Source of the DNA: Escherichia phage vB_EcoM_JN03
Direction: 5' to 3' (one strand)
Length of the DNA stretch: 64,000 bases
Sequence record: OR885871
Part shown: one piece after another, positions 1 through 64,000 of the stretch
Position numbering within the stretch: position 1 is the stretch's first letter
Layout: the number at the start of each line of letters is the position of its first letter
Program-made: the position numbers and the translations under genes
Notes under the pieces: generated by a model
What the model was told of the DNA's origin: nothing
What the model saw: the letters and a program-made list of their open reading frames with translations, nothing else
Database searches by the model: none

Positions 1-1
1 T

Positions 2-2509
2 TCTACAATTACCTGGGTCTATAATGGGGGTTCAGCGATTGGCGGTGAAACCGAAATCACGTTAGACATCGTTGTTGATGATGTTCCAGCCATTGATATA
101 AACGGAAGTCGCCAGTATAAAAATCTGGGGTTCACATTCGATCCATTAACCAGTAAAATCACTCTTGCGCAAGAACTGGATGCGGAGGATGAAGTTGTTG
201 TAATTATCAATGGAACGCCAAACATCTATAATCAAATTGATTATACTTTGCGGGAAGTGGCTCGTGTAACCAATGTTAAAGATACAGAGGTCATTTATTT
301 TAGTGTTGGTGCTGTGTTAAGTGGATATAAAGTTATCTATGATAAAGTAACACAGAGATCATATTTTATTCCAGAGTTACCGACTGGAACCACGGCGGTC
401 AGCCTTAGTTCTTCGGCTGTACTTGTGCATTCTGCTGGTAGTGTTGATCTGGGCGCATTAGCTGTATCTCGTGAAGAATACGTAACATTGTCTGGGACAT
501 TTGATTCTGGTGCTGTCATCAATGTTAAAAATGAATTACTCACCCACACGGATGGAAAGTATCGCTGGGATGGGGAATTCCCCAAAATCGTTCCGGATGG
601 TTCAACTCCGGCGACGTCTGGTGGCATTGGTATTGGGTCATGGGTTGCAGTAGGTAATGAAGCAATACGTGTAGAGCTTGCAAGTCCTGCAAGTGGGTAT
701 GGTGCTGAAATGGTAGCACTGAAACAGCCAGTTTCTGGCTCAAAAGAGCGCACTGTTTACGACTGGATTGCTGATATCATAACTGCAAAGGATGGGGATA
801 GTATTGTTGCAGATGGTATTAATAATGATGCTGTTGGTATAAACGCTTTCCTACCTGTACTGGCAGCAGCGCAGCGTGAACTCCTTTTAGTTCCTGGCGT
901 TTATTTGATAAACGATGACATTACAATAGATATTCCGGTAACGATCCAGCCAGGTGCAATCCTGAAGCCTAGAAATGGTGCGCAACTTACGTTCAAATCA
1001 GAGATAAGAGCTGGATGCTATAAAATATTCGACACCGAGGATGATTTTTACACGTCACCTGTCGCCGTGCCATCTGTAAAGATAGCAAAAGGCGGAGTAA
1101 AACCAGAGTGGTTTGGTGCTGCTACGGTGAGTTCTTATGATGAGATTGCATCAGCGGTTAACTGCTCTCCGGCATTCATGAAAGCGTGGAGGGCAACAAC
1201 TGGGGAATATACCGCAAACGTTACGGCATCATACAGGCAGTCTGAGTACATGCACTCGTATATAGACCTATCCGCTGGAAAATACCGCATGGATAAAGAG
1301 GTATTCCTTGGTCACACTGATTTCACACCAACAACTGTAAGATACAACAAAAACGGTGGTGGCGTTATAGGGCAAGGTGCAGGTTTATCTATTCTGGTAT
1401 TCACTGACAGCGAGTATGCTGGGAACGCATATTTTACCGCAAATGATATGTCAGGAGAAATGCACACGTTTAAAGGATTTAAATGTACAGCATTCGATCC
1501 ATCAAAAACAGGCACTGCTCAGTATGAAACAAAAGTTGGCGCAATGATTCTGATTGGTAGCGCTGATTCCATAACTACTTCTGATTTATGGGCCGCTGGA
1601 GCGACTACTGTCGTTGCAGATACTAATGGCTTTGGTAGAGGTGGTGTTGGCATTCAGTTTGATTCTCTTGTAGACCATCAATTTTCTGACCTGTTAGTTG
1701 AACATTGTGTGCATGGGGTGGCATTCAGTTCATGCATTTCAACAGGAAATAACATTAAGGGGTTTGCAAACAAAATTAGTGATTTGTCATTCGGAAACTA
1801 CATCCCTGACTGGCCTCAAATGGTATCACAAACAACTAAGAATACTATAGGGGTTAACGGTTTCGAGTCTAAATTCTGCCTGAATAACCCAATAACATTT
1901 GGCACATATGACAACATGGTTGATATAACCGGTGTTGTTGTTGATGGTCGTGCAGAGTCCTCACTGTCAGTCGTTACCAACCGTGTGATTGGATTTGGTG
2001 TTGGTGGTGGTGTGTCAGGCACTATTTCTGGGTCTGCCAGGAATCTGCTTTTAGGACTAATTGCAGATTTCGGGGTCTCATTTGCAGGAAGGGACGGCGC
2101 ACCATTAAGACTTAATTTCGATATCGAGAATATTGTTGGGGCCTCATCTTCTGAAAACGCCGTTGTCGCTGTTGATAAATCTGACTCCAATTTAATTGGT
2201 TCGATTGGTATCTCATCATCTGTGTTTCCTATATTGAGGTCATCTAGCACCACCACCACAATTGAAATAAATGCTAGCGACATAACACTAACAACAGGAA
2301 GCCCTTCTGGAACAAATGCAATCTTATGTAAAGGTGGTAACTTAAACGTCACGGCTTTAAAGATATCAAACTCAACAGGAATAACTGGGTTAGTCTACGC
2401 AGAAAATAGTTCTGTATTACTACCTACACACACTATAAGCCCAACAAGAGCAGTGACAAAAGTTGGCGGAGCGACTATTAAATCGTACTCTATAACTGAT
2501 TTTGCTTAA
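2..2509 (+). CDS. Tailspike / receptor-binding protein TSP-A, 5'-partial (continues upstream of window)
   Basis: Frame is open from nt 2 to the stop at 2507-2509; the ORF-track start at 248 is an internal TTG. Upstream translation (...GGETEITLD...NIYNQIDYTLREVARVTNVKDTEVIYF) parallels the first ~175 aa of TSP-C. Carries the conserved module (NVKD-EVIYF, SGYKVIYD, GSVDLGALAVSREEYVTL, NVKNELL, YRWDG, GSTP..SGG.G.G.W) followed by a Gly/Thr/Asn/Ser-rich divergent C-terminal region. Confidence 0.75.
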   Translation, partial: STITWVYNGGSAIGGETEITLDIVVDDVPAIDINGSRQYKNLGFTFDPLTSKITLAQELDAEDEVVVIINGTPNIYNQIDYTLREVARVTNVKDTEVIYFSVGAVLSGYKVIYDKVTQRSYFIPELPTGTTAVSLSSSAVLVHSAGSVDLGALAVSREEYVTLSGTFDSGAVINVKNELLTHTDGKYRWDGEFPKIVPDGSTPATSGGIGIGSWVAVGNEAIRVELASPASGYGAEMVALKQPVSGSKERTVYDWIADIITAKDGDSIVADGINNDAVGINAFLPVLAAAQRELLLVPGVYLINDDITIDIPVTIQPGAILKPRNGAQLTFKSEIRAGCYKIFDTEDDFYTSPVAVPSVKIAKGGVKPEWFGAATVSSYDEIASAVNCSPAFMKAWRATTGEYTANVTASYRQSEYMHSYIDLSAGKYRMDKEVFLGHTDFTPTTVRYNKNGGGVIGQGAGLSILVFTDSEYAGNAYFTANDMSGEMHTFKGFKCTAFDPSKTGTAQYETKVGAMILIGSADSITTSDLWAAGATTVVADTNGFGRGGVGIQFDSLVDHQFSDLLVEHCVHGVAFSSCISTGNNIKGFANKISDLSFGNYIPDWPQMVSQTTKNTIGVNGFESKFCLNNPITFGTYDNMVDITGVVVDGRAESSLSVVTNRVIGFGVGGGVSGTISGSARNLLLGLIADFGVSFAGRDGAPLRLNFDIENIVGASSSENAVVAVDKSDSNLIGSIGISSSVFPILRSSSTTTTIEINASDITLTTGSPSGTNAILCKGGNLNVTALKISNSTGITGLVYAENSSVLLPTHTISPTRAVTKVGGATIKSYSITDFA

Positions 2510-2513
2510 CAAA

Positions 2514-2540
2514 AACCCCGCTTCGGTGGGGTTCTTATTA
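2514..2540 (+). terminator. Rho-independent terminator (aaccccgcttcggtggggtt + U-tract)
   Basis: GC-rich perfect hairpin immediately after the TSP-A stop, followed by a T-rich run. Confidence 0.7.
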
Positions 2541-2571
2541 TACCTTTGTTCATAAATTTTATTAGTTCAGA

Positions 2572-2579
2572 CTAAATAC
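2572..2579 (+). promoter_or_regulatory. Late-promoter-like box CTAAATAC upstream of TSP-B
   Basis: 7/8 match to T4 late promoter TATAAATA; the same box recurs upstream of several structural genes in this window. Confidence 0.45.
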
Positions 2580-2611
2580 CCCATATTGGTCATCCTTTAT
2601 GGGGTATTATC

Positions 2612-4525
2612 ATGATTTCTCAATTCAATCAACCACGCGGCTCCACTTCCATAGAAGTTAACAAACAATCTATCGCTCGAAATTTCGGTGTCAAAGAAGA
2701 CGAAGTCATTTATTTCACTGTCGGTATTGATCTCAGCGGATTTAAAGTAATTTATGATGAGTCTACCCAACGGGCTTATTCTCTTCCTTCGGGTATTGTT
2801 TCAGGAACGATTGCGATAAGTCTGAACGAACAAGCCATCCTTACTCATTCTTCTGGCTCTGTTGACCTTGGGGAATTAGCAGTAAGCCGCGAAGAATATG
2901 TGACTTTACCTGGTTCTTTTAATTTCGGTCATACCATTAATGTGAAAAATGAACTTCTTGTTCACGATGATAAAAAATATCGATGGGATGGTTCTTTGCC
3001 AAAGGCAGTTGCCGCTGGTTCTACACCCGATAACTCAGGCGGTGTTGGTTTAGGTGCATGGTTGAGTGTTGGTGATGTATCATTGAGAGCGGATTTGGCT
3101 AGTGGCACACTTGGTAAAGGTGCGAATCTTTTGACATATAAGTCACAAGTATCAAACTCGGTTGCTATAAGCCAACAAATTAAAAATAGTGAAAGGGTTT
3201 CTGTTTTTGAGTATTTGGCTAAGCCTATTCCTGGTTTTGATAATGCATCAGCATTCGCTGCTATGAAAGCTGATGCTGAAGCAGGTGTTGTAATAACAGT
3301 ACCTTCAGGAGTATATGAAACATCTGAACCACTGAGATTCACAAAACCTGTTCAAATATGGTTTGATGTAGGAGTGCGAATAAAACTTACATCTGGTGCA
3401 CATGACCATGTTGTGGAAATAGATTTACGTGGACAAGATGAGGGGTATTGGGGGTATAAACCTTTCTTTGGTGGTGGCAGGGTTATTCTTGATGGTCTTG
3501 GTCATGCTAAGTACGGGCTATCACTTCGTGGCGTAATATCTGGTGGTTTTCCTGGTATTCAAGCAACCAATATAACAACTGCTGGGTTATATCTGGCTTG
3601 GACTCAATGCTGTACATACACTGATTTTATTTGCTCTAATAACGTGGAGGTTTTCACAACAAAACCCCTGCACGGTATTTTAGTAGATAAAGATAACAAT
3701 CCGTCAAATCCACGTGGTACATCATGCGATATCTTTATTAACCCATGTGTAGAGCACACTGCGGGTGATGGGTTTGTAGGACTAAGCCTGATGAACTCAA
3801 TGGTTATAAACGGAACAATCGAGGGAAACCTTGGCGCAGGCATTTCATTGGGGCATCCTACAGATAATACTTACACTGCACTGGGTAATACATTTCTTGG
3901 TATTGACCTTGAGGTGAACACGCTAACTGATATTGTGATTAACAAGTTTTCACACATGAACGAGTTCATAGGACTCAAATCAGGTTATTCATCTCCATCA
4001 GTTCAGGTCAGAGGTTTTCGTAACTATTTCTCTGGAGGTACTGTTAGCGATTTCGACTTCAGGCCAGATAGCCATGACAACCACGTACAGGATGTAACAC
4101 TTTTAGCTGAGTTTCCTGTTGTTAATGATGAAGGGATAAGAAACACTTATGAAAGATTATGGAATCTTAACAATGCTCAAGTTAACGTAAGCACAAACCC
4201 TGTTAACACAAGAAGCAATCAGCCTATAGCGGGAGGTGAGACAGTAACGTTAGACCCATATAAAGCATCCTATGTTGTATGCACCGCAACAGGAACACCT
4301 ATTAATATAGTTTCTGCCACCAAAAAATTAGATGGAGCAAGAATAGATTTGACAATTCACAATGCATCAGGAACAGATTCATTAGTCATTAACTGGGCAT
4401 CAGATATTAGAGTTGGCAATTTTACTCCTCCACCAGCAGGTAAACATAAGGGGTTATCACTAAGATATGATGCTAATTACGGTTATTGGACTGTAGTTGG
4501 TGTTGGACTGGACGCTTTATCGTGA
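2612..4525 (+). CDS. Tailspike / receptor-binding protein TSP-B (637 aa)
   Basis: N-terminus carries the conserved module shared with the other three genes (GVKEDEVIYF, SGFKVIYD, GSVDLGELAVSREEYVTL, NVKNELLVH, YRWDG, GSTPDNSGGVGLGAWLSVG); divergent C-terminal domain. Confidence 0.75.
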   Translation: MISQFNQPRGSTSIEVNKQSIARNFGVKEDEVIYFTVGIDLSGFKVIYDESTQRAYSLPSGIVSGTIAISLNEQAILTHSSGSVDLGELAVSREEYVTLPGSFNFGHTINVKNELLVHDDKKYRWDGSLPKAVAAGSTPDNSGGVGLGAWLSVGDVSLRADLASGTLGKGANLLTYKSQVSNSVAISQQIKNSERVSVFEYLAKPIPGFDNASAFAAMKADAEAGVVITVPSGVYETSEPLRFTKPVQIWFDVGVRIKLTSGAHDHVVEIDLRGQDEGYWGYKPFFGGGRVILDGLGHAKYGLSLRGVISGGFPGIQATNITTAGLYLAWTQCCTYTDFICSNNVEVFTTKPLHGILVDKDNNPSNPRGTSCDIFINPCVEHTAGDGFVGLSLMNSMVINGTIEGNLGAGISLGHPTDNTYTALGNTFLGIDLEVNTLTDIVINKFSHMNEFIGLKSGYSSPSVQVRGFRNYFSGGTVSDFDFRPDSHDNHVQDVTLLAEFPVVNDEGIRNTYERLWNLNNAQVNVSTNPVNTRSNQPIAGGETVTLDPYKASYVVCTATGTPINIVSATKKLDGARIDLTIHNASGTDSLVINWASDIRVGNFTPPPAGKHKGLSLRYDANYGYWTVVGVGLDALS

Positions 4526-4573
4526 CATCACCAACATTATAAAATGATGTTGTTGCTGTTAAAATTTAAATAA

Positions 4574-4598
4574 CCCCGCTTTGGCGGGGTTCTTGTTA
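4574..4598 (+). terminator. Rho-independent terminator (aaccccgctttggcggggtt + U-tract)
   Basis: Near-identical copy of the hairpin at 2514-2540; part of a ~100-bp repeated intergenic cassette. Confidence 0.7.
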
Positions 4599-4629
4599 TA
4601 CCTTTGTTCATAAATTTTATTAGTTCAGA

Positions 4630-4637
4630 CTAAATAC
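4630..4637 (+). promoter_or_regulatory. Late-promoter-like box CTAAATAC upstream of TSP-C
   Basis: Same cassette as at 2572-2579. Confidence 0.45.
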
Positions 4638-4672
4638 CCCATATTGGCAAATCCTTTATGGGGTATTTTCAA

Positions 4673-7438
4673 ATGACCAGAAATGTAGAAGAATTATTCG
4701 GCGGCGTAATCACAGCTCCTCACCAGATTCCTTTCACGTATAAATCAAATGTCGGTGGAGAAACTTTCCTTTCTTTGCCGTTCCATCCCGTCACTGGTGT
4801 TATCACAATCAACGGTGGTATGCAAGTTCCGTTAGACAACTTTGAAATCGAAGGAAATACGTTGAATCTCGGGCGCGCATTGTCCAAAGGCGATGTTGTG
4901 TATTGCTTATTCGATAAAATTCTTTCGCCAGAAGATACAGCCAAAGGTATCCGCATATACAAATTTCAGGCCGTGGGAGGTGAAACCGAGTTCACTCCTG
5001 ATTTCACATCCTATGGTGTCCAATCTCTTTATATCGGTGGCGAGTACAAAACACCCGAAATTGAATATTCCTATAACAGCACGACAGGGAAAGTGTCTTT
5101 GCAAACTGCACTGACTGCAGGCGTTTGGGTAGTCGCTGAAATGTCTGTTAAACAACCGAATATCAGTCCGGCGTTTGACCGAAGTATTCAAGAAATCGCC
5201 CGTTCTGCTAATGTAAAAGACTCTGAAGTCATCGTTAGTACGGACACCATATCTTTGTTGGATGGGAAGAAAGTTGTTTATGATATAGCGACGCAAACCA
5301 GTTATGGTTTACCAACCATTCCTGATGGTTCTGTCATTTCTTCTGTATCTGCTGGGAAATTGAATTACAACCCAGGTGATGTGCAGGTTGATTTGTTGCC
5401 TTTAGAAGATTCATTTATTAATGTGATAAACACTCTGGGGCGCAATGATGGTGCCAAGTATATTGGAGAATGCCATTCTGTTGCTGATCTCAGGAATACT
5501 GAACCCACTATGGATGGACAACGCATTATTCTTAAGCAACACACTGCGGGTACTCTTCTTGGCGGAGGGGTATTCCGTGCGTTAATTGATGGTACAGGAA
5601 AGACTGATAATAACGGTACTGTGATCAAAACTGTTGGCGGCGCGGCATGGTTACGTGTTAATGCTGATAGAGTTAACCCATTCATGTTTGGTGCTTTGGG
5701 TGGTTCTAATGATGATACTATTCCAGTACAATCTTGTGTGGATAGTGGTAAGGCCACACAATTAACTGATGCACATTACGTTAGCAATATCCAGTTAAAA
5801 TATAATACGTCGTCTATTTATGGGTCTGGATTACATTACTCAAGGTTGCATCAGTTGCCTTCTGCTACTGGGAATTGTATTACCATAAAAGATACATGCT
5901 CCCTTATTGTATTAGACGCCTTTGGGGTATATGGCACAGGTGCACAACAAGGCATGCCATTTACTGCGGGCACAACAGGTATCTATGTAGAAACTCCTTC
6001 AGGTCTCTCAGCCGATTATCCGTTCCACACTACCGCAGACCCAAGACGCGACTTGTGTATTTCTAAGGTCCATATAGCAGGTTTTGATGAATATGGGTTA
6101 AATATTGATAGTGGTAACTTTAGTGTTACTACAGATTCTCTTTTAGTCAACCACATCAATCAGGTGGGTGTCCGTTGTGCTACTACTGATTGGACTTGGA
6201 CAAATATCCAGGTTAATACCTGCGGTAAACAATGTCTGGTTCTTGATGGTTGTGGTAATGGTCGTATTATTGGCGGTAAATTCATTTGGGCTAACTGGCA
6301 ACCTTATGGTACAGTAGGACAGTTCCCAGGCATTACTATTAATAACAGCCAGAATATGGTTATTAATGGTATTGAGGTACAAGATTGTGGCGGGAATGGC
6401 ATTGAGATTAGCGATTCATATTCAATTTCCATGAACGGATTGAACACCAATCGTAACGGCATCAATGCTAACAACACTTTCTACAACATCGTATTTAACA
6501 AAAGCGATGCAGTTATCAACGGATTCGTAGGACTCAATTATGCCGCGAATAGTGGTTCAGGTGCTAACTCTAGTGCAGGCAATTTTCAGTTCCTGTCTAA
6601 TGATTGTAGTGTCACCATTAATGGTGTGGTTGAGACTGGTTATATGGGCATTAACTTTATTGGTGATAACAATATTATCAACCCCACCAATTCCGACCTG
6701 AGCATTAACGGATTGGTTAATTATTCCAAGACTGGTTTGCAAACCATGAACGAGACCCCTACATTTGATGGTGTTAGCACTACACCTGTTTATGTAAGTG
6801 TCCCATCTTCTGTAGGGCAAGTAAATGGTCTGAGACTATCACAAGCCAACAAAGATAAATTACTGTATTCAAGAACAGCAGGTCCAGAAGGTATTACCAT
6901 GGCTGCTGTTGTAGTACCCACCATATCTGGAGCTGAAGTATTTAACTTCATGGCCATTGGTTCAGGGTTTAGTGATACATCCAACAGTCTTCATCTTCAA
7001 TTAGTTATAGACGCTTCTGGAAAACAAACAATTGCTTTGCTATTGGGGGGCGATGGTACAACCCAAATTTTATCTGGGGATTTACCTAACGACCTTAAAC
7101 TACAAAGTGGTGTACCATATCATATAGCTATTGGTGCTAAACCTGGATATTTCTGGTGGAGTATTCTTAATATTCAGACGGGTAAGAGAATCAGACGGTC
7201 ATTCCGAGGCGCTTATTTAGCCGTACCATTTAATTCTATATTCGGATTAACTTCTTCATTAACATTCTTCTCGGATAGCAATGCTGGTGGGGATGCTTGT
7301 TCTGGGGTTGGTGCTAAAGTGTATGTTGGTATGTTCTCTTCTGAGAACGATTATGTAGCTTCACGATACTACAACCTGATTAATCCTGTAGACCCTACTA
7401 AGTTAATTAGTTACCGTATATTGGATTCTTCTATTTAA
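4673..7438 (+). CDS. Tailspike / receptor-binding protein TSP-C (~921 aa) with long N-terminal extension
   Basis: Start moved to the ATG at 4673 because the ORF-track ATG at 4658 lies inside the conserved hairpin. The conserved module is internal (IQEIARSANVKDSEVI ... from ~aa 175), preceded by an N-terminal domain like the upstream part of TSP-A. Confidence 0.7.
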   Translation: MTRNVEELFGGVITAPHQIPFTYKSNVGGETFLSLPFHPVTGVITINGGMQVPLDNFEIEGNTLNLGRALSKGDVVYCLFDKILSPEDTAKGIRIYKFQAVGGETEFTPDFTSYGVQSLYIGGEYKTPEIEYSYNSTTGKVSLQTALTAGVWVVAEMSVKQPNISPAFDRSIQEIARSANVKDSEVIVSTDTISLLDGKKVVYDIATQTSYGLPTIPDGSVISSVSAGKLNYNPGDVQVDLLPLEDSFINVINTLGRNDGAKYIGECHSVADLRNTEPTMDGQRIILKQHTAGTLLGGGVFRALIDGTGKTDNNGTVIKTVGGAAWLRVNADRVNPFMFGALGGSNDDTIPVQSCVDSGKATQLTDAHYVSNIQLKYNTSSIYGSGLHYSRLHQLPSATGNCITIKDTCSLIVLDAFGVYGTGAQQGMPFTAGTTGIYVETPSGLSADYPFHTTADPRRDLCISKVHIAGFDEYGLNIDSGNFSVTTDSLLVNHINQVGVRCATTDWTWTNIQVNTCGKQCLVLDGCGNGRIIGGKFIWANWQPYGTVGQFPGITINNSQNMVINGIEVQDCGGNGIEISDSYSISMNGLNTNRNGINANNTFYNIVFNKSDAVINGFVGLNYAANSGSGANSSAGNFQFLSNDCSVTINGVVETGYMGINFIGDNNIINPTNSDLSINGLVNYSKTGLQTMNETPTFDGVSTTPVYVSVPSSVGQVNGLRLSQANKDKLLYSRTAGPEGITMAAVVVPTISGAEVFNFMAIGSGFSDTSNSLHLQLVIDASGKQTIALLLGGDGTTQILSGDLPNDLKLQSGVPYHIAIGAKPGYFWWSILNIQTGKRIRRSFRGAYLAVPFNSIFGLTSSLTFFSDSNAGGDACSGVGAKVYVGMFSSENDYVASRYYNLINPVDPTKLISYRILDSSI

Positions 7439-7444
7439 AAATAT

Positions 7445-7468
7445 ACCCCTCTTCGGAGGGGTCTTTAC
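7445..7468 (+). terminator. Rho-independent terminator (acccctcttcggaggggt + U-tract)
   Basis: Perfect hairpin right after the TSP-C stop. Confidence 0.6.
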
Positions 7469-7489
7469 TAGAAAAACAATGAGGTACTT

Positions 7490-9535
7490 ATGAACGAAAT
7501 GTTTAGTCAAGGTGGTAAAGGTTCGACTGGAATCTTAACCAATAAACAAGCAGTAGCCAGACACTTTGGTGTTAAACAATCTGAGGTTGTTTATGCCAAA
7601 TCAGGACAGTCCTTGTCTGGTTATAAAGTGATCTACGATAAGGTATCTCAACGTGCCTACGCTCTCCCTTCTAACATTGGTGCTGTAACGGTCACCAGTT
7701 TGGTCGACGGCATCCTCACGCACTCTGGAGGCACCGTAGATTTGGGTGCATTGGCTGTGTTAAGGGAAGAGTATGTTACTCTTGTTGAAAATTTTACTTC
7801 TGGATTTACGATTCGTGTCAAGAACGAAGTCGTGAGCGATGGGGTGAGTCTATATCGTTGGGATGGTGCTTTACCTAAAACCGTTGCACCTGGCTCAACA
7901 CCTGAAACAACTGGTGGAGTTGGTTTAGGTGCATGGTTGAGTGTTGGTGTTGCCACATTAAGAAGTGAATTAACATTGAATGTTTCAGATATTAATGGAT
8001 TGATTAACGTTAATACAAGAAACAAAAATTTCATGTATGTTACATCATCGTTTCGAGGGGGTGGAGGTGCTGGTGTATATGTATGGAATCCCACAAAAAA
8101 TAAATCATTACATAACGGAGCGACTATCATAGACCCATCAAGGACTCTACCGATAAACTGGGATTCTCAGTCGCAAATAGATGATTGGTTTACAATTTCA
8201 TCCACAGATGGGGTGGGATGTTTTGAATTAATTGAGGGGGAGAGCTCGGTTAATCCATTGCAGTGGGGCTGCTTGGGCGATTCATCAAAAGACAACCCAC
8301 ATAGTGGGTATGATAACTCTTTAATATCTGATTATGTTGATGACTACGCTGAATCAGTAAATAAAACAGTATTTTGGCCTCACGGTATATTTAGATTCAC
8401 TGGCCCACAGCAAAGAAAGACAAGGCATGATGGACATGAATACATTAGAATGAATAGTGAGTTTTCTACTGTTTTTATTATTGATAATCAGACGCCAATA
8501 ACTTTTCTAAAAGGAAAAGGGATTGGGACCGACCATCAGAAACTGTATGCCCACGGTTCAAGAGGAATAGAATATATTGGCAACCCTAAACGAATCCATA
8601 CTCTTCTTGATGCATACATGTACACGACATCATGGGAGCATTTTGCTGTTCGTGGATTTAAATATGGATTTGATATAAATTTTGTTTCTTTCCATATTCA
8701 GAATTTCTATTTTACTGATAATGAAATTGGAATTTACCCAAAACCACTAATGCCGCCATTGCAAGCTGCCGCACCAAGTACAATGCTATCATTATCTTAC
8801 GGTGCATTTGATTTCAGTAAGAATGGAATAGTATTCACTGAGAGATTTGGGCTTGGCGAGGCAGAAAACGTCATAAACGTAAATCTATCTTCTGTTGTGT
8901 TCGAACAAAATGAATTTGACGGATTCAGTTGTGCTAACTATCCATTACCTGTCGGTGTGAAAAATGCCAACAACAGGGTTATGAACCTTACAGTAAATAA
9001 TTGCTGGGCTGAACTTAACGGTAGAGCTGGTTTCAATTTCGAGAACGCTGACGTAACTGCGAATTCATTGAGAATAAATGAAGCGGATGAATTGATTTAT
9101 CCAGCAGGGGCAAGGACATACTCTATTGATGTAAATGGTGTAAGGGAAACAAACGTACTAAAATCGTCACTTTATGGAGCGCATAATATAGAAGCTCCGG
9201 TATCTGGTCAAATGATAATAAAACCAGATGGTAGCATTTATTCTGGTGCGACAATGCCTTTTACTGTTACAAAGACATCGGAAGGTCAATTTAAATTAAC
9301 GAATGCATCATCTACTCAGGGGTTTCAATACGTATCAATAGAGGTTATGCCATTCGATAGAGCAAGGATTGATACTGTTGTGACATGTGACCCATCAGAT
9401 GTCGCAGCGTTCGTTCAGTTTGGTACAATATCAAGCTATAAGATTGAATTTACATCGAGAGGCACATCTACATTTGTAACTCCAGAGGCTGGTTTCGCAG
9501 TTAAATTCTCATGGGTTCACCCTCTTAATAATTAA
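7490..9535 (+). CDS. Tailspike / receptor-binding protein TSP-D (681 aa)
   Basis: RBS gagg 7 nt upstream. N-terminal conserved module present (GVKQSEVVYA, SGYKVIYDKVSQRAY, GTVDLGALAVLREEYVTL, RVKNEVV, YRWDG, GSTPETTGGVGLGAWLSVG); divergent C-terminus. Confidence 0.75.
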   Translation: MNEMFSQGGKGSTGILTNKQAVARHFGVKQSEVVYAKSGQSLSGYKVIYDKVSQRAYALPSNIGAVTVTSLVDGILTHSGGTVDLGALAVLREEYVTLVENFTSGFTIRVKNEVVSDGVSLYRWDGALPKTVAPGSTPETTGGVGLGAWLSVGVATLRSELTLNVSDINGLINVNTRNKNFMYVTSSFRGGGGAGVYVWNPTKNKSLHNGATIIDPSRTLPINWDSQSQIDDWFTISSTDGVGCFELIEGESSVNPLQWGCLGDSSKDNPHSGYDNSLISDYVDDYAESVNKTVFWPHGIFRFTGPQQRKTRHDGHEYIRMNSEFSTVFIIDNQTPITFLKGKGIGTDHQKLYAHGSRGIEYIGNPKRIHTLLDAYMYTTSWEHFAVRGFKYGFDINFVSFHIQNFYFTDNEIGIYPKPLMPPLQAAAPSTMLSLSYGAFDFSKNGIVFTERFGLGEAENVINVNLSSVVFEQNEFDGFSCANYPLPVGVKNANNRVMNLTVNNCWAELNGRAGFNFENADVTANSLRINEADELIYPAGARTYSIDVNGVRETNVLKSSLYGAHNIEAPVSGQMIIKPDGSIYSGATMPFTVTKTSEGQFKLTNASSTQGFQYVSIEVMPFDRARIDTVVTCDPSDVAAFVQFGTISSYKIEFTSRGTSTFVTPEAGFAVKFSWVHPLNN

Positions 9536-9540
9536 TATAA

Positions 9541-9568
9541 AAACCCCGCTAATGCGGGGTTTTATTTC
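9541..9568 (+). terminator. Rho-independent terminator (aaaccccgctaatgcggggttt + U-tract)
   Basis: Hairpin plus T-run directly after the TSP-D stop. Confidence 0.7.
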
Positions 9569-9589
9569 TATCTGTTTGTTGGCTGTATA

Positions 9590-9597
9590 CTAAATAT
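9590..9597 (+). promoter_or_regulatory. Late-promoter-like box CTAAATAT
   Basis: About 33 nt upstream of the ATG at 9630. Confidence 0.4.
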
Positions 9598-9629
9598 CTC
9601 TATAAAATGGCACTCGATGGAGCATCAAA

Positions 9630-12600
9630 ATGCAATCTACAAATTTAAACCGTCGCCCGTATTGGGATGACTGGAATCCTGGGAAACGTTTTTCACGGAT
9701 TCTTTTTCGTCCGATGCCTATCAAGGTTCAGACTCGCGAACTGAACCAGATGCAGACTATTCTTCAGGATCAAATTGAAAAACTGGGCAACCATTTGTTC
9801 AAAGATGGTTCTATGGTTATCCCTGGCGGTCTGACGATCACTAACGCCGCAGTCTCTTTGAAATTCACTTTGGCGGGTGGTACTGAATTCACCGATCTGG
9901 AAGGTATTTCTGAACTCTACGTTTTGGGGAAGGACAATAATGCCAAAGCGCGTGTGTTGTCTCTTGAACGTGATCTGTCTGCTCCTGATACGATGCTGGC
10001 TATCCTTGAGATGACTGAAGCGGGTAATGCTGACGGATTCCATGTTAACGATAATCTGTATTTCCAGACTTACGACGTGAATGATAATTTCATTCGTATT
10101 GGTTATGGTATCGCAGCTGCGGTGACTGGTTCTATCGTCGCTCGTATGACGAAAGGCGTTTACTTCATTCGTGGGATGTTCCTAGACGTTGATGACGCAA
10201 CTCTTATCGTTGATAAAACTTCGAACACGTCTTCCCACCGCATCGGATTTAAAGTCACCGAAACCATTGTCACTGAAACAGAAGATGAATCCCTTTATTC
10301 AAATGCTCAGGGAACGATTAACTCCAAAGCCCCAGGCGCTCATCGTCTTCGAATAGATCTGGTCTTATCTCGATTTGATTATGATGCTGTGGTTGAAGAC
10401 TTTGTTGAACTGGCCAAAGTTCGTGATGGTAAAATCCAGTCTATGGTGACTCAGTCTACCTATAATATTCTGGAAGACACGTTAGCCCAACGGACTTATG
10501 AAACCAACGGCGATTATAACGTTTCAACGCACCAGATCGACATCCGCGAACACCTGAAAGTCAATAACAATGGTGGTGTATTCAATGCTGCTGATGGCGG
10601 TGACGAGAGCAAATTTGTTTCTGTGATGAAACCAGGTATTTCCTATGTTCGCGGTCGACGTATCGAAAATGTCGGGGAAGAACTGGTTATTGTCGACAAG
10701 GCGCGGGATACCGATGTCCTGAATAACACCCCTGTTGCGGTGGCCACAGGCAATTATCTGGTCACTAAGAATTCTAAAGGTGTGCCAGTGATATCCCGCA
10801 CCGTTCGATACAAATTACTGAATGCTTCAGGCGTTACCCAGGCTACAGCACTTTGTATATCAGCTGAACGTAATTCAACAGAATTTCGTCTGTATATGCG
10901 CGACCTGGTCGTTACTGGCGATGCATCCACTATCACCAAAGTGTCTTACGAAGAAAGCGGTATCACCATGTTCTCTGCTGAACTGGAATCCAATCAGTTT
11001 AACCAGAGTTCTATGATAGATCTGATCTTCTCTCTTCCGGTATTCGGTGTCAAGACTTTAGCACCAACTGGCTCCGTGGATATCAACTACACTGTTCTCA
11101 GAACGTATAAAGTGACGTTGGACAACAGCGGCGCGGGTTCTATTTCTGCTCCATTGGGATATAGTTTTTCCCCAGAATTTTCGTTGTACTCTGCAGCGAA
11201 ATCTGATGGTTCTGAAGCGCAGTTCGATATCTCTGGTTCTTTGTCTTTGACTGGTTCTCCGGTCGGTTCGGCGCTGCAGATTTCTCTGGGTAGTGGTAAT
11301 GCTAACCAGTCAATCAATTTGCTGGCGCTGATGATTCGTACCACGGCCACAATCAAAACGAAGACCATCACTGAAACAACTGAAACAGTGACGTTCACCT
11401 CGCAGACTAGCCGTCCTTTGGCGAATCACGATGGTTGGAAATTGGTATCGGTCAAAAACGATACTGGCGCAGACGTGACCTCCAGCTTCGTCCTAGATGG
11501 CGGACAGCGTGATGCAGGGTATTACAAGTCTAACTTGTTATCCAGCGCTGGAGCAATCTCAGGGACGTATACAGTGGTGTATCAATACTTCGCCCACAGT
11601 TCCGGTGATTTCTTCTCTGCTGATTCGTATACTTCGATGGATTATAAAGATATCCCGAATTATACATCTTCTACATCAGGCGCGGTGTACGGCCTGGCAG
11701 ATAGTTTGGATTTCCGTCCGAAAATCACCAACGGAACTTCTGACACAGATATGGTTCGTCCAAACACTGCAGTTATTCTGGACACAGAATATTATCTGCC
11801 GCGTATTGACGCGATTTATCTGGCAGACAACGGTGTGTTTGGTGTGGCTCGAGGCATTAGTTCTAACAACCTGGCTTCTCCAGCAATCCCAGCGAACGCC
11901 ATGCGTTTGTATGAATTGTTGATCCCACCGTATACGCCGAATATTGATGATATACAAATTCGCACTATTGACAATCGTCGTTATACGATGCGCGATATCG
12001 GTAAACTGGAAACCCGTATTTCCAATGTTGAATACTATACCTCTCTGTCACAGCTGGAATCTTCGGCGATGACACAGCAAGTGTTCGACCCCATCACGGG
12101 TAATCCCCGTTTCAAAAATGGTATTGCGGCTGATCCGTTCAAAGACTTCCGGTTGATTGATGACTTGTCTGAAGATTGGATGGGTTCTATCGATACCGAA
12201 AACGGACGTCTGCGCCCGTTTGTACAACAAAACGTTGTTGACATGACTCCTGTTGGCTGGAACAAAGTGATGGATGGGATGGTGGTTTGCAATTACACGC
12301 CTGAAATCTCAGTGAACCAAGAATATGCGACGACGACGATCAACGTTAACCCGTACGCAGTATTCAATTGGGAAGGTTTCTTGAAGATTAACCCGACCAC
12401 AGACTACTGGTTCGAAAACTATTATGTTGCACCGCGTATTATCAATGAAACGATCAACACCCGTGGTACTGTACAAGAAGGTTCAGTGTACGGAACATGG
12501 CGTACTGTTTCTGTTTCTGATCGTGTTTGGGAACCGCATGGTGCTGGTGGTGTGTGGTGGGGATATCGTTACCGCACGACTGTTTCTGCCCGTGATGTCA

Positions 12601-14468
12601 CCACATATACATACACGGACAAAACAACCACGACCATGACTGGTGAACAGATTGTGGAGACGCAAGTTATCCCATACATGCGCGAGATCGATATTTCTTT
12701 CGACGCATCTGGGCTGCGACCTTTCACTCGTATGTATGCGTTTTTCTCTGGTCGTGACGTTAATCTGTATTGCAAACCGAATGGTGGTAATTTCGGAGAC
12801 CCAATCACCACTGATGCCAATGGTGCTGTTAAAGGTGTATTCCGCGTTCCACAGAACGATACAATCAAGTTCAACACAGGCGACAACGTGTTCCGCTTAA
12901 CGGATAGCCCTGTTGACAGTAAATCTGCGGATGATACACTGACCAATGCAGAAATTGTTCATAAATCTTTCGGTAAGAAACAAGGTATTCAAAAGACCTT
13001 TGTCAACACTCGTGTCCTTGGTTACACTGCCAGTACTCGCACCGAAACCAGCACTTCTGAAGTTGTGGTCGACCAATGGCGTGATCCGATTGCCCAATCG
13101 TTTATGGTGGCGACTAAGAATGGCGGCGAGTATATCGAAGGCGTGGAAGTATTCTTCTCTACCAAGTCACGTGATGTTCCGATCACTCTGGAAATTCGCG
13201 AGATGGAGAATGGCTTACCTTCTCACACAGTCATTACTCGTAAGACTTTGAACCCATCTGAAGTGACGATCTCTACAGACTCTTCCGGCGGTACGAAGTT
13301 CACCTTTGATTATCCGGTGTATCTGCAAGCATCTACTGAGTTTGCTATCGTTTTGTTGGCGAATACTCAGGATTACAACGCGTATATCGCGGAAATGGGC
13401 AAGAAAAACCTTCTGTCCAACGAATATATCGCCAAACAACCGTATACGGGGGTGTTCTTCACTTCTTCAAACGGTTCAACTTGGTCTCCGAACCAAATGG
13501 CCGATATGAAATTCCGCATATATCGTTGCAACTTTGCGGCTGGTCAGAACGTTGTAACATTTGATCCGAAGCTCGGGCCAAAACAACGTCCGTTGGGATT
13601 GAACACTCTGAACTGCGTAAGCGGGTCTTCTGTTGTGACTGTGTTTGCACCTGGTCATGGTTTGGTTGCTGGGAACAATGTCACTCTTTCTGAATTGACA
13701 GGCGGTTGTGGCTTTACTCCTGAACAACTTAACAAAACGTTTACTGTGACAGATGCGAGCTATACTTCATTCAAGATTGACGTCGGTACGGCAGCAGACA
13801 GCAATGGGCAAATCGGTGGAGATAATGCTTCTTTCTTGGGCAATTATCTGGTTGATATGTTCTATGCCAGCGTTACCAATTCGGCTCTGGAAGGTTCAAT
13901 TCTGAAATTGGAATACCGTTATCGCGATGCCACTTCAAATTCTATGTCTGATTGGGCTGAGTTTGAAACTGACACTGACGTGGCGTTACCGACTGAAGGT
14001 ATCTATCGTCAGGTTGGTGACTTCCAGATTCGTGCTACTATGACTCGTAGTGAAAACAACGTGTACACAGCACCGATGATTGATGGTGATGACCTGAGCG
14101 TGATCTTCAACTCTTATGGCGTAGATCCTTTTGAAGACGTTTTCAAATATGTCACAAAGGACATTGGTTTCGATAACCCATGTTCGACTGTGAAACTGTT
14201 CTTCGGGGCGATGCTGCCTTCTCAGTCTTCGATGAAGATGCAGGTGAAACTTCTACGAGCAGGGCAAGAGATGGATAGTGTGGCTTGGGAAGACGTCGCC
14301 CCAACTTCGCCTTTGGTTAACGACGGTTCCACATTCTTTGAATATGAGTATGACAAGACTGTGGCAAGCAACAATCCGTTCGTTGGATTAAAAGTCAGAG
14401 CACTTGTAAGGGGGAACCGAGTTGCTCCTCCTTCGTTCAAAGACTTCCGTCTTATTGCTCTGGCATAA
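9630..14468 (+). CDS. Large (1612 aa) putative virion structural protein, tail/baseplate-associated
   Basis: Long uninterrupted ORF between the tailspike cluster and the neck genes, preceded by a late-type box. Ser/Thr/Gly/Asn-rich composition typical of fibre or baseplate proteins. No catalytic motifs recognised; function is positional inference. Confidence 0.45.
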   Translation: MQSTNLNRRPYWDDWNPGKRFSRILFRPMPIKVQTRELNQMQTILQDQIEKLGNHLFKDGSMVIPGGLTITNAAVSLKFTLAGGTEFTDLEGISELYVLGKDNNAKARVLSLERDLSAPDTMLAILEMTEAGNADGFHVNDNLYFQTYDVNDNFIRIGYGIAAAVTGSIVARMTKGVYFIRGMFLDVDDATLIVDKTSNTSSHRIGFKVTETIVTETEDESLYSNAQGTINSKAPGAHRLRIDLVLSRFDYDAVVEDFVELAKVRDGKIQSMVTQSTYNILEDTLAQRTYETNGDYNVSTHQIDIREHLKVNNNGGVFNAADGGDESKFVSVMKPGISYVRGRRIENVGEELVIVDKARDTDVLNNTPVAVATGNYLVTKNSKGVPVISRTVRYKLLNASGVTQATALCISAERNSTEFRLYMRDLVVTGDASTITKVSYEESGITMFSAELESNQFNQSSMIDLIFSLPVFGVKTLAPTGSVDINYTVLRTYKVTLDNSGAGSISAPLGYSFSPEFSLYSAAKSDGSEAQFDISGSLSLTGSPVGSALQISLGSGNANQSINLLALMIRTTATIKTKTITETTETVTFTSQTSRPLANHDGWKLVSVKNDTGADVTSSFVLDGGQRDAGYYKSNLLSSAGAISGTYTVVYQYFAHSSGDFFSADSYTSMDYKDIPNYTSSTSGAVYGLADSLDFRPKITNGTSDTDMVRPNTAVILDTEYYLPRIDAIYLADNGVFGVARGISSNNLASPAIPANAMRLYELLIPPYTPNIDDIQIRTIDNRRYTMRDIGKLETRISNVEYYTSLSQLESSAMTQQVFDPITGNPRFKNGIAADPFKDFRLIDDLSEDWMGSIDTENGRLRPFVQQNVVDMTPVGWNKVMDGMVVCNYTPEISVNQEYATTTINVNPYAVFNWEGFLKINPTTDYWFENYYVAPRIINETINTRGTVQEGSVYGTWRTVSVSDRVWEPHGAGGVWWGYRYRTTVSARDVTTYTYTDKTTTTMTGEQIVETQVIPYMREIDISFDASGLRPFTRMYAFFSGRDVNLYCKPNGGNFGDPITTDANGAVKGVFRVPQNDTIKFNTGDNVFRLTDSPVDSKSADDTLTNAEIVHKSFGKKQGIQKTFVNTRVLGYTASTRTETSTSEVVVDQWRDPIAQSFMVATKNGGEYIEGVEVFFSTKSRDVPITLEIREMENGLPSHTVITRKTLNPSEVTISTDSSGGTKFTFDYPVYLQASTEFAIVLLANTQDYNAYIAEMGKKNLLSNEYIAKQPYTGVFFTSSNGSTWSPNQMADMKFRIYRCNFAAGQNVVTFDPKLGPKQRPLGLNTLNCVSGSSVVTVFAPGHGLVAGNNVTLSELTGGCGFTPEQLNKTFTVTDASYTSFKIDVGTAADSNGQIGGDNASFLGNYLVDMFYASVTNSALEGSILKLEYRYRDATSNSMSDWAEFETDTDVALPTEGIYRQVGDFQIRATMTRSENNVYTAPMIDGDDLSVIFNSYGVDPFEDVFKYVTKDIGFDNPCSTVKLFFGAMLPSQSSMKMQVKLLRAGQEMDSVAWEDVAPTSPLVNDGSTFFEYEYDKTVASNNPFVGLKVRALVRGNRVAPPSFKDFRLIALA

Positions 14469-14520
14469 ATAATGTTGAAAGGTGGGCGTAAAGCCCACCA
14501 AACCAATAGAGGATAAAAAT

Positions 14521-14769
14521 ATGCGTGGAGTGAAAGTACAGGGGCACGCATCCATGTTGAGAAGCAGTTCTTGCCCTGGCGCGATTATTTGCACCGATCA
14601 CGCCGCTGGCATGGCTGCATTGCAAGCCCGTCAACGCAATGAAACTCGTGAAGCCACCATTGTTGAACAATCAAACCAGATATCTAATCTGGAGGCGACA
14701 ATCAAAATGATGGCCGAAAAGTTGGGGATCGAAATCCCCGAAGGAGGTCAGAATGGCGACGCAAGCTGA
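14521..14769 (+). CDS. Hypothetical small protein (82 aa)
   Basis: ATG with RBS agagga upstream; the ORF-track start at 14482 has no RBS. Confidence 0.45.
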   Translation: MRGVKVQGHASMLRSSSCPGAIICTDHAAGMAALQARQRNETREATIVEQSNQISNLEATIKMMAEKLGIEIPEGGQNGDAS

Positions 14770-15094
14770 AAGAACGGGGCTTGACATCCGTGGTATCTTA
14801 ACCGCTGTCGTGGCTTCTGCATTGGTCTCGGCAGCATCGTTCCTTTGGTTCATGGGCGGGATGGAAACGCGCGTGAATGTATTGGAACGAGATTCCAACA
14901 AGATGGATCAAGTTCTTCAGAAAGTGAATGACATGAGTGAACGTATGGCGATCATGAATACTGACCTCGCATATGTCAAACAAAACATGGCTGAGTTAAA
15001 ACTCAATAGCAGCAGTCTTTCAGATGATGTTCGCACACTGCGGATTACTGTATCTGATTTGCAGCAAAAGGGGAATAACAATGGCCGTCAATAA
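14753..15094 (+). CDS. Membrane-anchored coiled-coil protein (113 aa)
   Basis: RBS gaaggagg. One hydrophobic helix (ILTAVVASALVSAASFLWFMGG) followed by a heptad-like segment. Confidence 0.5.
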   Translation: MATQAERTGLDIRGILTAVVASALVSAASFLWFMGGMETRVNVLERDSNKMDQVLQKVNDMSERMAIMNTDLAYVKQNMAELKLNSSSLSDDVRTLRITVSDLQQKGNNNGRQ

Positions 15095-15833
15095 GATTCG
15101 AGACAAAAAATCTTTTATGAATTATGTCTTGCGTAAATTGGGCGCTCCTGTGATCCAAATTAACCTTGACAGTTCACAAGTCGAAGATGCAGTCGATGAT
15201 GCTCTGCAGAAATTTTGGGAATATCATCGTGATGGTAGCCAAGATGCGTTCTTCCTGTACCAAGTTAAACAAGAAGATATCGACAAGGGATATATAGAAT
15301 TTCCCGATGATATTGACGATGTGATTGAAGTTATCCCTGGACCTCCTATTGAGTCAATCGGAAACTGGGCAACTCCTCAATGGCAAATGGCTCAAGCAAT
15401 GCTTGTCCCCAAAGCAGCGCTGGTTTCTATTCGTCTCATTGATTATGTTTCCATGCAACAACGCCTGTCGGATATCACAAGCGTCTTAAATGTTCGCCGT
15501 AATTTTGTGTACAAGAAGTTCCAGCGACGCCTTTACCCGCAGTTTGCTGCCATTGTTGATGAAACTCTGGCTTTTCGTTGTTATCAAAATATCGACCCCG
15601 AATCGGAAGAAAACGCTGAAGCATGGAATGATATGTGGTTGAAAGCGTATGCGACTGCATTGGTCAAGCGCCGTTGGGCAGAGGTGCTTAAGAAGGCAAG
15701 AGGCATCCGTCTCCCTGGTGGTATCGAACTGGATGGTGATAGTATGTTCAGTGAGGCCGAGACCGAGATAGAGCGGCTGGAGGAAGAATTGCGTACTGGT
15801 CAGCAATACCCTATCGATTTTATGATGGGATAA
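15081..15833 (+). CDS. gp13: Neck protein gp13 homolog
   Basis: N-terminal RKLGAPVIQINLDSSQVEDAVDDALQKFWEYHRDG resembles T4 gp13 (recalled from memory); sits immediately upstream of gp14/gp15 as in T4. Confidence 0.65.
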   Translation: MAVNKIRDKKSFMNYVLRKLGAPVIQINLDSSQVEDAVDDALQKFWEYHRDGSQDAFFLYQVKQEDIDKGYIEFPDDIDDVIEVIPGPPIESIGNWATPQWQMAQAMLVPKAALVSIRLIDYVSMQQRLSDITSVLNVRRNFVYKKFQRRLYPQFAAIVDETLAFRCYQNIDPESEENAEAWNDMWLKAYATALVKRRWAEVLKKARGIRLPGGIELDGDSMFSEAETEIERLEEELRTGQQYPIDFMMG

Positions 15834-15837
15834 GAGA

Positions 15838-15868
15838 AGGCGGGTTATCCCGCCTTTCTTTTTATAAC
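15838..15868. terminator. Bidirectional terminator hairpin (aaggcgggttatcccgcctt flanked by A/T runs)
   Basis: Lies between the convergent gp13 (+) and the minus-strand ORF 15862..16074. Confidence 0.6.
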
Positions 15869-16074
15869 TTGATGTCGCGTCCGGAAGGATCTGAATTTGC
15901 TAGAATATAACCATCAACCACGTTCTTTTCGTCCCACCATTCAATAAAATCATTATCCTTTTCGCCTTTGATAAGACCCACAATGTTATATGAACCATCG
16001 GCGATTTTAGCATCTACACAGATAATTCTCACACGCCTTCCGTCACGAGTTTCTTTAATATCTTCAACCTTCAT
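15862..16074 (-). CDS. Small minus-strand protein (70 aa), function unknown
   Basis: Occupies the 300-bp gap between gp13 and gp14. Strong RBS on the minus strand (ttgaggaattgataaATG). No similarity recognised. Confidence 0.5.
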   Translation of the reverse strand: MKVEDIKETRDGRRVRIICVDAKIADGSYNIVGLIKGEKDNDFIEWWDEKNVVDGYILANSDPSGRDIKL

Positions 16075-16105
16075 TTATCAATTCCTCAAAAGAATTAATG
16101 ATTGA

Positions 16106-16113
16106 CTAAATAC
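16106..16113 (+). promoter_or_regulatory. Late-promoter-like box CTAAATAC upstream of gp14
   Basis: About 22 nt upstream of the ATG at 16136. Confidence 0.4.
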
Positions 16114-16135
16114 CTTCAAAATTGAGGGTAAAGTC

Positions 16136-16777
16136 ATGGCTACTTCAAAATATTTCAACTATACAGCACATCAAGGTACTCAAAAATTAATTGATGACTT
16201 GGTGGTCGAGATGATACAATTGCGTGGGATTGACGTCAAGTATATCCCACGTTCTATTGTTGAAAAATACCCAATTTTAAACGAGGCCGAACACAAATTC
16301 GACCAAGCGTTTGACATCGAAGTGTATATGCAGGATTATCAAGGCTTCAACACACAGATGTGGGAAAAGTTCGGCGGTATCCAATTACAAGATGAAGTGA
16401 CCTTCACTATTGCTCGTCGTCGTTTTTCAGAAGTTATTGGTAATGGTCCAGGCCTTGAACAAATGCCTCAAGAAGGTGATTTGATATATCTGCCTATGGC
16501 TAACAAAATATTTAAAGTGAATAACCCGAACAACGATGAAGAATTCATGCAATTTGGGAAATGGTACACATATTCCCTACCATGTACGTTGTTCCAATAC
16601 GGTAACGAAGATTTCGATACAGGTGTATCTGAAATAGACGATATCGATAAACGATTGCAGGATCTGGAAGGAGACGGTGTGTACAAAGACGCCAGCCTGC
16701 AAACGGATAACCAATTTGCGGACGAAATAGAGAAAGATCTTTCGCCCAATAAAATGAAGATAGACTTCGGGGAATAA
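16136..16777 (+). CDS. gp14: Neck protein gp14 homolog
   Basis: EKYPIL, PQEGDLIYLPMANKIFKV and LPCTLFQYGNED segments resemble T4 gp14 (from memory); position between gp13 and gp15. Confidence 0.7.
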   Translation: MATSKYFNYTAHQGTQKLIDDLVVEMIQLRGIDVKYIPRSIVEKYPILNEAEHKFDQAFDIEVYMQDYQGFNTQMWEKFGGIQLQDEVTFTIARRRFSEVIGNGPGLEQMPQEGDLIYLPMANKIFKVNNPNNDEEFMQFGKWYTYSLPCTLFQYGNEDFDTGVSEIDDIDKRLQDLEGDGVYKDASLQTDNQFADEIEKDLSPNKMKIDFGE

Positions 16778-16779
16778 TC

Positions 16780-17478
16780 ATGGCCAGACCATTTGAAAAA
16801 TATTTCTACCATGAATCGTTGTTGAAATATATCCATGTTTTCAACGCTATCATGTCGGATTTAAAAGTCAAAACCGAACGTGGCTTGATGGAAATCCCGC
16901 TGCATATGGCCATTGGCCGCCGTAATGACCTCAACAGGAACGTGCCAGCCAATATGCTGCCATTTGCAACAATGTCCTTTGGTCAGTTCGAAATCAATAA
17001 ACAGGTGACCAAGTCGTATCATAATCAGATATCGACTGCAACTGCGCGGTCCAAACAACGAATTCCGATCATTATAGATTTTGAATATAACATCAGAACG
17101 AAGAAACTGGTCGAAATGCTACAGGTGTTGGAACAAATTTATTCTGTGTTCACTCCTTCTGTTGACTGTCAGATAAAGGACAACGACACTTTATCTCAAG
17201 ATCAGAACGTGAAGATAATGTTGGTAAATCACACGATTTCTGACAACTGGGAAGGAGACGCAACAGAATCACCACACATAGATTGTTCATTCAATTTTCA
17301 ATTACATGGTCACATCTATGGAGAAGATTATTGGGTTGATGATGGTTCGGGCGGTGGGGATCCAAACGTCATCAAAGAGATAATTATTGAAATGTCTAAT
17401 GATTTGAACATGCCATGGTCGGAACTTCCTGAATGGTTCCGAGTTGATAAAGACGGCATACATCATCCGGAGGATTGA
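16780..17478 (+). CDS. gp15: Tail sheath stabilizer / tail completion protein gp15 homolog
   Basis: LLKYIHVFNAIMSDLKVK and VKIMLVNHTISDNWEGD...FNFQLHGHIY resemble T4 gp15 blocks; starts 2 nt after the gp14 stop. Confidence 0.65.
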   Translation: MARPFEKYFYHESLLKYIHVFNAIMSDLKVKTERGLMEIPLHMAIGRRNDLNRNVPANMLPFATMSFGQFEINKQVTKSYHNQISTATARSKQRIPIIIDFEYNIRTKKLVEMLQVLEQIYSVFTPSVDCQIKDNDTLSQDQNVKIMLVNHTISDNWEGDATESPHIDCSFNFQLHGHIYGEDYWVDDGSGGGDPNVIKEIIIEMSNDLNMPWSELPEWFRVDKDGIHHPED

Positions 17479-18161
17479 TCATGAGCAATATGTCAGAAAG
17501 GTTACTCGCCACACTTGATGCGGTGACTGCCCGAGACGAAGTTGGGAAGGAGGCAATGGAGGCTGTCGCCCCTCGTCCAGGTATTGACTTCGATGAAAAT
17601 ACAGGTGAATGGTTTGGTGAACGTCCGGAAGGGTATCAGCCGATTCCTGAACCGCCTTCATTGGAGGATATTGCTTCCAAGGAATCCAAAGTACCTGAGT
17701 TTGCGGACACTGATGCTACAACGGATTACAAACGGATACGCGACACAACATATGCCATGCAAGAAGCCACAATGTTCATGATGGGACAAGCCGCTAAATT
17801 GGCTGCATCCACAGAAGCTCCGCGAGCATTTTCTGTTTTCCGTGAATTGGGTGAACTCATGCGAGGTCTGAATAAAGACTTGATGGAAAACCAGAAAACC
17901 ATCAAGGCAGTAACAGGTGATAAAGAACCACCTGTTGATGACACGACAGTGGATGTTACAACTTCACCAGACGGAACAACAACAGTATCGGTTGGGAAAA
18001 AGGCGCGATCTTCTCGCGATTTATTGAAGACGATCGAAGATGCACGCCGCCGCGCTGAAGAAAGAGCACAAGCAAAGGCCGCACAACAACCAGAAGATGA
18101 AATCATTGATGGTGAAACAGTTGATGTGAAGGAAGAAGACGATGGCGTATCAGAAGCGTGA
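17475..18161 (+). CDS. gp16: Terminase small subunit gp16 homolog
   Basis: Immediately upstream of and overlapping the large terminase. Segment EAPRAFSVFRELGELMRGLNKDLMENQKTIK resembles T4 gp16; acidic C-terminus. Confidence 0.65.
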   Translation: MIMSNMSERLLATLDAVTARDEVGKEAMEAVAPRPGIDFDENTGEWFGERPEGYQPIPEPPSLEDIASKESKVPEFADTDATTDYKRIRDTTYAMQEATMFMMGQAAKLAASTEAPRAFSVFRELGELMRGLNKDLMENQKTIKAVTGDKEPPVDDTTVDVTTSPDGTTTVSVGKKARSSRDLLKTIEDARRRAEERAQAKAAQQPEDEIIDGETVDVKEEDDGVSEA

Positions 18162-20352
18162 TATAGAATATGCCCCAATTAAAACGGGGTTCAAAATAGA
18201 CGATGTGAAATTGCGTATGGACCAAACGTTCATGCGCAAACCTTCTGTGCGTGCTCCTCGAGTCGAGTTAATGCTGACAGATGAACAAGAAGACGAATTC
18301 GTTGAATGTTCTATGGATGCACACTACTTCGCCGCCAACTATTACAAGATAACCACGATCGATAAGGGCTTTATCCTTTTCGATATGCATGATTATCAGA
18401 AGCAGTTGTTCCACGACTTTCAGGACTATCGATTCAATGCGGTCGTCCAGGCTCGTCAGTCCGGTAAATGCGTCCGTGGTGATACTCTTGTTTATGTCTA
18501 TGATACAATCAGTCAACAAGAGTTGCATCTCACCATAGAAGAGCTTCACAAGCGCTTCGAAGGACCGAACCATGCTGTGCCACTGAATACCATTGGCAAC
18601 CACAATAAGTTTGTAGACAGCCGTTTCGGGAAACGATATTTTGTTGAGTCCGACACTGGCTGGGTTCCGGTTATTGCCGCTCATAAAACGAAAGAATACG
18701 CTGAATACGTTGTCAGGACTGAAACCGGACGCACAATTCATGTCGCAGATGAGCACATGTTCTTCAATGAATATGGGCGCGAAGTATTTGCTAAAGACAT
18801 GGAGGCCGGAGATGCCATAATGACCCAGGAGGGAATAGAATTCATCTCTGAGATCTGGGAGACTGGTGAGTACCACCACATGTATGACTTGCAAGTCAAG
18901 TCCAGCGATCAACGTTATTACACGAATGGGTTCCTCAGCCATAATACCACGGTCGTGGCTGCGTTTCTTCTTTGGTATGCGATGTTCCACTCAGACAAAG
19001 AAATCGCGGTACTGGCAAACAAAGAGAAACAAGCGATTGAAATTCTTGACCGTATCAGGAAGGCGTATCAGGACCTCCCATTCTTCCTTCAGCAGGGTTG
19101 TGAGAAGTTTGGTTCTACCCTGATAGAGTTTGAGAATGGTTCTAAGATATACGCTTATGCCACGTCTTCGGACTCCATCCGTGGTCGTTCTGTATCGCTC
19201 TTGTACGTTGACGAAGTCGCGTTTATCGAAAACGACTTTGAATTTTGGGAATCAACTTTCCCAGCCATTGCATCTGCCGATACATCACGCTGTATTTTGA
19301 CAAGTACTCCGAAAGGCCAGCGAGGGTTGTTCTATGATATTGTCACCAAAGCAGATCCGCGCCATCCACAATACAACGACTTCCACCTAACTGAAGTCCC
19401 ATGGTATAAGGTTCCGGCATATACCAAAGATCCAGATTGGGAAACCAAACAACGTGCCCGTCTGGGGGATGCTCGTTTCGATCAAGAATTTGGCATTAAG
19501 TTCCGTGGTTCCGTGGGTTCATTGATTCCGGCCAAATGCTTAGATAAAATGACGTCCAAGTTATATCGGGAACCTAATGAATTCACCAAGATTTATAAGG
19601 AATACGACCCACAACGTCTCTACTTTGGGATTGCGGACACTGGGAAGGGGGTGGAAGGAGATTATTCCGTCTTAACAATTCTGGATATAACTGAATATCC
19701 GCATGTTATAGCAGCCAAGTACAGGAATAACACGATACCTCCTATGATGTATGCATACACGATAGCTGATATGTGCACCGAATACGGGGAATGCCCTGTC
19801 CTTGTTGAAACAAACAACGACGTCGGCGGTCAGGTTATTACAATTCTTTATCAAGAGATAGAATATCCAGAAATCATATTCACATCAACAGATAACAAAG
19901 GGACGGGGAAACGGATTGGTGGACGTAAACCGGAACCTGGTATCAATACCAACAGAAAAGTCCGATCTATCGGTTGTGCTAACCTGAAAGCGCTCATTGA
20001 GAAAGAAATGTTGGTGATAGAAGACCAGGACACGATAGATGAACTCAGTACATTTGTGTTCAAAGGCGCTCGGTATGAAGCCGATGACGGTTGTCACGAT
20101 GACTGTGTCATGCCGTTGGTCTTATATTCTTGGGCAGTTAAACAAGAATGGTTCAGTGATTTGACATCTACAAGTATTTCTCAGGACATGAGAAACCGAA
20201 TGTCTTCAACTGAATCTCAGCAGGTATTCCCATTTGGTGGTTTAGTCGTTGGAGACACCCCATCCGAAACTGAGCATTTGCCTGGTTTCGGGGGTATTCA
20301 AGTTTTCAACGAAATGTCAGGGATGACCATGGATGAGTGGTTTAAGAATTGA
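18142..20352 (+). CDS. gp17: Terminase large subunit gp17 homolog, interrupted by a mini-intein
   Basis: Extein sequence QARQSGK/TTVVAAFLLWYAMFHSDKEIAVLANKEKQ matches the T4 gp17 Walker A region (SRQLGKTTVVAIFLAHF...). Downstream blocks (LLYVDEVAFI, TSTPKG) fit the ATPase/nuclease. 736 aa in total, 577 aa after excision. Confidence 0.9.
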   Translation: MAYQKRDIEYAPIKTGFKIDDVKLRMDQTFMRKPSVRAPRVELMLTDEQEDEFVECSMDAHYFAANYYKITTIDKGFILFDMHDYQKQLFHDFQDYRFNAVVQARQSGKCVRGDTLVYVYDTISQQELHLTIEELHKRFEGPNHAVPLNTIGNHNKFVDSRFGKRYFVESDTGWVPVIAAHKTKEYAEYVVRTETGRTIHVADEHMFFNEYGREVFAKDMEAGDAIMTQEGIEFISEIWETGEYHHMYDLQVKSSDQRYYTNGFLSHNTTVVAAFLLWYAMFHSDKEIAVLANKEKQAIEILDRIRKAYQDLPFFLQQGCEKFGSTLIEFENGSKIYAYATSSDSIRGRSVSLLYVDEVAFIENDFEFWESTFPAIASADTSRCILTSTPKGQRGLFYDIVTKADPRHPQYNDFHLTEVPWYKVPAYTKDPDWETKQRARLGDARFDQEFGIKFRGSVGSLIPAKCLDKMTSKLYREPNEFTKIYKEYDPQRLYFGIADTGKGVEGDYSVLTILDITEYPHVIAAKYRNNTIPPMMYAYTIADMCTEYGECPVLVETNNDVGGQVITILYQEIEYPEIIFTSTDNKGTGKRIGGRKPEPGINTNRKVRSIGCANLKALIEKEMLVIEDQDTIDELSTFVFKGARYEADDGCHDDCVMPLVLYSWAVKQEWFSDLTSTSISQDMRNRMSSTESQQVFPFGGLVVGDTPSETEHLPGFGGIQVFNEMSGMTMDEWFKN
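18469..18945 (+). other. Mini-intein (159 aa) within the terminase large subunit P-loop
   Basis: Begins with Cys (CVRGDTLV, block A-like), ends with ...NGFLSHN followed by a Thr +1 residue. Removing it restores the canonical GKT Walker A. Too short for an endonuclease domain. Confidence 0.8.
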
Positions 20353-20355
20353 TCA

Positions 20356-20363
20356 CTAAATAT
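20356..20363 (+). promoter_or_regulatory. Late-promoter-like box CTAAATAT upstream of the sheath gene
   Basis: About 42 nt upstream of the ATG at 20405. Confidence 0.4.
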
Positions 20364-20404
20364 CTTTCAAATTGAGCGAAACTCTACCGAGAAGGAATGA
20401 TATT

Positions 20405-22300
20405 ATGGCAACTCAAAGCTTCAGCGTTGCGCCGTCCGTTCAGTGGACTGAGCGTGATGCCACGCTTCAGACGTCCCCGTCCGTTGTTGTTCAGGGCGCG
20501 ACCGTCGGAAAATTTCAATGGGGTGAAGTTGAACTTCCAGTGCTGGTGACTGGTGGTGAGACAGGTTTGGTGAAGAAATTCTTCAAACCCAACGACAGTA
20601 CTGCGACCGATTTTCTCGTAATCGCGGACTTTTTGTCTTACAGCTCTATGGCATGGGTGACCCGTGTTGTTGGTCCTCTGGCCAAGAACTCTGTTACCAA
20701 AGGTCAGACAGCGATTGCGATCAAAAACAAACTGGATTTTGAAACAGCAAGTCCTTCGGCGTCCATCACTTGGACTGGTCGTTATCCAGGTTCCCTGGGT
20801 AATGATATTGCTATCAATGTTTGTGATGCTGCTGGATTCTCAACTTGGGAATTCCGTAATAACTTTGCATACGCACCTCAGTCTGGTGAATTCCATGTAG
20901 TTGTCGTAGACAAAGTTGGTCGCATTACCGACTCTGCTGGCGCGGTCGGTCAGGTTGACCGTATCTCCGTTTCTGGTACGGCTACTGCTGCTGGCACCAT
21001 CAGTGTGGCAGGTGAAGATATCGCATATCTGGATACTGATACTCCAGCCGATTTGGCAACCAAAATCGGTACAGCACTAACTTCCCTGACAAGTGTTTAT
21101 TCTTCTGTTGTCGTGAAGTCCAACACTGTCATCGTGACCCATAAAGCTATTGGTCCCCAGACAGTTACTGCTATTGTTCCAGATGATAAGGGGCTGACTG
21201 CAACCGCCGTGATTACCACTGTTGGCGCATCTGGTTCTATTATCGAAAAATACGAACTCATGCAGAACACACAGGGTTCCAAAAAGTCCGATGGCGCGAA
21301 TGCGTACTTCAAAGATGTCATCAATGATACATCAAATTGGGTGTACACCTTCGCTACCGCTCTGGCAGCAGGTGTTGTTGAATTAGAAGGCGGCGTAGAC
21401 GATTATAACATCAACCGCGTGGCAGCTATCCAAGTCTTGAACAATGCTGAAGCATATGATGCGAAGCCAGTATTTGCGTACTGTGAAGAACTGATTGAGC
21501 AACAAGCATTGATCGACTTATCTACTGAGCGAAAAGATACGGTATCTTTCGTATCCCCGCTCCGTGATACGGTTGTTGGCAACCGTGGTCGTGAAATGGA
21601 TGATGTCGTTGCTTGGCGTGAAAGCCTTGTTCGCGACTCTTCTTATTTCTTCATGGATGATAACTGGGCATATGTGTACGACAAGTACAACGACAAAATG
21701 CGTTGGATTCCGGCTTGTGGTGGCACCGCAGGTGTTTGGGCGCGAAGCATTGAAATCGCGGGTATCTACAAATCTCCGGCGTTCCACAACCGTGGTAAAT
21801 ACAACAACTATAATCGAATGGCGTGGTCTGCTTCTTCTGATGAACGTGCTGTGTTGTACCGCAATCAGATCAACAGCATCGTAACCTTCTCCAATGAAGG
21901 CATCGTCCTGTATGGTGACAAAACTGGCCTGACCCGCCCGTCGGCGTTTGACCGCATCAACGTTCGTGGTCTGTTCATCATGGCTGAGCAGAACATCGCC
22001 GCAATCGCCAAATACTATCTTGGTGAGAACAATGACGCGTTTACACGTGGTCTGTTCAGCAATGCGGTTCGTCCATATATCCGCCAGCTGGCAAATATGG
22101 GCGCGATTTACGATGGTAAAGTCAAATGTGATGAAGACAACAACACTGCTGATGTCATTGCGGCAAACCAAATGGTTGCAGGCATTTGGTTGAAGCCTGA
22201 GTACAGCATTAATTGGGTCTACTTAGATTTTGCTGCAGTTCGACCAGATATGGAGTTCAGCGAAATCGAATCCGGTGGCGGCATCGTTGCTGCTTCATAA
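20405..22300 (+). CDS. gp18: Tail sheath protein gp18 homolog
   Basis: Start set at MATQSF (RBS gaagga). GATVGKFQWGEVE aligns with T4 gp18 AGKFQWGPAF; size ~630 aa. Confidence 0.85.
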   Translation: MATQSFSVAPSVQWTERDATLQTSPSVVVQGATVGKFQWGEVELPVLVTGGETGLVKKFFKPNDSTATDFLVIADFLSYSSMAWVTRVVGPLAKNSVTKGQTAIAIKNKLDFETASPSASITWTGRYPGSLGNDIAINVCDAAGFSTWEFRNNFAYAPQSGEFHVVVVDKVGRITDSAGAVGQVDRISVSGTATAAGTISVAGEDIAYLDTDTPADLATKIGTALTSLTSVYSSVVVKSNTVIVTHKAIGPQTVTAIVPDDKGLTATAVITTVGASGSIIEKYELMQNTQGSKKSDGANAYFKDVINDTSNWVYTFATALAAGVVELEGGVDDYNINRVAAIQVLNNAEAYDAKPVFAYCEELIEQQALIDLSTERKDTVSFVSPLRDTVVGNRGREMDDVVAWRESLVRDSSYFFMDDNWAYVYDKYNDKMRWIPACGGTAGVWARSIEIAGIYKSPAFHNRGKYNNYNRMAWSASSDERAVLYRNQINSIVTFSNEGIVLYGDKTGLTRPSAFDRINVRGLFIMAEQNIAAIAKYYLGENNDAFTRGLFSNAVRPYIRQLANMGAIYDGKVKCDEDNNTADVIAANQMVAGIWLKPEYSINWVYLDFAAVRPDMEFSEIESGGGIVAAS

Positions 22301-22308
22301 AAATGACC

Positions 22309-22336
22309 AACCCCGCTTCGGCGGGGTTTTCCTTTG
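22309..22336 (+). terminator. Rho-independent terminator (aaccccgcttcggcggggtt + U-tract)
   Basis: Hairpin plus T-run after the sheath stop. Confidence 0.7.
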
Positions 22337-22358
22337 TCTTATTGATTTGAGTTATTGA

Positions 22359-22817
22359 ATGATATACGCATACAAAATTGAAACGATAACTAATGGAAAG
22401 GTCTACATCGGTGTGACCAATGACCCACAACGAAGATATGATCAGCATTTTGCGAATGCTTTTCATCATGGAGTCCAAAGTGAATTGTATGATGCCATGC
22501 GTAAGTATGGAACATCTGGATTTACTTTCGTTGTAATTGCTCAGACCGATGAAGTCCATAAATGGGAATTAGAGAAGCAACTCATCGCTCAATATAATTC
22601 TTATGAGATGGGTTACAACATGAATAAAGGCGGTAATGATGGAAGTCATATGCTGGGTAAAACTGCAGCAAAATTGACATCCACAGGTGAACACATTGGT
22701 CTTGTTTCTCTCATAGATCCCCGTTGGGAATTGTGTGAAATCGAACCCGTTTTAAGCAATGTTGACCACGGATTTGATTTTTCTTCCATGAAGATTAAAA
22801 GATTGACGACTAATTAG
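22359..22817 (+). CDS. GIY-YIG homing endonuclease (free-standing, short form)
   Basis: IYAYKIE...GKVYIGVT (GIY/YIG), RRYDQH (conserved Arg), YNMNKGGNDGSH (conserved Asn region). Inserted between the sheath and tube genes. Confidence 0.8.
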   Translation: MIYAYKIETITNGKVYIGVTNDPQRRYDQHFANAFHHGVQSELYDAMRKYGTSGFTFVVIAQTDEVHKWELEKQLIAQYNSYEMGYNMNKGGNDGSHMLGKTAAKLTSTGEHIGLVSLIDPRWELCEIEPVLSNVDHGFDFSSMKIKRLTTN

Positions 22818-22847
22818 AATTGTGTACTCTTATTTGGAGATATAAAA

Positions 22848-23381
22848 ATGGCGACAGTCAATGAGTTTCGCGCAGCCATGTCACGAGGGGGCGGCGTACA
22901 ACGCCAACACCGCTGGCGTGTGACTGTAAACTTTCCTTCTTTTGTTGCTGGTTCCGACACAATTCGTGACGTGTCCTTGCTGGCTGTAACCACCAACACC
23001 CCAACAGGTCAGCTGGGCGAAATTCTGGTGCCCTGGGGTGGTCGTGAACTTCCGTTCCCAGGGGATCGTCGTTTCGAAGCGCTTCCTGTGACGTTCATTA
23101 ACGTGGTGAACAACGCTCCATACAATGCTTTTGAAGTGTGGCAGCAATTCATCAACGGTAGTGAAAACAACCGCGCCAGCGCGAATCCAGATGATTATTT
23201 CCGTGATATCATCATGGAACTTCTGGACGCGAATGACAACGTGACTAAGACATGGACTTTACAGGGCGGCTGGCCTCAAAACCTCGGCCAACTGGAACTC
23301 GATATGTCGGCAATGGACTCTTACACACAGTTCACTGTCGACTTGCGTTATTTCCAAGCCGTTTCTGACAAGTCATTGTAA
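22848..23381 (+). CDS. gp19: Tail tube protein gp19 homolog
   Basis: C-terminus TWTLQGGWPQNLGQLELDMSAMDSYTQFTVDLRYFQAV aligns with T4 gp19 KGLWPTNVGELQLDWDSNNEIQTFEVTLALDYWE. Confidence 0.8.
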   Translation: MATVNEFRAAMSRGGGVQRQHRWRVTVNFPSFVAGSDTIRDVSLLAVTTNTPTGQLGEILVPWGGRELPFPGDRRFEALPVTFINVVNNAPYNAFEVWQQFINGSENNRASANPDDYFRDIIMELLDANDNVTKTWTLQGGWPQNLGQLELDMSAMDSYTQFTVDLRYFQAVSDKSL

Positions 23382-23448
23382 TGTCCTCGGTGCTGGGGGA
23401 ATGTTATTCCCCCTCACTAATTACAAGAAAACGTTGAGGACTTAGATC

Positions 23449-25131
23449 ATGGCTGGATACGGCATGGGGTTCTTCGGTTTGTTTGGTGGCGGCGGTTTAG
23501 TCAATGCCAAAGTCGACACCGATAAGTTAGCCCAAAAACAAGATGAATTGTTGCTCACCAAGGCGACAGTTGTTGCTCTGGACGATGCTCAAGACGGTTC
23601 TATAATCCTTCAGGGCGGTGCAAACACCTACAACTATGTTGGCGTTGAGAGTGAACTTCTCAGCGTTAAAACAGTTGTGGAAGAATATCAGTCCATGGCT
23701 CAACAGCCTGAAATTCGCAAAGCTGTGGACATTATTGTCAATGATGTTGTCACCTGTGAGGAAGATGAAACTCCAGTGACAGTAAACCTTGACAAAGTTG
23801 AAGGGATATCTGATACTGTTAAAGAATCTATCACCGAATGCTTCAAAGAAGTTATGCACTTGATGGACTTTGACAATACAGCATATCAGAAGATCCGGAA
23901 ATGGTATGTTGACGGTCGACAAGCATATCATGTCATCGTTGATCCCACGAATAAAAAAGGCGGGATCAAGAAATTGGTTATGCTTGATTCTCGTTGCATT
24001 CGTCCTGTCTATATCGTTGAGAAGGCGATGCGTGAAGGCGGTATTGAAGCAATAGAATCTGTAACATTGAAGTATTATTACAACCCGAATTATAATCGAA
24101 ACCAATTCACTGGCCAATCTGGTACTTCCCAGAACTTCCAGCCTTCACAGCAAGAACTCGTATTCGATGACGAAAGCATTGTTTACATCGATAGTGGTGA
24201 AGAGCCATTGGCCAATGGTATTGTCCCAGGCCTTTTAAATCCTGCTATCCGTCCGTTGAACAACCTGGTTACGACTGAAGATGCGACTGTAATTTATGCC
24301 ATCACTCGCGCCCCTGAGAAACGCGCATTCTATCTTGACGTCGGTACTCTCGGTAAGAAATCTGCTGAAGAATACATGACCATGATGATGGGTAAATTCA
24401 AAAACCGCAACGCATATGACCGCACCACTGGTAAGATAACAGGTAATGCCCATCTTATGGGTATTGCAGAGGATTATTGGTTGCCGCGCCGCGAAGGTCA
24501 GAATGCTACAGAGATTGCGACTGTTGGGGGTGGGAATCAATTGGGCGAAATGGATCACGTGAACTATTTCCGTGAAAAACTCTATGATGCTCTAATGATC
24601 CCTAAGAGCCGCCTCCAAGAGGAAGGATCTATTAACATTGGGGGTTCTAACCTTGCGGAGATTACACAGGAAGAGCTGCGCTTCAGCAAGTTCTGTGCTG
24701 GGTTACGACGCCGTTACTCCCATTTCTTTATGGAATTCTTGCGCCGCCAGTTAATTTTGAAAGGCGTTACGGATGAAAAGGATTGGAATGAGAAGATCAA
24801 ACCGTTTATAAAGTTTGAATTCACATCCGATAGTTACATTCGTGAACAACAAGAAAACGCTATCTTGAATGATCGTCTGGCTTCATTGAACACTGTTGAG
24901 CCATTTGTTGGTTCCATTTTCTCCATAGACTACGTCATGAGAAATGTATTGCGTATGTCTGATGAAGAAGTTAAAGAACAACAAACGAAGATCGCGGAAG
25001 AGAAAAAGAAAGGTCTCTATCCGAAGGTTCAAGCAGATGAAACTGGCAATTATAGCGGTTCAGATGTTAGTCCGTTGAAGTTTAAACCTGAGACTATCCC
25101 ATTCTCCGGTTCAACAGACGATAGTATTTAA
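23449..25131 (+). CDS. gp20: Portal vertex protein gp20 homolog
   Basis: 560 aa ORF in the T4 gp20 position, between tube and prohead core genes; acidic C-terminal tail. Assignment mostly by size and synteny. Confidence 0.65.
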   Translation: MAGYGMGFFGLFGGGGLVNAKVDTDKLAQKQDELLLTKATVVALDDAQDGSIILQGGANTYNYVGVESELLSVKTVVEEYQSMAQQPEIRKAVDIIVNDVVTCEEDETPVTVNLDKVEGISDTVKESITECFKEVMHLMDFDNTAYQKIRKWYVDGRQAYHVIVDPTNKKGGIKKLVMLDSRCIRPVYIVEKAMREGGIEAIESVTLKYYYNPNYNRNQFTGQSGTSQNFQPSQQELVFDDESIVYIDSGEEPLANGIVPGLLNPAIRPLNNLVTTEDATVIYAITRAPEKRAFYLDVGTLGKKSAEEYMTMMMGKFKNRNAYDRTTGKITGNAHLMGIAEDYWLPRREGQNATEIATVGGGNQLGEMDHVNYFREKLYDALMIPKSRLQEEGSINIGGSNLAEITQEELRFSKFCAGLRRRYSHFFMEFLRRQLILKGVTDEKDWNEKIKPFIKFEFTSDSYIREQQENAILNDRLASLNTVEPFVGSIFSIDYVMRNVLRMSDEEVKEQQTKIAEEKKKGLYPKVQADETGNYSGSDVSPLKFKPETIPFSGSTDDSI

Positions 25132-25172
25132 AGTTCAACTAAATATAGAAAATTAATTCGGAGATCAAAATC

Positions 25173-25343
25173 ATGAGCGCAATTGATATCGTTCGTGCAG
25201 TAATTGACGGTGACACTGAAACTGCTGTTGCAGAATGCAACATGGAACTTGATGCACGTAGTCAAGAACTATTAAACCAAGGCACAGCATATGTTCTGGA
25301 TTCTATCGCAGCTGATATGAATTCAAACAACAACGGCCAGTAA
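25173..25343 (+). CDS. Small prohead core protein-like ORF (56 aa), below the ORF-track size cutoff
   Basis: ATG with RBS ggag and a CTAAATAT box ~30 nt upstream. Acidic helical peptide MSAIDIVRAVIDGDTETAVAECNMELDARSQELLNQGTAYVLDSIAADMNSNNNGQ in the T4 gp67 position. Confidence 0.5.
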   Translation: MSAIDIVRAVIDGDTETAVAECNMELDARSQELLNQGTAYVLDSIAADMNSNNNGQ

Positions 25344-25351
25344 GGAGATGC

Positions 25352-25669
25352 ATGATGGAAATCACAGAGATCGCCACGTTCGCTGATTTCCTGGCCTCTC
25401 GTATGGACGAGCAGCGAGTCATCGATAAAGTGAACGCTCGTGGTAAACGCCGCCGCCGCTTGAAATGTGCCCCTGGGTTCAAATTGTCGGCTGATGGTTC
25501 ACGTTGTGAAGTTATGGACGCCAGCGAACGTCGTGTTCGCAAGATCGGCAACCGCAAAGCCCTCCGCTCTAAAAAGCGTATGGGAATGGGCTATCAACGT
25601 AAAATCGAGCGCCGCAAGAAAAAGGCTATGAAGTTCCGCAAAATGATGGGACTGAGTAAGAACAAGTAA
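25352..25669 (+). CDS. Highly basic Arg/Lys-rich protein (105 aa), putative prohead core / internal protein
   Basis: RBS aaggag. Runs of R/K (KRRRRLK, RKIERRKKKAMKFRK). Lies between portal and protease, like T4 gp68 and internal proteins. Confidence 0.45.
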   Translation: MMEITEIATFADFLASRMDEQRVIDKVNARGKRRRRLKCAPGFKLSADGSRCEVMDASERRVRKIGNRKALRSKKRMGMGYQRKIERRKKKAMKFRKMMGLSKNK

Positions 25670-25676
25670 GGAGTTT

Positions 25677-26345
25677 ATGATGAAACTGTTGCGTGAGATC
25701 ACAGCGATAGGGAAGGATCTTCAAATCGGTGAGGCCACAACCTCAACTGGTGGGAAGGCCATGTTCATCGAAGGTCCGTTTGTGATGTGTAACCAAGTCA
25801 ACCGTAACGGGCGTAACTATGATCTGCAGAAAGTGGGTATTCCTGCTGTCGAAGCATACGACAAAGAGTATATCCAAGATCGTCGCGCAATCGGTGAAGT
25901 CACACATCCTGACTATCCTTTCCCTAATCTGGTGGAAGCTGCGCTCAAAACCGAATCCCTTCGCTGGGAAGGCACCAATGCCATCGGTCGGGCGCGAATT
26001 TTAAATACACCAAAAGGCCAAATCATACGTGCATTGGCTGAAGCAGACTTCAATCTGGCCGTGTCTACACGTGGTCTGGGTGAGACCAAGTCAGTAAACG
26101 GTTATGACGACGTTCAACCTGGCTTTATGCTCACCGCTGTTGATGCAGTCGACCGTCCTTCTGGACAAGTTTGTTATGTTAAGGCTGTGAGTGAATCTGT
26201 TGAATGGCAGCTTGATGAGGCTTCTGGTATTTGGATGCCTCGGGATGTTAAAGGAAACGTTGTTGATCAGTTGGTGAAAGCCAATATTCAAGTAGAAGAC
26301 GACTTCCTGCGCCGCCTTGATGCAGCATTGAATCATCTGGGCTGA
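25677..26345 (+). CDS. gp21: Prohead core protease gp21 homolog
   Basis: 222 aa ORF directly upstream of the scaffold and capsid genes, as T4 gp21; called by synteny and size. Confidence 0.55.
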   Translation: MMKLLREITAIGKDLQIGEATTSTGGKAMFIEGPFVMCNQVNRNGRNYDLQKVGIPAVEAYDKEYIQDRRAIGEVTHPDYPFPNLVEAALKTESLRWEGTNAIGRARILNTPKGQIIRALAEADFNLAVSTRGLGETKSVNGYDDVQPGFMLTAVDAVDRPSGQVCYVKAVSESVEWQLDEASGIWMPRDVKGNVVDQLVKANIQVEDDFLRRLDAALNHLG

Positions 26346-26356
26346 ATTTCAGCTCA

Positions 26357-26364
26357 CTAAATAC
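26357..26364 (+). promoter_or_regulatory. Late-promoter-like box CTAAATAC upstream of the scaffold gene
   Basis: About 28 nt upstream of the ATG at 26392. Confidence 0.4.
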
Positions 26365-26391
26365 TGAAAAATCGTTCAGAAGGAAACTATC

Positions 26392-27225
26392 ATGAAACCT
26401 GAATTGCAAAAACTGTTTGAAGGCGTTAATGGCCTCAGCACCGATTTCTTGGACAAAGTATCTGGTCTGCTGGAATCTAAAGTTGAAGCCGCCCGTCTGC
26501 AAGCTATTCAAGAAACTGAAGCGGCTGGTAACGTTGAGCGCCTGACTCTGGTAGAAGCCCACCAGAAAGAAGTCGCAGACCTTAAAGAAAATTTCACTCT
26601 TCAGTTGGCGGAAAAAGTTGATTCGTTCCTCAACGCGGTGGTTGAAGAATGGGCTAACAAAAATGCCCCAGCTATTGACGCTCAGATCAAAACTGAAGCT
26701 GCTGAACGCTTCCTCACTGGTTTCTCCAACGTGCTGAAAGAAGCAGGTGTGAGTTTCGCTACTGACCCAGACGGTCAGATTGCCGCCCTCACCAGTCGCC
26801 TTGCTGAAGCAGAACAACGCGCCAGCATTGCCAATACTGAATTGGCTCAGCTCAAAGAAAGTGAAACCAAACGCCAGCGCACCGACGTAATTGATCGCAT
26901 TTGTGAAGGCATGGTTGACACCAAGAAAGACACTGTTGTCAACCTGCTGGAAGGTATTGAATTCCAGACCGAGTCTGAATTTGAATCCCGTGTGCGCACC
27001 TTCCGTAACCTGGTAGAAGGCAAAGATGACTTCTCTGATAAAGTCGGCAAAGACAATGAAAAAGGCAAGCCGGATGGCGACAAGTCTGAAAAAGACATCA
27101 AAGAAGGTAAAAAACCGAAGAAAGAAGGTGAAGCCGACGATGATGACGATGACGACAAAGACGAAGTTGGCAAAGAAGTCAACGAAGCCGTCCGTCGCCA
27201 GATCAGTGCTTTGCTGAACGGCTAA
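26392..27225 (+). CDS. gp22: Prohead core scaffold protein gp22 homolog
   Basis: Acidic coiled-coil protein with a poly-Asp tract (EADDDDDDDKDE). LNAVVEEWANKNAPAIDAQIKTEAAERF resembles T4 gp22. Confidence 0.7.
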   Translation: MKPELQKLFEGVNGLSTDFLDKVSGLLESKVEAARLQAIQETEAAGNVERLTLVEAHQKEVADLKENFTLQLAEKVDSFLNAVVEEWANKNAPAIDAQIKTEAAERFLTGFSNVLKEAGVSFATDPDGQIAALTSRLAEAEQRASIANTELAQLKESETKRQRTDVIDRICEGMVDTKKDTVVNLLEGIEFQTESEFESRVRTFRNLVEGKDDFSDKVGKDNEKGKPDGDKSEKDIKEGKKPKKEGEADDDDDDDKDEVGKEVNEAVRRQISALLNG

Positions 27226-27316
27226 TTTTAGCAGCCACAGCCCTCGAAAGGGGGCTTGATTTTGAACTACTAAGTAATTTCAACTTAACTGAATATCAAT
27301 GTAAGGAACGAGCATC

Positions 27317-28639
27317 ATGACTAAGAAACTTGTAACCGAAGAAATGCGCAAACAGTGGCTGCCAGTTCTCCAAAAAGAATCTGAAGCTATTCAACCTCTG
27401 TCTGCCGAAAACGTAACCATCCGTCTGATGCAGAACCAGGCTGAATGGAACGCAAAAAACCTGGGCGAATCTGACGCACCTGGTTCTGTGAACAGCACTG
27501 TCGGTAAATGGCAGCCAGTTCTGATCGACATGGCAAAACGTCTGGCGCCGATCAACATCGCGATGGACTTCTTCGGTGTTCAGCCGCTGTCTGGTCCTGA
27601 CGGTCAGATCTTTGCACTGCGCGCTCGCCAGGGTGTTGGTGACAGTTCCAACACCGCACAGTCTCGTAAAGAACTGTTCATGCAGGAAGCCGATTCCGGC
27701 TATTCCGGTGATGGTACTGTACAGGCTGGCGACCCGTCAGGCTTTAGTCAGGCTGAGATCGAAGGTTCCGGCTCTGTCGTGACCACTATCGGTAAAGGTA
27801 TGCCGTCAACCGACGCGGAACTGCTGGGTACTACCACCAATCCGTGGGCGCGTGTTGGTATCACCGTTCAGAAAGCGACCGTTACTGCCAAGTCTCGCGG
27901 CCTGTACGCTGATTACAGCCATGAACTGCGTCAGGACATGATGGCAATTCACGGCGAAGACGTGGACAATATCCTGTCTGACGTGATGGTAACTGAAATT
28001 CAGGCGGAAATGAACCGTGAATTCATCCGTACCATGAACTTCAGTGCTGTTCGCTTCAAAAAATTCGGCACCAACGGTGTTGTTGATATCGCGCAGGACA
28101 TCTCCGGTCGTTGGGCGCTGGAAAAATGGAAGTTCCTAACTTTCATGCTGGAAGTTGAAGCGAACGGTATCGGTGTTGACACCCGTCGTGGTAAAGGCAA
28201 CCGTGTTCTGTGTTCTCCGAACGTGGCATCCGCTCTGGCGATGTCTGGCATGCTGGACTATGCTCCGGTTCTGCAGGAAAACACTAAACTGGCTGTTGAC
28301 CCGACTGGCCAGACCTTCGCTGGTGTTCTGTCCAACGGTATGCGCGTCTATGTTGACCCGTATGCTGTAGCAGAATATATCACTCTGGCATACAAAGGCG
28401 CAACTGCGCTGGATGCCGGTATCTTCTTCGCGCCGTATGTGCCGCTGGAAATGTACCGCACCCAGGGTGAAACCACCTTCGCTCCGCGTATGGCGTTCAA
28501 AACCCGTTACGGCATCTGTGCTAACCCGTTCGTACAGATTCCGGCTAACCAAGACCCGCAGGTTTACGTGACTGCTGACGGTATTGCTCAAGACAGCAAC
28601 CCGTATTTCCGCAAAGGTCTGATCAAATCTCTGTTCTAA
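27317..28639 (+). CDS. gp23: Major capsid protein gp23 homolog
   Basis: MDFFGVQPLSGPDGQIFALRARQG aligns with T4 gp23 FDICGVQPMNSPTGQVFALRAVYG; high-expression codon usage. Confidence 0.9.
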   Translation: MTKKLVTEEMRKQWLPVLQKESEAIQPLSAENVTIRLMQNQAEWNAKNLGESDAPGSVNSTVGKWQPVLIDMAKRLAPINIAMDFFGVQPLSGPDGQIFALRARQGVGDSSNTAQSRKELFMQEADSGYSGDGTVQAGDPSGFSQAEIEGSGSVVTTIGKGMPSTDAELLGTTTNPWARVGITVQKATVTAKSRGLYADYSHELRQDMMAIHGEDVDNILSDVMVTEIQAEMNREFIRTMNFSAVRFKKFGTNGVVDIAQDISGRWALEKWKFLTFMLEVEANGIGVDTRRGKGNRVLCSPNVASALAMSGMLDYAPVLQENTKLAVDPTGQTFAGVLSNGMRVYVDPYAVAEYITLAYKGATALDAGIFFAPYVPLEMYRTQGETTFAPRMAFKTRYGICANPFVQIPANQDPQVYVTADGIAQDSNPYFRKGLIKSLF

Positions 28640-28657
28640 TCGACAGGGTTTGATAAC

Positions 28658-28687
28658 AAACCCCGCCGAAGCGGGGTTTTTCTTTAT
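28658..28687 (+). terminator. Rho-independent terminator (aaaccccgccgaagcggggttt + U-tract)
   Basis: Strong hairpin and T-run right after the capsid gene. Confidence 0.75.
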
Positions 28688-28733
28688 AGGGATATGTAAG
28701 ATAATAAAGCCTCATTTATCAAAGGAGGTTAAA

Positions 28734-28970
28734 ATGTCTCATCAATTATCCGGCGGTGCCGTCGATACTCTATTCGTTCTTTTCTGGTTTGGACCTCGTG
28801 AAGCTGGGGAAATACCTGCTAAATCTGGAGAAGCCGAATTGGCCTCCCTGGGGTTTTGTAAACGAGTTGATGTTAAAAACGTACCAAAAGGTCGAGATAC
28901 ACATCTGTGTGTACTCACCGAGGAAGGTTACAAATACGCATATCTGAAATATGTTTCTCAAAATACGTGA
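28734..28970 (+). CDS. Hypothetical protein (78 aa)
   Basis: ATG with RBS aaaggagg; the ORF-track start at 28650 overlaps the terminator. Confidence 0.5.
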   Translation: MSHQLSGGAVDTLFVLFWFGPREAGEIPAKSGEAELASLGFCKRVDVKNVPKGRDTHLCVLTEEGYKYAYLKYVSQNT

Positions 28971-29057
28971 TTGTTTATCGTAACGATTTAATACGCGAAT
29001 AGTTCAATAACAATTCCTGTTGTACGATATAACTTTCTTACAACAGGAGTATCAGTC

Positions 29058-29372
29058 ATGACAACCCGAAATATTACCTCTGAACAATCCGTGTCACAAA
29101 TCCTCATTAATTCCCGCACCCAAAAAGAACGTCTTTTTGACATCCTCACTAATGTGATCAATATTCGTCGACAATTAGATGGTGAATTTCCCGAATCTGA
29201 TTCTGAAGAAAAATCAACACACAATCCAGGTCTTGTTGGTGCTATCCTTAACATACAAGGAGAGCAGGACGATATCATCGATAGAATCAATGCTCACATG
29301 GACGTCATCCATACTAAACTGGGAACGTTTTATCACCCAAATTGTGAAGACGAGTCTAAAGATAATTGTTAA
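29058..29372 (+). CDS. Hypothetical protein (104 aa)
   Basis: RBS caggag 8 nt upstream. Confidence 0.5.
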   Translation: MTTRNITSEQSVSQILINSRTQKERLFDILTNVINIRRQLDGEFPESDSEEKSTHNPGLVGAILNIQGEQDDIIDRINAHMDVIHTKLGTFYHPNCEDESKDNC

Positions 29373-29433
29373 TGTTTTCAATAAATGGGTAATGAACCAT
29401 CATTACCCAACTTTCACAATAGGAATACAACTC

Positions 29434-29628
29434 ATGGCAAAAGAAACTCTTAACAATGAAAACTCCAACTTTGCAGAATGGCATACCGAATTAGAGCGCG
29501 TTGCCCGTTCTCAACATGGTTCTGCCGCTGATGCAGATGCTTGGCGTGAAGATTATGAATCTGGAAAAACTCCACGTCAGGCTTGGGAAGACGAATGGGG
29601 GTGGGATGATGCCGACTCTAATCCGTAA
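29434..29628 (+). CDS. Hypothetical small acidic Trp-rich protein (64 aa)
   Basis: Internal ATG of ORF 29179..29628, with RBS agga; the longer form overlaps the previous gene out of frame. Confidence 0.4.
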   Translation: MAKETLNNENSNFAEWHTELERVARSQHGSAADADAWREDYESGKTPRQAWEDEWGWDDADSNP

Positions 29629-29839
29629 GATATATCTGGATAAGAACTATTTGGAATCTAAAATCGAAGTTTTCACGGCTCAAAAAATATTTGAAGACGG
29701 TGAAACGAGATATTATCTGAATCCAGACCTTTATCTCCCAGGAAGTAATTTGAATCGCGACATATCCCAAATAGATGGCACAATCATTCGTTGGGAAATA
29801 GCGACGCAAGAAGACAACTGTCACAACATAACACTTTGA
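29606..29839 (+). CDS. Hypothetical protein (77 aa)
   Basis: ATG after a G-rich RBS-like stretch (ggggtggg); overlaps the upstream stop. Weak support. Confidence 0.3.
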   Translation: MMPTLIRKIYLDKNYLESKIEVFTAQKIFEDGETRYYLNPDLYLPGSNLNRDISQIDGTIIRWEIATQEDNCHNITL

Positions 29840-29854
29840 AGAGAGAACTACATC

Positions 29855-30301
29855 ATGTCTAAACAAAATTATATCTTTATTAGTCCAGGACGTTCCCAGT
29901 TTTTTCGTAGCGACATCGATACACCTATCGAAGGTTTTCGCATTTTCAAATGCTATAAATTGGCCAGCGGTGACATTGATTATCAAAGTCACGACAATGA
30001 CCGCCAAGACTTGGTTGATAACGGTTGGGAAGAAATAGATTCTCCTCAATATCTGACCGTCAACCTTTATTATATGAAGGAAAGCGGTAAATATTATTCG
30101 ACTGGGGAGTTGAAAATCCGAGTTTCAGAAGCCCAATCCAATCCAGCAAAAAGTTGGTATGACACGCAAGAGTTAGTGCGTGATCTCCTGAAGAAAGGCG
30201 AACTGCCTGGCTTGGTTAAAGGTTCCCGTTTTGATACCTTCATGTCCTGCGAACAACACCCGTGCTATGTTCCGACTTTATTTAAAATCAGCAACATGTG
30301 A
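29855..30301 (+). CDS. Hypothetical protein (148 aa)
   Basis: ORF with start close to the upstream stop; no motif recognised. Confidence 0.45.
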   Translation: MSKQNYIFISPGRSQFFRSDIDTPIEGFRIFKCYKLASGDIDYQSHDNDRQDLVDNGWEEIDSPQYLTVNLYYMKESGKYYSTGELKIRVSEAQSNPAKSWYDTQELVRDLLKKGELPGLVKGSRFDTFMSCEQHPCYVPTLFKISNM

Positions 30302-30312
30302 GAGATTAATAT

Positions 30313-30687
30313 ATGAGCAATTTACCACTGCTTCAAGTCGGCGATGTGTTCGTTCTCACAGAAGAAATGACCATTGAAACTCAGGTGCCTAAGCATTTCT
30401 TGTATTCTAATTGCAAGGGAGATTGGCAAACGGACTCTGGTTATATCACCCCTGAGGGATTCTTCGGTTACATGCAAGGGCATTATGTCGTTACCAAAAC
30501 AGCTCTACAAGGAGGTAGCGCTGGTCACGACCCATACCCAGACGGTCATCATGTTTGGGCACAGCATACCGAAAATGAACGCATCAGGATCTGTTTTTAT
30601 CAGACAGGCAGCTTCAGAAACATGCACCGTAACGTTCCAGTAGTCGGAAAAGCCAAGGCGCAAACATGGACTTGGGAGAAATTATGA
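30313..30687 (+). CDS. Hypothetical protein (124 aa)
   Basis: Compact spacing; no motif recognised. Confidence 0.45.
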   Translation: MSNLPLLQVGDVFVLTEEMTIETQVPKHFLYSNCKGDWQTDSGYITPEGFFGYMQGHYVVTKTALQGGSAGHDPYPDGHHVWAQHTENERIRICFYQTGSFRNMHRNVPVVGKAKAQTWTWEKL

Positions 30688-30920
30688 GAATCAAAAAGAT
30701 TGGAGCAAGCCCGTTGACGGGCACTATCTTCCAAGGTACATTGAATACCAAAACCAGTATGTGGGTAGGTGAGAAGACCGACGTGACTAACGACTGTGTA
30801 GCGGCTACGGCTGAACACATGCGCCACATCAAGAAAGACTACTGCTTCCCTACTAAAGACGGCAAGTTCCTGGTGCTGAGCGCTGAGGTTCACGACACTC
30901 TTCCTGATCGCTTCAAATAA
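30666..30920 (+). CDS. Hypothetical protein (84 aa; start may be the ATG at 30684)
   Basis: Overlaps the upstream gene; the ATG at 30684 has RBS ggaga. Confidence 0.4.
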   Translation: MDLGEIMRIKKIGASPLTGTIFQGTLNTKTSMWVGEKTDVTNDCVAATAEHMRHIKKDYCFPTKDGKFLVLSAEVHDTLPDRFK

Positions 30921-30945
30921 ATTTAAAATTTATTCAATAAACGGG

Positions 30946-30974
30946 GTTTACTTCTTCAATAAACCCCGTATACT
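30946..30974 (+). promoter_or_regulatory. Sigma70-like early promoter (GTTTAC - 17 nt - TATACT) embedded in a hairpin
   Basis: Same GGGGTTTAC -35 context as the cassettes at 49.7 and 50.05 kb; 17-nt spacer; upstream of the gene at 31008. Confidence 0.45.
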
Positions 30975-31007
30975 TCATTCCATAAGCAGCACAACACTGA
31001 CTCTGAA

Positions 31008-31319
31008 ATGAAGGACTACACCATGAACAACATGCCAACCACCAAAACTGCTCTGGAAATCGATTCTCGCTTTATCGTTGAAGCATGGGCCAACAGCCAA
31101 AACTCTTATGTGTATTCCCTTTATGTCGGTGACACTTATGTTTCTTGCCTCGGCATCGACGGCTCCAAGAACGAGCACGGCGTGAACGAGCGCTATACCA
31201 AAAAGCAGGCTATCGCTGATGCTACCAAATTCGCGACCGACATTCTGGGTCGCATCAATGCGGGTAAACCGTACAAACGCGGTGAAAAGGGCTATGTCAC
31301 CCAATTGCTTGGTGCTTGA
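31008..31319 (+). CDS. Hypothetical protein (103 aa)
   Basis: Start context gaaggactacaccATG, a recurring early-gene initiation motif in this window. Confidence 0.5.
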   Translation: MKDYTMNNMPTTKTALEIDSRFIVEAWANSQNSYVYSLYVGDTYVSCLGIDGSKNEHGVNERYTKKQAIADATKFATDILGRINAGKPYKRGEKGYVTQLLGA

Positions 31320-31388
31320 TTTGTTCTAAACCTTTGAACGGGGTATGTTAACCGCATACCCTATCCCCTACAAATAGAGGACTTTACC

Positions 31389-31733
31389 ATGACAGTCGAC
31401 ACCAAACTGAATAATTCCGTGGAGATCCCCAACATCGTCAAATTCGAAAAGCCGAGCGAGCGTAAGCCACGCAAAACGCGCCGCCTGGTCACCAAGCTGG
31501 ATCTTCTGAAACAGAAGTTCGGCGATCACAGTGTGTTCACTCGCATCCGTAACGCATTAAAGGAAGGGCGAACCGAGTTGGAGCTATATCGTCCAAACGG
31601 TTCCACTCGTGCGTATCAGACCACCGACGGCTTGCTGGAACTGATCCGCCTCTCGGGAATGAGCATAGAACCTCGTTCATCAGGGACTCCCTTGTGCAGC
31701 CTGTATGTAATCGGCAATCTTGGGGCGCTGTGA
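31389..31733 (+). CDS. Hypothetical protein (114 aa)
   Basis: RBS agagga; basic N-terminus. Confidence 0.45.
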   Translation: MTVDTKLNNSVEIPNIVKFEKPSERKPRKTRRLVTKLDLLKQKFGDHSVFTRIRNALKEGRTELELYRPNGSTRAYQTTDGLLELIRLSGMSIEPRSSGTPLCSLYVIGNLGAL

Positions 31734-31738
31734 GTTCT

Positions 31739-32161
31739 ATGAAGAAGTATATCGTTCTTATAACGGGTTCCCGTTCTATAACTGAGCGGGATAAAATATT
31801 TGCCAAATTAGATGAACTCTTAATCCCTCACGAGATAGAGACGTTTATTGAAGGTGAAGCAGTAGGTGTGGATCTGATATCCCGTGATTGGTGTGAAATC
31901 AATTATGTGCATATTACACCAATGCCGATTCCTCAAAATTACCATACGTTATATGGGAAAGGTGCGGGCAATCAACGTAACAAAGATATGCTGGACAAGG
32001 CTCTAACATTGGCGAAGCAAAAAGATCTTGAGGTCTTTGGAATTGCATTATGGGATGGTTCGTCTACTGGGACGCAAGACATGATCAAGCGCATGAAGAA
32101 AGCGGGAATAAATGTCAATATCACTCTCATGGGCAAACCCAAAACCAAACGATTGTTATAA
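31739..32161 (+). CDS. SLOG/LOG-like Rossmann-fold protein (DUF2493-like)
   Basis: N-terminal LITGSRS and downstream ALWDGSSTGTQDMIKR resemble the GGSR and PGGxGTxxE motifs of the Smf/DprA-LOG (SLOG) fold. Start uncertain (31694 or 31739). Confidence 0.45.
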   Translation: MKKYIVLITGSRSITERDKIFAKLDELLIPHEIETFIEGEAVGVDLISRDWCEINYVHITPMPIPQNYHTLYGKGAGNQRNKDMLDKALTLAKQKDLEVFGIALWDGSSTGTQDMIKRMKKAGINVNITLMGKPKTKRLL

Positions 32162-32191
32162 ATAAATTTGCCACCCATGAGGAGTTATACC

Positions 32192-32362
32192 ATGTTACAA
32201 ATACTGTTGGTGCTTTGTGTCGCATTTACCATGTACTTCATGGCGCGCATCTGTTTTATTACTTTAGATGACATGAAGGGTATCCCACGTGACCCCAAAT
32301 TCATCTTTCTGAAGAAGTTTGCCAAAAAGTTCTCAGAAAACTTTATTTATCATCTACCATGA
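32192..32362 (+). CDS. Small hydrophobic membrane protein (~57 aa)
   Basis: ATG with RBS gaggag; single TM helix LQILLVLCVAFTMYFMARICFI. Confidence 0.4.
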   Translation: MLQILLVLCVAFTMYFMARICFITLDDMKGIPRDPKFIFLKKFAKKFSENFIYHLP

Positions 32363-32392
32363 TTAAATACCCCCAAAATTGGGGGTATTTTT

Positions 32393-33121
32393 ATGAACGC
32401 ACAAATCTACGATGTCCTTTCCTCTGGTAACGCATTTAGCAATCCGCTTCCGTCCCTCTCCGGTCCCTCACAGGATTTAATCACCAGTGGTAGTACCAAT
32501 ATACCATTGATAACTGCCAACGCGACTCCGGAAATGCAGGTGGCTATGTCAGCAGGTGGATTAACACCAGATAAACTTACAGCAGCCACAAACATGTATA
32601 GCTCTGCCAACACGGGGATAACGACACTGAACACATATGGCGACCAGAGCATAAATGAAGCGTATTCAAGAATTGGGACTTCCGTTTCATATAAATCAGG
32701 TTTGAAAAGTATATCACGGGAACCAAACAATTGTGACCTGATCAACAAAGCATTCGGTGTTATTCAGGATCTAGGCCGCCAATGGTTAAACGCTATGGAA
32801 GGCGCTCTCCAGACTGTGACTAACAAGATATCGGAATTGTATGACATGATTATGGAAGGTGCCTCAGAAGGGATGGCAAAACTACAGCAATTGGCTGCTG
32901 AAGTAACAGGACATATCAATGAGGCAATAACCGCCGTCAATGGAGTTATAAATGATATCACCGATGGGATAGCTGCAGAACTTGCTCATATTGAAAGTAT
33001 GATCAAAGAATGTCTAAACTTCTCTTTTGCGAATGTTCTTGGAGAATGGGCCAAAGATCTCTGTGCTGGAGGCGTTATTGATAAAATAGGGACTCCAGAA
33101 TTAAAAGAGTCCCTGAAATAA
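32393..33121 (+). CDS. Hypothetical protein (242 aa), possibly virion-associated
   Basis: Preceded by the box TTAAATAC and a hairpin; Ser/Thr/Gly/Asn-rich N-terminus, helical C-terminus. Confidence 0.45.
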   Translation: MNAQIYDVLSSGNAFSNPLPSLSGPSQDLITSGSTNIPLITANATPEMQVAMSAGGLTPDKLTAATNMYSSANTGITTLNTYGDQSINEAYSRIGTSVSYKSGLKSISREPNNCDLINKAFGVIQDLGRQWLNAMEGALQTVTNKISELYDMIMEGASEGMAKLQQLAAEVTGHINEAITAVNGVINDITDGIAAELAHIESMIKECLNFSFANVLGEWAKDLCAGGVIDKIGTPELKESLK

Positions 33122-33820
33122 TCAATGTCTAGCGGGGAGAACTCCCACTGGTTCGATACCTTCCATCACCAGGGAGTTCACCCCAACATCACTCATTCGA
33201 ATCCATACTTTACCGCCTGGTCTTATTTCATAGATGTTCATTTCATTACCCACAGCAGATCCATTAACGAAAACACCCTGAGTGGCAATTCGGATCGGAG
33301 ATTTGGTGTTATTAACTATCTGAAATGATATTGCAACGTCTCTGGTGATTTCTACGTCCCTTGCTTGAGTATTCCTTCTGAGTTTGTCAAAGAAAGAAGG
33401 GTTGAAAGTCGCTATGATGCTATTATTCTGAGAGTAATAAATACTTGCGGATAGATATGGGATCTTTCCTTCGTCACCTTTCCTCAATAGGGGAATCGTG
33501 GTTTTCCAGTATGGTCTCAGTGACTGGTTGTTATCATCAAAACAACCAACAGCTTGAAGAGTCTGGAAGTTCTGAAAATCAGATACTACTTGATTCAGAA
33601 TATTTTTATTGCATTTATCAATGTCGGCTGAGATGTTAACAGGTATGGTTCTGATTTCAGGATCCCAGAGGTCGGTTACAGAAATGACGGACGTGACAAA
33701 GATACGGCAACTTGTGAGTGCAAGCACCATTATCATCGTCATGATCCATTTTCTGAATCCGCGTGTCAGGAACACTAAAACGTTCTCCACAGCAAAGGTG
33801 CTAACATGACAGGTGTACAA
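33122..33820 (-). CDS. Putative lipoprotein / membrane protein (minus strand)
   Basis: Positively charged n-region and hydrophobic stretch ending in lipobox-like LTSC (RGFRKWIMTMIMVLALTSC). True start may be an internal Met near 33742. Confidence 0.5.
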   Translation of the reverse strand: MYTCHVSTFAVENVLVFLTRGFRKWIMTMIMVLALTSCRIFVTSVISVTDLWDPEIRTIPVNISADIDKCNKNILNQVVSDFQNFQTLQAVGCFDDNNQSLRPYWKTTIPLLRKGDEGKIPYLSASIYYSQNNSIIATFNPSFFDKLRRNTQARDVEITRDVAISFQIVNNTKSPIRIATQGVFVNGSAVGNEMNIYEIRPGGKVWIRMSDVGVNSLVMEGIEPVGVLPARH

Positions 33821-34303
33821 TTCAAAAACGAAAATCCTAATTTCGCGGCTTCCGATAAATGGCGCTTAACTATCGGAGACCTGATATTGCTTACTCGTTC
33901 AATACATGACTTCAGTATTCCTGGAGTGTATTCTGAAGGTATCGAGGGTCCATCCCCTGGCGATGTGCTCAACTCCATACCTTCAGAACGTCTCACGTAT
34001 GACCCCATCGTATTTACGTTCGTTATCGATGAGAGTTGGTACAACTGGGAACAGATTTACAATTGGATTGCGTCTAATGCTGGATCTGATTTAGCTGTTA
34101 GCCGCGACATCACCATCGACCTTCTTGATAACATGAATCGACCTATTGGTCTACAATTGTTGTTGGAAGAAGCCCGTCCCACAGCTTTGGATAACGTATT
34201 GGTGGATGTGGATGCTGCGGTTCCCCAACTGGTCACGACTGTTACGTTCAAATATTTGAAACTGACTCCGACTCGCGTCACCCGCGAAATTGATAAACAA
34301 TAA
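33806..34303 (+). CDS. Tail-tube-fold paralog (gp19/gp48/gp54-like), putative baseplate tube protein
   Basis: C-terminus LVDVDAAVPQLVTTVTFKYLKL mirrors the tube protein C-terminus LELDMSAMDSYTQFTVDLRYF; adjacent to recombination genes as baseplate hub genes are in T4. Confidence 0.4.
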   Translation: MTGVQFKNENPNFAASDKWRLTIGDLILLTRSIHDFSIPGVYSEGIEGPSPGDVLNSIPSERLTYDPIVFTFVIDESWYNWEQIYNWIASNAGSDLAVSRDITIDLLDNMNRPIGLQLLLEEARPTALDNVLVDVDAAVPQLVTTVTFKYLKLTPTRVTREIDKQ

Positions 34304-34341
34304 GTTATAATACAGAGAGTTGAAACAGCAGGGAATAAATC

Positions 34342-34797
34342 ATGAGCGAAACAAAACTTGAAACGATGAAAACCGAAGATATAATGGCAGAATTGGAACC
34401 TCTTATTTCGGTAAATCCTGAAGACATGAACTTGGACCAAATGTCATTGAAAATTGGTCGTTCGTGGATGACTGTGCAACGCCATTATATTCGTGAAGGA
34501 AGATATCTGGAGTATCTAACTGGCAAATTCCGCCAAATAGATCTCTATTTACGCCGATTTTATGCAGGGGAATTGCCGCCCAACGTTTATGTTGAACGCC
34601 CATTAAAAGTTCGACCCCTGAAATCTGATATAGATGTATGGGTAAAAGCAGATGATGATTATATCGAATTGTCTAGCATGCTTCAAGAGCAGAAAGCCAA
34701 AGTCAAGTTCATCGAAAGTTGCTTAGATCGTTTGAACAAACTCGGATATGAAGTGAAGAATGCTATTGATTGGCGAAAATATTTGGATGGGATGTAA
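34342..34797 (+). CDS. uvsY: UvsY-like recombination mediator (tentative)
   Basis: C-terminal FIESCLDRLNKLGYEVKNAIDWRKY resembles T4 UvsY FCSGALDAIKSRGFAIKHIQDMR; next to uvsW; similar size. Confidence 0.4.
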   Translation: MSETKLETMKTEDIMAELEPLISVNPEDMNLDQMSLKIGRSWMTVQRHYIREGRYLEYLTGKFRQIDLYLRRFYAGELPPNVYVERPLKVRPLKSDIDVWVKADDDYIELSSMLQEQKAKVKFIESCLDRLNKLGYEVKNAIDWRKYLDGM

Positions 34798-35543
34798 TGG
34801 TTTCTCTACAGGCTTTGCGCAAACTTAATGACTTTGAAAATCGTCATCATACATTTCAGCAATATTCCTTGCCGTTTAAGGAACTGACTTGCGTAACTAC
34901 CGAAAATGGTCGTCACTATGTTTCTCCCACTGGAGTCAAACTGACTTCAGTGACGACCATGTTAGGGCGTACTGGTGACCACACATGGTTAGAAGCCTGG
35001 CGGGACAAGTTGGGGCATGAAGCTGCTGATATAGAAACGCATCGTTGCGCAGACCGTGGGGAAAAACTTCATTTGGCTTGTGAGTTGTATCTCAAAAACA
35101 GACCAATGAAAGAAGTTCTGGAAGCTGCAGGGGAATACGTGTTTATGTTCAAACAGGTTTTCCCCTACCTTAACAAAATGAGCAAGATATATGCACAAGA
35201 GATTCCATTATATAGCGAAGTCCTGGGTCTTGCTGGTCGTGTTGACCTCATCGGGGTTTACGAAGGAATTCCAAGCATAATCGATTTCAAAACATCCAAC
35301 ACCCTAAAAACTCGAAGCATGATAGAAGATTATAGTATTCAATTGTGTCTATACTCAGTCATGTTTCAACAAATGTTTAATGTCAAGATAGAGCGTTTAA
35401 TCAATATTATATCCAACGAAAATGCCCTTGTTCCCACCATAATCGAATTCGATCGCAAAGACGTTATTTCTAAAATGTTTGACCGTGTCCGTCTGTATCA
35501 CAAAATGGACAAAGAACAGAAAGGAATCTGGGCGGATCGCTAA
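34770..35543 (+). CDS. PD-(D/E)xK-type nuclease superfamily protein
   Basis: Motif GRVDLIGV...SIIDFKTS (D ... D-x-K) with an upstream acidic residue, typical of RecB/Cas4/lambda-exo-like nucleases. Confidence 0.5.
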   Translation: MAKIFGWDVMVSLQALRKLNDFENRHHTFQQYSLPFKELTCVTTENGRHYVSPTGVKLTSVTTMLGRTGDHTWLEAWRDKLGHEAADIETHRCADRGEKLHLACELYLKNRPMKEVLEAAGEYVFMFKQVFPYLNKMSKIYAQEIPLYSEVLGLAGRVDLIGVYEGIPSIIDFKTSNTLKTRSMIEDYSIQLCLYSVMFQQMFNVKIERLINIISNENALVPTIIEFDRKDVISKMFDRVRLYHKMDKEQKGIWADR

Positions 35544-35547
35544 ATAC
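35540..35547 (+). promoter_or_regulatory. Late-promoter-like box CTAAATAC upstream of uvsW
   Basis: About 25 nt upstream of the uvsW start. Confidence 0.4.
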
Positions 35548-35572
35548 TCCATAATATTGGGGGAAATTAGTG

Positions 35573-37072
35573 ATGTCTGAGATCCAAATAGTCAAAGTGA
35601 ACGAAGTTAGAATGCGGATCCTTGCCGAGGATTATATCCGTGAAGAACTCAACGATTACTTCAAATTTGAAGATCCTAATTTCCAACCGAATCCGTTCAG
35701 TAAATGGGACGGCGTAGTGCGGTTGTTCACAAAGAGTTCTGGGCTTATCGACATCGGCCTGTTATTTGAGGTGTTCAAATTCTGTAAGATGAACGGTTAC
35801 ACCATCAAATTAGATCCGGCCTTAAAATATATTCAAGATATTCCGGATGAAGAAATTCATGCGTTCATCGATACATTGAATGCGGTGTACCGAGACGAAA
35901 ACAAACAATATCAAAAAGCGATTGTCCGCGATTATCAATTTGATTCTGTTGCCACAGCAATACGCCAAAGCAGATGTGTCCTCGAAGCTGCCACGAGTGC
36001 TGGCAAATCCTTTATTTTGTACATCATGGCGCGTTACTACAGGCAACGCAGAGATGCCCTCGAAAGTAATCTGAGGACGTTAATCGTTGTACCATCCATT
36101 CATTTGGTGACTCAGTTGTATGACAACTTCGAAGAATATAGCCACGGGACAGAATGGAAACCATTGATGAATGTCCAGACAATATACGAAGGGGCAACGA
36201 AAGAGATTTTCAAACCCATAGTTATTTCAACTTGGCAAGGTATCCAGAACCAACCCAAAGAGTGGTTCCATCAATTTGGAGATATCGTCGTCGACGAAGT
36301 ACATACATCAAAATCAGATAAATTGTCTTACATCTTGAATAACTGTATTAACGCTGATCAACGTTTGGGAGTAACCGGAACCCTGGCGAATACAAAGGTC
36401 GCAGGGTTACAAGTCGTTGCTCACTTTGGCGCATATCATAAAATTATTACAGCGCGCGATTTAATCGATCTAGGATTTGCGGCGGACATCAATGTTAATA
36501 TGATTGAAGTCATACATCCTATGGCAGACTGTATTGAAATGCACGGTGCTGAGTATCAAAAGGAAATAGAATTCCTCATTGCTAACGAACGCCGCAATGA
36601 ATTGATAGCTCGAATGGCTCTATCTTTGAAAGGGAACGTCGCAGTAATGTTCGAACGTATCGATGCACACATGATGTTGGTTTATGAAATGCTATCGGCA
36701 GTCAAGAAAAACGTATTCGTCATCAACGGGGAAGTCAAGACAGAAGTTCGTAAACAGATTCAGGCTGCTATGGAAGAAGGGGAAGATATAACACTGTTAG
36801 CATCATATGGCACTATGCAACAGGGCGTATCTATCAAAAAACTCCATCATCTGATTTTGGCCCATCCCAGCAAATCTTATATCCGTGTTATACAGACATT
36901 GGGGCGTTTGATGCGTCAGCATTCCTCTAAGGATGTTGCGCGAATCTGGGACCTGGTAGACAACCTGCGCTACAACGGTTCTTACAACCATGCTCTCAGG
37001 CATTCTCATGAGAGATATAAATTTTATCTTATGGAGCGCCACCCTGTTAAAATGAAAAAAGTGGCGCTCTAA
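35573..37072 (+). CDS. uvsW: UvsW-like SF2 DNA helicase
   Basis: Walker A EAATSAGKS, DEVH box (IVVDEVHTS), ~500 aa like T4 UvsW. Start may be the GTG at 35570. Confidence 0.75.
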   Translation: MSEIQIVKVNEVRMRILAEDYIREELNDYFKFEDPNFQPNPFSKWDGVVRLFTKSSGLIDIGLLFEVFKFCKMNGYTIKLDPALKYIQDIPDEEIHAFIDTLNAVYRDENKQYQKAIVRDYQFDSVATAIRQSRCVLEAATSAGKSFILYIMARYYRQRRDALESNLRTLIVVPSIHLVTQLYDNFEEYSHGTEWKPLMNVQTIYEGATKEIFKPIVISTWQGIQNQPKEWFHQFGDIVVDEVHTSKSDKLSYILNNCINADQRLGVTGTLANTKVAGLQVVAHFGAYHKIITARDLIDLGFAADINVNMIEVIHPMADCIEMHGAEYQKEIEFLIANERRNELIARMALSLKGNVAVMFERIDAHMMLVYEMLSAVKKNVFVINGEVKTEVRKQIQAAMEEGEDITLLASYGTMQQGVSIKKLHHLILAHPSKSYIRVIQTLGRLMRQHSSKDVARIWDLVDNLRYNGSYNHALRHSHERYKFYLMERHPVKMKKVAL

Positions 37073-37077
37073 CTATT

Positions 37078-37443
37078 TCAAAGATCTTGGTTCACATAGG
37101 CGGGGGTTGCCTCGCCTTCTTTGTTGGAACCAAATAAACAGTCGATCGTGCCAATACATTGTTGTAGCACTTTCGGCTCAAGAATCTGAGAAAACAATTC
37201 TTCATTAGATGCCAGCAATGGAACAACTTTCACTTCCCGCGCCTGGCCTTGTTGAATAATGCCAACATACAGACCTTTGTTATTTGGGAGTAATGGTATC
37301 ACCATCATCGGTGTCACAACAAACCCCGATGTACAGAAAAGGCTTTGTAAATAAACGCCTTTTAATGACGAACGTTGTTCTGATATGGAAAGAATTGCTT
37401 CTTGGTCTTCCCCTACTGCGTATAAACCAACAAATTGCTTCAT
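37078..37443 (-). CDS. Hypothetical protein (121 aa, minus strand)
   Basis: Convergent with uvsW and divergent from gp45; no recognised motif. Confidence 0.45.
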   Translation of the reverse strand: MKQFVGLYAVGEDQEAILSISEQRSSLKGVYLQSLFCTSGFVVTPMMVIPLLPNNKGLYVGIIQQGQAREVKVVPLLASNEELFSQILEPKVLQQCIGTIDCLFGSNKEGEATPAYVNQDL

Positions 37444-37781
37444 ATGTATTTCTCGCGTGTTAGCAAACTTGGCTACATAATAATGTCATGCTCTGTTTAG
37501 ACCAAATAAAATATTTTACTTGTTGAATAAAAATCGCTTTCTTGTTGAACAATCCGTGCGTAATATACGAGTTGTGAGCTTTGCGAGCAACGAGTATTAT
37601 CACGAGCGAAGCGAGTAGACTGATAAAGAAAGGTTTTATTAAAACAGAATATTATAAATGCCGTCAGGCATTTATTTATCGCGCGTAGGGCAATTTATCA
37701 CTTGTTCTATAACTACAAACACGCGATACTAATTTGCGTCAAATATGACTTGAACCCCACTATATTTTGAGGATACAACTA
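37444..37781. promoter_or_regulatory. Long (~340 bp) divergent intergenic control region
   Basis: AT-rich; contains CGAG-rich repeats (cgagttgtgagc / gcgagcaacgag / cgagcgaagcgag) and a perfect hairpin aaatgccgtcaggcattt followed by a T-run. No tRNA-like structure seen. Confidence 0.5.
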
Positions 37782-38450
37782 ATGCAAGAGATCACTCTCT
37801 CCGAACGCACTTTACAACTGCTGGCTAACTTTGAAACCATCTGCCCCTCTATCGTTCTGGCACCTGGTAAAAAGTTGCGCACTGTTAACGATTCCAGTAC
37901 AGTTATCGCTATTGCCGACATTGACGAAGACTTCCCGTTCGAATTCCCGATTCTGGATCTGACCAAATTGCTGGCAATCCAGCGTCTGCCGAGTTTTAAA
38001 GGCGGTAAAATTGAAATGTCGGAAGACCACATTTTGCTGAAAGGTGAAAACTCCCAACTGCAATTCTGGCGTTCCGCTAAAGAACTGACTGTCGTTCCAG
38101 CAGACAGCATCGATCTTCCGTCTGTAGAATTTGAAGCAACAGTCACTCCTGAAAAAATGAAAGAGCTGACTCGCGCCTGTTCTACTCTGGGCCACAAAAC
38201 TGTACGCCTGGTGGCCAGCGGCGGTAAAACTCGTCTGGTGGGCACGACCACTACTATCGACAATTCCAACGATTACACTGTTGAGTTGGGTGAAACAACT
38301 CTGGGTGATTTTGCTATGCCTGTTGATGTGGTCAACCTGAAAATGATCGAAGGCAACTACGTGATCCGCGCCTGTGCCGAAATGCAACTGGTTAACTTCC
38401 AATCCGCAGACGGCACCATCAACTATTACGTCGGCATGCAGCTGGATTAA
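37782..38450 (+). CDS. gp45: Sliding clamp gp45 homolog
   Basis: Start at the ATG with RBS gagga; the ORF-track start is a TTG. 223 aa; N-terminus MQEITLSERTLQLLANFETI aligns with T4 gp45 MKLSKDTTALLKNFATI. Confidence 0.75.
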   Translation: MQEITLSERTLQLLANFETICPSIVLAPGKKLRTVNDSSTVIAIADIDEDFPFEFPILDLTKLLAIQRLPSFKGGKIEMSEDHILLKGENSQLQFWRSAKELTVVPADSIDLPSVEFEATVTPEKMKELTRACSTLGHKTVRLVASGGKTRLVGTTTTIDNSNDYTVELGETTLGDFAMPVDVVNLKMIEGNYVIRACAEMQLVNFQSADGTINYYVGMQLD

Positions 38451-38480
38451 TCAATAACGATTCGGCGCTTTATTATCGGT

Positions 38481-38505
38481 GGCGGGGGTTTCCCCGCCCT
38501 TTGAA
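38481..38505 (+). terminator. Terminator-like hairpin (ggcgggggtttccccgcc + T-rich)
   Basis: Immediately downstream of gp45. Confidence 0.5.
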
Positions 38506-38528
38506 ACGTTTTATCTAAAGAGGCTGCA

Positions 38529-39518
38529 ATGTCTAACATCACTATCGTCACAGATCAATACGCGTGGGAAAACAAATATCGTCCTGACAATCTGGATGAG
38601 ATCGTCCTCCCTTCAGACGTCCGTGCAAAAATCCATGGCTATGTTACATCAGGCAATGGAAACATCCCCTCAATGCTGTTCTATTCCCCTCAGCCTGGCA
38701 CGGGCAAGACTACTTCTGCTCTGGCTGTGTGCAACGAAATCGGTTGTATCAAACCGTTGATGATCAATGCGTCACTGGATAACAGCATTGATGTCATCCG
38801 TGACCGTGTTATTCAATACGCAACTGGCGTCAGTGTTTTCGGTGGCCGCAAAGTCGTTATCCTCGATGAAGTTGAGCGACTTTCCATGGCGGCGCAGGAA
38901 TCCCTGAAAGGCATCGTAGAGAAAGTCTCCAAAAACTGCTCCTTCATCCTGACGACTAATGCGAAACAGCGCGTTAACGAACCTCTGCGTTCCCGCTGTC
39001 GTGAAATTGATTTTATCTGGTCCGAAAAGGAAGCAGATGAAGTTAAACTCCAATTCATGCGTCGTTGCGCAACTATCCTGACAGAGGAAGGTATTCCGTA
39101 TGAAGCTGGTGTAATTGCTTCCATTGTGAAAGCATATTTCCCAGATAATCGCAAAATTATGGGAACTCTTCAGGATAATGCCACCACGTTTGGTAAAATC
39201 GATGAACGCGCTCTGGCACAGGTTAAAGCAGGGGAATTCCAAGCGCTGGTTGATTTCCTGAAAACCAATGATTGGGCTGGGATGAAGCAGTGGGTGACCG
39301 ACAACCAAAACTACATCACTGAAGATTTTTATTCCCGTTTCTTCCATTTCTGCGTTCCCCAGAACAAGGAAAAGACTCCTTTGATTCAAAAAGAGTCAAT
39401 CCCTGATCTGGTATGTGTCTGTGGTCAGTCTCAGATTGAACATCGTTCCGTCGGCGACGTCTGGTTACACGGCGTTTACTTCTTGACTAACGTCATGCTC
39501 AACATCAAATGGAAGTAA
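38529..39518 (+). CDS. gp44: Clamp loader large subunit gp44 homolog (AAA+)
   Basis: KYRPDNLDEIVLP...SPQPGTGKTT aligns with T4 gp44 KYRPSTIDECILP...SPSPGTGKTT; DEVE Walker B. Confidence 0.85.
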   Translation: MSNITIVTDQYAWENKYRPDNLDEIVLPSDVRAKIHGYVTSGNGNIPSMLFYSPQPGTGKTTSALAVCNEIGCIKPLMINASLDNSIDVIRDRVIQYATGVSVFGGRKVVILDEVERLSMAAQESLKGIVEKVSKNCSFILTTNAKQRVNEPLRSRCREIDFIWSEKEADEVKLQFMRRCATILTEEGIPYEAGVIASIVKAYFPDNRKIMGTLQDNATTFGKIDERALAQVKAGEFQALVDFLKTNDWAGMKQWVTDNQNYITEDFYSRFFHFCVPQNKEKTPLIQKESIPDLVCVCGQSQIEHRSVGDVWLHGVYFLTNVMLNIKWK

Positions 39519-39522
39519 TATT

Positions 39523-39945
39523 ATGGCCGCTCCGTCACTGTTCGATTACCTCGGTGCGTTGAATAGCACCAAAGAGAATCTGTTGATGACCGAAGACCCC
39601 GAAATCAGAAAGGCATTTGATCCTTTCATGACTCGGCGCGGCCTTGCTCAGAGTAAAGACACGCTTGTGGTTGCTGAACAAATGAACCGCTTCCATGCCA
39701 TTACTCCTTGGATGCAATGGAACCTGGCGTTTCATAGCATTCCGGCAAAACGTCGCTATGACAAGTGGTCTAAGAAGGGAGCTATGGATCCTGATGTAAA
39801 ATTGATTTCTGAGTATTATTACATCAGTCCTGAAAAGGCTTCAGAATATGTTCGATTCCTGCCGAAAGAAGTCCTGGCTGAAATCAAGGCGAAGGTCGAA
39901 CGTTCCAACAGCAACGAAAAAGCCAAACCGCGCAAGGCTAAGTAA
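39523..39945 (+). CDS. gp62: Clamp loader small subunit gp62 homolog
   Basis: SIPAKRRYDKWSKK resembles T4 gp62 AVPRGKRYGKWAKL; position after gp44. Confidence 0.7.
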   Translation: MAAPSLFDYLGALNSTKENLLMTEDPEIRKAFDPFMTRRGLAQSKDTLVVAEQMNRFHAITPWMQWNLAFHSIPAKRRYDKWSKKGAMDPDVKLISEYYYISPEKASEYVRFLPKEVLAEIKAKVERSNSNEKAKPRKAK

Positions 39946-39974
39946 TTCAAATAATTGTTAAAGGGGTATGAGTC

Positions 39975-40439
39975 ATGGCGCGTAATACGCTGGACATCTT
40001 AAAACTTTCAGCTGTCAACGATGAGGCCAGCATTGTTGACTGTATGGTTGAAGTTCAATTGAACCAAGACAAACCAGGGATTTTCCTGGGTATCAAGGAA
40101 ACGCTGAGTCGGATAGGGGTTAACACTCGTCAAGAGCCTAACACCTTGTATCAAACGTGCCATATTCTGCATAAATTTGGCAGATATCACATCGTGCATT
40201 TCAAGCATTTGTTCATGCTAGATGGGCACTACAACGGCTTTACGCGTGAAGATGTCCTGCGTATGAATCGGATTATACGGCTTCTGGAGCAATGGAATAT
40301 GGTTAAGATCTTGCATCCGGAACAAATAACCGAAGTGGCTGACATGTCTCGGATCAAAGTTGTAAAACATGACCAAGTTTCTGAGTGGAAATTGGTTCCA
40401 AAATACACCATTCGCCCAAGTCGGGCAAAAAGCGAATAA
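39975..40439 (+). CDS. regA: Translational repressor RegA homolog
   Basis: LYQTCHILHKFGRYHIVHFKHLF and EWKLVPKYTIRP match T4 RegA LYQSCHILQKKGLYYIVHFKEM and EWKLVPKYTIG. Has ~23 extra N-terminal residues if the RBS-supported ATG at 39975 is used. Confidence 0.85.
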   Translation: MARNTLDILKLSAVNDEASIVDCMVEVQLNQDKPGIFLGIKETLSRIGVNTRQEPNTLYQTCHILHKFGRYHIVHFKHLFMLDGHYNGFTREDVLRMNRIIRLLEQWNMVKILHPEQITEVADMSRIKVVKHDQVSEWKLVPKYTIRPSRAKSE

Positions 40440-40455
40440 CTGGAGTCGCTATATT

Positions 40456-41319
40456 ATGACAACTACATTTAATAAAAACGTGAGATTGAATTTGGCTTTT
40501 GGTAATGCGGCTGGAGATATTACAGCCCCTGACTTCGGTAAAATTCGCAATCAGGCCAAACTGGTTCTGGAAGAGACCCGCGAATTACTGGAAGCGGCTT
40601 ATTTCGATCATGACATCAAACTTGAGCTGGTGGCAACTCCAAAAGAAGACACCGATGATGTTGATATGGATAAAATCCTGAAAGCCATCATGGACGCTCA
40701 GGGTGATATCACAACTGTTAATGACGGCGTGGCCCATATCGCTGGGTTTAATGGTGATGAATGTTTACAACGCGTGTTTGCCTCTAACATGAGCAAATTT
40801 ATTCGCTCAGAAGATGAAGTCGGTCCGGCACTGGAATATTATTATTCACGCGGTTTCCCAGATGGCCAGTTACGCGTTGAAGGTGAATTCCCTCAGGCAT
40901 GCATCAAAGTGAATGAGACTGTGATGTGGAATGGCAAAGAATATCCGAAAGGAAAATTCCTGAAAAACATGGCTGTGTTCAAAGAGCCTGATTTCTCTGA
41001 TATGCTGACGAATACCCCTTCCCGTCAGATCAATGACATCGTTGCCAGCATGGCAATTGAAGAAGGTCAGGTATTTATTGATGATCTGAACGGCGTGGCG
41101 TTGGTATCTCCAAAAACGTTGGAAGTAATTCTTTCTATGGCAGTTGAAAAATCTTCTCGACCCGTAGATGTTAACGGCCAAATTGAAAGTTATGTGCCAG
41201 CGTATATCATTAACGATACCAATATGCCTAAGCTGTGTGGGGTGTGGGGTGCTAATGTTCGTGTATACGCGTGCGCACCTGTTCAAAACACTGTGACACA
41301 CCTCTCTCGCTTCGATTAA
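40456..41319 (+). CDS. MazG-like NTP pyrophosphohydrolase domain protein with C-terminal extension
   Basis: N-terminal helix with EExxE signature (AKLVLEETRELLEAAYFDHD) typical of MazG/HisE all-alpha NTP-PPases; ~190-aa uncharacterised C-terminal region. Confidence 0.5.
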   Translation: MTTTFNKNVRLNLAFGNAAGDITAPDFGKIRNQAKLVLEETRELLEAAYFDHDIKLELVATPKEDTDDVDMDKILKAIMDAQGDITTVNDGVAHIAGFNGDECLQRVFASNMSKFIRSEDEVGPALEYYYSRGFPDGQLRVEGEFPQACIKVNETVMWNGKEYPKGKFLKNMAVFKEPDFSDMLTNTPSRQINDIVASMAIEEGQVFIDDLNGVALVSPKTLEVILSMAVEKSSRPVDVNGQIESYVPAYIINDTNMPKLCGVWGANVRVYACAPVQNTVTHLSRFD

Positions 41320-41342
41320 TATAATCCGTTATTCACTAAACA

Positions 41343-41370
41343 ACAGAGGCTATAATGGCCTCTGTTTTTG
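41343..41370 (+). terminator. Terminator hairpin (acagaggctataatggcctctgt + T-run)
   Basis: Perfect 8-bp stem followed by ttttg. Confidence 0.6.
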
Positions 41371-41388
41371 TATTCTAGAGAGGATACC

Positions 41389-42612
41389 ATGAAAGATAAA
41401 CCATATGACATCCCATATTGCGGTGTCCGTGAAACCAAAATCAAATCAGCCCATCCTATGTTAAGTTCATTCCACCGCCAGCTGGCATATGAATGGATGA
41501 GGGATCGTTATGCGATACATGTCAAGAAGGACGTGCAATGCCTTCCAGCGCCATGGACGGATAATCCGGTATTACGCCAAGTCAAGTTTTGTAACGTGCG
41601 GAGAGAGCACGATAGGCAGTCTCGAAATTTGATCAATAATATCATCCTCGATCAGGATCTCACGCTATCTGACAAAATGTTCAACTGTGTATTGTTCCGC
41701 ATGTACAACATGTGGGAACCTATACAGGCTTTGGGTGGTCCATGGACGATCGAAGAATTCGGAAACATAAATCTTGAATGGTGTCGAGATGTTCTTCAGG
41801 AATTCGAATCTAAAGGTGGCAAAGTTTTCACCAATGCGTTTAATACAGGCGGTCTGAAACAATGCCTGGCTTTCCCTGAACTAGTTGTCAACCACAAGGA
41901 GCAACGCTTTGGCGGCATGAAAGTAAAAGTCCATCGGGTTGGCGGTGTTATAGATGAAATGGATTACAAGGTTGCCAAGAAGCTGGCCGAAGATAATCCT
42001 GGTGAATACAAAATAGAAGGCTGGGAACCATACATGCCGATGCGAGTCATCCGCTCTTTGAAGGCATTCGTCAACAAACACCCTCATTACTTTGATCGCC
42101 TCAGGGAATTTAGCCGTCCCGACTCTGTTTACCAGGCGATGTATGACGACATTGAGGGGCTTGGACCATTCTTGGCATACCAGATTTGGGTTGATTTTAC
42201 ATACATCGATGAATATCCATTCAGTGAAAACCACTTCACTATCGCTGGTCCAGGTTGCCGTGCTGGTATCGATCTGTTATTTTTGGACAAGGACGGCATG
42301 ACGCATGAAGAATGCATATTCTGGGTTCGTGATCATCAAGATCAATTGTTCGCTCAGTATGGGTATAAACGTAATGAATTTTGGTCGGCAGAAGAACCGG
42401 AAGATCGTTGCATGAATGTTATGCAGCTGGAGAACATGTTCTGTGAACTTCAGAAATATACCCGCTGCGTTGAGGCGGTGATGCGCGGGGAGAAACCTCG
42501 AGGAAAGGTGGGGTATGACGGGAATGGCAGTGCGTATAAGCAACGTTGTGATGAAGTCGTCCTCAAACGTGGTTCCGTGAATCTTTTAGAACGTTTGAAG
42601 AAACCTGAATAA
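41389..42612 (+). CDS. Hypothetical protein (~407 aa), function unknown
   Basis: ATG with RBS gagagga; the ORF-track start at 41368 is a TTG inside the terminator. No confident motif. Confidence 0.5.
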   Translation: MKDKPYDIPYCGVRETKIKSAHPMLSSFHRQLAYEWMRDRYAIHVKKDVQCLPAPWTDNPVLRQVKFCNVRREHDRQSRNLINNIILDQDLTLSDKMFNCVLFRMYNMWEPIQALGGPWTIEEFGNINLEWCRDVLQEFESKGGKVFTNAFNTGGLKQCLAFPELVVNHKEQRFGGMKVKVHRVGGVIDEMDYKVAKKLAEDNPGEYKIEGWEPYMPMRVIRSLKAFVNKHPHYFDRLREFSRPDSVYQAMYDDIEGLGPFLAYQIWVDFTYIDEYPFSENHFTIAGPGCRAGIDLLFLDKDGMTHEECIFWVRDHQDQLFAQYGYKRNEFWSAEEPEDRCMNVMQLENMFCELQKYTRCVEAVMRGEKPRGKVGYDGNGSAYKQRCDEVVLKRGSVNLLERLKKPE

Positions 42613-42727
42613 AGATTCCCTTTACTTCATTCTTCAATAACTCTTTTCAACGTATTATTGACCTCACTTAAACGAAGCGCCCTGGCAAACGGGGCGCACA
42701 TTTGAACTGAAACAGGAAGACTATACC

Positions 42728-44746
42728 ATGGCAGAATTCAAACCCTTCGCAACGGCAGTTAATAACAACGTGCTGGCGATGTCCGCAACTGGTCTGTTCA
42801 TGACCAATATCGATAAAGATGCTCTTTGGGATCTGTATCTGGAATCTTTCCCTGCTGGTACCAACCCGCTCTACCGTGAGCGTACCGAGCACGACTGTAC
42901 CTGCTGTAAACAATTCATCCGTAACATCGGCGGTGTGGTCACCATCGACTCCGACCTGAACGTGATTTCCATCTGGGACAACATTGATCTGGGTAATGAA
43001 TATGACGTGGTGGCTGCGGCGCTGTCGGCGTATGTCAAACAACACGCAATCGTCGATGTTTATTTTAACGATTCTGCCAAAGTCGGCCTGTCTCACAATC
43101 ACGAATCTGGTGAAGATGGCAAAATCCGTACTTATAATCATTTCCATACCCAATTACTTGGTAGCTATGTTCTGCGTCCGGACGCAATCGCTTCGAAAAA
43201 AGGTGAAATCCGCCAGGCTATTGAATTGTTTGAACGCGGTCTGCGTGAAATTACTCTGGAATCAGCTGAAATCGTTCTGGAACTGATTGACCAGAATTCT
43301 CTGTATCGCGGCGCAGAACACAAAGCAGCAGTGAAGGGATTTGTTGAAACCAAAAAGGCATATGAACAAGTCCCCGAATCAGCCCGTTCTCTTTGGGCAT
43401 GGCATACTGGATACCGTTCAAACAATCATGTTCCACACGGCATCCGTAACACAGTTATCGGCACTCTGCTGACAGATATCAGCGAAGGCGTGGAACTGGA
43501 AAAGGCTGTTAAATCGTTTGAATCCAAAGTTGCTCCGGCGAACTACAAACGTCCGACAGCGCTGGTTTCAAAATCCATGATCGAAAACGCTCAGAAAGAA
43601 GTTATTGCTCTGGGTTTGGAAGACTCACTGGCGCGTCGTTATGCGGTTTATGATGATCTGACAATCAACAACGTTCTGTTCGCAGATCTGGCTGCTCAGA
43701 AAGCGATGGATCCGTTTGCACAGCTGGCCGCCGAAGTGAAAACTCCGACCAAGTCCCTGGAAAAAGTTGAAGAGATCAGCGTTGATGATTTCCTGAGCAA
43801 TGTTCTGCCAAAAGCGCATTCAATGGAAGTGCTTGTAGAGAATTCTCATACTAGCAACCTGATGTCCCTGGTTGCTCCGGCGAACCCAGATGCGCCTAAC
43901 TTGTTCAAGTGGAACAACGGTTTCTCCTGGTCTTACAATGGTGAAGTGGCCGATTCCATTAAAGAACGTGTAAAGGCTGCTGGCGGTAAAGTTGACGGGT
44001 ATCTGCGCGTTTCCTTGGCGTGGCACAATAACGACGACCTCGATCTGCATATGTTCAACAACATGGAGCACGTTTACTTCCGCGATCGCCGCTCTATGAC
44101 AGGTGCCCATCTGGATATCGATATGAACGGTATGGATGGTATTGATCCAAACCGCGCTCCGGTGGAAAATATCATCTTTACAGATGAAAGCAAGCTGCGC
44201 GATGGTGAATACCGTTTCGAAATCCACAACTACAATCAACGTGAAAAAATCGACGAAGGGTTTGAAGTAGAAGTAGAATACAAAGGCGCAACGCATCGTT
44301 TCAGCCATCCTGGCCTGAAAGATCAGGGGCGTATCACTGCAGTCATCCTGACTGTTAAAGACAAACAAGTTGTTGGCATTAAGTCCGAACTGGCTAATGT
44401 TGATAAGTCTAAAGAAGTTTGGGGTATCAAGACTGCGACCTTCCAGAAAGTACAGCTGGTCCTGAACTCACCAAACCATTGGGATGGCGAGCAGACAGGC
44501 AACAAGCACGTGTTCTTCATCCTGGAAGGTTGTGCTAATCCTGAAGGTACTCGTGGTTTCTACAACGAATATCTGAAGCCAGAACTGGATAAACATCGTA
44601 AGGTTTTTGAAATGTTGGGTAGTAAAATGAAAGTCCAGCCGAATGAAAACCAACTGTCCGGTCTGGGATTCTCGACGACGCAACGCAACCACGTGTTCGT
44701 CAAAGTGTCCGGCGCGTTTAACCGTACTGTAAAAGTCATTTTCTAA
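42728..44746 (+). CDS. Large hypothetical protein (672 aa), function unknown
   Basis: Start context caggaagactataccATG. Cys cluster near the N-terminus (HDCTCC). No polymerase or P-loop motifs found. Confidence 0.5.
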   Translation: MAEFKPFATAVNNNVLAMSATGLFMTNIDKDALWDLYLESFPAGTNPLYRERTEHDCTCCKQFIRNIGGVVTIDSDLNVISIWDNIDLGNEYDVVAAALSAYVKQHAIVDVYFNDSAKVGLSHNHESGEDGKIRTYNHFHTQLLGSYVLRPDAIASKKGEIRQAIELFERGLREITLESAEIVLELIDQNSLYRGAEHKAAVKGFVETKKAYEQVPESARSLWAWHTGYRSNNHVPHGIRNTVIGTLLTDISEGVELEKAVKSFESKVAPANYKRPTALVSKSMIENAQKEVIALGLEDSLARRYAVYDDLTINNVLFADLAAQKAMDPFAQLAAEVKTPTKSLEKVEEISVDDFLSNVLPKAHSMEVLVENSHTSNLMSLVAPANPDAPNLFKWNNGFSWSYNGEVADSIKERVKAAGGKVDGYLRVSLAWHNNDDLDLHMFNNMEHVYFRDRRSMTGAHLDIDMNGMDGIDPNRAPVENIIFTDESKLRDGEYRFEIHNYNQREKIDEGFEVEVEYKGATHRFSHPGLKDQGRITAVILTVKDKQVVGIKSELANVDKSKEVWGIKTATFQKVQLVLNSPNHWDGEQTGNKHVFFILEGCANPEGTRGFYNEYLKPELDKHRKVFEMLGSKMKVQPNENQLSGLGFSTTQRNHVFVKVSGAFNRTVKVIF

Positions 44747-44784
44747 TTGATTTTGACCACAAATTCGTAATAAGGAACAATGAA

Positions 44785-45156
44785 ATGTTTGATCAAGCAA
44801 CCCGTTTAAAACTGCGTTTCAACTCTAACAAAGGTCTGCTGTCTGTTGAGCAGGTTTGGGATCTGAACCTGAATGCCCTAAACGAACTGGCGAAAGACCT
44901 CAGCCGTCAGGTGAAGGAAGCCGCCAGCGATGAAGAAGATTTCATCGGCGTGAAAAGCGCAGTCGACTCTCAGTTACAACTGCGTTTCGATATCGTGAAA
45001 GCTATCATCGGTGTTAAACTGAAAGAACGTGACGAAAGCGCAACCGCCGCCGAACGTAAAGCGAATAACCAGGCGATCATGGAACTGATCCAGCGTAAGA
45101 AACAGCAGGAACTGGAAGGTCTCTCTGTTGAAGAACTGGAAAAACTCCTGAAATAA
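44785..45156 (+). CDS. Hypothetical coiled-coil protein (123 aa)
   Basis: Charged helical sequence; terminator directly downstream. Confidence 0.45.
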   Translation: MFDQATRLKLRFNSNKGLLSVEQVWDLNLNALNELAKDLSRQVKEAASDEEDFIGVKSAVDSQLQLRFDIVKAIIGVKLKERDESATAAERKANNQAIMELIQRKKQQELEGLSVEELEKLLK

Positions 45157-45176
45157 TCTGTCGGCTCCGGCCTGAG

Positions 45177-45206
45177 CAACCCCGCCGTGTGCGGGGTTTC
45201 TTTTGG
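45177..45206 (+). terminator. Rho-independent terminator (caaccccgccgtgtgcggggtt + U-tract)
   Basis: Hairpin plus tcttttgg. Confidence 0.7.
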
Positions 45207-45215
45207 ACAAAGAAT

Positions 45216-45452
45216 ATGAAACAAATTACTAAGACAGTACAAATCACCCAATATCAAACGGATGACGGCAGAGTGTTCGATACTCTTGGTCAGGCCGAAC
45301 ATTATGAGAAGATGAAGTCCGGTATTCGCAAGGTATGCCCTTCTTGTGATGGCAAAGGTCGCGACTCTCCGTCTGGCGACGGGCGTGATATGACGACTTG
45401 TCATTATTGTGGTGGTAAAGGCTGGGTAGAAAAGAAAGAGATATGGGGTTAA
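45216..45452 (+). CDS. DnaJ-type zinc-finger mini-protein (78 aa)
   Basis: Two CxxCxGxG repeats (CPSCDGKG, CHYCGGKG). Confidence 0.5.
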   Translation: MKQITKTVQITQYQTDDGRVFDTLGQAEHYEKMKSGIRKVCPSCDGKGRDSPSGDGRDMTTCHYCGGKGWVEKKEIWG

Positions 45453-45862
45453 TGAAACCTGTCATCTGTGATTACTGCGGCCTTCCTGCCAAATACGTCA
45501 GTGGTGATGTACTCTACCCTCATCGCCCAGATCTACACAAACTGAAGTTCTGGGTATGCTCGCCATGCGACGCTCGTGTGGGTTGCCATACCCATGGGGA
45601 TGGTAGACAACCTCTGGGAAGGATGGCGAATGCCGCTCTCCGTGCTGCTAAGCAGGAAGCTCATAGGTCGTATGACCCTATCTGGAAAAGTGGGCAGAGG
45701 AGCAGGAGTGATGCTTACAGCTGGCTGGCTCATAATCTGGGGATCAAGAAGCGCGATTGCCATATCGGCTTGTTCGATATCGATATGTGCCGTAAAGTAG
45801 TCGCTGTGTGTAATCAACTAGAGGTGTCAAACGATGTCAAAGGAAATACAAGAATCTTTTGA
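45443..45862 (+). CDS. Cys-rich zinc-ribbon protein (139 aa)
   Basis: CDYC ... CSPC cysteine pairs near the N-terminus. Confidence 0.45.
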   Translation: MGLMKPVICDYCGLPAKYVSGDVLYPHRPDLHKLKFWVCSPCDARVGCHTHGDGRQPLGRMANAALRAAKQEAHRSYDPIWKSGQRSRSDAYSWLAHNLGIKKRDCHIGLFDIDMCRKVVAVCNQLEVSNDVKGNTRIF

Positions 45863-46085
45863 AAAGTTATCTCAGGTAATGACCGACTGCAACCGCCGAA
45901 ATTATTGCGATGAAGCGTATACGCAATTGAAAACCGTCGTCGAATCTGAGTTGAATAACCTTTCAACTTTTAAAGATATTCAGACCGAAGTGCTATATCT
46001 GTCGGATGAAGATTTAAGGCGTTGTCCCCGCAAGATTTACCAATTACTGGATCGTTTGGTGAAAGTGGGGGTGGATAATGGGTAA
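45834..46085 (+). CDS. Hypothetical protein (83 aa)
   Basis: Overlapping compact arrangement; no motif recognised. Confidence 0.4.
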   Translation: MSKEIQESFEKLSQVMTDCNRRNYCDEAYTQLKTVVESELNNLSTFKDIQTEVLYLSDEDLRRCPRKIYQLLDRLVKVGVDNG

Positions 46086-46803
46086 TCGTGAAGGGATTAA
46101 ACTCACACAAGAACTTCTGAAGTCACATATTGCTGAAGTGATTTATGAAGACCGTGAAGTCGGTGGCCATCGTGTCATTACATGCCACTTCAAGATGGAC
46201 AATGGCTTCGTCGTCTGGGGGAAGAATAGTTCAACTTCTATCGACCCAGCCAACTTTGATGAAGAGTTGGGTAAGAAACTGGCCTATGAAAAGACCTTCT
46301 CCCAGCTGTGGGAACTGGAAGCATATCGCGCGATGGTAGAAAGGCAGATTATCGATGTGTCCGTCAAAGATGCTAAGATCAACATTGATGAATATGTGTC
46401 AGAAAGGGAAGCGATACATGAGATGGGTGGTTCTGAATTCCTTAAGGGTAAAGGACAATCCGTCGTGTTTCGTCATCCCAAGGATCCAAGTCGGGGATTT
46501 CGAGTTGAATTTGTTCGCACCGATAATGAACGTTATAACGAACGGCGTAATGGTGAAGCAAGATCTTTGGTGGAAGCGTATCTTCGCTCATTCATGACTT
46601 CTGAAGAACTAAATTCTGAACTTGTCTTGCGTTTGGCGAAAACGTGTAATGCTGCTTCAGGGGATTATCCGTGGTGTGACCTGTCAGAAGACAAACGCCA
46701 AGCAGCTTGTGATCGTGTTAAGAAATTCTTGTTAGATCCGAAAGCCCAACCTGGTGATTCCGTGGGGGCGCTGTATAGAGCCATCGTGGTGTCCTACTTG
46801 TGA
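46078..46803 (+). CDS. Hypothetical protein (241 aa)
   Basis: No motif recognised. Confidence 0.45.
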   Translation: MGNREGIKLTQELLKSHIAEVIYEDREVGGHRVITCHFKMDNGFVVWGKNSSTSIDPANFDEELGKKLAYEKTFSQLWELEAYRAMVERQIIDVSVKDAKINIDEYVSEREAIHEMGGSEFLKGKGQSVVFRHPKDPSRGFRVEFVRTDNERYNERRNGEARSLVEAYLRSFMTSEELNSELVLRLAKTCNAASGDYPWCDLSEDKRQAACDRVKKFLLDPKAQPGDSVGALYRAIVVSYL

Positions 46804-46902
46804 TTTTCAAAAGTCTTTCAAAATCAATAACGTCCGGCAAATTGCTGGGCGTTTCAATTAACAAGCCAAGGTATAATGGTCTAATTGTAAAGCGAGGAAA
46901 TC

Positions 46903-47097
46903 ATGTCCGTAAAAATGAAAATTGATATGACCAAACCATTTTTGCGTTCAGGAGTTGACTCTCTTGACTCACAGTTTAAACCCAGCGAAGTTTTAATCCA
47001 ACAGATTGAGACTAATCGCGAATTCATAGAACACATGCTGGTGAAGCCGGAAGGTGAAGCCGTCCATACCACTAAAGAAGGTAATAACGATGATTGA
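46903..47097 (+). CDS. Small protein (64 aa) translationally coupled to the vWA protein
   Basis: Stop codon overlaps the downstream start (ATGATTGA arrangement). Confidence 0.45.
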   Translation: MSVKMKIDMTKPFLRSGVDSLDSQFKPSEVLIQQIETNREFIEHMLVKPEGEAVHTTKEGNNDD

Positions 47098-49306
47098 ATC
47101 ATTAACATTTAAGAATGCGGTTGCGACCGTCGCGCCGTCTAACCATGTAATCGTTGTGGATATCTCCGGTTCCATGTATCGTTCACTTCCAGAAGTCCGT
47201 AAGCATCTGAAGGAGAACCTGCCTTCCCTGGTGAAACCGGAAGATACTGTGAGCATCCTTTACTTTTCATCTCGCGGTGATTTCGGAACGGTATTTGCCG
47301 GACGTCAGATTAACAGTGCAACTGACCTCAGTGAGATCAATAATCTAATTGACCGTTTCCTGAAGCCTTCTGGTTGTACTGGTTTTGTTGAGCCGCTGAA
47401 ACTGGCTGCGGAAACTGCCATTAGCCTGAATAAACCTGGTTATGTTAACAACCTGGCATTCATGACCGACGGGTATGACAACTGCTGGCGTTCTAATGAA
47501 ATCCTGGATGCCGCTGAAGTACTGCCCAAAGCGTTTGATAACATTACCTTCATCGAATACGGTTGGTATTGTAATCGCGAACTGCTGGGGCTAATGGCAG
47601 AACGTTCTGGTGCGACCCACGTATTCGCCGAAGGACAGAATGAATATCAGACCGAATTGGAAAACGTGCTGAAAACTTCTTCACCGAAAGTTGTAGTCGA
47701 TGTTCCTCTGGTTTATACCCATGCCATTTATGTTGAAAATGGCGTGGCGACTGTTTTAGCTGTGCATCCTGATGAAGAGCACCCTATTGGCCACGTCAGC
47801 ATCCCTGAAAGCGTTTCTCAGCTGTGGGTTGTAAACCCCAACATGATCGACCAGCTGGATAATCTGGCAGACATCCAAGCGGCATACGTGCTGGCATTTT
47901 ACGGCGTGTATACCATGGACGCAGATTTGGTTTGGGCTGCGCTGAAGAAAACGGGAGATGTTCGTTTCATCAAACAATACAGCAACTGTTTCACCAAGCA
48001 GGACTATTCCAACATCAAAGTCGATCTGACCCAGGCTATCGTGGATGAAACTCTGCGCGGCGTAGATGGCATCGATTACAATATGGTTCCGGCTGAAGAC
48101 GCCACCACCATTGTTGATGTTCTGACGTATTTGGCTGAAGCAGATGTCTCTATCGTCACCAAGCATCCGCTATTCTCTTACAAGAGCATTGGGCGCGGTA
48201 CTATACAAAAAGTTGACGACACCGAAGACAAGTTGGCCGAAGAGATTGCGAATGCGACTTCTAAAGAAGAGCGTAAAGCCCTGGCGCTCAAACTGGCCGA
48301 GCACGAAGATTGGACGCCGGAATTCAATCCAGCAGATGATAAAGGGATTGTCCCGATCAGCAATTTGGTCTATAATTCAGAACGTCCTAACATCAGTGTG
48401 CAGACAGTTCAACACGGAACGGTTATTGTGCCTGAGTTTGTACAGAAGAAATATGAACTTCCTGAAGAGCTGGGAACCTGGCGTTATCGCAATTACACCA
48501 TTGTCAAGGATGGTATCATCAACCTGAAAACAATGCCTATCACTGCAGATTCTCCGATTGTTCGGGCTAAGGTGGCACAGGATTTGACTGCCATGGGTGT
48601 TCATGTGTTTGGTGGGCCGGAAGTCTTCATTGTAAATCTGGAAAGTGTCCCAATGGTTAACCGCGCCATGACAAAGAATATCAGTGCTGCTGAATTCTTT
48701 GCAGACAATGTGCGCCGTGAAGCATTGAAGGCAAAGCAAAAAGTTCTGAAATTCTACCGTGATGAACTGGTTGGCAAAGGCAACGCTACTGGTCTGGCTT
48801 CAAAATATGGCAAAGAAGCGGCTGATTTCCTGTCAGCAAACGGCATTCGCGACTATGGATTTTCACCGAAGACTTCTTCTGTAGAATCAACCGATGTCTA
48901 TATGAGTCGTGAATTGAATGTGAAAATCAAAGGCGCATCTTCACTGCCGAGCATCGCGTCTGTTATCAAAAAACAGACGGACGGTAAAAAACTGAATGTC
49001 GCTGATCAGCTGATCGCTAATGCCCTGGCCGAATACAATGCGTTTGTTAAATCGCCGATGATCACCAGCGTACCGGAAGAGACTCAGAAAAAGCTGATCG
49101 AAAGTTGGATTGGTGATGCAGCAAAAGCAGCTATCAACGAAGTTCGATCTCTGAACAAAACGCTGTCCAAGGTAGTTTATGGGATTGTTGCAGGCCATGG
49201 TTGGTTTACCGACCTGGATTTGGAAGAATCCACTATGGATGTGGAAGTTGATGGGGTGAAATACACTGTCACTGCCGAACTGGCTGAAAAAGAAGTCAAA
49301 ATCTAA
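47090..49306 (+). CDS. von Willebrand factor A (vWA) domain protein (~738 aa)
   Basis: MIDAS motif VVVDISGSM, conserved Thr region (SGCTGF) and FMTDGYDN, followed by ~550 aa of uncharacterised sequence. Start at the ATG with RBS aagaagg. Confidence 0.75.
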   Translation: MIESLTFKNAVATVAPSNHVIVVDISGSMYRSLPEVRKHLKENLPSLVKPEDTVSILYFSSRGDFGTVFAGRQINSATDLSEINNLIDRFLKPSGCTGFVEPLKLAAETAISLNKPGYVNNLAFMTDGYDNCWRSNEILDAAEVLPKAFDNITFIEYGWYCNRELLGLMAERSGATHVFAEGQNEYQTELENVLKTSSPKVVVDVPLVYTHAIYVENGVATVLAVHPDEEHPIGHVSIPESVSQLWVVNPNMIDQLDNLADIQAAYVLAFYGVYTMDADLVWAALKKTGDVRFIKQYSNCFTKQDYSNIKVDLTQAIVDETLRGVDGIDYNMVPAEDATTIVDVLTYLAEADVSIVTKHPLFSYKSIGRGTIQKVDDTEDKLAEEIANATSKEERKALALKLAEHEDWTPEFNPADDKGIVPISNLVYNSERPNISVQTVQHGTVIVPEFVQKKYELPEELGTWRYRNYTIVKDGIINLKTMPITADSPIVRAKVAQDLTAMGVHVFGGPEVFIVNLESVPMVNRAMTKNISAAEFFADNVRREALKAKQKVLKFYRDELVGKGNATGLASKYGKEAADFLSANGIRDYGFSPKTSSVESTDVYMSRELNVKIKGASSLPSIASVIKKQTDGKKLNVADQLIANALAEYNAFVKSPMITSVPEETQKKLIESWIGDAAKAAINEVRSLNKTLSKVVYGIVAGHGWFTDLDLEESTMDVEVDGVKYTVTAELAEKEVKI

Positions 49307-49314
49307 ATTCAACT

Positions 49315-49338
49315 GGCGGGGAAACCCGCCTTCATTTT
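49315..49338 (+). terminator. Terminator hairpin (ggcggggaaacccgcc + ttcatttt)
   Basis: Right after the vWA gene stop. Confidence 0.6.
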
Positions 49339-49349
49339 GAGATATGCTT

Positions 49350-49661
49350 ATGTCAAACAAACCAACTTATGTTGAAGTAATGCGTGTTCTGGCTCAGTAC
49401 GCTTGTGACAACCTGAACATGGAAACTTGGCGCAACGGGGATCACAAGGACAAGTTTGATAACATTGATGATAATATCGATGCTTTAGCGCCGTTACGGG
49501 TTAAGAATGATCTCGGCGGTGACGATCTTGACATGATTGAGCTGGTCATGGAAATCGAAGAAGAGTACGATGTAGAAATTAGTGACGAGTGGGTGGGTAA
49601 ACATGGAGATGATCCTACCCTCGGAGAGTTAGCTGAACTCGTCGTTGCCCTGCGCAAGTAA
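49350..49661 (+). CDS. Acyl carrier protein-like protein with Ser-to-Asp substitution at the phosphopantetheine site
   Basis: VKNDLGGDDLDMIELVMEIEEEYDVEISDE aligns with E. coli ACP [29 protein letters not shown]; the DSL serine is Asp (DDL). Confidence 0.7.
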   Translation: MSNKPTYVEVMRVLAQYACDNLNMETWRNGDHKDKFDNIDDNIDALAPLRVKNDLGGDDLDMIELVMEIEEEYDVEISDEWVGKHGDDPTLGELAELVVALRK

Positions 49662-49667
49662 CTGAAG

Positions 49668-49734
49668 ATCCCCAACGTTTGTTGGGGATTTTTACTTTTA
49701 GGGGTTTACTTCTATAAGGCAAATGCGTATTATT
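49668..49734 (+). promoter_or_regulatory. Terminator hairpin + sigma70-like early promoter cassette, copy 1
   Basis: Hairpin ccccaacgtttgttgggg, then GTTTAC - 18 nt - TATTAT; 53 bp identical to copy 2. Confidence 0.6.
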
Positions 49735-49782
49735 GAATTCATCGGGCGGGGCGTTCCCGTTCATTGAAAGAAGGTATATATT

Positions 49783-50013
49783 ATGTCTGCTGTATCACGC
49801 GTTGTTGACCTCACCCCATTTTGCCTGAACAATATTGCTAACCCTAAATTGGTATTGTTTAAAGATCCCTCTAATTTCTGCTGGCTGGCAAGTTGTGATA
49901 CCCACAACGGACGTCGTGCTGTTTGGGAGTTTCCCGCAACTGATGAAGGTAGAATTTCCGCTATAAGAAAATTAGAACTGGAAAATTCAAGCCGAGAAAT
50001 TAAACAGGCATAA
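49783..50013 (+). CDS. Hypothetical protein (76 aa)
   Basis: Sits between the two promoter cassettes. Confidence 0.45.
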   Translation: MSAVSRVVDLTPFCLNNIANPKLVLFKDPSNFCWLASCDTHNGRRAVWEFPATDEGRISAIRKLELENSSREIKQA

Positions 50014-50079
50014 CTTTTATTAAATCCCAACAAACGTTGGGGATTTTTACTTTTAGGGGTTTACTTCTATAAGGCAAAT
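50013..50079 (+). promoter_or_regulatory. Terminator hairpin + sigma70-like early promoter cassette, copy 2
   Basis: Hairpin cccaacaaacgttgggg (loop is the reverse complement of copy 1's loop), then an identical promoter. Confidence 0.6.
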
Positions 50080-50139
50080 GCGTATTATTCAATAACTGGC
50101 GAACGATGGGTTCACCAGGTTGAAAGGTAAGATTATATC

Positions 50140-50379
50140 ATGAAGAACAAAATGGTAGAAACTTCAGTGGAGATTGATCGTAATTGGGGCTTGCTCCGCG
50201 CTAAAGGGTTCCGTCGTGTGTATGCGACCAAAGAAGTATATGCCCAGCGCCGCGATGTTATCATCAGCAAGAAGGGAAAAGATTGGGTTGCCGAAGAAGT
50301 CGATGTCGAAACAGGCGTCGTCGGAAAGGTGAAAGCCAAGGCCGCGATCCTCTTCGCTCTTCTGAAGCACATCAGTTAA
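50140..50379 (+). CDS. Hypothetical basic protein (79 aa)
   Basis: Downstream of cassette 2; RBS aaaggtaag. Confidence 0.45.
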   Translation: MKNKMVETSVEIDRNWGLLRAKGFRRVYATKEVYAQRRDVIISKKGKDWVAEEVDVETGVVGKVKAKAAILFALLKHIS

Positions 50380-50438
50380 TTCTATAACTTAGGGTGGGGT
50401 ATGATTACCCCGCCTATTTGAAATGCAGGAACTATACC

Positions 50439-50945
50439 ATGACCGATCAACAAATTCAAGATTTATTTTACCTCGTCCATGATAAGTCCCATATTATGCG
50501 CCCTGGCACTGTTTCTCCTGTCGTCCGTGATCTGGTGCAAGAATTACGCGAACCGCAGATGACCACACTTTATCGTGGGTTGCCTAAAGAGGACGTTGTG
50601 CGTTTAGAGATGATGTTTGAACGAGGCGACATGTTCCAGACATGGGATTCTTGTCTTAGCTTCAGTGAATTGAAGCATGTGGCCAAAAAATTTTCTAAAT
50701 CGTATGGAACCAGAGCTGTTGCTCGCATTTGTTACAAACATCGAAACGGACTCCCAGAGGGGCTTAATGTCTTTGGTTCTCTAGAAAAATTTGTGAACAA
50801 AGACGATGAATCAGAAATGGATATGCTGGACTTGGCGTCCATGGAGAAAGAATGGATATTCTGCCAGCCTCGCGTCTTCCCAGTTTCAAGAAAAATGGCA
50901 ACAGATGGGACGATGGTTTTTACCGTATCACTTATTACTCTATAA
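50439..50945 (+). CDS. Hypothetical protein (168 aa)
   Basis: Start context tatttgaaatgcaggaactataccATG, repeated before the next gene; begins MTDQ. Confidence 0.5.
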   Translation: MTDQQIQDLFYLVHDKSHIMRPGTVSPVVRDLVQELREPQMTTLYRGLPKEDVVRLEMMFERGDMFQTWDSCLSFSELKHVAKKFSKSYGTRAVARICYKHRNGLPEGLNVFGSLEKFVNKDDESEMDMLDLASMEKEWIFCQPRVFPVSRKMATDGTMVFTVSLITL

Positions 50946-50998
50946 ACCCACGGCGGGGTATCTTTGCCCCGCCTATTTGAAATGCAGGAACTAATATC

Positions 50999-51277
50999 AT
51001 GACAGATCAAAGAAGTATTGCTCGTTCGGAAATCAAAGATATTATACAGAGCAAAACCAACGAAACTCATGCTCAATCCAGAATGCTATCTCGATTTGTT
51101 GAAATTAAGTTTGACATTGAAGAGAATAACAATCGGAGAGCGCTGGAGGGAATGTTGGCGATTATCTTGGGCCATGTCACCAATTCAGCATACGACATGG
51201 ATGATTTAACTCGTTTGTTGAACGCCCAGAATAACGTTGGGACTTCTGTTCGCGAATTGCTGTTTAAGTCCGAATGA
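50999..51277 (+). CDS. Hypothetical protein (92 aa)
   Basis: Same hairpin + tatttgaaatgcaggaacta leader as the previous gene; also begins MTDQ. Confidence 0.5.
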   Translation: MTDQRSIARSEIKDIIQSKTNETHAQSRMLSRFVEIKFDIEENNNRRALEGMLAIILGHVTNSAYDMDDLTRLLNAQNNVGTSVRELLFKSE

Positions 51278-51314
51278 ACTAACTAAGGGATAACCCTATA
51301 TCCCGAGGTGTGTC

Positions 51315-51764
51315 ATGTTCCTTACATCCTTTATTGACTGGATGAATATCATAAATGGTCTGAGGATCCCTGTTGGGAACCTCGGGCTTTCTCGTTCTTC
51401 TATGCCGCAAATCGATGCCGACAAACAAGAAGATTTTCACAAATATCTTGAAGACAACGGCGTGTCCATAGATGCTGCGCAAGTACCCATCAAAATGCTT
51501 CGTCTTACCCAGAACGAAATCAATAAAATGAAGGTCTGGAAGATTATGAAGCAGATCAGAAATAAGAAGCCCATGGGTCGAGTTTGGGTGTCTTCTGACA
51601 ATTACGTTGTTGACGGGTCTCACCGATTTGTCGCTGCGTTGAACATGGACGGCAAACAGCGCATGAAGGTCTACAAAGTTGATTTGCCAGCGATGGAATT
51701 TGTTAAACTCGCTAAACAGTTTCAGGGTGTGCGATACAGAACGGTCAGCGATACCCGTTTCTGA
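51315..51764 (+). CDS. ParB/Srx-like nuclease-domain protein
   Basis: Motif VVDGSHRFVAALN resembles the ParB N-terminal domain core (DGxHR...A). RBS gaggtg. Confidence 0.5.
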   Translation: MFLTSFIDWMNIINGLRIPVGNLGLSRSSMPQIDADKQEDFHKYLEDNGVSIDAAQVPIKMLRLTQNEINKMKVWKIMKQIRNKKPMGRVWVSSDNYVVDGSHRFVAALNMDGKQRMKVYKVDLPAMEFVKLAKQFQGVRYRTVSDTRF

Positions 51765-51843
51765 ATACGATAGTTTATTGAAACCCTTTACTCAACATGG
51801 TGACATCCCTATCATTTTATCCAATGAAATAAGGAGAATCACC

Positions 51844-52533
51844 ATGAAACGTTTAATCATCGGGGTTGTGCTGGCTGGTCTGGCACTTCCTGCCACCGCC
51901 AAGCTGAACTCCACAGGTGAAAAACTGTGGTCTGATCTTTCCTACTGTGCTGGGTTCTCCCAAGCTGTTGCTATAGACAAAACTGGTTCCATAGAGAACT
52001 TTGCTGAACTCTGGGCCACAGGTAACGTCACAGATGCCGTTGTAAACGCTGGTATTGAGTTTAATCGATATAAGCAAGGCGCGTTCAACCTGAAAGGATA
52101 TATGAACGACGAAGCATTTAACCGAGGAGGCATGGAGGCGAGCGATCTTATTATGACTGGTCGTATGGACACACAAGGACGAATGACCGTAAGACAGTGC
52201 CGTTCTCTCCCTTCTCCAGCATTACAAAAAGGTGTGCAGGTTGGCCGACGTCAGCTGGACCTCATCAATGATGGAAACCAATGTATCCGAGTATTTGAAT
52301 ATAGCGCTGATCAAGAATCTGATCGAAGACTGAAAAAGGAATGGCGGACTCGCGCCCTTGGCCTGAGAGCATGGCTGGTGGAAAATGATCATTATTATGA
52401 AGACCGTGTTCAGAATGGTTTGAAAGATCTTTCCACTAATTTGTCTGTCAATCTTGATGATCCCAGGCTTGCCCGTGAACTCAAGCAAACAAGAATTGAC
52501 TGTGATAATATGATGAAGGAGAACGAAAGATGA
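51844..52533 (+). CDS. Secreted (periplasmic) protein with signal peptide (230 aa)
   Basis: RBS aaggag. N-terminus MKRLIIGVVLAGLALPATA is a signal peptide with an A-x-A cleavage site. The ORF-track start at 51679 is upstream and unsupported. Confidence 0.55.
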   Translation: MKRLIIGVVLAGLALPATAKLNSTGEKLWSDLSYCAGFSQAVAIDKTGSIENFAELWATGNVTDAVVNAGIEFNRYKQGAFNLKGYMNDEAFNRGGMEASDLIMTGRMDTQGRMTVRQCRSLPSPALQKGVQVGRRQLDLINDGNQCIRVFEYSADQESDRRLKKEWRTRALGLRAWLVENDHYYEDRVQNGLKDLSTNLSVNLDDPRLARELKQTRIDCDNMMKENER

Positions 52534-52850
52534 AAATCAAAATCTTATTGTTATTCCTGTACACTTTCATGTCTTCCCAAGTATTGGCAGCTCCGGCCAG
52601 TAAGTTGAATATTTGTGCTGCTTGGTTGTCTACATATCAACAATTCCATCCGGATGATAAGGATACATCAATCCTTTTATCTGATTATGAAGGTGAATTG
52701 AAACGCCTTGATCTCTATAGTGTGGACCAGATAGAGAATGCGCTTGATTTACCCATGATGGAATCTGCTGCAGACAACAGCAAACAGACTATTAAAGATT
52801 TGACCATGTGCCGTGAAATTGCAACTAATTTCGTTGGAAATCAAAGATAG
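52530..52850 (+). CDS. Secreted protein with signal peptide (106 aa)
   Basis: MKIKILLLFLYTFMSSQVLAAPA signal peptide; start overlaps the upstream stop (ATGA). Confidence 0.5.
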   Translation: MKIKILLLFLYTFMSSQVLAAPASKLNICAAWLSTYQQFHPDDKDTSILLSDYEGELKRLDLYSVDQIENALDLPMMESAADNSKQTIKDLTMCREIATNFVGNQR

Positions 52851-52899
52851 TTTCAGGTTAAAATTTTATTCCCCATTGAACTGAAAGGTGTATTTCGTG

Positions 52900-53691
52900 A
52901 TGATCATTACCAAAAAGATCGCTGAGGCGATCGTTGAAAAGAATAAAATGTTCGCACCTAGCAAAGCAAAGGTTATTCTGATCCATGATGATGGTCGCGT
53001 GGTCTTCGCTGAAAAATTTGAGCAAGGGTGCGCTTTCTGGTTTGCAGACACTATGCGTGAAAGCAAGCTACAGGGCATCATTTACAAATTAACTCTGGTT
53101 GCCAAGCGCAACGATCAGGGTGACTGGGTTACGGTTTGTGATTTCAGCTCCAAGGTTGATACTCGACCAAAATCTCGCCAAGAGAGAATTCTGGAAGCTC
53201 AGGAAAAACTTGTTGCTGCTCGTACTTCACCAGTCATTAAGCCAGCAGTCATCTCCCCTTCTATTGATCTGCCGCCTGTCAGCCAAAAGGCTGTTGAGCA
53301 ATATGCAGAAAAACGAAAAGAAGAACCCGTGAAGTCTCCAGTTGAGAATAAAGAAGAATCTGAATTTATTTCAATCAGGCAGTTATGTCCGCAAGAAAGA
53401 CGATTTTCTTCACCAAATGATTTATTCGTGTCTTTCCGGTCTAATGGGAAGATTATATTGTGCAAAACCCTACGGGAACAATTGCAGTGGACTAACATCA
53501 ATATGATGGTGAGTCGGAACTTCAAACGATTCGCAATCGGTGAAGGTAAAGATTATCCTGTTAATAAGAGCGGAACATATGCAAATCGTCATATGTGCGA
53601 CAAATTGTCTTTCCCAAACGATTCCGGAACCATCCGCGTTCGTTTAGAATGGGATGAAAGTTTGAACATGTATGTCGGTGATATAAAATAA
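52900..53691 (+). CDS. Hypothetical protein (263 aa)
   Basis: No motif recognised; start ambiguous (52888 or 52900). Confidence 0.45.
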   Translation: MIITKKIAEAIVEKNKMFAPSKAKVILIHDDGRVVFAEKFEQGCAFWFADTMRESKLQGIIYKLTLVAKRNDQGDWVTVCDFSSKVDTRPKSRQERILEAQEKLVAARTSPVIKPAVISPSIDLPPVSQKAVEQYAEKRKEEPVKSPVENKEESEFISIRQLCPQERRFSSPNDLFVSFRSNGKIILCKTLREQLQWTNINMMVSRNFKRFAIGEGKDYPVNKSGTYANRHMCDKLSFPNDSGTIRVRLEWDESLNMYVGDIK

Positions 53692-53748
53692 TTCAATAAC
53701 ATTAGGGCGGTTATTATTAAACCGCCTTTTATTTGAGAGATCTATATT

Positions 53749-54417
53749 ATGAACAACAAGAGCCGTATTATCATCGGGGCTGACCAGGGTAATTTATATT
53801 TTGAAAGATCTGGTGTTGTCGCCCACGCTATCCTTCCCACTGGAATTTCCGTTTATTGTGTGGAACATCCTGACCCTGCAGTTAAACGTCTTTGCTATGT
53901 CTCCCGTGAAAATGGACTAATTGTATTGCCAGAAGGCGCGATTATGCGCGCTCGTTTTTGGCCGATCGATTTTAATTCCATGAGCAATAGGGAGATCGAC
54001 GCCCGTTTCTTCGTACATAATATGAACCGGACTCTGAAAAATGAAACTCAGAGAGTTGTTCATTTCGACAATGAAACTCATGGAGTGACGTTAGAATTCA
54101 GAACTCGTGGTGAAGCTCTTCAGGTGAAGAAATCAAGCTGGAAAACTGAAGGGACGTTCACATATGATTATGCGTTAATCGACAAATTGTGTAATCAGTT
54201 TCGCATTAGCCTGACTGCCAACGACGATTTAGGTCAGTATGTTGTATGGACAGCCCGTTCACCACATATGAACGGTATCATGATGGAGAGTGAAACTCGT
54301 AATCGCGCTGTGCTCCAACTGCTGCTGTTAGACGCGTATTCTCGCAACCCGTTGGAATATCTGTCTCGGGAACAGATTGATAACGCGCTTTCTCATTGTA
54401 ACCGTCTGGAGGTGTAA
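53749..54417 (+). CDS. Hypothetical protein (222 aa)
   Basis: No motif recognised. Confidence 0.45.
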   Translation: MNNKSRIIIGADQGNLYFERSGVVAHAILPTGISVYCVEHPDPAVKRLCYVSRENGLIVLPEGAIMRARFWPIDFNSMSNREIDARFFVHNMNRTLKNETQRVVHFDNETHGVTLEFRTRGEALQVKKSSWKTEGTFTYDYALIDKLCNQFRISLTANDDLGQYVVWTARSPHMNGIMMESETRNRAVLQLLLLDAYSRNPLEYLSREQIDNALSHCNRLEV

Positions 54418-54418
54418 T

Positions 54419-54706
54419 ATGTCCGGCGTATGGTGTGATGTATTGTTGGTAAGATTTTCAAACGGGATGGATAATCAGATCATTTCATTCTTTTATCCTG
54501 TTCCCTTTTCTTCTATGGGTCTGACTGTCAAGCGCGTTCTTGACATAGAAGAAAAACTCAACACGATGCCGTATATGGCGCGACCACACGTGCTGGGTTG
54601 TGAACTGTTAAACGAAATGATGATTGACGAGAATCTTGTTGAAACAATTATCACGCGTGAACAGATGAAAACCATACTGTCTCAGGGAGAACCCCATGTC
54701 GAATAA
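54419..54706 (+). CDS. Hypothetical protein (95 aa)
   Basis: ATG with RBS ggaggtg, directly after the upstream stop. Confidence 0.45.
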   Translation: MSGVWCDVLLVRFSNGMDNQIISFFYPVPFSSMGLTVKRVLDIEEKLNTMPYMARPHVLGCELLNEMMIDENLVETIITREQMKTILSQGEPHVE

Positions 54707-55016
54707 ACCGTTTGAACTTAAATTTCGCGTTTGGCATATTCCCCAGGTTCCTGGGATCGCTTTTCATGTTGAGGTTCCAACATTTGAAGAAGCGCAGCGC
54801 CTGAAGAATACTCTGGCTGATTACGACCTGTTTCAGTATAACAATAACATCAAGCCGGATTATTGTAATGCTTCCGGCGTTCAAATATACCAACATGATC
54901 TGACTGAAGAAGATCTAAATGATATGGGTCTGGATGATCGTTGGGTTGATATCGAAGATATTGACGAACTCAACGATTATTTTGATCATCTGCGTAGCAC
55001 AGGGTGGGAAATATGA
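54696..55016 (+). CDS. Small acidic protein (106 aa)
   Basis: C-terminal half is strongly acidic (EEDLNDMGLDDRWVDIEDIDELNDYFDHL). Confidence 0.45.
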   Translation: MSNKPFELKFRVWHIPQVPGIAFHVEVPTFEEAQRLKNTLADYDLFQYNNNIKPDYCNASGVQIYQHDLTEEDLNDMGLDDRWVDIEDIDELNDYFDHLRSTGWEI

Positions 55017-55222
55017 TCGGGTTAATCCGTTATCTGTTCATATTCGTAATTTCAACATTCATTTTATTTTTCTTTTTCAAATACTTGAAAGAGACTAAAA
55101 TCTACCGAAGTAAACGTTGGCGTAAACGGGTGAGGGTAACTTTCCTGCTGCTGATTTCTTCGGTTACAATAACTGCACTCACATTGGGTGCTTATATTTA
55201 CATTTTTGAAGGAGTACATTGA
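55004..55222 (+). CDS. Small two-TM membrane protein (72 aa)
   Basis: Two hydrophobic helices separated by a basic loop (KRWRKRVR); stop overlaps the start of the SPFH gene. Confidence 0.5.
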   Translation: MGNMIGLIRYLFIFVISTFILFFFFKYLKETKIYRSKRWRKRVRVTFLLLISSVTITALTLGAYIYIFEGVH

Positions 55223-56013
55223 TGTTCAAGAAACTGGTATTTGGCGCAATTATGGTCCTAGCAGCAAGCATTCTTTCGGGCTGCGGCGGTGTTATCGATG
55301 AAGGAAACGTCGGTGTTCGAACCCAATGGGGTGAAGTGGACATGAACCCTGTAACCGCAGGTATCTACACCAGTTTCGTTTCAAGTGTAGATGTCTATAC
55401 GACTAAAGAAGCCGTCGTGAGTCTGACGAAAATGACGCCAAAGGCCAAAGACAACCTGACCTTGGAAGATCTGGATGTGGATGTTTATTACACACCGAAC
55501 GTCGCAAAGGTTCCGTGGTTCCATACCAAATTTGCAGGTCAGAGCGCTGAACTCGGTGACGGCACGATAGCGGTGGGATTCAACCTGGTTAAAACCGCCG
55601 CAGCATCCTCAACGATGGACGCCGTTTCCTCTTTGGATTCTATGACAATTCACACCCAACGGGCTGAGTTAGAAAAGATGATCAAGGAACGCACCCAGCA
55701 GCAATTGGAAACTGCTGCGCCTGGCATGTTCACAATCACACGTGTGTTGGTGAAAAAGGCGCTGACAGATCCTTCGATTGAGCAATCTATCCGTGATAAT
55801 GTCATGGCCGACAAACGTTTGGATACAGCAAGAAAGAACGTTGAAATTCGCGACCAAGAAGCCAGGGCGAATCAGAAACTGACGACATCTCTGACACCTG
55901 AATATTTACAACACGAATATAACATGGTGTTGCAATCTTGCGCCAACAGCGGGAAATGTACTCTGATTGTTGATGGTTCTGGCTCAAGTAAAATGCTAAA
56001 CGTCGGCAAATAA
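55222..56013 (+). CDS. SPFH/band-7 (stomatin/prohibitin-like) domain lipoprotein
   Basis: Lipoprotein signal with lipobox LSGC. VIDEGNVGVRTQWGEV start resembles SPFH domain proteins, followed by a coiled-coil-like region. Confidence 0.55.
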   Translation: MFKKLVFGAIMVLAASILSGCGGVIDEGNVGVRTQWGEVDMNPVTAGIYTSFVSSVDVYTTKEAVVSLTKMTPKAKDNLTLEDLDVDVYYTPNVAKVPWFHTKFAGQSAELGDGTIAVGFNLVKTAAASSTMDAVSSLDSMTIHTQRAELEKMIKERTQQQLETAAPGMFTITRVLVKKALTDPSIEQSIRDNVMADKRLDTARKNVEIRDQEARANQKLTTSLTPEYLQHEYNMVLQSCANSGKCTLIVDGSGSSKMLNVGK

Positions 56014-56096
56014 ACGCTTTATTCAATAGTATTTGTTAGGTAAGCTGTAGTCCTCTTGTAGTGAAACATCGTAAACAACCAACTGGAGTAATCCGA

Positions 56097-56375
56097 ATGA
56101 ACCGTACTGATTTTATCGCCCACATCGCCCAAACCCAGGGTATGACCAAAGGCGAAGCAGAGAAGATCGTGGCATCCTTTATCAACGGCGTGAAAACTGC
56201 AGTCGCAGCTGGCCAATCTGTCCAATTCGTAGGCTTCGGCGCGTTCGAAGTTAAACATCAGGAAGCGCGCACTGGCCGCAACCCGCTGAACGGACAACAG
56301 ATCCAGATCGAAGCGAAAAATGTAGTTAAATTCAAAGTCGGTGAAGGTCTGAAAGCTGCTGCCAACGGCCAGTAA
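56097..56375 (+). CDS. HU/IHF-family histone-like DNA-binding protein
   Basis: MNRTDFIAHIA...VQFVGFGAFEVKHQEARTGRNPLNGQQIQIEAKNV aligns closely with E. coli HU ([35 protein letters not shown]). Confidence 0.85.
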   Translation: MNRTDFIAHIAQTQGMTKGEAEKIVASFINGVKTAVAAGQSVQFVGFGAFEVKHQEARTGRNPLNGQQIQIEAKNVVKFKVGEGLKAAANGQ

Positions 56376-56424
56376 TCACATCCAGAGCGGTCGCGCCTAG
56401 CACAGCGTGTTAGGCTAAAAGAGA

Positions 56425-56453
56425 AAGCCGAGGTTAATGCCTCGGCTTTTTCG
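56425..56453 (+). terminator. Rho-independent terminator (aaagccgaggttaatgcctcggcttt + ttcg)
   Basis: Strong hairpin plus T-run after the HU-like gene. Confidence 0.7.
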
Positions 56454-56500
56454 TTGTTGGGATTCGGGTAAACTATAACAGAATCCAAAGGAGGAACAAC

Positions 56501-58222
56501 GTGACAGCATTTAATCAACACCGAAAGGCGATTGACGCCATAGGCCGTAAGGTTCCTATGGAAGAAATACAACGCCTTGCCAAAGATGAATTCCCATATG
56601 ACAAAGCGAACCCAGGCCAGATGGAATGCATCGTCGAAGCCATAGATGCGCTTATCAACAAAAAGGTTAAACATGTCATCATTGAAGCTCCGACAGGCGT
56701 CGGTAAATCTTTGATTGGCACTACCATTCATAAAGTGATTCGTCATCTGGTTTTACAGGCTGATCCTTATGGGCAATTTCGCACTTCTATCAGCACCCCG
56801 ACCAAAGGTCTGCAAGATCAGTATGCTGCTGAAAAAGCAGTATCGATCGATATCCTGAAAGGCAAGAAGAATTATCGTTGCCACGTACATCCAGATGTGT
56901 ATTACAATGCTGTCCAATGCCGTATAGCATGCCGTGACGGGCATTGTAGCAAACGCCGCTGTCCTTATGTACAGGCGCGTAATTTGTGGACGGATATTTC
57001 ATCATTGCGTTGTACTAATGCTGCCATGATGATCGAAATGTGTACAACAATCTGCATGAAGCCCGAAAACCGTTCCGATATGCTGATCCTTGACGAGTGC
57101 CATAAAATGCCCTCTACGCTCCTAGAGCACACGATCATGGAATACAATACAAAGGCCGTGGAGGGGCTGCGTTCTATCCCTGAGGGCAAGGAGATCGTCT
57201 CTACCATTGGTGATATCGTAGAACGCACCAAGGACTATGTCCTGGGCAAGTTATATTCTTTGTCTGGTGAACTACATTCAATGTTTGAAGACCTCCATCT
57301 CAAAGTAGAAAATTTGTTGGAAGTCCTTGAAGAATTGGTCGAAGATGATCGCTTGAGTGAAAGCCAAGTGATGAAACTCGCAGACATTATAGATGTCTTG
57401 CATAACTTGAGTGATTATTGCGGTATTATGTCACAAACCCAAGCAAGTACATTTATTGTGCAAGAAAAGGGGGAAGATTTTATCCGGTTTAAACCTGTTA
57501 TGCCTTCTGATGTAAGTGAATTCGGGTTATTCCGAAAAGCCGATTATCACGTTCATATGTCAGCAACGATCTGTGGTATAGATTCTTATGCTCGTTCATT
57601 GGGTATTCGACAGGGGGATTATCATTCCATTCAGATCGGCAACCCTATCCCAATTGAAAACAGAAAAGTCAACTATATGCCCATAGTGAAGATGACTAAC
57701 AATATGGGCGACTATGAAATGAAAAGGTTGACGGAATATATTGATGAAATAATCGCGTTCCACCCAGGTCAGTCCGGCATTATCCATACAGTGAGTTATG
57801 ATCGCGCCTTGGCAATACAAAAATTTAGTAAATATCAGAATTTTATCCATGTTCCGCGCACCCGAAAGGCGTTGATGGATATTATGGAAAATGCTTTTAG
57901 AACAAAGTCCCCATGTGTCATTGCCAGTCCGGCTATGGAAGAAGGTTATGATTTCAAAGGGGATTACAGCCGTTTCCAAATACTGATCAAAGTCCCTTAT
58001 GATTATCTGGGTGATCCACTGATAGCACATATCAATTCAGTGGATCCGTCGGCATACTTCCGCAACGCAGTACTGCGCATTGTTCAAATGTGTGGGCGTT
58101 CGGTCAGGGGTGTTGATGACTGGGCTGCGACATACATCATTGATTCATCCTTTGAATCTCTTATGATGCGCAACCCAGAATTCTTCCCAACCTGGTTCAC
58201 CGATGCAGTGTTTGAGGTTTAA
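56501..58222 (+). CDS. DinG/XPD-like (Rad3-family) SF2 helicase with Fe-S cysteine cluster
   Basis: GTG start with RBS aaaggagg. Walker A APTGVGKS, DECH box (ILDECHKM), Cys-rich insert (CHVHPDVYYNAVQCRIACRDGHCSKRRC). Confidence 0.7.
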   Translation: MTAFNQHRKAIDAIGRKVPMEEIQRLAKDEFPYDKANPGQMECIVEAIDALINKKVKHVIIEAPTGVGKSLIGTTIHKVIRHLVLQADPYGQFRTSISTPTKGLQDQYAAEKAVSIDILKGKKNYRCHVHPDVYYNAVQCRIACRDGHCSKRRCPYVQARNLWTDISSLRCTNAAMMIEMCTTICMKPENRSDMLILDECHKMPSTLLEHTIMEYNTKAVEGLRSIPEGKEIVSTIGDIVERTKDYVLGKLYSLSGELHSMFEDLHLKVENLLEVLEELVEDDRLSESQVMKLADIIDVLHNLSDYCGIMSQTQASTFIVQEKGEDFIRFKPVMPSDVSEFGLFRKADYHVHMSATICGIDSYARSLGIRQGDYHSIQIGNPIPIENRKVNYMPIVKMTNNMGDYEMKRLTEYIDEIIAFHPGQSGIIHTVSYDRALAIQKFSKYQNFIHVPRTRKALMDIMENAFRTKSPCVIASPAMEEGYDFKGDYSRFQILIKVPYDYLGDPLIAHINSVDPSAYFRNAVLRIVQMCGRSVRGVDDWAATYIIDSSFESLMMRNPEFFPTWFTDAVFEV

Positions 58223-58986
58223 TAACCCGCAATAAACGATAAATGGCACTTGATATTTGGTTCAAGTGTCGTTATCGTGATAATCATATTGTCCACATCT
58301 TGGCTGAAAGATATATTTGCGATCGGTTTGGTTTGAACATGATTATACAGGCTATAAATCAGATCTTCACCACGATAACCGATTTTGCCATCAGTGTCCT
58401 GCCAATGACCGAGGGTAGACTCTCGAGCGTGTACTCGGAATTCGACCATATGAAACAATGCTTTTGGGATGGTCTTCAGTATGCTGGTCCCAACAACCGG
58501 AATATCAATAGAAGAGTCGTTGGAGTTTCCTTCATAAACAGATTCCCAACCAAATATTGGATCACCTCCTGCCACAGGAGTTCTTTTCCAGTATTGGAAT
58601 TCTGGGTTGCCCGAAGCGTTCTTTTGTAGGAGGATTACTTCACCGCCTTCAAAATTGGAAGTGTCTATATCGTCCCTTGCTAATAAATCTGCCGGAGAAC
58701 CAATAAATTTCCAAGTTTCGCGATCTAAAATAGACTTATAATAATCGGTGAATACGTTGCTGTCGTTAGCTGCATTGATTGCGTCTTTAAGACCTTCACC
58801 TGTGACCATCTCATTAAGTTTTAGCCACATGTTTTTGACAGCTGACGCAGCTGCGACTTGACCTTCAGTCCCACCCGCCGTGTAGTCATAAATGATGTCC
58901 AGCTTTTGTATGGAATCATTTATAGACAAGAGCAAACGCTCAATTTCTGGGGCGGTCAGACTGAAACGATATGCGCGTTCTGACAT
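58219..58986 (-). CDS. Hypothetical protein (255 aa, minus strand)
   Basis: Minus-strand RBS gaggaa; a TATAAGTA-like box lies upstream on the minus strand. No motif recognised. Confidence 0.5.
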   Translation of the reverse strand: MSERAYRFSLTAPEIERLLLSINDSIQKLDIIYDYTAGGTEGQVAAASAVKNMWLKLNEMVTGEGLKDAINAANDSNVFTDYYKSILDRETWKFIGSPADLLARDDIDTSNFEGGEVILLQKNASGNPEFQYWKRTPVAGGDPIFGWESVYEGNSNDSSIDIPVVGTSILKTIPKALFHMVEFRVHARESTLGHWQDTDGKIGYRGEDLIYSLYNHVQTKPIANISFSQDVDNMIITITTLEPNIKCHLSFIAGY

Positions 58987-59028
58987 GATTCGTTCCTCAT
59001 CGATAAAACCAGTTTGGGATACTTATAC

Positions 59029-59556
59029 ATGATTGAAATATACACTGACGGGGCATCGTCCCCTCAGAAGACACGAGCCGCTGGTTGGGCATTTGCCATC
59101 AGTCCAATCACTGGAGAGCAATGGAAAGTGTTTTATGGGTATTTACCCCCGCCGTCAACGAACAATATAGCTGAGTTACTCGGGGTTATAAACGCAATGA
59201 AGATCCTATGGAAATTCTCTAATTGCGGTGAACGCTGCATTCCCCCAGCCCGCATCATATCCGACAGCCAATATGTTATCAATAGCGTTTTGGAGTGGCG
59301 TCGTAAATGGGAATATGAAGGAATGCCGCCTAAGAACACAGAACTTCTGCTCGAGTTGTTCGATTATTATGACAAAGTTTGTTCAATTTGTGAACTTGAA
59401 TTAAAATGGGTGAAAGGTCATGCAGGAACGATGGGCAACGAAATTGCGGATCAGTGGAGCGTTAGAGCCAAAGAAGATAGTTCAATGGTTCTTGAAAATA
59501 ACCGTTTCTCGGTCAAGAAAGTCGTTGGTTCTTTCAATGAATTCATTGGTATTTGA
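59029..59556 (+). CDS. RNase HI-type ribonuclease H
   Basis: IYTDGAS, GWAF, NNIAELLGVINAM and KGHAGTMGNEIADQ are the canonical RNase HI catalytic blocks. Confidence 0.85.
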   Translation: MIEIYTDGASSPQKTRAAGWAFAISPITGEQWKVFYGYLPPPSTNNIAELLGVINAMKILWKFSNCGERCIPPARIISDSQYVINSVLEWRRKWEYEGMPPKNTELLLELFDYYDKVCSICELELKWVKGHAGTMGNEIADQWSVRAKEDSSMVLENNRFSVKKVVGSFNEFIGI

Positions 59557-59567
59557 GGATTATCACG

Positions 59568-60359
59568 ATGGGTATGAATTTTGTAGACAGGGGTGATAAC
59601 GTCACCAAATATTTCACAGACGAAGATAATGACCGTGTTGTTGGAATATTGAGAGATTGGATTCCGGCTCGCAAAAAGGCTTTGGCCGAAGGAACACCCC
59701 TACCAAGAATCCCCAATTATGTGGCCATGAATGTTCAGATGATTATTAAGAACATGAGTATGCGCTACAACTATCGTGATTATCCATACCGCGAAGACAT
59801 GGTCAGTGAGGCCGTTGTCAACATCCTTCGTTACCTCCATACATTTGACGTCAGTCATATCGGCAAGAAAGGAAAAATCAATTTCTTCTCTTGGGTAACG
59901 ATGTGCGCCGACCGTTCATTCGCCAAGAAACTCACCAGTGAAGAAGAACACAATTATATCAAGTTGCGTTCATTTGAAGAAGCAGGTGGTTTCGCTGCAT
60001 TATCAGATGACCCAGACTTCCAGCAACAGACATTCGTAGACAGCACTGGTATAACAATGGACTTCCGTGAGCGTATCGGAAATTTTGAAACTAAGAAAGA
60101 AGCCCAGCGCGAAAAGGAACGCCAAAAGCAAATCGCCATCAAAGAAGAGGAAAAGAATAAGAAAATTCCTCGCGGTATACTTCAATGTCTCACAAAGAGT
60201 GAAAATACCATTACCGCCGACGCCGAAGATAATTCAGACTATGACTTCGGCTCTACTCAATTCAATCTGGAAGACGAAATATGTTCTATGGAACCAGATT
60301 GGGAAGAAGCAAAGAAACGAGCATTAGAACGGGAGCAACAAAATAATGGCGATTGCTAA
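59568..60359 (+). CDS. gp55: Late sigma factor gp55 homolog
   Basis: NYRDYPYREDMVSEAVVNILRYLHTFD resembles T4 gp55 [29 protein letters not shown]. Start at the ATG with RBS gagga. Has an acidic/basic C-terminal extension. Confidence 0.65.
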   Translation: MGMNFVDRGDNVTKYFTDEDNDRVVGILRDWIPARKKALAEGTPLPRIPNYVAMNVQMIIKNMSMRYNYRDYPYREDMVSEAVVNILRYLHTFDVSHIGKKGKINFFSWVTMCADRSFAKKLTSEEEHNYIKLRSFEEAGGFAALSDDPDFQQQTFVDSTGITMDFRERIGNFETKKEAQREKERQKQIAIKEEEKNKKIPRGILQCLTKSENTITADAEDNSDYDFGSTQFNLEDEICSMEPDWEEAKKRALEREQQNNGDC

Positions 60360-61461
60360 AATTGGCGATTTACATATCGGGAGCCGTAATGGTTCCCGTT
60401 ACGTTCGAGAATTCATAAAGAATTATCTCATCAATTATTTTATTCCAGAATTGGTTGACGCCGATATTAAAGAAGTGTGGCAATTTGGTGATACGTTTGA
60501 TGTTCGCAAATTCATGTATGGTCGTGATAAAGATTGGTTGAAAGATGAATTGACGCCAGCGCTGCGCAAAGCAGGTATTAAATGGAATGGCATCGTAGGC
60601 AACCATGATATCACGTTAGAAGAGTCCAATCGCATTAACTGGCCTTCTTATCTTAATGAATTGGCACCAGATGTTTATCATTATTACAGTGAACCAACTG
60701 AAGTAATGATTGAAGGTGTCAAGACCCTCCTACTGCCGTGGATTAACAAAGAGAACTATGATGCGTCCATTAAAGCGATACAAGATACAGACGCCAAGTA
60801 CTGTTTTGCGCATCTGGAGTTGGCAGGGTTCAAAATGTACCAGTCCTCTGTATGTGATAAAGGTCAGATCGACTTGGCGCTCCTTTCGAAATTCGAGCGC
60901 GTGGATACCGGACATTTCCATACCCGTTCGATGGAAGGTAACATTCAGTATATTGGGACTCCTTATCATCTTACCTGGGAAGACCACAAAGACGGGACGA
61001 ACCGAGGATTCTATGTAGACGACATGAATGGCGGGGAATTGTTTATCCCCAACAACGAACAACAAACGTTGTTCCGGTTCGTGGAATACGACTACACACA
61101 AATGTCTTCTGATACTGAAGGTAATTGGATCGACCCCGATTGGTTAAACAATGTTTTGGGCATTGAAGGGCAAATCGTTAAGGTGATTGTACAGAACCGT
61201 GACAATGCCAAGCATTATGAAAAGTTCTGTGACGCATTGAAGCGCTGTAAATGCATCGATTACAACTTCATCGATCGGACGATTACTGTTGCTTCCGAGA
61301 AGGTAGAAGTCACTGAAGAGATGGTGGCCACTGATGCTGTGGAAGTCCTGAAGAAAGATATCCGCGCCGCCAATAATATCCAGCGCCCTGAAAATGTTTG
61401 CAAATTAGCAGAACAATTCTATAATGCTGCCCAACAACGCCTGAACACATTGGATGCATAA
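60346..61461 (+). CDS. gp47: Recombination nuclease subunit gp47 (Mre11/SbcD-like)
   Basis: Phosphoesterase motifs GDLHIG, GNHD and a downstream GHFH motif; N-terminus aligns with T4 gp47 MKILNLGDWHLG. Confidence 0.85.
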   Translation: MAIAKIGDLHIGSRNGSRYVREFIKNYLINYFIPELVDADIKEVWQFGDTFDVRKFMYGRDKDWLKDELTPALRKAGIKWNGIVGNHDITLEESNRINWPSYLNELAPDVYHYYSEPTEVMIEGVKTLLLPWINKENYDASIKAIQDTDAKYCFAHLELAGFKMYQSSVCDKGQIDLALLSKFERVDTGHFHTRSMEGNIQYIGTPYHLTWEDHKDGTNRGFYVDDMNGGELFIPNNEQQTLFRFVEYDYTQMSSDTEGNWIDPDWLNNVLGIEGQIVKVIVQNRDNAKHYEKFCDALKRCKCIDYNFIDRTITVASEKVEVTEEMVATDAVEVLKKDIRAANNIQRPENVCKLAEQFYNAAQQRLNTLDA

Positions 61462-61463
61462 TA

Positions 61464-63797
61464 ATGAGCAATGTAGACCTATTATCAAAATTTGGTTCGC
61501 TGTTGAAAGAAGCGGACACTCCTGTTTCTGTTGAAGCACCATTTGAAATCCGTGGGGAAATTACCCACAAACTGACTTTCCATCGCGGTCGCGCTAAAAA
61601 CTTCCGTTCCATCGGTAATGAATTCATGGAAATTGATTACCAACGCAATTCGGCAACCTTGGTTACATCCGATGACAATGGGGCGGGCAAATCTACAATG
61701 CTTGTTTGGCTGTTGTTCTTCGTTCTGTATAATGACACATACAGCAAGAAAGAAAAGAAAGCCGGATTAGTCAATTCCCAAAACAAAAAGGAATGCGTGG
61801 GTGAAGTTGAGTTCTCTACTCGCGGAAGTGAATGGAAAGTCCGTCGTGGTATCAAACCTGATTTCGTAGAAGTCTATCAGATGGTAGACGGTGAGTGGAA
61901 GAAGGTCGTGAATGATGCGGCCAAAGCCGACATGAACAAATATATCGTGAACCTGATTGGCGTAGACCAGAAGATGTTTGAGAACTCCCTGGTTCTGGGC
62001 AAAGAGAAGTTCATCCCATTCACGGAAATGTACACTGCCGACCGTCGCGCTATGGTAGAGACAATCTGGGATTTGGGGTTCTTCAGTCTGATGAATGAAG
62101 ATGTAAAAGCATCTATCAAGACAGTAACGAATGAACTCACGACGGTCACCAATGATTACGCCTTTCATGATGTGAATCTAAAAGGCCAGCAAGCGCAGTT
62201 GGAACAGATCAATAATTCCAATGCGATGATCCAGCAACAATCTGCGGATATTCTTGTCCAAGAGAAGGAACGTCTGAATAGCCTGAATTCAGATATCGGC
62301 GCAGTGCAGGAACAACTGACAGAGTCCCGTGCTCAAGACTCTAAATTGGAATCAGAATTATCAGATGTTCGAAATAGACTGAATGCCGAAATGAAAGGGG
62401 ATATCGATGCCATCAATGAAGAGTATGCGGCCAAAATCCAAGCGGTTCAGGATGAGGCTGATACCAAGGCTGAAGACTATGAGCGTATCGAGGTGTCTGA
62501 TGGCGAACGTTCATTACAAGAAATTCGGGAGAGAATGGCGGTAGTCGCGGAACGTAAAAATGATCTGGTCAGCCAACGGAATGCTAACCTGGATGAACTG
62601 AACAAAGCATTAGCGCGGCGTCAGCAGGGTGAGAACTTCCGTATCAAATTCGTAACAGAAATGGAAGGACATGAATCTGCCATCAAACGTTTCCACGATA
62701 TGGGCACTTGCCCTACGTGTACGCAATTAGTGTCGGACGATACCAAATCACGCATTGAAAGTCAATATTATCCACAAATCAGTGAACTGACTGACAAGAT
62801 TCTTCAGGTTGATACAGCCCTAGAAGAAGTGAATTCCCTGATTGAGAATTACAATGTCAGAGATTCAGAATTATCTTCTCAGATTTCGGTTATTGACAAA
62901 GAACTGGATGCTTTGCGCAATGAAATCCGAGAAGCGGAATCAGCGATCGCTACATTAAAACGCGACATCCAAGGATTCTATGATGTCGCTGCTGTTGAGA
63001 AAACATCTTTACAGCGGGAACAACAGTCCAAAATTAACGACGTCCTCAAGGCCGTAGACACCCGTTACGAAGATATCACGACGTCAATCCGTCAAGCGCG
63101 TGAGCAGCTCTCTAAGAGTATCAACGACACGGCTGATAAACTCACCAGCCTGAAATCACGCCGTGCCCCTCTGGAGGCATCCATTGCCGATTTAGAGCGT
63201 AAATTGGCGGTTAAGCCGACACCAACTGACGCCCTGGAAGGAGAGATCGCTCGCATCACGGCATTAATGGAAGATCTGAATGCGCGGCGCGTAGAGTTGG
63301 ATGAGAAATTGCAAGACCTGAACCATCTTCTGTTCTTCCTAAAAGATGATCAGACCAAGGCTCGAATTATCAGCCTGTATTTGCCTTTCCTCAATAGTAA
63401 AATAAACGAGTATCTTGAAGCACTCAATATGTTCTTGGATATTGCTGTTGATGATACATTTGAAATCACCATGAGCGCTGCAGGTCGTAAAGGGCAAAGC
63501 ATCTTCTCGTTATCTACTGGTCAGCGTAGTCGCCTGAACCTGGCTGTGACATTAGCTTTACGAGATGTTGCAAACCTCAAGGCGTCGGTGCAATGTAACC
63601 TGTTTGTGCTAGATGAAATCCTTGAGAACATGAGCGAGCGCGGCGTACAAGAATCGGTTGAGATGCTGAAGCATAAATTTGGCGGGAACAATCTGTTCGT
63701 TATCAGTCAACGCGAGCAGGAATTCCAAGAGTATTTCCAACACAACATCCGTTATGGTCTGCGTAATGGCATGACTGAAGTGATTAAGAAGGATTGA
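61464..63797 (+). CDS. gp46: Recombination ATPase subunit gp46 (Rad50/SbcC-like)
   Basis: Walker A DDNGAGKST, long central coiled coil with CPTC zinc hook, signature LSTGQRSRLNLA, Walker B LFVLDEILE. Confidence 0.85.
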   Translation: MSNVDLLSKFGSLLKEADTPVSVEAPFEIRGEITHKLTFHRGRAKNFRSIGNEFMEIDYQRNSATLVTSDDNGAGKSTMLVWLLFFVLYNDTYSKKEKKAGLVNSQNKKECVGEVEFSTRGSEWKVRRGIKPDFVEVYQMVDGEWKKVVNDAAKADMNKYIVNLIGVDQKMFENSLVLGKEKFIPFTEMYTADRRAMVETIWDLGFFSLMNEDVKASIKTVTNELTTVTNDYAFHDVNLKGQQAQLEQINNSNAMIQQQSADILVQEKERLNSLNSDIGAVQEQLTESRAQDSKLESELSDVRNRLNAEMKGDIDAINEEYAAKIQAVQDEADTKAEDYERIEVSDGERSLQEIRERMAVVAERKNDLVSQRNANLDELNKALARRQQGENFRIKFVTEMEGHESAIKRFHDMGTCPTCTQLVSDDTKSRIESQYYPQISELTDKILQVDTALEEVNSLIENYNVRDSELSSQISVIDKELDALRNEIREAESAIATLKRDIQGFYDVAAVEKTSLQREQQSKINDVLKAVDTRYEDITTSIRQAREQLSKSINDTADKLTSLKSRRAPLEASIADLERKLAVKPTPTDALEGEIARITALMEDLNARRVELDEKLQDLNHLLFFLKDDQTKARIISLYLPFLNSKINEYLEALNMFLDIAVDDTFEITMSAAGRKGQSIFSLSTGQRSRLNLAVTLALRDVANLKASVQCNLFVLDEILENMSERGVQESVEMLKHKFGGNNLFVISQREQEFQEYFQHNIRYGLRNGMTEVIKKD

Positions 63798-63800
63798 ACA

Positions 63801-63974
63801 TGAACTGGGATCATCTGTGGTTGGCTATCAGTGTCTTTATGTTCTTTGATGCGTTGTTGGGAACGTACGAGATGAGTAGGGAGTCCAGAGTCGGGGTGAT
63901 GGTTTGTTGTTCCCTTATCGGCGTGGTATCCCTTTATTTCGCTATTGGGTTTGCCGCAGAGATCTTCAAATGAA
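63801..63974 (+). CDS. Small membrane protein (57 aa), below the ORF-track cutoff
   Basis: ATG with RBS gaagga; two hydrophobic segments (LWLAISVFMFF, VMVCCSLIGVVSLYFAIGF). Confidence 0.45.
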
Positions 63975-64000
63975 AGTTGTCCACTTCAAGAAGGAACCAT

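What the first reader, a model, noticed from the sequence alone, without database searches (positions are those of the whole stretch)
2..9600. Four-gene tailspike cassette with a shared attachment module and swappable C-terminal domains
All four genes share a ~150-aa conserved module. It is N-terminal in TSP-B and TSP-D, and internal after a ~170-aa extension in TSP-A and TSP-C. Their C-terminal Gly/Asn/Thr-rich domains are unrelated to each other. This is the architecture expected for a branched multi-tailspike adsorption apparatus with several receptor (glycan) specificities, and the long-N-terminus proteins are candidates for the branch-forming adaptors. The first gene is truncated by the window edge.
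Basis: partly seen in the sequence, partly recalled or inferred. Interest (0 to 1): 0.6.

Follow-up and report, generated by a model that had tools for sequence, protein, structure and literature searches.

The report
Kuttervirus four-tailspike gene cluster (TSP4-3-2-1)
This is the well-studied four-tailspike host-recognition gene cluster of a CBA120-like (Kuttervirus) phage, ordinary in design, but with three of its four sugar-recognising domains replaced by versions found in no phage genome of the collection searched.

Summary
The four + strand genes are real. They are the tsp4-tsp3-tsp2-tsp1 cluster of a Kuttervirus (Ackermannviridae), lying directly upstream of vriC. TSP-B and TSP-D are identical to proteins of Escherichia phage vB_EcoM_JN03.

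TSP4 and TSP2 carry T4 gp10-like XD domains and form the branches. TSP1 and TSP3 dock on them through their D1-D2 heads. The C-terminal beta-helix domains set receptor specificity and are exchanged between phages.

Three corrections:
- TSP-C (TSP2) shares only the D1 half of the module (about 85-118 aa, 31-36% identity).
- The full N-terminal extension of TSP-A is about 345 aa, not about 170 aa.
- The C-terminal domains are unrelated in sequence but share the beta-helix fold, plus short sub-domains at their N-terminal ends.

TSP-C is 99.1% identical to the O157-specific CBA120 TSP2, with the catalytic residues kept. The other three receptor domains have no nucleotide match among 50,697 phage records. 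Their closest relatives are tailspikes in 35-47 kb siphovirus-type contigs and P22-like prophage tailspikes. The TSP1 domain is rare: 3 clusters among 5.8 billion. DNA repeats flank the replaced cassettes.

Verdict: known system, new member, low to moderate interest.

The parts
2..2509 (+). tsp4 (TSP-A), 3' 835 codons; about 262 N-terminal codons lie outside the window. aa 1-76 = XD3 domain; aa about 82-230 = D1-D2 head and neck; aa about 231-835 = beta-helix receptor-binding domain.
632..2509 (+). Replaced TSP4 receptor-binding cassette, not shared with CBA120, S117 or the otherwise near-identical relative L003.
   Evidence: Similarity to CBA120 and S117 by blastn stops at 631. No megablast match in the phage collection. 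Best phage protein match is 49%, to the Enterobacter phage Arya tailspike. 90% identical to a 741-aa tailspike in a siphovirus-type contig, and 80-82% to P22-like prophage tailspikes of Salmonella. L003 carries a different TSP4 C-terminus.
559..670 (+). Copy 1 of a 112-nt repeat at the 3' end of the head module (encodes ...YRWDG.LPK.V..GSTP..GG.G.G.W...). Candidate 5' recombination anchor.
   Evidence: the repeat finder family D1, copies at 559-670, 2977-3088 and 7852-7963. The conservation breakpoints at 631, 3096 and 7964 lie within or just after these copies.
2511..2589 (+). Intergenic repeat copy 1: terminator-like hairpin (2514-2533) followed by a leader with the late-promoter-like motif ACTAAATACC (2571-2580).
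   Evidence: the repeat finder family D2, 95% identical to 4569-4647. Terminator scan. The motif occurs 5 times on the + strand against 0.26 expected. CTAAATAcCcc is reported as an Ackermannviridae regulatory motif (PMC7283392).
2612..4525 (+). tsp3 (TSP-B), 637 aa: D1-D2 head (aa 1 to about 162) followed by a beta-helix receptor-binding domain.
   Evidence: Pfam PF18668 at aa 90-155. PDB 6nw9/5w6f match aa 1-177. 93% identical to CBA120 TSP3 over aa 1-162. Identical to WVP82621.1 of phage vB_EcoM_JN03.
2977..3088 (+). Copy 2 of the 112-nt end-of-head repeat.
3097..4525 (+). Replaced TSP3 receptor-binding cassette.
   Evidence: blastn breakpoint at 3096. No megablast match in the phage collection. 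52% identical to tailspikes of E. coli siphophages and 43% to a Kuttervirus PhiSH19 tailspike. 84-92% to about 606-aa Tail_spike_N proteins from sequencing-run assemblies. Family members carry four different N-terminal adaptor domains, and 15 of 25 carry PF12708. phrog_18522 'tail protein', E 3e-144.
4569..4647 (+). Intergenic repeat copy 2: terminator-like hairpin (4572-4591) and leader with ACTAAATACC (4629-4638).
4658..7438 (+). tsp2 (TSP-C), 926-aa ORF; probable true start is the ATG at 4673 (921 aa). XD2-XD3 (aa about 6-173), a single D1 head, D3', and the O157-specific beta-helix glycosidase.
   Evidence: PDB 6w4q matches residues 6-926 to chain 1-921. 99.1% identical to CBA120 TSP2, 8 substitutions, with D506, E568, D571 and Y623 conserved. 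No PF18668. The first five codons lie in the 3' arm of the leader hairpin, which is non-coding upstream of tsp3.
7445..7462 (.). Terminator-like hairpin between tsp2 and tsp1. No late-promoter-like motif precedes tsp1.
7490..9535 (+). tsp1 (TSP-D), 681 aa: D1-D2 head (aa 1 to about 160), a D3'-like small domain (about 165-275), a beta-helix and a C-terminal domain.
   Evidence: Pfam PF18668 at aa 91-153. PDB 4oj5 matches aa 1-179. Identical to WVP82623.1 of phage JN03. AlphaFold model pLDDT 64 overall, 77-89 for most 10-residue blocks of aa 160-450. Foldseek probability 1.0 to tailspike and capsule-depolymerase beta-helices.
7852..7963 (+). Copy 3 of the 112-nt end-of-head repeat.
7965..9535 (+). 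Replaced TSP1 receptor-binding cassette. It is rare and has low GC (0.381 against 0.446 for the backbone).
   Evidence: blastn breakpoint at 7964. No megablast match in the phage collection. Only weak partial tblastn hits. Only 3 clusters among 5.8 billion. The next relative among 1.84 billion representatives is 30% identical. GC content. No match in 5,426 complete E. coli genomes.
9540..9563 (.). Terminator-like hairpin after tsp1, followed by ACTAAATATC (9589-9598) upstream of vriC.
9630..14468 (+). vriC (1612 aa, DUF4815), the conserved gene that marks one side of the Ackermannviridae tsp cluster. It is a flank, not part of the complex as described.
   Evidence: Pfam PF16075. Annotated VrlC/VriC in matching Kuttervirus records. 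Cluster definition in PMC8432352.

Best explanation
**What it is.** The region is the tsp4-tsp3-tsp2-tsp1 gene cluster of a Kuttervirus (family Ackermannviridae). By its proteins it is indistinguishable from Escherichia phage vB_EcoM_JN03. It encodes four homotrimeric tailspikes that assemble into the branched receptor-binding complex at the baseplate.

**How it assembles (by homology to CBA120).**
- TSP4 (TSP-A) anchors to the baseplate through an N-terminal anchor domain that lies outside the window. It presents gp10-like XD2 and XD3 platforms.
- TSP2 (TSP-C) docks on TSP4 through its own XD2 domain.
- TSP1 (TSP-D) docks through its D1-D2 head on the XD3 domain of TSP4.
- TSP3 (TSP-B) docks through its head on the TSP4:TSP2 complex.

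**What it does.** Each spike ends in a right-handed parallel beta-helix that binds, and probably cleaves, one surface polysaccharide. The virion therefore carries four receptor specificities. TSP-C is the E. coli O157 O-antigen glycosidase. The other three have unknown receptors.

**How it came to look like this.**
- Those three receptor domains are cassettes replaced relative to CBA120. The junction is at the end of the head or neck in each case.
- A 112-nt end-of-head repeat lies on the 5' side of each cassette. A terminator-plus-leader repeat lies on the 3' side.
- These repeats are the likely substrates for homologous recombination.
- The donor pool is shared with 35-47 kb siphovirus-type contigs that use the same Tail_spike_N head, and with P22-like prophages.

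**Shown here:** gene identity, domain content, breakpoints, repeats, folds and relatives.

**Inferred:** assembly order, enzymatic activity of A, B and D, the recombination mechanism, and the receptors.
For: **Identity of the phage and cluster.**
- The backbone (9600-34000) is about 98% identical to Kuttervirus genomes.
- The cluster aligns to CBA120 orf213-orf210 and to S117 'tail spike 4, 3, 2, 1'.
- TSP-B and TSP-D are exact matches to JN03 proteins.

**Domains.**
- PDB sequence matches: 7rej (TSP4 XD3), 5w6h, 6nw9, 6w4q and 4oj5.
- PF18668 is present in A, B and D but not in C.
- TSP-C is 99.1% identical to CBA120 TSP2, with the catalytic residues kept.
- The binding order comes from the AUC and crystallography work in PMC8825819.
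- The O157 specificity and catalytic residues come from PMC7506556.

**Folds.**
- TSP-D: model matches tailspike beta-helices with probability 1.0.
- TSP-B family: PF12708 in 15 of 25 members, and profile hits to Sf6 and pectin-lyase-like structures.

**Cassette exchange.**
- Breakpoints are at 631, 3096 and 7964.
- The relative L003 shares TSP3, TSP2 and TSP1 at 99.6-100% but has a different TSP4 C-terminus.
- Receptor-domain relatives carry Tail_spike_N, P22 head-binding, T7 tail-fibre or endosialidase N-termini.
- Their genomic contexts are siphovirus-like.
- Identity of 90% or more is confined to the beta-helix body.
- Receptor-module swapping in Kuttervirus is reported in PMC8432352 and shown experimentally in PMC11414711.
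Against: - Nothing contradicts the assignment.
- The TSP4 N-terminus (AD, XD1, XD2) is outside the window and was seen only in the relative L003.
- The TSP-D head is only 69% identical to the CBA120 TSP1 head, so its docking on TSP4 XD3 is extrapolated.
- The TSP-D model has moderate confidence (pLDDT 64), with the D2 region and parts of the C-terminus poorly predicted.
- No catalytic residues were identified for A, B or D, so they could bind without cleaving, or be lyases or esterases rather than hydrolases.
- The breakpoints found here (end of D2 or neck) differ from the GTTAVSL site at aa 65/391 proposed in PMC8432352. The recombination sites are therefore not uniquely defined.
Confidence: 0.92

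Rival explanations
1. The four genes arose by tandem duplication within this lineage. On this view the C-terminal domains are highly diverged paralogues, not horizontally exchanged cassettes.
Against: Each receptor domain is 80-92% identical to tailspikes in unrelated phage types (siphovirus-type contigs, P22-like prophages), while being undetectably similar to its neighbours. The N-terminal modules are 90-93% (TSP-A, TSP-B) and 69% (TSP-D) identical to CBA120, with sharp breakpoints. A near-identical relative differs only in the TSP4 cassette. The GC content of the TSP1 cassette is 0.381, against 0.446 for the backbone.
Confidence: 0.03
2. One or more of the three novel spikes is a binding-only or non-hydrolytic module (for example a lyase or a deacetylase) rather than an O-antigen glycosidase. 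Alternatively, it targets capsule rather than LPS.
Against: All four characterised CBA120 tailspikes, and most enterobacterial tailspikes of this architecture, target O-antigens (PMC7506556). The closest relatives sit in Salmonella, Citrobacter and E. coli prophages of P22 type, and P22-type tailspikes are classically O-antigen endoglycosidases (my own knowledge).
Confidence: 0.25
3. The cluster is partly non-functional. For example, tsp1 may be poorly expressed because it follows a terminator-like hairpin and lacks its own late-promoter-like motif. Or its divergent head may no longer dock, leaving an apparatus that is effectively three-spiked.
For: A hairpin lies at 7445-7462, only 27 nt before the tsp1 ATG, and there is no ACTAAATAYC motif upstream. 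The TSP-D head is 69% identical to the CBA120 TSP1 head.
Against: The ORF is intact at 681 aa and is conserved at 99.6% in an independent assembly. The tsp2-tsp1 junction and the head region match other Kuttervirus genomes at high identity up to position 7949, so this arrangement is the family norm. The head retains PF18668.
Confidence: 0.05

Closest known systems
Escherichia phage vB_EcoM_CBA120 TSP1-4 branched receptor-binding complex (orf210-213; PDB 4OJ5, 6W4Q/5W6P, 6NW9/5W6F, 5W6H, 7REJ)
   Same: Same genus-level backbone, gene order and flanking vriC. Same N-terminal assembly modules: TSP4 XD3 plus head 90% identical, TSP3 head 93%, TSP2 99.1% over its full length, TSP1 head 69%. Same overall design of head, neck and beta-helix.
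   Different: The receptor-binding domains of TSP4, TSP3 and TSP1 are replaced and show no detectable sequence similarity to the CBA120 domains. TSP-D (a TSP1) has a D3'-like small domain after the neck, which in CBA120 is described only for TSP2 and TSP4.
Kuttervirus contig in E. coli assembly GCA_031520405.1 (locus L003)
   Same: TSP3 99.8%, TSP2 100% and TSP1 99.6% identical. Same flanks.
   Different: TSP4 has a different C-terminal receptor domain (1011 aa; similarity ends at about aa 226 of the visible TSP-A). This shows a recent single-cassette exchange.
Tailspikes with Tail_spike_N heads in 35-47 kb siphovirus-type contigs (L004, L005) and phages such as Enterobacter phage Arya and Escherichia phages hz69 and GZMU_E2010
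   Same: They share the D1-D2-type head family (PF18668) and, for L005 and L004, beta-helix bodies 90-100% identical to TSP-A and TSP-D respectively.
   Different: Each sits as a single tailspike in a contig carrying siphovirus-type tail genes (tape measure; Sipho_Gp157 in L005), with no XD-domain adaptors. Heads and necks are only 27-73% identical.
P22-like prophage tailspikes of Salmonella and Citrobacter (Pfam Head_binding PF09008), and the Det7 precedent of 'a podoviral tailspike in a myovirus' (PDB 2V5I)
   Same: Their beta-helix receptor domains are homologous to those of TSP-A (80-82%), TSP-B (about 46-54%) and TSP-D (82%). This is the same principle of receptor-domain sharing across phage morphotypes.
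   Different: Their N-terminal adaptor is the P22 head-binding domain, not D1-D2. None of the window proteins has PF09008.
Phage T4 gp10, and phage G7C gp66/gp63.1 two-spike complex
   Same: gp10-like XD jellyroll domains serve as trimeric docking platforms for further fibres or spikes (PMC8825819). The PDB entries 9d80 and 9d83 (tail fiber / Gp49) match the XD-plus-head regions of TSP-A and TSP-C, and 4qnl matches the heads of TSP-A, B and D.
   Different: T4 gp10 is a baseplate wedge protein without a receptor domain. G7C forms only two branches.

Membership tests
Ackermannviridae (Kuttervirus) TSP1-4 branched receptor-binding complex | A cluster of up to four consecutive tsp genes lying between a baseplate wedge gene and vriC (definition in PMC8432352) | tested here: met
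   Four consecutive genes are followed by vriC (DUF4815, 9630-14468). The baseplate-wedge side is outside the window, but it is present upstream in the near-identical relative L003 (PF23786).
Ackermannviridae (Kuttervirus) TSP1-4 branched receptor-binding complex | TSP4 with an N-terminal anchor domain plus XD1, XD2 and XD3 gp10-like domains before the D1-D2 head | tested here: inconclusive
   Only XD3 is in the window (aa 1-76, matching 7rej residues 263-338, E 1e-40). AD, XD1 and XD2 lie beyond the window edge. In L003 the homologous gene has the full 262-aa upstream part.
Ackermannviridae (Kuttervirus) TSP1-4 branched receptor-binding complex | TSP2 with N-terminal XD2-XD3 and a head made of D1 only | tested here: met
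   TSP-C is 99.1% identical to CBA120 TSP2 over 921 aa. It has no PF18668 (D2) hit. It shares only about 85-118 aa with the heads of B and D.
Ackermannviridae (Kuttervirus) TSP1-4 branched receptor-binding complex | TSP1 and TSP3 start directly with a D1-D2 head followed by a neck | tested here: met
   TSP-B aa 1-177 matches 6nw9 residues 1-178. TSP-D aa 1-179 matches 4oj5 residues 1-181. PF18668 is present in both.
Ackermannviridae (Kuttervirus) TSP1-4 branched receptor-binding complex | C-terminal right-handed parallel beta-helix receptor-binding or catalytic domain in each TSP | tested here: met
Ackermannviridae (Kuttervirus) TSP1-4 branched receptor-binding complex | Physical assembly of the four trimers into one branched complex on the baseplate | not testable with these tools
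   Inferred from 69-99% identity of the assembly modules to CBA120, for which AUC, EM and crystallography exist (PMC8825819).
Ackermannviridae (Kuttervirus) TSP1-4 branched receptor-binding complex | Each TSP recognises or degrades a distinct host polysaccharide | not testable with these tools
   Only TSP-C can be assigned by near-identity (O157; D506, E568 and D571 conserved). The receptors of A, B and D are unknown.
Existing Kuttervirus TSP subtypes (75% or more identity, Sorensen et al. 2021) | Receptor-binding region at least 75% identical to a TSP of a classified Ackermannviridae phage | tested here: not met
   Not met for TSP-A, B and D. There is no megablast match in 50,697 phage records, and the best tblastn identities are 49%, 52% (43% to a Kuttervirus) and 27-42% partial. 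Met for TSP-C, which is the CBA120 TSP2 type. I did not compare directly with the paper's subtype tables.
P22-like tailspikes | N-terminal head-binding domain (Pfam PF09008) | tested here: not met
   None of the four proteins has a PF09008 hit. Only homologues of their receptor domains carry it.

The most novel reading that the evidence does not exclude
The three replaced cassettes (TSP4, TSP3 and TSP1 positions) may represent receptor specificities not yet assigned to any Ackermannviridae tailspike. The rare TSP1 domain stands out: it has 3 clusters among 5.8 billion, and its next relative is 30% identical. It could be a depolymerase for an enterobacterial O-antigen or capsule type for which no phage enzyme is known. 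The repeat-flanked layout would make this locus a natural plug-in site for receptor domains drawn from siphoviruses and P22-like prophages.
Probability: 0.45. Interest if true: 0.35.

Novelty: new member of a known kind. Interest (0 to 1): 0.22.

Why it matters
The architecture is textbook for Ackermannviridae, so it answers no open question.

Its practical value is as a catalogue entry. This is an O157-targeting Kuttervirus backbone carrying three uncharacterised tailspike domains. Their relatives sit in Salmonella, Citrobacter and E. coli prophages and in small siphovirus-type contigs. Working out their receptors would extend host-range prediction tables for this family. It would also provide new parts for the tailspike-swapping engineering already being done in these phages (PMC11414711, PMC12737597).

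The comparison with L003, where only the TSP4 cassette differs, and the flanking repeats give a clean natural example of single-cassette exchange.

Tried and rejected
- **Megablast of the three C-terminal cassettes against the phage collection:** no match. The deposited JN03 genome is evidently not in that copy.
- **blastn ('distant') of the TSP1 and TSP3 cassettes against 5,426 complete E. coli genomes, to get a serotype lead:** no match.
- **Exact-sequence contig lookup of TSP-B:** nothing on record. The cluster representative P0002 worked instead.
- **Receptor prediction for TSP-A from the serovars of prophage hosts.** The hosts include Salmonella Waycross, Bron, arizonae 41:z4,z23:- and 62:z4,z23:-, houtenae, and Citrobacter freundii. 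That range is too mixed to name an O-antigen, so I rejected it as evidence.
- **Direct pairwise test of a shared D3' domain between TSP-C and TSP-D:** not significant (E 0.03). The link rests only on a profile match to phrog_24271 and on structural neighbours.
- **Simple-duplication hypothesis for the C-terminal domains:** rejected.
- **Literature search for phage JN03:** found nothing relevant.
- **Rfam and tRNA scans of the whole window:** empty.
- **Minus-strand ORFs inside the cluster** (up to 178 aa, e.g. 1816..2352 and 7657..8130): not pursued. They lie wholly inside strongly supported + strand genes.


Full report
**1. What is in the sequence**

The region holds four consecutive + strand ORFs:
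- TSP-A, 2..2509: 835 codons, in frame from the window edge.
- TSP-B, 2612..4525: 637 aa.
- TSP-C, 4658..7438: 926 aa.
- TSP-D, 7490..9535: 681 aa.

A 1612-aa DUF4815 gene follows at 9630..14468.

Pairwise blastp confirms a strongly conserved module in three of the four proteins:
- A-B: 45% over 250 aa.
- A-D: 54% over 145 aa.
- B-D: 58% over 163 aa.
- E-values range from 1e-40 to 1e-57.

Pfam calls the second half of this module Tail_spike_N (PF18668) in A, B and D, but not in C. TSP-C shares only the first half: 31-36% identity over 84-118 aa with B and D. With TSP-A it shares a longer but weaker stretch (25% over 293 aa), which also covers the upstream domains.

- TSP-C has only half of the module.
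- TSP-A is cut by the window. Its first visible residue aligns with residue 263-264 of CBA120 TSP4, so its N-terminal extension is about 345 aa, not about 170 aa.
- The Gly/Asn/Thr/Ser enrichment of the C-terminal parts is modest: 33-38%, against 32% in the neighbouring vriC protein.

**2. What it is**

- Megablast of the region hits 252 phage records, nearly all Kuttervirus. It aligns to CBA120 orf213-212-211-210 and to phage S117 'tail spike 4, 3, 2, 1'.
- The following 24 kb is about 98% identical, end to end, to Kuttervirus genomes.
- TSP-B and TSP-D are exact matches to WVP82621.1 and WVP82623.1 of Escherichia phage vB_EcoM_JN03. I found no paper on that phage.

Sequence searches against the PDB assign the modules:
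- TSP-A aa 1-76 matches the XD3 domain of the TSP4-N structure (7REJ). TSP-A aa 82-230 matches the head of TSP4 (5W6H).
- TSP-B aa 1-177 matches the TSP3 head (6NW9).
- TSP-D aa 1-179 matches the TSP1 head (4OJ5).
- TSP-C residues 6-926 match full-length CBA120 TSP2 (6W4Q). Identity is 99.1% (8 substitutions), and D506, E568, D571 and Y623 are conserved.

So TSP-A, B, C and D are TSP4, TSP3, TSP2 and TSP1.

**3. How it works**

This rests on published CBA120 work, not on tests made here.
- PMC8825819 shows the following.
  - TSP1, TSP3 and TSP4 have a D1-D2 head, while TSP2 has D1 only.
  - TSP2 and TSP4 carry N-terminal regions of about 170 and about 340 residues, built from T4 gp10-like XD domains.
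  - TSP4 anchors the complex to the baseplate.
  - TSP2 binds TSP4 through the XD2 domain of TSP2.
  - TSP1 binds the XD3 domain of TSP4 through its head.
  - TSP3 binds the pre-formed TSP4:TSP2 complex through its head.
- PMC7506556 establishes TSP2 as the O157-specific glycosidase and identifies its catalytic residues.

The assembly modules here are 69-99% identical to those of CBA120, so the same assembly is the best-supported inference.

The 'shared attachment module' label is right only for TSP1 and TSP3.

**4. The C-terminal domains**

*Breakpoints and matches in the phage collection*
- Conservation with CBA120 and S117 ends sharply at 631 (TSP4), 3096 (TSP3) and 7964 (TSP1). It resumes at the following intergenic region.
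- The three cassettes have no megablast match among 50,697 phage records.
- At protein level the best phage matches are:
  - TSP-A: 49%, to the Enterobacter phage Arya tailspike.
  - TSP-B: 52% to E. coli siphophages, and 43% to a PhiSH19-type Kuttervirus tailspike.
  - TSP-D: only partial hits at 27-42%.

*Matches in the 5.8-billion-cluster protein collection*
- The TSP-A domain is 88-90% identical to about 741-aa Tail_spike_N proteins. It is 80-82% identical to P22-like (PF09008) prophage tailspikes of Salmonella, whose clusters also include Citrobacter freundii members.
- The TSP-B domain is 84-92% identical to about 606-aa Tail_spike_N proteins, and about 46-54% to P22-like or 'GH28-related' prophage proteins.
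  - Its family members carry four different N-terminal adaptors: Tail_spike_N, P22 head-binding, T7 tail-fibre N-terminus and endosialidase N-extension.
- The TSP-D domain has only three clusters. One has a Tail_spike_N head and one a P22 head-binding domain.
  - Its next relative among 1.84 billion representatives is 30% identical.

*Genomic context and mosaic structure*
- The two closest Tail_spike_N relatives sit in 35-47 kb siphovirus-type contigs with tape-measure genes; L005 also carries Sipho_Gp157.
- Identity of 90% or more is confined to the beta-helix body. The neck and the first sub-domains are more diverged. The mosaic is therefore nested.
- A near-identical relative (L003, a 158-kb contig in an E. 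coli assembly) shares TSP3, TSP2 and TSP1 at 99.6-100% but has a different TSP4 C-terminus. This is a recent single-cassette swap.
- The GC content of the TSP1 cassette is 0.381, against 0.446 for the backbone.

**5. Fold**

- The TSP-A domain model (25-sequence alignment, pLDDT 86) is a right-handed parallel beta-helix.
- The TSP-D model has moderate confidence: pLDDT 64 overall, and 77-89 for most 10-residue blocks of aa 160-450.
  - It matches CBA120 TSP4 and TSP3, and Acinetobacter and Klebsiella capsule depolymerases, with Foldseek probability 1.0. TM-scores are low, as expected for long multi-domain spikes.
- TSP-B was not modelled. Its family shows PF12708 and profile hits to Sf6 and pectin-lyase-like chains.

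Profile-profile comparison shows no relation between the beta-helix bodies. The exceptions are about 100 aa of neck and N-terminal cap shared by A and B (probability 99.4%), and a weak 53-aa stretch shared by B and D.

TSP-D residues about 165-245 match the D3' part of the TSP2-family profile phrog_24271 (E 4e-12). The direct pairwise test against TSP-C is not significant.

The refutation criterion 'C-terminal domains homologous to each other (simple duplication)' is therefore not met. They share a fold, not a recent origin.

**6. DNA-level features that fit cassette exchange**

- A 112-nt repeat lies at the 3' end of each D2-encoding segment, at 559-670, 2977-3088 and 7852-7963. The other two copies are 62% and 79% identical to the reference copy at 2977-3088. 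It lies at or just 5' of each breakpoint.
- A 79-nt terminator-plus-leader repeat lies after tsp4 and after tsp3, at 2511-2589 and 4569-4647 (95% identical).
- Terminator-like hairpins follow all four genes.
- The leaders of tsp3, tsp2 and vriC contain ACTAAATAYC. This motif occurs 5 times in the window, all on the + strand just upstream of ORFs, against 0.26 expected.
  - It matches the CTAAATAcCcc motif reported for Ackermannviridae (PMC7283392).
- tsp1 has no such motif.

That these repeats act as recombination anchors is my inference. PMC8432352 proposed a different site, GTTAVSL at the end of D1. That motif is present in TSP-A, but it is not where these three junctions lie.

**7. Comparison with what is known, and verdict**

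The system is a member of the Ackermannviridae TSP1-4 branched complex. All testable defining features are met. Two could not be settled: the N-terminal three domains of TSP4 are outside the window, and physical assembly and activity cannot be tested here.

What is new is only the content. Three receptor-binding domains fall below the 75% subtype threshold of PMC8432352 against every phage in the collection searched, and one of them is very rare. The genome itself is already deposited, with these genes annotated as hypothetical proteins.

- Novelty: new member of a known kind.
- Interest: low to moderate, about 0.2.
- Most novel reading not excluded: these cassettes encode specificities not yet assigned to any Kuttervirus spike (probability about 0.45).

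Noticed in passing
window 4658-4675: The 926-aa TSP-C ORF starts at an ATG inside the 3' arm of the leader hairpin (ACCCCATA...TATGGGGT). This arm is non-coding in the equivalent leader upstream of tsp3. The second ATG at 4673 gives the 921-aa protein that matches the crystallised CBA120 TSP2 from residue 1. The true start is probably 4673.
   Followed up: partly
window 2571-2580, 4629-4638, 9589-9598, 16105-16114, 20355-20364 (+ strand): The motif ACTAAATAYC occurs 5 times, all on the + strand and 8-35 nt upstream of ORF starts, against 0.26 expected by chance. It corresponds to the CTAAATAcCcc motif reported for Ackermannviridae and resembles the T4 late promoter TATAAATA. tsp1 lacks it and sits 27 nt after a terminator-like hairpin, which raises the question of how tsp1 is transcribed.
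   Followed up: partly
window 2514-2533, 4572-4591, 7445-7462, 9540-9563: Near-identical GC-rich hairpins (AACCCCGC-loop-GCGGGGTT) follow each of the four tailspike genes. The scan found 16 terminator-like sites in 10 kb, against 7.4 expected.
   Followed up: partly
L003 6857-9892 (E. coli assembly GCA_031520405.1, 158-kb contig): A complete Kuttervirus genome-sized contig sits in an E. coli isolate assembly. It carries the same TSP3, TSP2 and TSP1 as the window but a different 1011-aa TSP4. Its TSP4 gene was not called in the collection's gene table, although the ORF is intact.
   Followed up: partly
window 9630-14468: The 1612-aa VriC/DUF4815 protein lies immediately downstream. Its role in the adsorption apparatus is not defined in the papers I read.
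   Followed up: no
window 7965-9535: The TSP1 receptor cassette has the lowest GC of the region (0.381, against 0.446 for the rest of the window). This suggests a donor of lower GC than the phage backbone.
   Followed up: partly
window 1816-2352 (-) and 7657-8130 (-): Minus-strand ORFs of 178 and 157 aa lie wholly inside tsp4 and tsp1. I treated them as chance ORFs and did not examine them.
   Followed up: no
hit H67 (OR844942.1): A record named 'Enterococcus phage Efm 3-10' (111 kb) is 97.6% identical to the Kuttervirus backbone over 24 kb. The host label looks implausible for this phage group, so it may be a mislabelled or contaminated record.
   Followed up: no

What the first reader, a model, noticed from the sequence alone, without database searches (positions are those of the whole stretch)
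2512..4672. Near-identical ~100-bp intergenic cassettes flanking TSP-B
The sequences after the TSP-A and TSP-B stops are almost identical. Each holds a terminator hairpin, an AT-rich spacer (cttattatacctttgttcataaattttattagttcagactaaatacccc), a second inverted repeat (accccatattgg...cctttatggggt) and then the start codon. Besides providing terminator/late-promoter function, such direct repeats bracketing a receptor-binding gene are natural substrates for homologous recombination, allowing tailspike module exchange. The second hairpin overlaps the ribosome binding region and could modulate translation.
Basis: seen in the sequence. Interest (0 to 1): 0.5.

Follow-up and report, generated by a model that had tools for sequence, protein, structure and literature searches.

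The report
Repeated terminator–promoter cassettes between tailspike genes
Two near-identical 100-base stretches either side of a phage tailspike gene each hold a transcription stop signal and the phage's late-gene start signal, folded so that it hides the next gene's ribosome-binding site; they also mark where host-recognition modules have been swapped, and all the component parts are of known kinds.

Summary
Window 2510-2611 and 4568-4672 are two copies of one intergenic cassette (95% over 79 nt, none expected by chance). They follow the stops of TSP4 and TSP3 of a Kuttervirus (Ackermannviridae). A third, diverged copy follows TSP1 (9536-9629).

Each cassette is a chimera.
- **Left half:** an intrinsic terminator plus AT-rich filler. 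It occurs only in Kuttervirus, tolerates deletions and travels with the upstream receptor-binding module.
- **Right half:** the family's published putative late-promoter motif CTAAATACCCC plus the next gene's leader. It is 88-97% conserved in four other genera.

The 'second inverted repeat' is the promoter (5' arm) pairing with the Shine-Dalgarno GGGG (3' arm). Read-through RNA folds at about -20 kcal/mol with the SD fully paired. RNA started at the predicted +1 lacks the 5' arm. This is the logic of T4 genes e, soc, 49 and I-TevI. It recurs at about half of 24 late promoters (permutation p<=0.0005). Start sites are inferred, not mapped.

Recombination is partly supported. Variable modules run from a coding repeat (TD1) to the cassette, not cassette to cassette. 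Modules that changed slot have junctions inside the cassette. The three-tailspike genomes SE14 and PhaxI arose by TD1 x TD1 deletion.

The parts are known and the combination is new. Interest is moderate.

The parts
2..2509 (+). Its variable receptor-binding module is about 680-2505.
   Evidence: Synteny with CBA120 orf213 and Mutine. Pfam Tail_spike_N at aa 154-218. Homology to relatives ends at 624-679 and resumes at 2505-2516.
559..670 (+). TD1-coding repeat in TSP4; left-hand edge of the variable module
   Evidence: Repeat family D1. Edges of the homology blocks. The SE14 deletion crossover maps to this repeat. GTTAVSL motif of PMC8432352.
2510..2611 (+). Cassette 1, the TSP4|TSP3 intergenic region
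2514..2543 (+). Intrinsic terminator 1: stem-loop AACCCCGC-TTCG-GTGGGGTT (2514-2533) plus tail CTTATTATAC
   Evidence: Terminator scan. Fold.
2544..2571 (+). AT-rich filler. Found only in Kuttervirus, prone to indels, no sigma-70-type promoter match.
2572..2582 (+). Late-promoter motif CTAAATACCCC. The predicted late start is at about 2583-2586.
   Evidence: PMC7283392. The T4 spacing rule (PMC2988020) gives the start site; this is an inference.
2575..2608 (+). Leader hairpin 1. 5' arm 2575-2585 (AATACCCCATA); inner GG/CC pairs 2588-2589/2594-2595; 3' arm 2598-2608 (TATGGGGTATT), which contains the SD-like GGGG at 2601-2604.
   Evidence: Fold gives -19.6 to -20.9 kcal/mol, z = -4.4. P(SD unpaired) is 0.00 in read-through RNA and 0.29 in late-start RNA.
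2612..4525 (+). Conserved N-terminal anchor 2612-3088; variable receptor-binding module 3089-4525.
2977..3088 (+). TD1-coding repeat in TSP3
4526..4567 (+). Module-specific trailer after the TSP3 stop. It is not part of the repeat.
4568..4672 (+). Cassette 2, the TSP3|TSP2 intergenic region
4572..4601 (+). Intrinsic terminator 2: AACCCCGC-TTTG-GCGGGGTT plus tail CTTGTTATAC
4630..4640 (+). Late-promoter motif CTAAATACCCC. The predicted late start is at about 4641-4644.
4632..4668 (+). Leader hairpin 2. 5' arm 4632-4643; 3' arm 4657-4668, which contains GGGG at 4660-4663. The in-frame ATG at 4658 lies inside the 3' arm.
4673..7438 (+). TSP2, 921 aa. The start is taken at 4673, as in CBA120 orf211. 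It has no Tail_spike_N domain and no cassette after it.
7490..9535 (+). TSP1. TD1 repeat at 7852-7963; variable module about 7977-9537.
9536..9629 (+). Third, diverged member of the cassette family. Terminator 9540-9563, late box CTAAATA 9590-9596, then the vriC-like gene.
   Evidence: (D2)

Best explanation
The window comes from a Kuttervirus (Ackermannviridae) and shows the tailspike cluster in the order TSP4-TSP3-TSP2-TSP1-vriC. Each cassette is the junction between two units, and its two halves have different histories.

**Left half.** This is the intrinsic terminator of the upstream receptor-binding module plus AT-rich filler. It ends transcription of the upstream tailspike gene.

**Right half.** This is the family's late-promoter box CTAAATA-CCCC followed by the leader of the next tailspike. 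The box and the bases after it (AATACCCCATA) are the exact complement of the stretch that holds the Shine-Dalgarno (TATGGGGTATT).
- RNA that arrives from upstream (terminator read-through, or an early or middle transcript) folds a helix of 11-12 pairs that buries the ribosome-binding site.
- RNA started by the phage late sigma factor (a gp55 homologue) begins about 6 nt after the box, inside the 5' arm. It cannot form the helix and is translatable.
- Each tailspike would thus be made only from its own late promoter. This is the mechanism shown experimentally for T4 genes e, soc, 49 and I-TevI.

**Recombination.** The same cassette follows TSP4, TSP3 and, in diverged form, TSP1. These three genes also share the TD1-coding repeat. 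The pair 'TD1 repeat ... cassette' therefore brackets each receptor-binding module with homology. This has allowed modules to move between phages and between slots. The role is most likely a by-product of the regulatory repeat rather than a dedicated function.

**Shown here:** the anatomy, the conservation, the folding difference, the site-specific complementarity and the junction positions.

**Inferred:** the transcription start position, the existence of read-through RNA, the effect on translation and the recombination pathway.
For: **Identity of the locus.** Megablast and synteny with CBA120 orf213-210 and Mutine.

**Promoter.**
- All 8 plus-strand CTAAATA sites in the window lie 23-42 nt upstream of a start codon with an SD.
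- The motif is the published CTAAATAcCcc (PMC7283392).
- It is annotated as a putative late promoter in LIMEstone1.
- A late sigma factor is encoded at window 59553-60356 (phrog_234, E = 1.7e-53).

**Hairpin.**
- Read-through leaders fold at -19.6 and -18.8 kcal/mol, with z about -4.
- RNAs starting at the predicted +1 fold no better than shuffles, with z = 0.2 and 1.1.
- P(SD unpaired) rises from 0.00 in read-through RNA to 0.29-0.33 in late-start RNA.

**Generality over 24 late leaders (8 in the window, 16 in LIMEstone1).**
- Adding the 11 promoter bases lowers the MFE by a mean of 6.4 and 6.3 kcal/mol. With the 5' arms permuted among sites the values are 3.4 and 3.5 (p = 0.0005 and fewer than 1 in 2000).
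- Eleven sites have the SD under 20% accessible in read-through RNA, against one in late-start RNA (Wilcoxon p = 1.6e-5).

**Conservation.**
- The hairpin half is 88-97% identical in Limestonevirus, Nezavisimistyvirus, Taipeivirus and Agtrevirus.
- Whole-genome DNA similarity between LIMEstone1 and ViI or CBA120 is about 59% (PMC3296691).
- In 16 leaders, 94% of cells are paired. The three top pairs covary (AU/UA/CG, some G.U), and slid controls give 34-55%.

**Recombination.**
- The variable blocks are 680-2505, 3089-4568 and 7977-9537. Their left edges lie in the TD1 repeats and their right edges at the stop codon or terminator.
- The CBA120 TSP4-2 module and the FEC14 TSP3-3 module share the same trailer and the 11-nt-deleted spacer; their terminator hairpins correspond but the loop is inverted. 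Their hairpin loop and tail follow the downstream gene.
- The TSP1-1 and TSP4-7 modules share sequence through the stop and the terminator hairpin, then switch.
- Right-hand junctions in 30 cassette variants scatter across the left half. They never pass CTAAATA.
Against: - No transcription start site has been mapped for any Ackermannviridae phage, as far as the library search shows. The +1 is extrapolated from T4.
- In Kuttervirus a terminator lies 40 nt upstream, so read-through RNA may be scarce and the gating of little consequence.
- Only about half of the late leaders show a strong effect. Against other SD-bearing gene starts the difference is modest (Mann-Whitney p = 0.09 in the window, 0.01 in LIMEstone1).
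- The nine lower pairs of the helix never vary. They say nothing about structure, and each arm could be conserved for its own reason (promoter; SD and spacing).
- Late-start RNA still has partial SD pairing (P unpaired about 0.3).
- The recombination junctions are read from patterns of shared sequence, not observed as events.
- The copy-number variants do not need cassette x cassette exchange. SE14 and PhaxI are TD1 x TD1 deletions. The STP07 junction is not homologous.
Confidence: 0.6

Rival explanations
1. The second hairpin is mainly a transcription attenuator or terminator that overlaps the promoter, as in PeSL elements. It stops RNA polymerase arriving from the upstream tailspike gene. 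Hiding the ribosome-binding site would be incidental.
For: - The Mutine record annotates this hairpin as a terminator (L001 8308-8342).
- The 3' arm is followed by, or includes, a U-rich run (GGGGUAUUUUC in cassette 2).
- In Limestonevirus, Taipeivirus and Bue1 there is no other terminator between the two genes, so this hairpin would be the only one.
- PeSL stem-loops that overlap a -10 box were shown to terminate transcription (PMC2839356).
Against: - The loop has 12-13 nt. The U-run is short and partly paired, and the terminator scan did not call it.
- Kuttervirus has a canonical terminator 40 nt upstream, yet keeps the hairpin unchanged.
- The same complementarity to the SD is seen in leaders with short AU-poor stems and no U-run, for example 16106 and 35540.
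- This reading is not exclusive of the main explanation.
Confidence: 0.25
2. The cassettes exist as recombination sites that bracket TSP3, so that the whole gene can be excised, inserted or exchanged, as with PeSL minicircles.
For: - They are direct repeats of 95% identity, 2058 bp apart. T4-type recombination needs less than 50 bp of homology (PMC2839356).
- LHE287 has no TSP3 and a single cassette. Its loop resembles cassette 1 and its tail resembles cassette 2.
- STP07 has three copies and two TSP3 genes.
Against: - In nine relatives the conserved block spans the cassette plus the TSP3 N-terminus (2510-3088). The variable block starts inside the gene.
- The single-cassette genomes SE14 and PhaxI are TD1 x TD1 deletions.
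- The middle copy in STP07 lacks the 39-nt spacer, so it is not a cassette x cassette hybrid.
- Variants specific to cassette 1 persist across genomes without being homogenised, for example AAATTTGATTAG.
- The conserved half is present as a single copy in genera where no such repeat exists.
Confidence: 0.15
3. The promoter lies in the AT-rich spacer (CATAAATT, 2551-2558, resembles T4 TATAAATA). The hairpin would then be the 5'-terminal structure of every late transcript. It would stabilise the mRNA or tune translation constitutively.
For: - CATAAATT is two mismatches from TATAAATA.
- In CBA120 cassette 1 and FEC14 cassette 2 the 11-nt deletion creates TATAAATT.
- 5'-terminal hairpins are known to protect mRNAs (general knowledge).
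Against: - The spacer is absent from four genera that keep the hairpin. It is also absent from the STP07 middle copy and from several Kuttervirus-like loci.
- CTAAATA, not this sequence, recurs before 8 of 8 late ORFs in the window.
- A transcript carrying the whole helix would have its SD 0% accessible, which would be odd for an abundant structural protein.
Confidence: 0.08
4. The inverted repeat acts in DNA. It would be a palindromic operator for a dimeric protein, or a cruciform used in recombination or replication.
For: It is a perfect 11-12 bp inverted repeat that is highly conserved. The PeSL authors speculated about a protein binding to GGGG...CCCC stems (PMC2839356).
Against: - Related leaders keep the pairing through G.U wobbles, which have meaning only in RNA. 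Examples are the TSP4 leader TAGATG/CATTTA, 16106 CCTTCAA/TTGAGGG and 35540 CTCCA/TGGGG.
- The arm sequence varies between genes while the complementarity is kept.
- The spacing between arms ranges from 4 to 20 nt.
Confidence: 0.05

Closest known systems
T4 genes e (lysozyme), soc, 49 and I-TevI: an inhibitory leader helix whose 5' strand contains the late promoter (reviewed in PMC3014915)
   Same: The late-promoter box lies in the 5' strand of a helix whose 3' strand holds the Shine-Dalgarno. Transcripts from upstream are predicted to be untranslatable, and transcripts from the embedded late promoter lack the 5' strand. The phage has gp55-type late transcription.
   Different: - The box is CTAAATA followed by a C-run, not TATAAATA followed by AT-rich sequence.
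- The start codon is outside the helix.
- The design is found at about half of the late promoters, including major structural genes, rather than at a few special genes.
- Nothing has been tested experimentally here.
PeSL (promoter-early stem-loop) regulatory cassettes of T4-type phages (PMC2839356, PMC4122927)
   Same: Both are short composite intergenic repeats running stop codon, terminator stem-loop, AT-rich stretch, promoter, SD, start codon. They flank exchangeable genes, and recombination junctions fall inside the repeat.
   Different: - The promoter is of the late (gp55) type, not sigma-70 early.
- There are two or three copies, next to essential structural receptor-binding genes, not dozens around ORFans in hyperplastic regions.
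- The cassette supplies only the right-hand arm. The left arm is a coding repeat.
- Minicircles have not been looked for.
Viunalikevirus/Ackermannviridae regulatory motif CTAAATAcCcc (cited in PMC7283392; putative late promoters annotated in LIMEstone1, PMC3296691)
   Same: Exact match at 2572-2582 and 4630-4640, at the usual distance upstream of late genes.
   Different: In the papers I could read, the motif is given as a bare consensus. Here the 'cCcc' tail is shown to be complementary, site by site, to the downstream Shine-Dalgarno.
TD1/GTTAVSL recombination model for Kuttervirus tailspike modules (Sorensen et al. 2021, PMC8432352)
   Same: Receptor-binding modules of TSP1, TSP3 and TSP4 are interchangeable. 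The left junction lies at the end of TD1.
   Different: That paper does not mention intergenic sequence. The word 'intergenic' does not occur in it. The cassette family supplies the missing right-hand homology and is present after exactly those three genes. TSP4-8 (SE14) and the TSP4-2 of PhaxI turn out to be deletion fusions.

Membership tests
Intrinsic (rho-independent) terminator | G+C-rich stem-loop directly after a stop codon | tested here: met
   2514-2533 and 4572-4591 have 8 pairs with 5-6 G-C pairs and a 4-nt loop. Both are in the MFE structures.
Intrinsic (rho-independent) terminator | U-rich tail after the stem | tested here: met
   The tails CTTATTATAC and CTTGTTATAC pass the criterion of at least 5 T in 8. 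The run is interrupted, so termination may be partial.
Intrinsic (rho-independent) terminator | Termination of transcription in vivo or in vitro | not testable with these tools
   Needs 3'-end mapping.
Ackermannviridae late promoter (CTAAATAcCcc) | Sequence motif | tested here: met
   Exact CTAAATACCCC at 2572-2582 and 4630-4640.
Ackermannviridae late promoter (CTAAATAcCcc) | Position just upstream of late or structural genes, on the coding strand | tested here: met
   Of the plus-strand sites, 8 of 8 lie 23-42 nt before an SD-bearing start. The 2 minus-strand sites lie inside genes with no ORF following.
Ackermannviridae late promoter (CTAAATAcCcc) | The phage encodes the gp55-type late sigma factor | tested here: met
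   Window 59553-60356 matches phrog_234 'late sigma transcription factor', E = 1.7e-53.
Ackermannviridae late promoter (CTAAATAcCcc) | Late transcripts initiate there | not testable with these tools
   No paper in the library combines 'Ackermannviridae' with 'transcription start'.
T4-type helix that sequesters the ribosome-binding site and has an embedded late promoter | [quoted passage not shown] | tested here: met
   The SD (GGGG) is fully paired, with P unpaired 0.00. The helix is -19 to -21 kcal/mol. The AUG is 3-4 nt outside the helix.
T4-type helix that sequesters the ribosome-binding site and has an embedded late promoter | [quoted passage not shown] | tested here: met
   The 5' arm 2575-2585 overlaps the box 2572-2578 and its CCCC tail. 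The same holds at 4632-4643.
T4-type helix that sequesters the ribosome-binding site and has an embedded late promoter | Late transcripts start inside the helix and lack its 5' strand | not testable with these tools
   Inferred from the T4 rule that the box sits at the -10 position (PMC2988020). This puts +1 at about 2584 and 4642.
T4-type helix that sequesters the ribosome-binding site and has an embedded late promoter | Transcripts initiated upstream enter the gene and are poorly translated | not testable with these tools
   Needs RNA-seq and reporter assays. The terminator directly upstream suggests such RNA is a minority in Kuttervirus.
T4-type helix that sequesters the ribosome-binding site and has an embedded late promoter | Pairing kept in relatives and paralogous leaders | tested here: met
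   94% of cells are paired. Three pairs show changes on both sides. Slid controls give 34-55%. Arm permutation gives p<=0.0005 in two genomes.
PeSL cassettes | Composite of stem-loop terminator, AT-rich stretch, promoter and SD between a stop and a start codon | tested here: met
   Anatomy.
PeSL cassettes | Promoter of the sigma-70 early type | tested here: not met
   No sigma-70-type match falls within 2510-2611 or 4568-4672. The promoter box is of the late type.
PeSL cassettes | Many copies flanking non-essential ORFans in hyperplastic regions | tested here: not met
   There are two close copies plus one diverged copy, all next to tailspike genes. A separate pair of PeSL-like cassettes lies at 49671-50093.
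PeSL cassettes | Recombination junctions inside the cassette | tested here: met
   Seen in the CBA120/FEC14 and CBA120/FEC14-TSP4-7 comparisons and in the scatter of junctions across 30 variants. These are inferred from sequence patterns.
PeSL cassettes | Excised minicircles | not testable with these tools
   Needs inverse PCR on infected cells.
MITE or other mobile repeat | Terminal inverted repeats, target duplications, many dispersed copies, presence in host genomes | tested here: not met
   There are only two copies in 64 kb. The 18-mer core has 10 hits in 596 Gb of bacterial genomes, which is the chance level, and none has the 3' arm. No Rfam family reaches its threshold.

The most novel reading that the evidence does not exclude
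In Ackermannviridae the C-rich tail of the late-promoter consensus (CTAAATA-cCcc) may be conserved because it acts as a built-in anti-Shine-Dalgarno, not because the sigma factor needs it. This would be a family-wide rule by which a late gene is translatable only from RNA started at its own promoter. Expression of each virion protein, most strictly the tailspikes, would be set promoter by promoter, whatever reads through from upstream.

Coupled to this, 'TD1 repeat ... terminator-promoter cassette' would form a two-site scaffold. Receptor-binding modules could drop into any of three slots without disturbing the regulation of the next gene.
Probability: 0.35. Interest if true: 0.6.

Novelty: new variant of a known kind. 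Interest (0 to 1): 0.45.

Why it matters
Kuttervirus phages carry four tailspikes and are candidates for therapy and biocontrol, because swapping spikes changes the host range.

- **Engineering.** It helps to know that the exchangeable unit runs from the TD1 repeat to the terminator. The next gene's promoter and leader, from CTAAATA onward, must be left intact. This gives practical cut points.
- **Regulation.** If the promoter-SD pairing works as in T4 gene e, it extends a mechanism known from a few T4 genes to a general feature of late expression in another phage family. It would also explain the odd G+C-rich tail of that family's late-promoter consensus.
- **Testability.** One start-site mapping experiment and a few reporter constructs would test it.

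Tried and rejected
- **Sigma-70 promoter in the AT-rich spacer.** No match within either cassette. The spacer is absent or deleted in many relatives.
- **Known RNA family.** Rfam gives only sub-threshold matches to the terminator region.
- **Mobile element or host-derived repeat.** The core 18-mer occurs in bacterial genomes only at the chance rate and without the partner arm.
- **Cassette x cassette deletion as the origin of three-tailspike genomes.** Rejected for SE14 and PhaxI, which are TD1 x TD1 fusions. Left open for LHE287 (n = 1).
- **Unequal crossover between cassettes as the origin of the STP07 duplication.** The junction GCGGGG|ACTAAATA lacks the spacer, so it is not a homologous hybrid. 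An assembly artefact cannot be excluded.
- **Concerted evolution of the two copies within a genome.** No clear signal. Variants specific to cassette 1 are inherited across genomes.
- **Divergent promoter on the minus strand of the 3' arm.** The reverse complement reads GAAAATACCCC or ATAATACCCC, not CTAAATA (sequence).
- **Published transcription start data for this family.** None found. The paper that first defined the motif (PMC4174289) is not held.


Full report
**What the window is.** The first 10 kb match the tailspike cluster of Kuttervirus phages (Ackermannviridae). Megablast of 2300-4900 finds 210 phage records, mostly Salmonella and Escherichia kutterviruses. Only the cassettes and the gene N-termini are covered (35% of the query, 94-95% identity). 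Synteny with CBA120 (orf213-orf209) and Mutine fixes the genes as follows:
- TSP4 ends at 2509, with its 5' end cut by the window.
- TSP3 is 2612-4525.
- TSP2 is 4673-7438.
- TSP1 is 7490-9535.
- The vriC-like gene is 9630-14468.

Pfam finds the Tail_spike_N domain in TSP4, TSP3 and TSP1 but not in TSP2.

**The observation.** It is correct.
- The stretches after the TSP4 and TSP3 stops align from the terminator to the start codon.
- 2511-2589 equals 4569-4647 at 95% without gaps.
- The 44-nt core occurs exactly twice in 64 kb, with none expected by chance.
- A third, diverged member follows TSP1 at 9536-9629. It aligns along its whole length with one 10-nt gap. The region after TSP2 shares only a terminator-like hairpin.

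**Anatomy.** Cassette 1 (2510-2611) has four parts.
- A terminator stem-loop, AACCCCGC-TTCG-GTGGGGTT at 2514-2533, with the tail CTTATTATAC.
- An AT-rich stretch running to 2571.
- CTAAATACCCC at 2572-2582.
- An inverted repeat with arms AATACCCCATA (2575-2585) and TATGGGGTATT (2598-2608), then ATG at 2612.

Cassette 2 is the same, shifted by 2058 nt. Its helix has 12 pairs (4632-4643/4657-4668). The GGGG in the 3' arm is the only Shine-Dalgarno-like sequence before each start codon.

**The promoter.** CTAAATAcCcc is a published regulatory motif of this phage group (PMC7283392). The LIMEstone1 record annotates CTAAAT at these positions as a putative late promoter (PMC3296691).
- In the window, all eight plus-strand CTAAATA sites lie 23-42 nt upstream of an SD-bearing start codon. 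The two minus-strand sites lie inside genes.
- The window encodes a gp55-type late sigma factor at 59553-60356.
- No sigma-70-type promoter match falls in either cassette.

**What the second inverted repeat is.** Its 5' arm is the promoter.
- T4 late promoters sit at the -10 position, about one helical turn before the start (PMC2988020). By that rule +1 is near 2584 and 4642, inside the 5' arm. This step is inference.
- RNA that includes the box folds at -19.6 and -18.8 kcal/mol (z about -4). Its SD has an unpaired probability of 0.00.
- RNA beginning at the predicted +1 folds no better than shuffled sequence (z = 0.2 and 1.1). Its SD is about 30% free.
- This is the arrangement demonstrated for T4 genes e, soc, 49 and I-TevI. 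There, upstream-initiated RNA is untranslatable, and RNA from the embedded late promoter lacks the 5' strand (PMC3014915).

**It is a general design, strongest at the tailspikes.** I took every CTAAATA followed by an ORF start in the window (8 sites) and in the LIMEstone1 genome (16 sites; L034-L036).
- Adding the 11 promoter-side bases lowers the leader MFE by a mean of 6.4 and 6.3 kcal/mol.
- When the 5' arms are permuted among sites the gain is 3.4 and 3.5 (p = 0.0005 and fewer than 1 in 2000). The complementarity is therefore site-specific.
- Half the sites gain at least 5 kcal/mol, against about 20% of other SD-bearing starts. That contrast is modest (p = 0.09 and 0.01).
- In read-through form, 11 of 24 sites have the SD under 20% accessible. 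In late-start form, 1 of 24 does (Wilcoxon p = 1.6e-5).
- Different genes use different arm sequences: CCCCATA/TATGGGG, CCCCTAG/CTAGGGG, CCTTCAA/TTGAGGG and CTCCA/TGGGG. Some include G.U pairs.
- In an alignment of 16 leaders, 94% of cells are paired and three pairs change on both sides. Slid controls give 34-55%. The G.U pairs favour an RNA structure over a DNA palindrome.

**Conservation splits the cassette in two.**
- The promoter-hairpin half (window 2571-2609) is 88-97% identical in Limestonevirus, Nezavisimistyvirus (Bue1), Taipeivirus and Agtrevirus.
- LIMEstone1 and ViI or CBA120 share only about 59% DNA similarity overall (PMC3296691).
- In those genera the intergenic region consists of this half alone.
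- The terminator-plus-filler half is confined to Kuttervirus-like phages and tolerates deletions. It lacks 11 nt in CBA120 cassette 1 and 39 nt in the middle copy of STP07.
- The core 18-mer occurs in 596 Gb of bacterial genomes only at the chance rate and never with its partner arm. No Rfam family matches.

**Recombination.** BLAST of window 1-10000 against nine relatives gives the same block pattern each time.
- Conserved segments are the TSP4 N-terminus up to about 624-679, then 2505/2516-3077/3101, then 4566/4574 onward, then 7445-7976, then 9537/9562 onward.
- Variable segments are 680-2505, 3089-4568 and 7977-9537.
- Each variable receptor-binding module therefore starts at the TD1-coding repeat (559-670, 2977-3088, 7852-7963). 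This is the GTTAVSL site of Sorensen et al. (PMC8432352). It ends at the stop codon and terminator.
- The cassette plus the next gene's N-terminus form one conserved block. The two cassettes do not bracket the exchange unit.
- Modules that occupy different slots in different phages show where the right-hand exchange took place.
  - The CBA120 TSP4-2 module and the FEC14 TSP3-3 module carry the same trailer and the 11-nt-deleted spacer, with corresponding terminator hairpins (loop inverted in FEC14). Their hairpin loop and tail are those of the downstream gene. The junction therefore lies between ...TATTATAAATTTTATT and the loop.
  - CBA120 TSP1-1 and FEC14 TSP4-7 share sequence through the stop and the terminator hairpin, then switch.
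- Across 30 cassette variants, the right-hand junctions scatter over the left half and never pass CTAAATA.
- The three slots reported to exchange modules (TSP1, TSP3, TSP4) are exactly the three that have TD1 on the left and a cassette-family member on the right. TSP2 has neither.

**Copy-number variants.**
- SE14 has one cassette and three tailspikes. Its TSP4 is a TSP4 N-terminus joined to a TSP3-1 module. The two homology blocks overlap in TD1 at L006 7127-7365.
- PhaxI's single cassette is identical to FEC14 cassette 2, so it is the same kind of TD1 x TD1 deletion.
- STP07 has an exact 2172-nt tandem duplication of TSP3. The junction GCGGGG|ACTAAATA lacks the spacer, so it is not a homologous hybrid and could be an assembly artefact.
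- LHE287 is about 85% identical in the flanks and has no TSP3. Its single cassette is 96.8% identical, with a cassette-1-like loop and a cassette-2-like tail. This is compatible with a cassette x cassette deletion, but it is one case.

**Comparison with known systems.**
- The regulatory half works like the T4 e/soc/49/I-TevI leaders.
- The whole cassette resembles PeSL elements of T4-type phages: a composite terminator-promoter repeat at which modules are shuffled (PMC2839356, PMC4122927). It fails two defining PeSL features, namely an early sigma-70 promoter and many copies around ORFans. I do not file it as a PeSL.
- The motif itself and tailspike module swapping are both published.
- In the papers I could read, I did not find two points: the pairing of the motif's C-run with the Shine-Dalgarno, and the cassette as the right-hand junction. 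'Intergenic' does not occur in PMC8432352. No paper in the library combines 'Ackermannviridae' with 'transcription start'.

**Verdict.** The terminator and late-promoter reading is right in kind, with the promoter relocated. The translation idea is supported and given a specific mechanism. The recombination idea is half right. This is a new variant of known kinds of element. Interest is moderate, and one start-site mapping experiment would test the mechanism.

Noticed in passing
window 49671-49738 and 50026-50093: A second pair of intergenic repeats (93% identical) flanks a small ORF. Each has a terminator hairpin, a T-run and a sigma-70-like -35/-10 (GTTTAC, about 17 nt, TATTAT), so they look like true PeSL-type early cassettes. 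The hairpin of copy 2 is the exact reverse complement of copy 1 (CCCCAACGTTTGTTGGGG versus CCCAACAAACGTTGGGG).
   Followed up: partly
window 50386-50434 and 50945-50993: A hairpin-plus-SD leader (86% identical) is repeated in front of two adjacent small ORFs that both begin MT-DQ. They are probably tandem paralogues.
   Followed up: no
window 3089-4525: The receptor-binding part of this TSP3 has no close relative among 50,697 phage records. The best matches are 52% aa identity to tailspikes of two 43-44 kb Escherichia phages (hz69, vB_EcoS_GZMU_E2010), and 42% to the TSP2 modules of PhiSH19-like kutterviruses. It is probably an undescribed TSP3 subtype.
   Followed up: partly
L008 (Salmonella phage STP07, KY000003) 7709-12051: An exact 2172-nt tandem duplication gives two identical TSP3 genes. 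The middle intergenic copy lacks the 39-nt spacer. This is either a real recent duplication or an assembly artefact.
   Followed up: partly
L006 (SE14) 7127-7365; L038 (PhaxI) 4565-4654: The three-tailspike genomes SE14 and PhaxI are deletion fusions: a TSP4 N-terminus joined to a TSP3 receptor-binding module through the TD1 repeat. This explains the published 'TSP4-8 resembles TSP3-1' similarity, and the TSP4-2/TSP3-3 similarity in PhaxI.
   Followed up: yes
L037 (FEC14) 8565-8600 compared with L002 (CBA120) 5964-5995: The terminator after the same receptor-binding module has its loop inverted between the two phages (CCCCCGCTTTTGGCGGGGG versus CCTCGCCAAAAGCGGGGGG). This is the same kind of hairpin flip seen at window 49671/50026.
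   Followed up: no
window 4658-4660: An ATG in frame with the TSP2 start (4673) lies inside the 3' arm of the leader hairpin. ORF finders will call it as the start, which adds five residues.
   Followed up: partly
window 32363-32395: TTAAATACCCCCAAAATTGGGGGTATTTTTATG is a late-box variant (T for C). It forms a perfect 12-bp helix with the SD of the gene at 32393. This is the cleanest example of the promoter-SD design outside the tailspike cluster.
   Followed up: partly
window 7439-7489: The TSP2|TSP1 junction has a terminator-like hairpin (ACCCCTCTTCGGAGGGGT) but no CTAAATA box. TSP1 therefore appears to have no late promoter of its own and would depend on read-through from TSP2.
   Followed up: no
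L037 (FEC14) 13725-13972: The region after FEC14 TSP1 carries a different terminator and about 140 extra bases before the conserved ...TTTTTATTTCTATC block resumes. This is another right-hand junction at the terminator.
   Followed up: no

Follow-up and report, generated by a model that had tools for sequence, protein, structure and literature searches.

A predicted class 1 mini-intein interrupting the P-loop (Walker A) of a T4 gp17-type large terminase in Escherichia phage vB_EcoM_JN03

Large terminase gene and placement of the insert

The window, a 64,000-nucleotide stretch of the DNA of Escherichia phage vB_EcoM_JN03 (record OR885871), a ViI-like phage of the Ackermannviridae, carries a terL gene whose features are collected in Table 1. 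The translation runs ...QARQSGK-CVRGDTLV...YYTNGFLSHN-TTVVAAFLLWYAMF..., and the product is, judged by its sequence, a large terminase of the T4 gp17 type (Terminase_6N / 6C). The structures of T4 gp17 (PDB 3ezk, 3cpe) match it in both domains at E 7e-69. The alignment falls into two pieces (query 28-109 and 268-675) that join at ...SRQLGK/TTVVA... (the slash marks the insertion point, here and below), which places the insert exactly between the Walker A Lys and Thr. When the insert is removed in silico, the Terminase_6N score rises from 60.2 to 77.5 bits and the match now spans the P-loop; Terminase_6C scores 21.7 on the in-silico spliced TerL against a cutoff of 22.6.

The first-pass annotation had described a 159-aa in-frame insert at 18469-18945, and the translation obtained here agrees exactly with the one it quoted. 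Its further statement, that the insert splits Walker A at GK/T and that removal restores a gp17-like loop, is borne out by the gp17 alignment and by the RQSGK/TTVVAAF alleles described below. The masses it estimated, ~66 kDa for the spliced protein and ~18 kDa for the intein, compare well with computed values of 66.2 and 18.6 kDa, the precursor being predicted at 84.8 kDa. An antisense ORF of 240 aa (18268-18990) showed no family match and was taken as spurious.

Table 1. Features of the terL locus (positions of the window)
Feature	Position	Strand	Remarks
terL precursor ORF, predicted large terminase (T4 gp17 type) with intein	18142..20352	+	736 aa, 84.8 kDa
N-extein	18142..18468	+	109 aa; C-terminal QARQSGK, Walker A through the invariant Lys
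QARQSGK, end of N-extein	18448-18468	+	
Class 1 mini-intein (predicted)	18469..18945	+	159 aa, 18.6 kDa; sole Cys is Cys1
Block A, CVRGDT	18469..18486	+	Cys1, putative N-terminal nucleophile; invariant in homologues
Variable loop or helical region, intein residues 12-45	18502..18603	+	Variable-length alignment columns
Block B core, ADEH	18745..18756	+	His96 invariant
Block F, MYDLQV	18880..18897	+	Met138 and Asp140 invariant
Block G, LSHN	18934..18945	+	Penultimate His158 and terminal Asn159 (succinimide-forming)
C-extein	18946..20349	+	468 aa; begins TTVVAAF; Walker B and RNase H-like nuclease domain
Thr+1, first C-extein residue	18946-18948	+	
Walker B, SLLYVDEVAF, within C-extein	19195-19224	+	
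Recombinant patch (maximum extent), Mooltan-type haplotype	18454..19118		Informative-site map, dS values

Assignment of the insert to the class 1 inteins

The reading favoured for the insert, with a probability of about 0.9, is that of a canonical class 1 mini-intein lodged in the P-loop (Walker A) of a TerL of the T4 gp17 type. Taken alone, it matches the Pfam family Intein_splicing (PF14890) at E 3.5e-8, with 33.9 bits against a cutoff of 35.8, and the same family is matched by 16 of the 18 family members. The NCBIfam model TIGR01445 (intein_Nterm) is covered over positions 1-82 of 83 with 25.5 bits (cutoff 24.5), and TIGR01443, which describes the block G end, falls slightly below its cutoff (14.1 against 15.6). 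All 10 matches of the family profile in PDB are inteins, the best being VidaL (E 1.1e-11), gp41-1 (3.1e-11) and CatC (1.9e-10), with NrdJ-1, Cdc21, DnaX and PolB16 among the others. A single-sequence AlphaFold2 model of the insert had a mean pLDDT of 36.4 and was unusable. The word-indexed protein database returned only two proteins when queried with the insert alone, so that a full-length query and an exhaustive search were required.

Between His96 of block B and Asp140 of block F lie 43 residues, and no LAGLIDADG, HNH or GIY-YIG match was found in the insert with Pfam; the solved mini-inteins that it matches are 118-168 aa long. From these lengths the insert has no room for a homing endonuclease, which makes it a mini-intein. 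Class 3 inteins lack a nucleophile at position 1 and carry a WCT triplet that includes a block F Cys. This class was ruled out, as Cys1 is present, block F holds Asp instead of Cys, and the insert contains no other Cys. A naturally split intein of the AceL-TerL type was also ruled out, because one unbroken ORF covers both exteins and the intein. The earlier reading of the insert as a protein-splicing element too short to hold an endonuclease, based on its Cys1, His-Asn end and Thr+1, thus stands: these hallmarks are present and conserved in the homologues, and the comparison with intein families and structures points the same way.

Conserved residues and selection

Conservation was assessed in an alignment of 18 homologues with 30-79% identity. 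Cys1, His96, Asp140, the LSHN motif and a Thr or Ser at position +1 are unchanged down to the homologues of 30% identity, the +1 residue being Thr in the family and Ser in P0109. In block B, of which the His is more critical than the Thr, the Thr of the canonical TxxH is replaced by Ala (ADxH) in every member of the intein family. Intein residues 12-45 differ in length among relatives, and naturally split relatives are broken here. Thr is the less common +1 nucleophile; a review puts its pairing with Cys1 at about 12% of cases. The dN/dS of the intein is 0.03-0.09 wherever dS is unsaturated; the intein is under purifying selection at the amino-acid level.

These data also bear on two readings in which no protein splicing takes place. 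The insert might be a HINT-like domain that no longer splices and is kept in the mature terminase for a structural or regulatory role, a reading suggested by the annotation of the corresponding protein of Dickeya phage phiD3 as 'pretoxin HINT domain protein' and by weak PT-HINT matches in 3 of the 18 members. It is very improbable, since the residues needed for splicing only (Cys1, His-Asn, Thr+1) do not vary even among homologues of 30% identity, the P-loop is uninterrupted in intein-less orthologues, and 159 aa between the Walker A Lys and Thr would be incompatible with the P-loop geometry of gp17. The 477 nt could otherwise be removed as RNA (a group I or II intron) or bypassed in translation. 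Group I introns do occur in T4-like phages, and the terL of some relatives is split by a homing endonuclease gene further downstream; however, the insert is open, in frame, under strong purifying selection at the amino-acid level and bears intein blocks. When 18000-19300 was scanned with Rfam at E values up to 1, neither a group I nor a group II intron was matched, the only hit being a chance 19-nt match (E 0.78). Removal at the RNA level is considered extremely improbable.

Intein-less alleles and distribution

Alleles devoid of the intein come from two Erwinia phages, Bue1 and phiEa2809, and from relatives in metagenomes, the latter examined via IMG/VR loci; they are 74-85% identical. They read RQSGK/TTVVAAF, which equals the predicted ligated product, and they are collinear with the interrupted gene at the codon level. 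Comparison with such alleles, which the first-pass annotation had named as a check, therefore agrees with precise insertion. The intein is present at an identity of at least 60% in about 278 phage records, a matching C-extein being found in about 283; it is nearly fixed in cultured Ackermannviridae. As phages with the interrupted gene are viable, functional TerL must arise from the interrupted gene. In Klebsiella phage TTM-TASP117 the intein looks disrupted, but the record has a 100-N scaffold gap with duplicated flanks at this place, and the disruption was rejected as an assembly artefact.

Comparison with known inteins

The TerL intein is already known. The genome paper of Maynard (2013) describes the same intein in a protein 99% identical (PMC3868846), it is annotated in near-identical sister phages, and an nr entry carries the name 'intein'. 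The Mooltan intein, also described in print (PMC6486243), shows 99.4% protein and 99.6% nt identity to that of the window, and its mat_peptide 'intein' at gene nt 328-804 corresponds to the codons of window 18469-18945. In Klebsiella phage Magnus, for which the intein is likewise in print (PMC6763660), an intein 84% identical lies at the same site and is annotated as mat_peptide 'intein' at the same codons. Salmonella phages Maynard, Marshall and Mooltan and Klebsiella phage Magnus (Ackermannviridae) thus carry the same element with no essential difference. In the record of Escherichia phage FEC14 the intein is unflagged, and its terL has 100% nt identity to that of the window; the window is nevertheless not FEC14, from which it differs at 146 positions over 14.2 kb, but belongs to a closely related Kuttervirus phage. 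Over 24 kb, no record matches the window better than 97.8%.

AceL-TerL, GOS-TerL, the consensus 'Cat' intein (PDB 6dsl) and VidaL (PDB 6vgv) belong to the same sequence lineage. Among the best representatives from a search of 1.84 billion proteins, 113 of 150 begin at about intein residue 46 and continue into the TerL C-extein, which is the split architecture with a short N-fragment described for AceL-TerL and GOS-TerL. Trans-splicing rates of these two have been measured (review). The window intein is in contrast contiguous and of cis type, with a 34-residue loop where the AceL-TerL-type relatives are broken, and it combines Cys1 with Thr+1, whereas GOS-TerL has Ser1 and Cys+1. Protein engineering makes use of the atypically split TerL inteins, and this intein is a naturally contiguous cousin of them.

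The P-loop is a recurrent site, and Lys/Thr is the 'classic' position of P-loop inteins. The mycobacteriophage P-loop inteins TerL1-a and TerL1-b (PMC5050341) reside in terminase_1, whereas the window intein resides in a T4-type terminase_6; in the survey of Kelley et al. 2016, terminase_6-like inteins were in the C-motif only (PMC5050341). Several of the mycobacteriophage TerL inteins (PMC5050341) contain active homing endonucleases, unlike the window intein. Closer in context are Campylobacter phages IBB_35 / CP21, whose T4-like terminase has a homologous P-loop mini-intein (PMC3322345) with 33% identity to the window intein over residues 44-159. Their insertion site is displaced by 2-3 residues (RQ/SSKST), and in their genes the start of another intein lies near Walker B, in addition to an intron that carries an HNH endonuclease. 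The same preference for Walker A in P-loop NTPases is seen in DnaB (site b), MCM (site a) and RFC inteins (PMC4760082), but these proteins are cellular replication proteins and their inteins are only distantly related to that of the window. Relatives of the window intein also follow the P-loop Lys in Clp-type AAA+ ATPases.

As a discovery the element carries little weight, having been reported in 2013 and annotated in several GenBank records at a textbook site. Its presence nevertheless means that terL would encode a precursor in ViI-like phages, a group in wide use for biocontrol and detection. Many records, including that of FEC14, leave this precursor unflagged, and TerL phylogenies and packaging-type predictions can be distorted as a result.

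Proposed splicing pathway and the question of regulation

The analysis shows the anatomy of the insert, its precise placement, the conservation of its residues, the selection on it, its distribution and its homology to inteins that have been solved or tested; that it splices, that it does so constitutively and that the precursor is inactive, we infer. The mechanism would be the standard class 1 pathway. The 85-kDa precursor, with its P-loop split at Lys109/Thr, presumably neither binds nor hydrolyses ATP; since the P-loop is split, it is sound to expect that ATPase activity would depend on splicing. Cys1 would then carry out an N-S acyl shift at the Lys109-Cys1 bond, and attack of the Thr+1 hydroxyl on the thioester would give a branched intermediate. 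Cyclisation of Asn159, aided by His158 and block B and F residues, would free the 18.6-kDa intein, and an O-N shift would restore a normal Lys-Thr peptide bond, leaving a TerL of 66.2 kDa whose QSGKTT P-loop is complete.

The splicing would most likely be rapid and constitutive, not regulatory, by analogy with the mycobacteriophage TerL inteins, of which five, including one in the P-loop, were tested in E. coli and spliced readily, the ligated product being predominant. The searchable literature yielded no splicing experiment on this intein or on the TerL of any member of the Ackermannviridae; TerL peptides are listed in one proteomic study, which gives nothing on the junction.

The first-pass annotation had gone further and suggested a possible control point for packaging. 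In such a scheme of conditional splicing the precursor would accumulate, and a cue such as redox state, temperature, or the availability of procapsid or DNA would time the onset of packaging. The split P-loop should indeed leave the precursor inactive, but no sensor feature and no extra domain (Pfam) was seen, and with a single Cys no disulfide trap can form within the intein. The Ala in block B and Thr+1 may slow splicing, yet the five mycobacteriophage inteins spliced readily. Near-fixation in the family under purifying selection could likewise speak for a benefit, and Novikova et al. argue that the clustering of inteins in P-loops may reflect benefit to the host (PMC4760082). Near-fixation and endonuclease loss are, however, already predicted by the life cycle of a selfish element, and intein-less relatives of the same family and nested lineages do without the intein. 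Conditional splicing is thus considered unlikely, and the control point is unsupported, given the single Cys and the ready, constitutive splicing of the closest tested TerL inteins in E. coli.

The constitutive mini-intein would rather represent a late-stage selfish element, nearly fixed and endonuclease-less. Purifying selection would maintain its ability to splice, since a deletion that is not precise would be lethal at the P-loop, and co-infecting phages would exchange its alleles through ordinary homologous recombination.

Recombination and intein alleles

The terL of the window is a recombinant, a CBA120-type gene with a Mooltan-type intein patch, which is a new observation. The patch comprises the entire intein and 132-173 nt of the C-extein, the remaining terL being of CBA120 type; it begins at a 5' breakpoint between 18453 and 18465, and its 3' breakpoint falls between 19077 and 19119. 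Among Kuttervirus phages with flanks that differ by up to 16%, the intein is 99.6-100% identical at the nucleotide level. This had suggested intein-specific homing or a recent cassette sweep, which was rejected after a 10-kb control: the whole surrounding region is pieced together from tracts of about 0% and of 10-15% divergence, and small patches of a similar kind recur elsewhere. Ordinary recombination is sufficient for the patch, as the control shows general mosaicism.

Two deeply diverged intein alleles, 27% apart, were found to circulate in Kuttervirus, and one of them is common to Agtrevirus; both observations are new. A link between intein type and a nearby GIY-YIG endonuclease gene was considered and rejected, this gene being present with both alleles. 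The empty Erwinia alleles, the two Kuttervirus alleles, the sharing with Agtrevirus and the window recombinant together form a dataset on how an intein devoid of endonuclease persists and moves. Retention of the intein for a function, either slow or conditional Cys1/Thr+1 splicing that holds back terminase activity to a late stage of infection or protection of the P-loop DNA from a free-standing NUMOD3 homing endonuclease, is improbable; if true, it might explain why two ancient intein alleles are kept and exchanged between genera.

In three lineages of the Ackermannviridae, for instance in phages 'barely' and phiD3, a NUMOD3 gene is sporadically present in the interval from terS to terL, ~310 nt upstream of where the intein is inserted, and a homing endonuclease gene interrupts terL further downstream in some relatives.

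Position of the insert in the large terminase

The precursor reads across the insert as ...QARQSGK-CVRGDTLV...YYTNGFLSHN-TTVVAAFLLWYAMF..., and the translation of the intein coordinates is exactly the 159-residue insert described in the first-pass annotation; all motif coordinates were verified against the sequence. On comparison with the solved structures of T4 gp17 (3ezk, 3cpe), the terminase aligned as two pieces, query residues 28-109 and 268-675, which adjoin at ...SRQLGK|TTVVA... of gp17, placing the insert precisely between the Lys and Thr of Walker A. The exact translation and the gp17 alignment thus confirm the proposed interruption of the large terminase at GK|T. Once the insert is removed in silico, Pfam Terminase_6N matches over the P-loop as well, with 77.5 instead of 60.2 bits. 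The predicted masses of the precursor, ligated TerL and intein are 84.8, 66.2 and 18.6 kDa, respectively. No Pfam family matches the ORF antisense to the intein, which is taken to be spurious.

Coordinates of the features in the window and in the phage loci compared
Feature	Sequence	Position	Strand	Remarks
terL precursor ORF	window	18142-20352	+	736 aa; ORF list
Intein	window	18469-18945	+	159 aa
Intein block B	window	18745-18756		ADxH
Antisense ORF	window	18268-18990	-	240 aa
Mooltan-type patch	window	18454-19118		615-665 nt; entire intein and 132-173 nt of C-extein; informative-site map, dS
GIY-YIG homing endonuclease gene	window	22359-22817	+	free-standing; between gp18 (tail sheath) and gp19 (tail tube)
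NUMOD3-motif gene	phiD3 (L005)	1309-2187		
NUMOD3-motif gene	TTM-TASP117 (L009)	1306-2187		
NUMOD3-motif gene	L022			alignment gap; putative identity
terL	Vibrio phage VP-1 (L006)	1985-5327		
Gene 267 (terL)	Salicola phage SCTP-2 (L007)	2492-3385		
terL	Campylobacter phage CP21 (L008)	1994-3205		

Identity of the insert

The insert alone matches NCBIfam intein_Nterm (TIGR01445) with 25.5 bits, above the curated cutoff of 24.5, over model positions 1-82 of 83; it scores 33.9 bits with Pfam Intein_splicing (E 3.5e-8; cutoff 35.8), a model matched by 16 of 18 insert-family members, and 14.1 bits, slightly under the cutoff of 15.6, with the short intein_Cterm model. A profile built from the alignment of the 18 inserts matched ten chains of solved structures, all of them inteins, the best being VidaL (1.1e-11), gp41-1 (3.1e-11) and the consensus CatC (1.9e-10), with NrdJ-1, Cdc21, Spl DnaX and PolB16 ranking lower.

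Residues Cys1, K47-F48, G64, T74 and T152, along with A93-D94-x-H96 of block B, M138-x-D140 of block F and L156-S157-H158-N159 of block G, are invariant in 18 homologous inserts taken from TerL relatives (30-79% identical). Asn159 is followed by Thr except in one homologue, which has Ser there; the Cys start and the His-Asn end noted in the first-pass annotation are conserved throughout. Block B reads ADxH in every intein-family member as compared to the canonical TxxH. The presence of Cys1, and of Asp instead of Cys in block F, identifies a class 1 rather than a class 3 intein. The stretch from the His of block B to the Asp of block F has only 43 residues in between, and an endonuclease domain was not detected in the insert, in agreement with the earlier view that it is too short for a homing endonuclease and is a mini-intein. 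Wherever dS is unsaturated, its dN/dS (Nei-Gojobori) is 0.03-0.09, hence strong purifying selection on the protein sequence. A single-sequence AlphaFold2 model of the intein gave a mean pLDDT of 36.4, too low to confirm the fold. An RNA intron was rejected, as Rfam gave no intron match over 18000-19300 at E up to 1, and scanning the window in every frame with the intein profile revealed no second intein.

The terL intein is already known from the 2013 genome paper of phage Maynard (PMC3868846) and from the annotation of related phages. A 99%-identical protein of 159 aa is named 'intein [Salmonella phage Maynard]' in nr; in the Mooltan and Magnus records, gene nt 328-804 are annotated as mat_peptide 'intein', which corresponds codon for codon to the intein of the window, and their papers also mention it in print (PMC6486243, PMC6763660). 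The record of FEC14 does not flag it. Terminases are a common phage intein target and P-loops are recurrent sites (Novikova et al., PMC4760082), Lys|Thr being the 'classic' P-loop insertion (Kelley et al., PMC5050341); Campylobacter phage IBB_35 provides an earlier T4-like example of a terminase intein (PMC3322345).

Splicing and regulation

With the P-loop broken, the precursor should be inactive as an ATPase. By analogy with the class 1 pathway, Cys1 would form a thioester, attack of Thr+1 on it would give a branched intermediate, Asn159 would cyclise with the assistance of His158, and an O-N shift would restore the Lys-Thr bond. As the interrupted gene is present in hundreds of viable phages, functional TerL must come from it. 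A literature search found no experiment on this terL intein; proteomics of Vi01-like phage lists TerL peptides, junction data being absent. The first-pass annotation had further proposed splicing as a possible control point for packaging, but nothing points to regulation: the intein has one Cys and no extra domain, and five mycobacteriophage TerL inteins, one of them in the P-loop, 'spliced readily' with the ligated extein predominant (Kelley et al., PMC5050341). The observation is thus confirmed and its interpretation supported, with the exception of this speculative control point.

Empty sites and distribution

The metagenomic TerLs P0015-P0019 (575-581 aa; 74-85% identical to that of the window) and more distant Vibrio-phage-type TerLs are without the insert and read ...RQSGK|TTVVAAF..., the exact predicted ligated sequence; the intein-less alleles suggested for comparison thus exist, uninterrupted at this site. 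Cultured intein-less phages are the Erwinia phages phiEa2809 and vB_EamM-Bue1 (NC_048702; L010/L080), the latter classified in its record as Ackermannviridae, genus Nezavisimistyvirus, and collinear with the window flanks at codon level. About 283 records of the phage collection hold the C-extein and about 278 the intein, each at 60% identity at least, and a spliced-junction peptide query gave no contiguous near-identical allele among the best matches listed; the intein is therefore nearly fixed in cultured Ackermannviridae. Intein-less lineages are nested among intein-bearing ones in the extein tree, a sporadic distribution typical of inteins.

Recombination and intein alleles

The terL of the window is 100% identical in nucleotides to that of Escherichia phage FEC14 (NC_049427, L001; Ackermannviridae, Kuttervirus). 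The window nevertheless belongs to a close relative within Kuttervirus and not to FEC14 itself, with 146 differing positions over the 14.2-kb locus; the two are identical at ~15000-19500 and differ elsewhere, e.g. by 52 mismatches within 14000-14500. Of all phage records, the one that matches the window best over 24 kb (97.8%) carries the name 'Enterococcus phage Efm 3-10', although Enterococcus is implausible as the host of such a phage type.

At the 341 sites where CBA120 and Mooltan differ, the window terL is CBA120-like over gene nt 33-312, Mooltan-like over 324-936 and mainly CBA120-like from 978 to the end. The gene is recombinant, of CBA120 type except for a Mooltan-type patch that has its 5' breakpoint 4-15 nt ahead of the intein. 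The dS values to Mooltan are 0.90 (N-extein), 0.010 (intein) and 0.71 (C-extein), and those to CBA120 are 0.03 and 0.08 in the exteins, the intein being saturated (pS 0.77). Window and CBA120 have different intein alleles in identical extein proteins. When the window is compared with CBA120 (L002), L013-L015, L025 and L026, two alleles are found in Kuttervirus, 'CVRGD...GRTIHVADEH' and 'CVKGD...GRRINVADEH', with 27% nucleotide and 21% protein divergence. The first shows 0-3 mismatches per 477 nt in divergent backgrounds, with up to 53/327 and 172/1407 in the flanks. Such a pattern might suggest an intein-specific sweep or homing event; this reading was rejected on the basis of a 10-kb control, in which the entire region proved to be a mosaic of ~0% and 10-15% divergent tracts with comparable small patches elsewhere. 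Ordinary homologous recombination explains the pattern, and a special homing mechanism is unneeded.

Over 105 pairs, the identity of the intein is typically 17 points below that of the extein. The single reversed pair is PhaxI, a Kuttervirus with the CBA120-type intein, against an Agtrevirus-like lineage (intein 97.5%, extein 86.5%; in nucleotides, intein 93.1%, flanks 76-85%). This lineage (L025) matches phages such as AV101, an Agtrevirus according to the title of its own paper, and LHE287. These identities indicate a transfer of intein sequence between genera. The apparently disrupted intein of Klebsiella phage TTM-TASP117 (PV588649) is an assembly artefact (100 N, duplicated flanks, partial genome).

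Split relatives and the wider family

Searched exhaustively, a set of 1.84 billion representatives yielded 751 proteins at E <=0.001. Among the best 150 of these, 113 begin, within their first ~50 residues, at the equivalent of intein residue ~46, which immediately precedes the invariant pair K47-F48, and run through SHN|T into the TerL C-extein or, for some, into a Clp-type AAA+ ATPase. The naturally 'atypically split' AceL-TerL and GOS-TerL, for which trans-splicing has been measured, have the same architecture, and the intein profile ranks their consensus 'Cat' (PDB 6dsl) among its best matches to solved structures. The window intein is a contiguous member of this lineage, its variable loop (residues 12-45) being a split point or varying in length in relatives. 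In many relatives, one of them a jumbo phage of 440 kb, the start of terL falls within the intein, at residue ~46 (SCTP-2 gene 267; P0123-P0125, P0129), which suggests that these inteins are naturally split like AceL-TerL; in several, Walker B or its vicinity holds a second intein.

P0127, P0132 and P0135 are Clp-type AAA+ ATPases in which inteins of the same lineage follow the Lys of the P-loop (SHN|TLIAKK, SHN|TEIARQLAKK), and the lineage is seemingly specialised for GK|T sites of unrelated ATPases. In VP-1, the GK|T site of terL is likewise occupied by an intein, 37% identical and with a loop 19 aa longer; further downstream follow GIY-YIG-like sequence and the remaining TerL, which has its own annotation as 'terminase like family protein', a break that is probably an intron or an endonuclease-gene interruption. 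In CP21 the P-loop site of a homologous intein is shifted N-terminally by 2-3 residues (RQ|SSKST); another intein starts after FS|C near Walker B.

Endonuclease genes and insertions nearby

The gp18-gp19 slot, which holds the GIY-YIG gene in the window, contains one or two different endonuclease genes in related phages and is thus an indel hotspot. A link of this gene to the intein allele was rejected, since it occurs with both alleles and its presence is uncorrelated with them. Some relatives of three lineages have a NUMOD3-motif gene of ~880 nt between terS and terL, ~310 nt upstream of the intein site, whose product is probably a homing endonuclease; it is absent from the window (~18157), in which the two terminase genes share 20 nt. 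Another insertion, of roughly 900 alignment columns and likewise absent from the window, is found at ~16153 in Kuttervirus loci L019, L022, L013 and L026, upstream of the gp14 neck gene and near a small minus-strand ORF.
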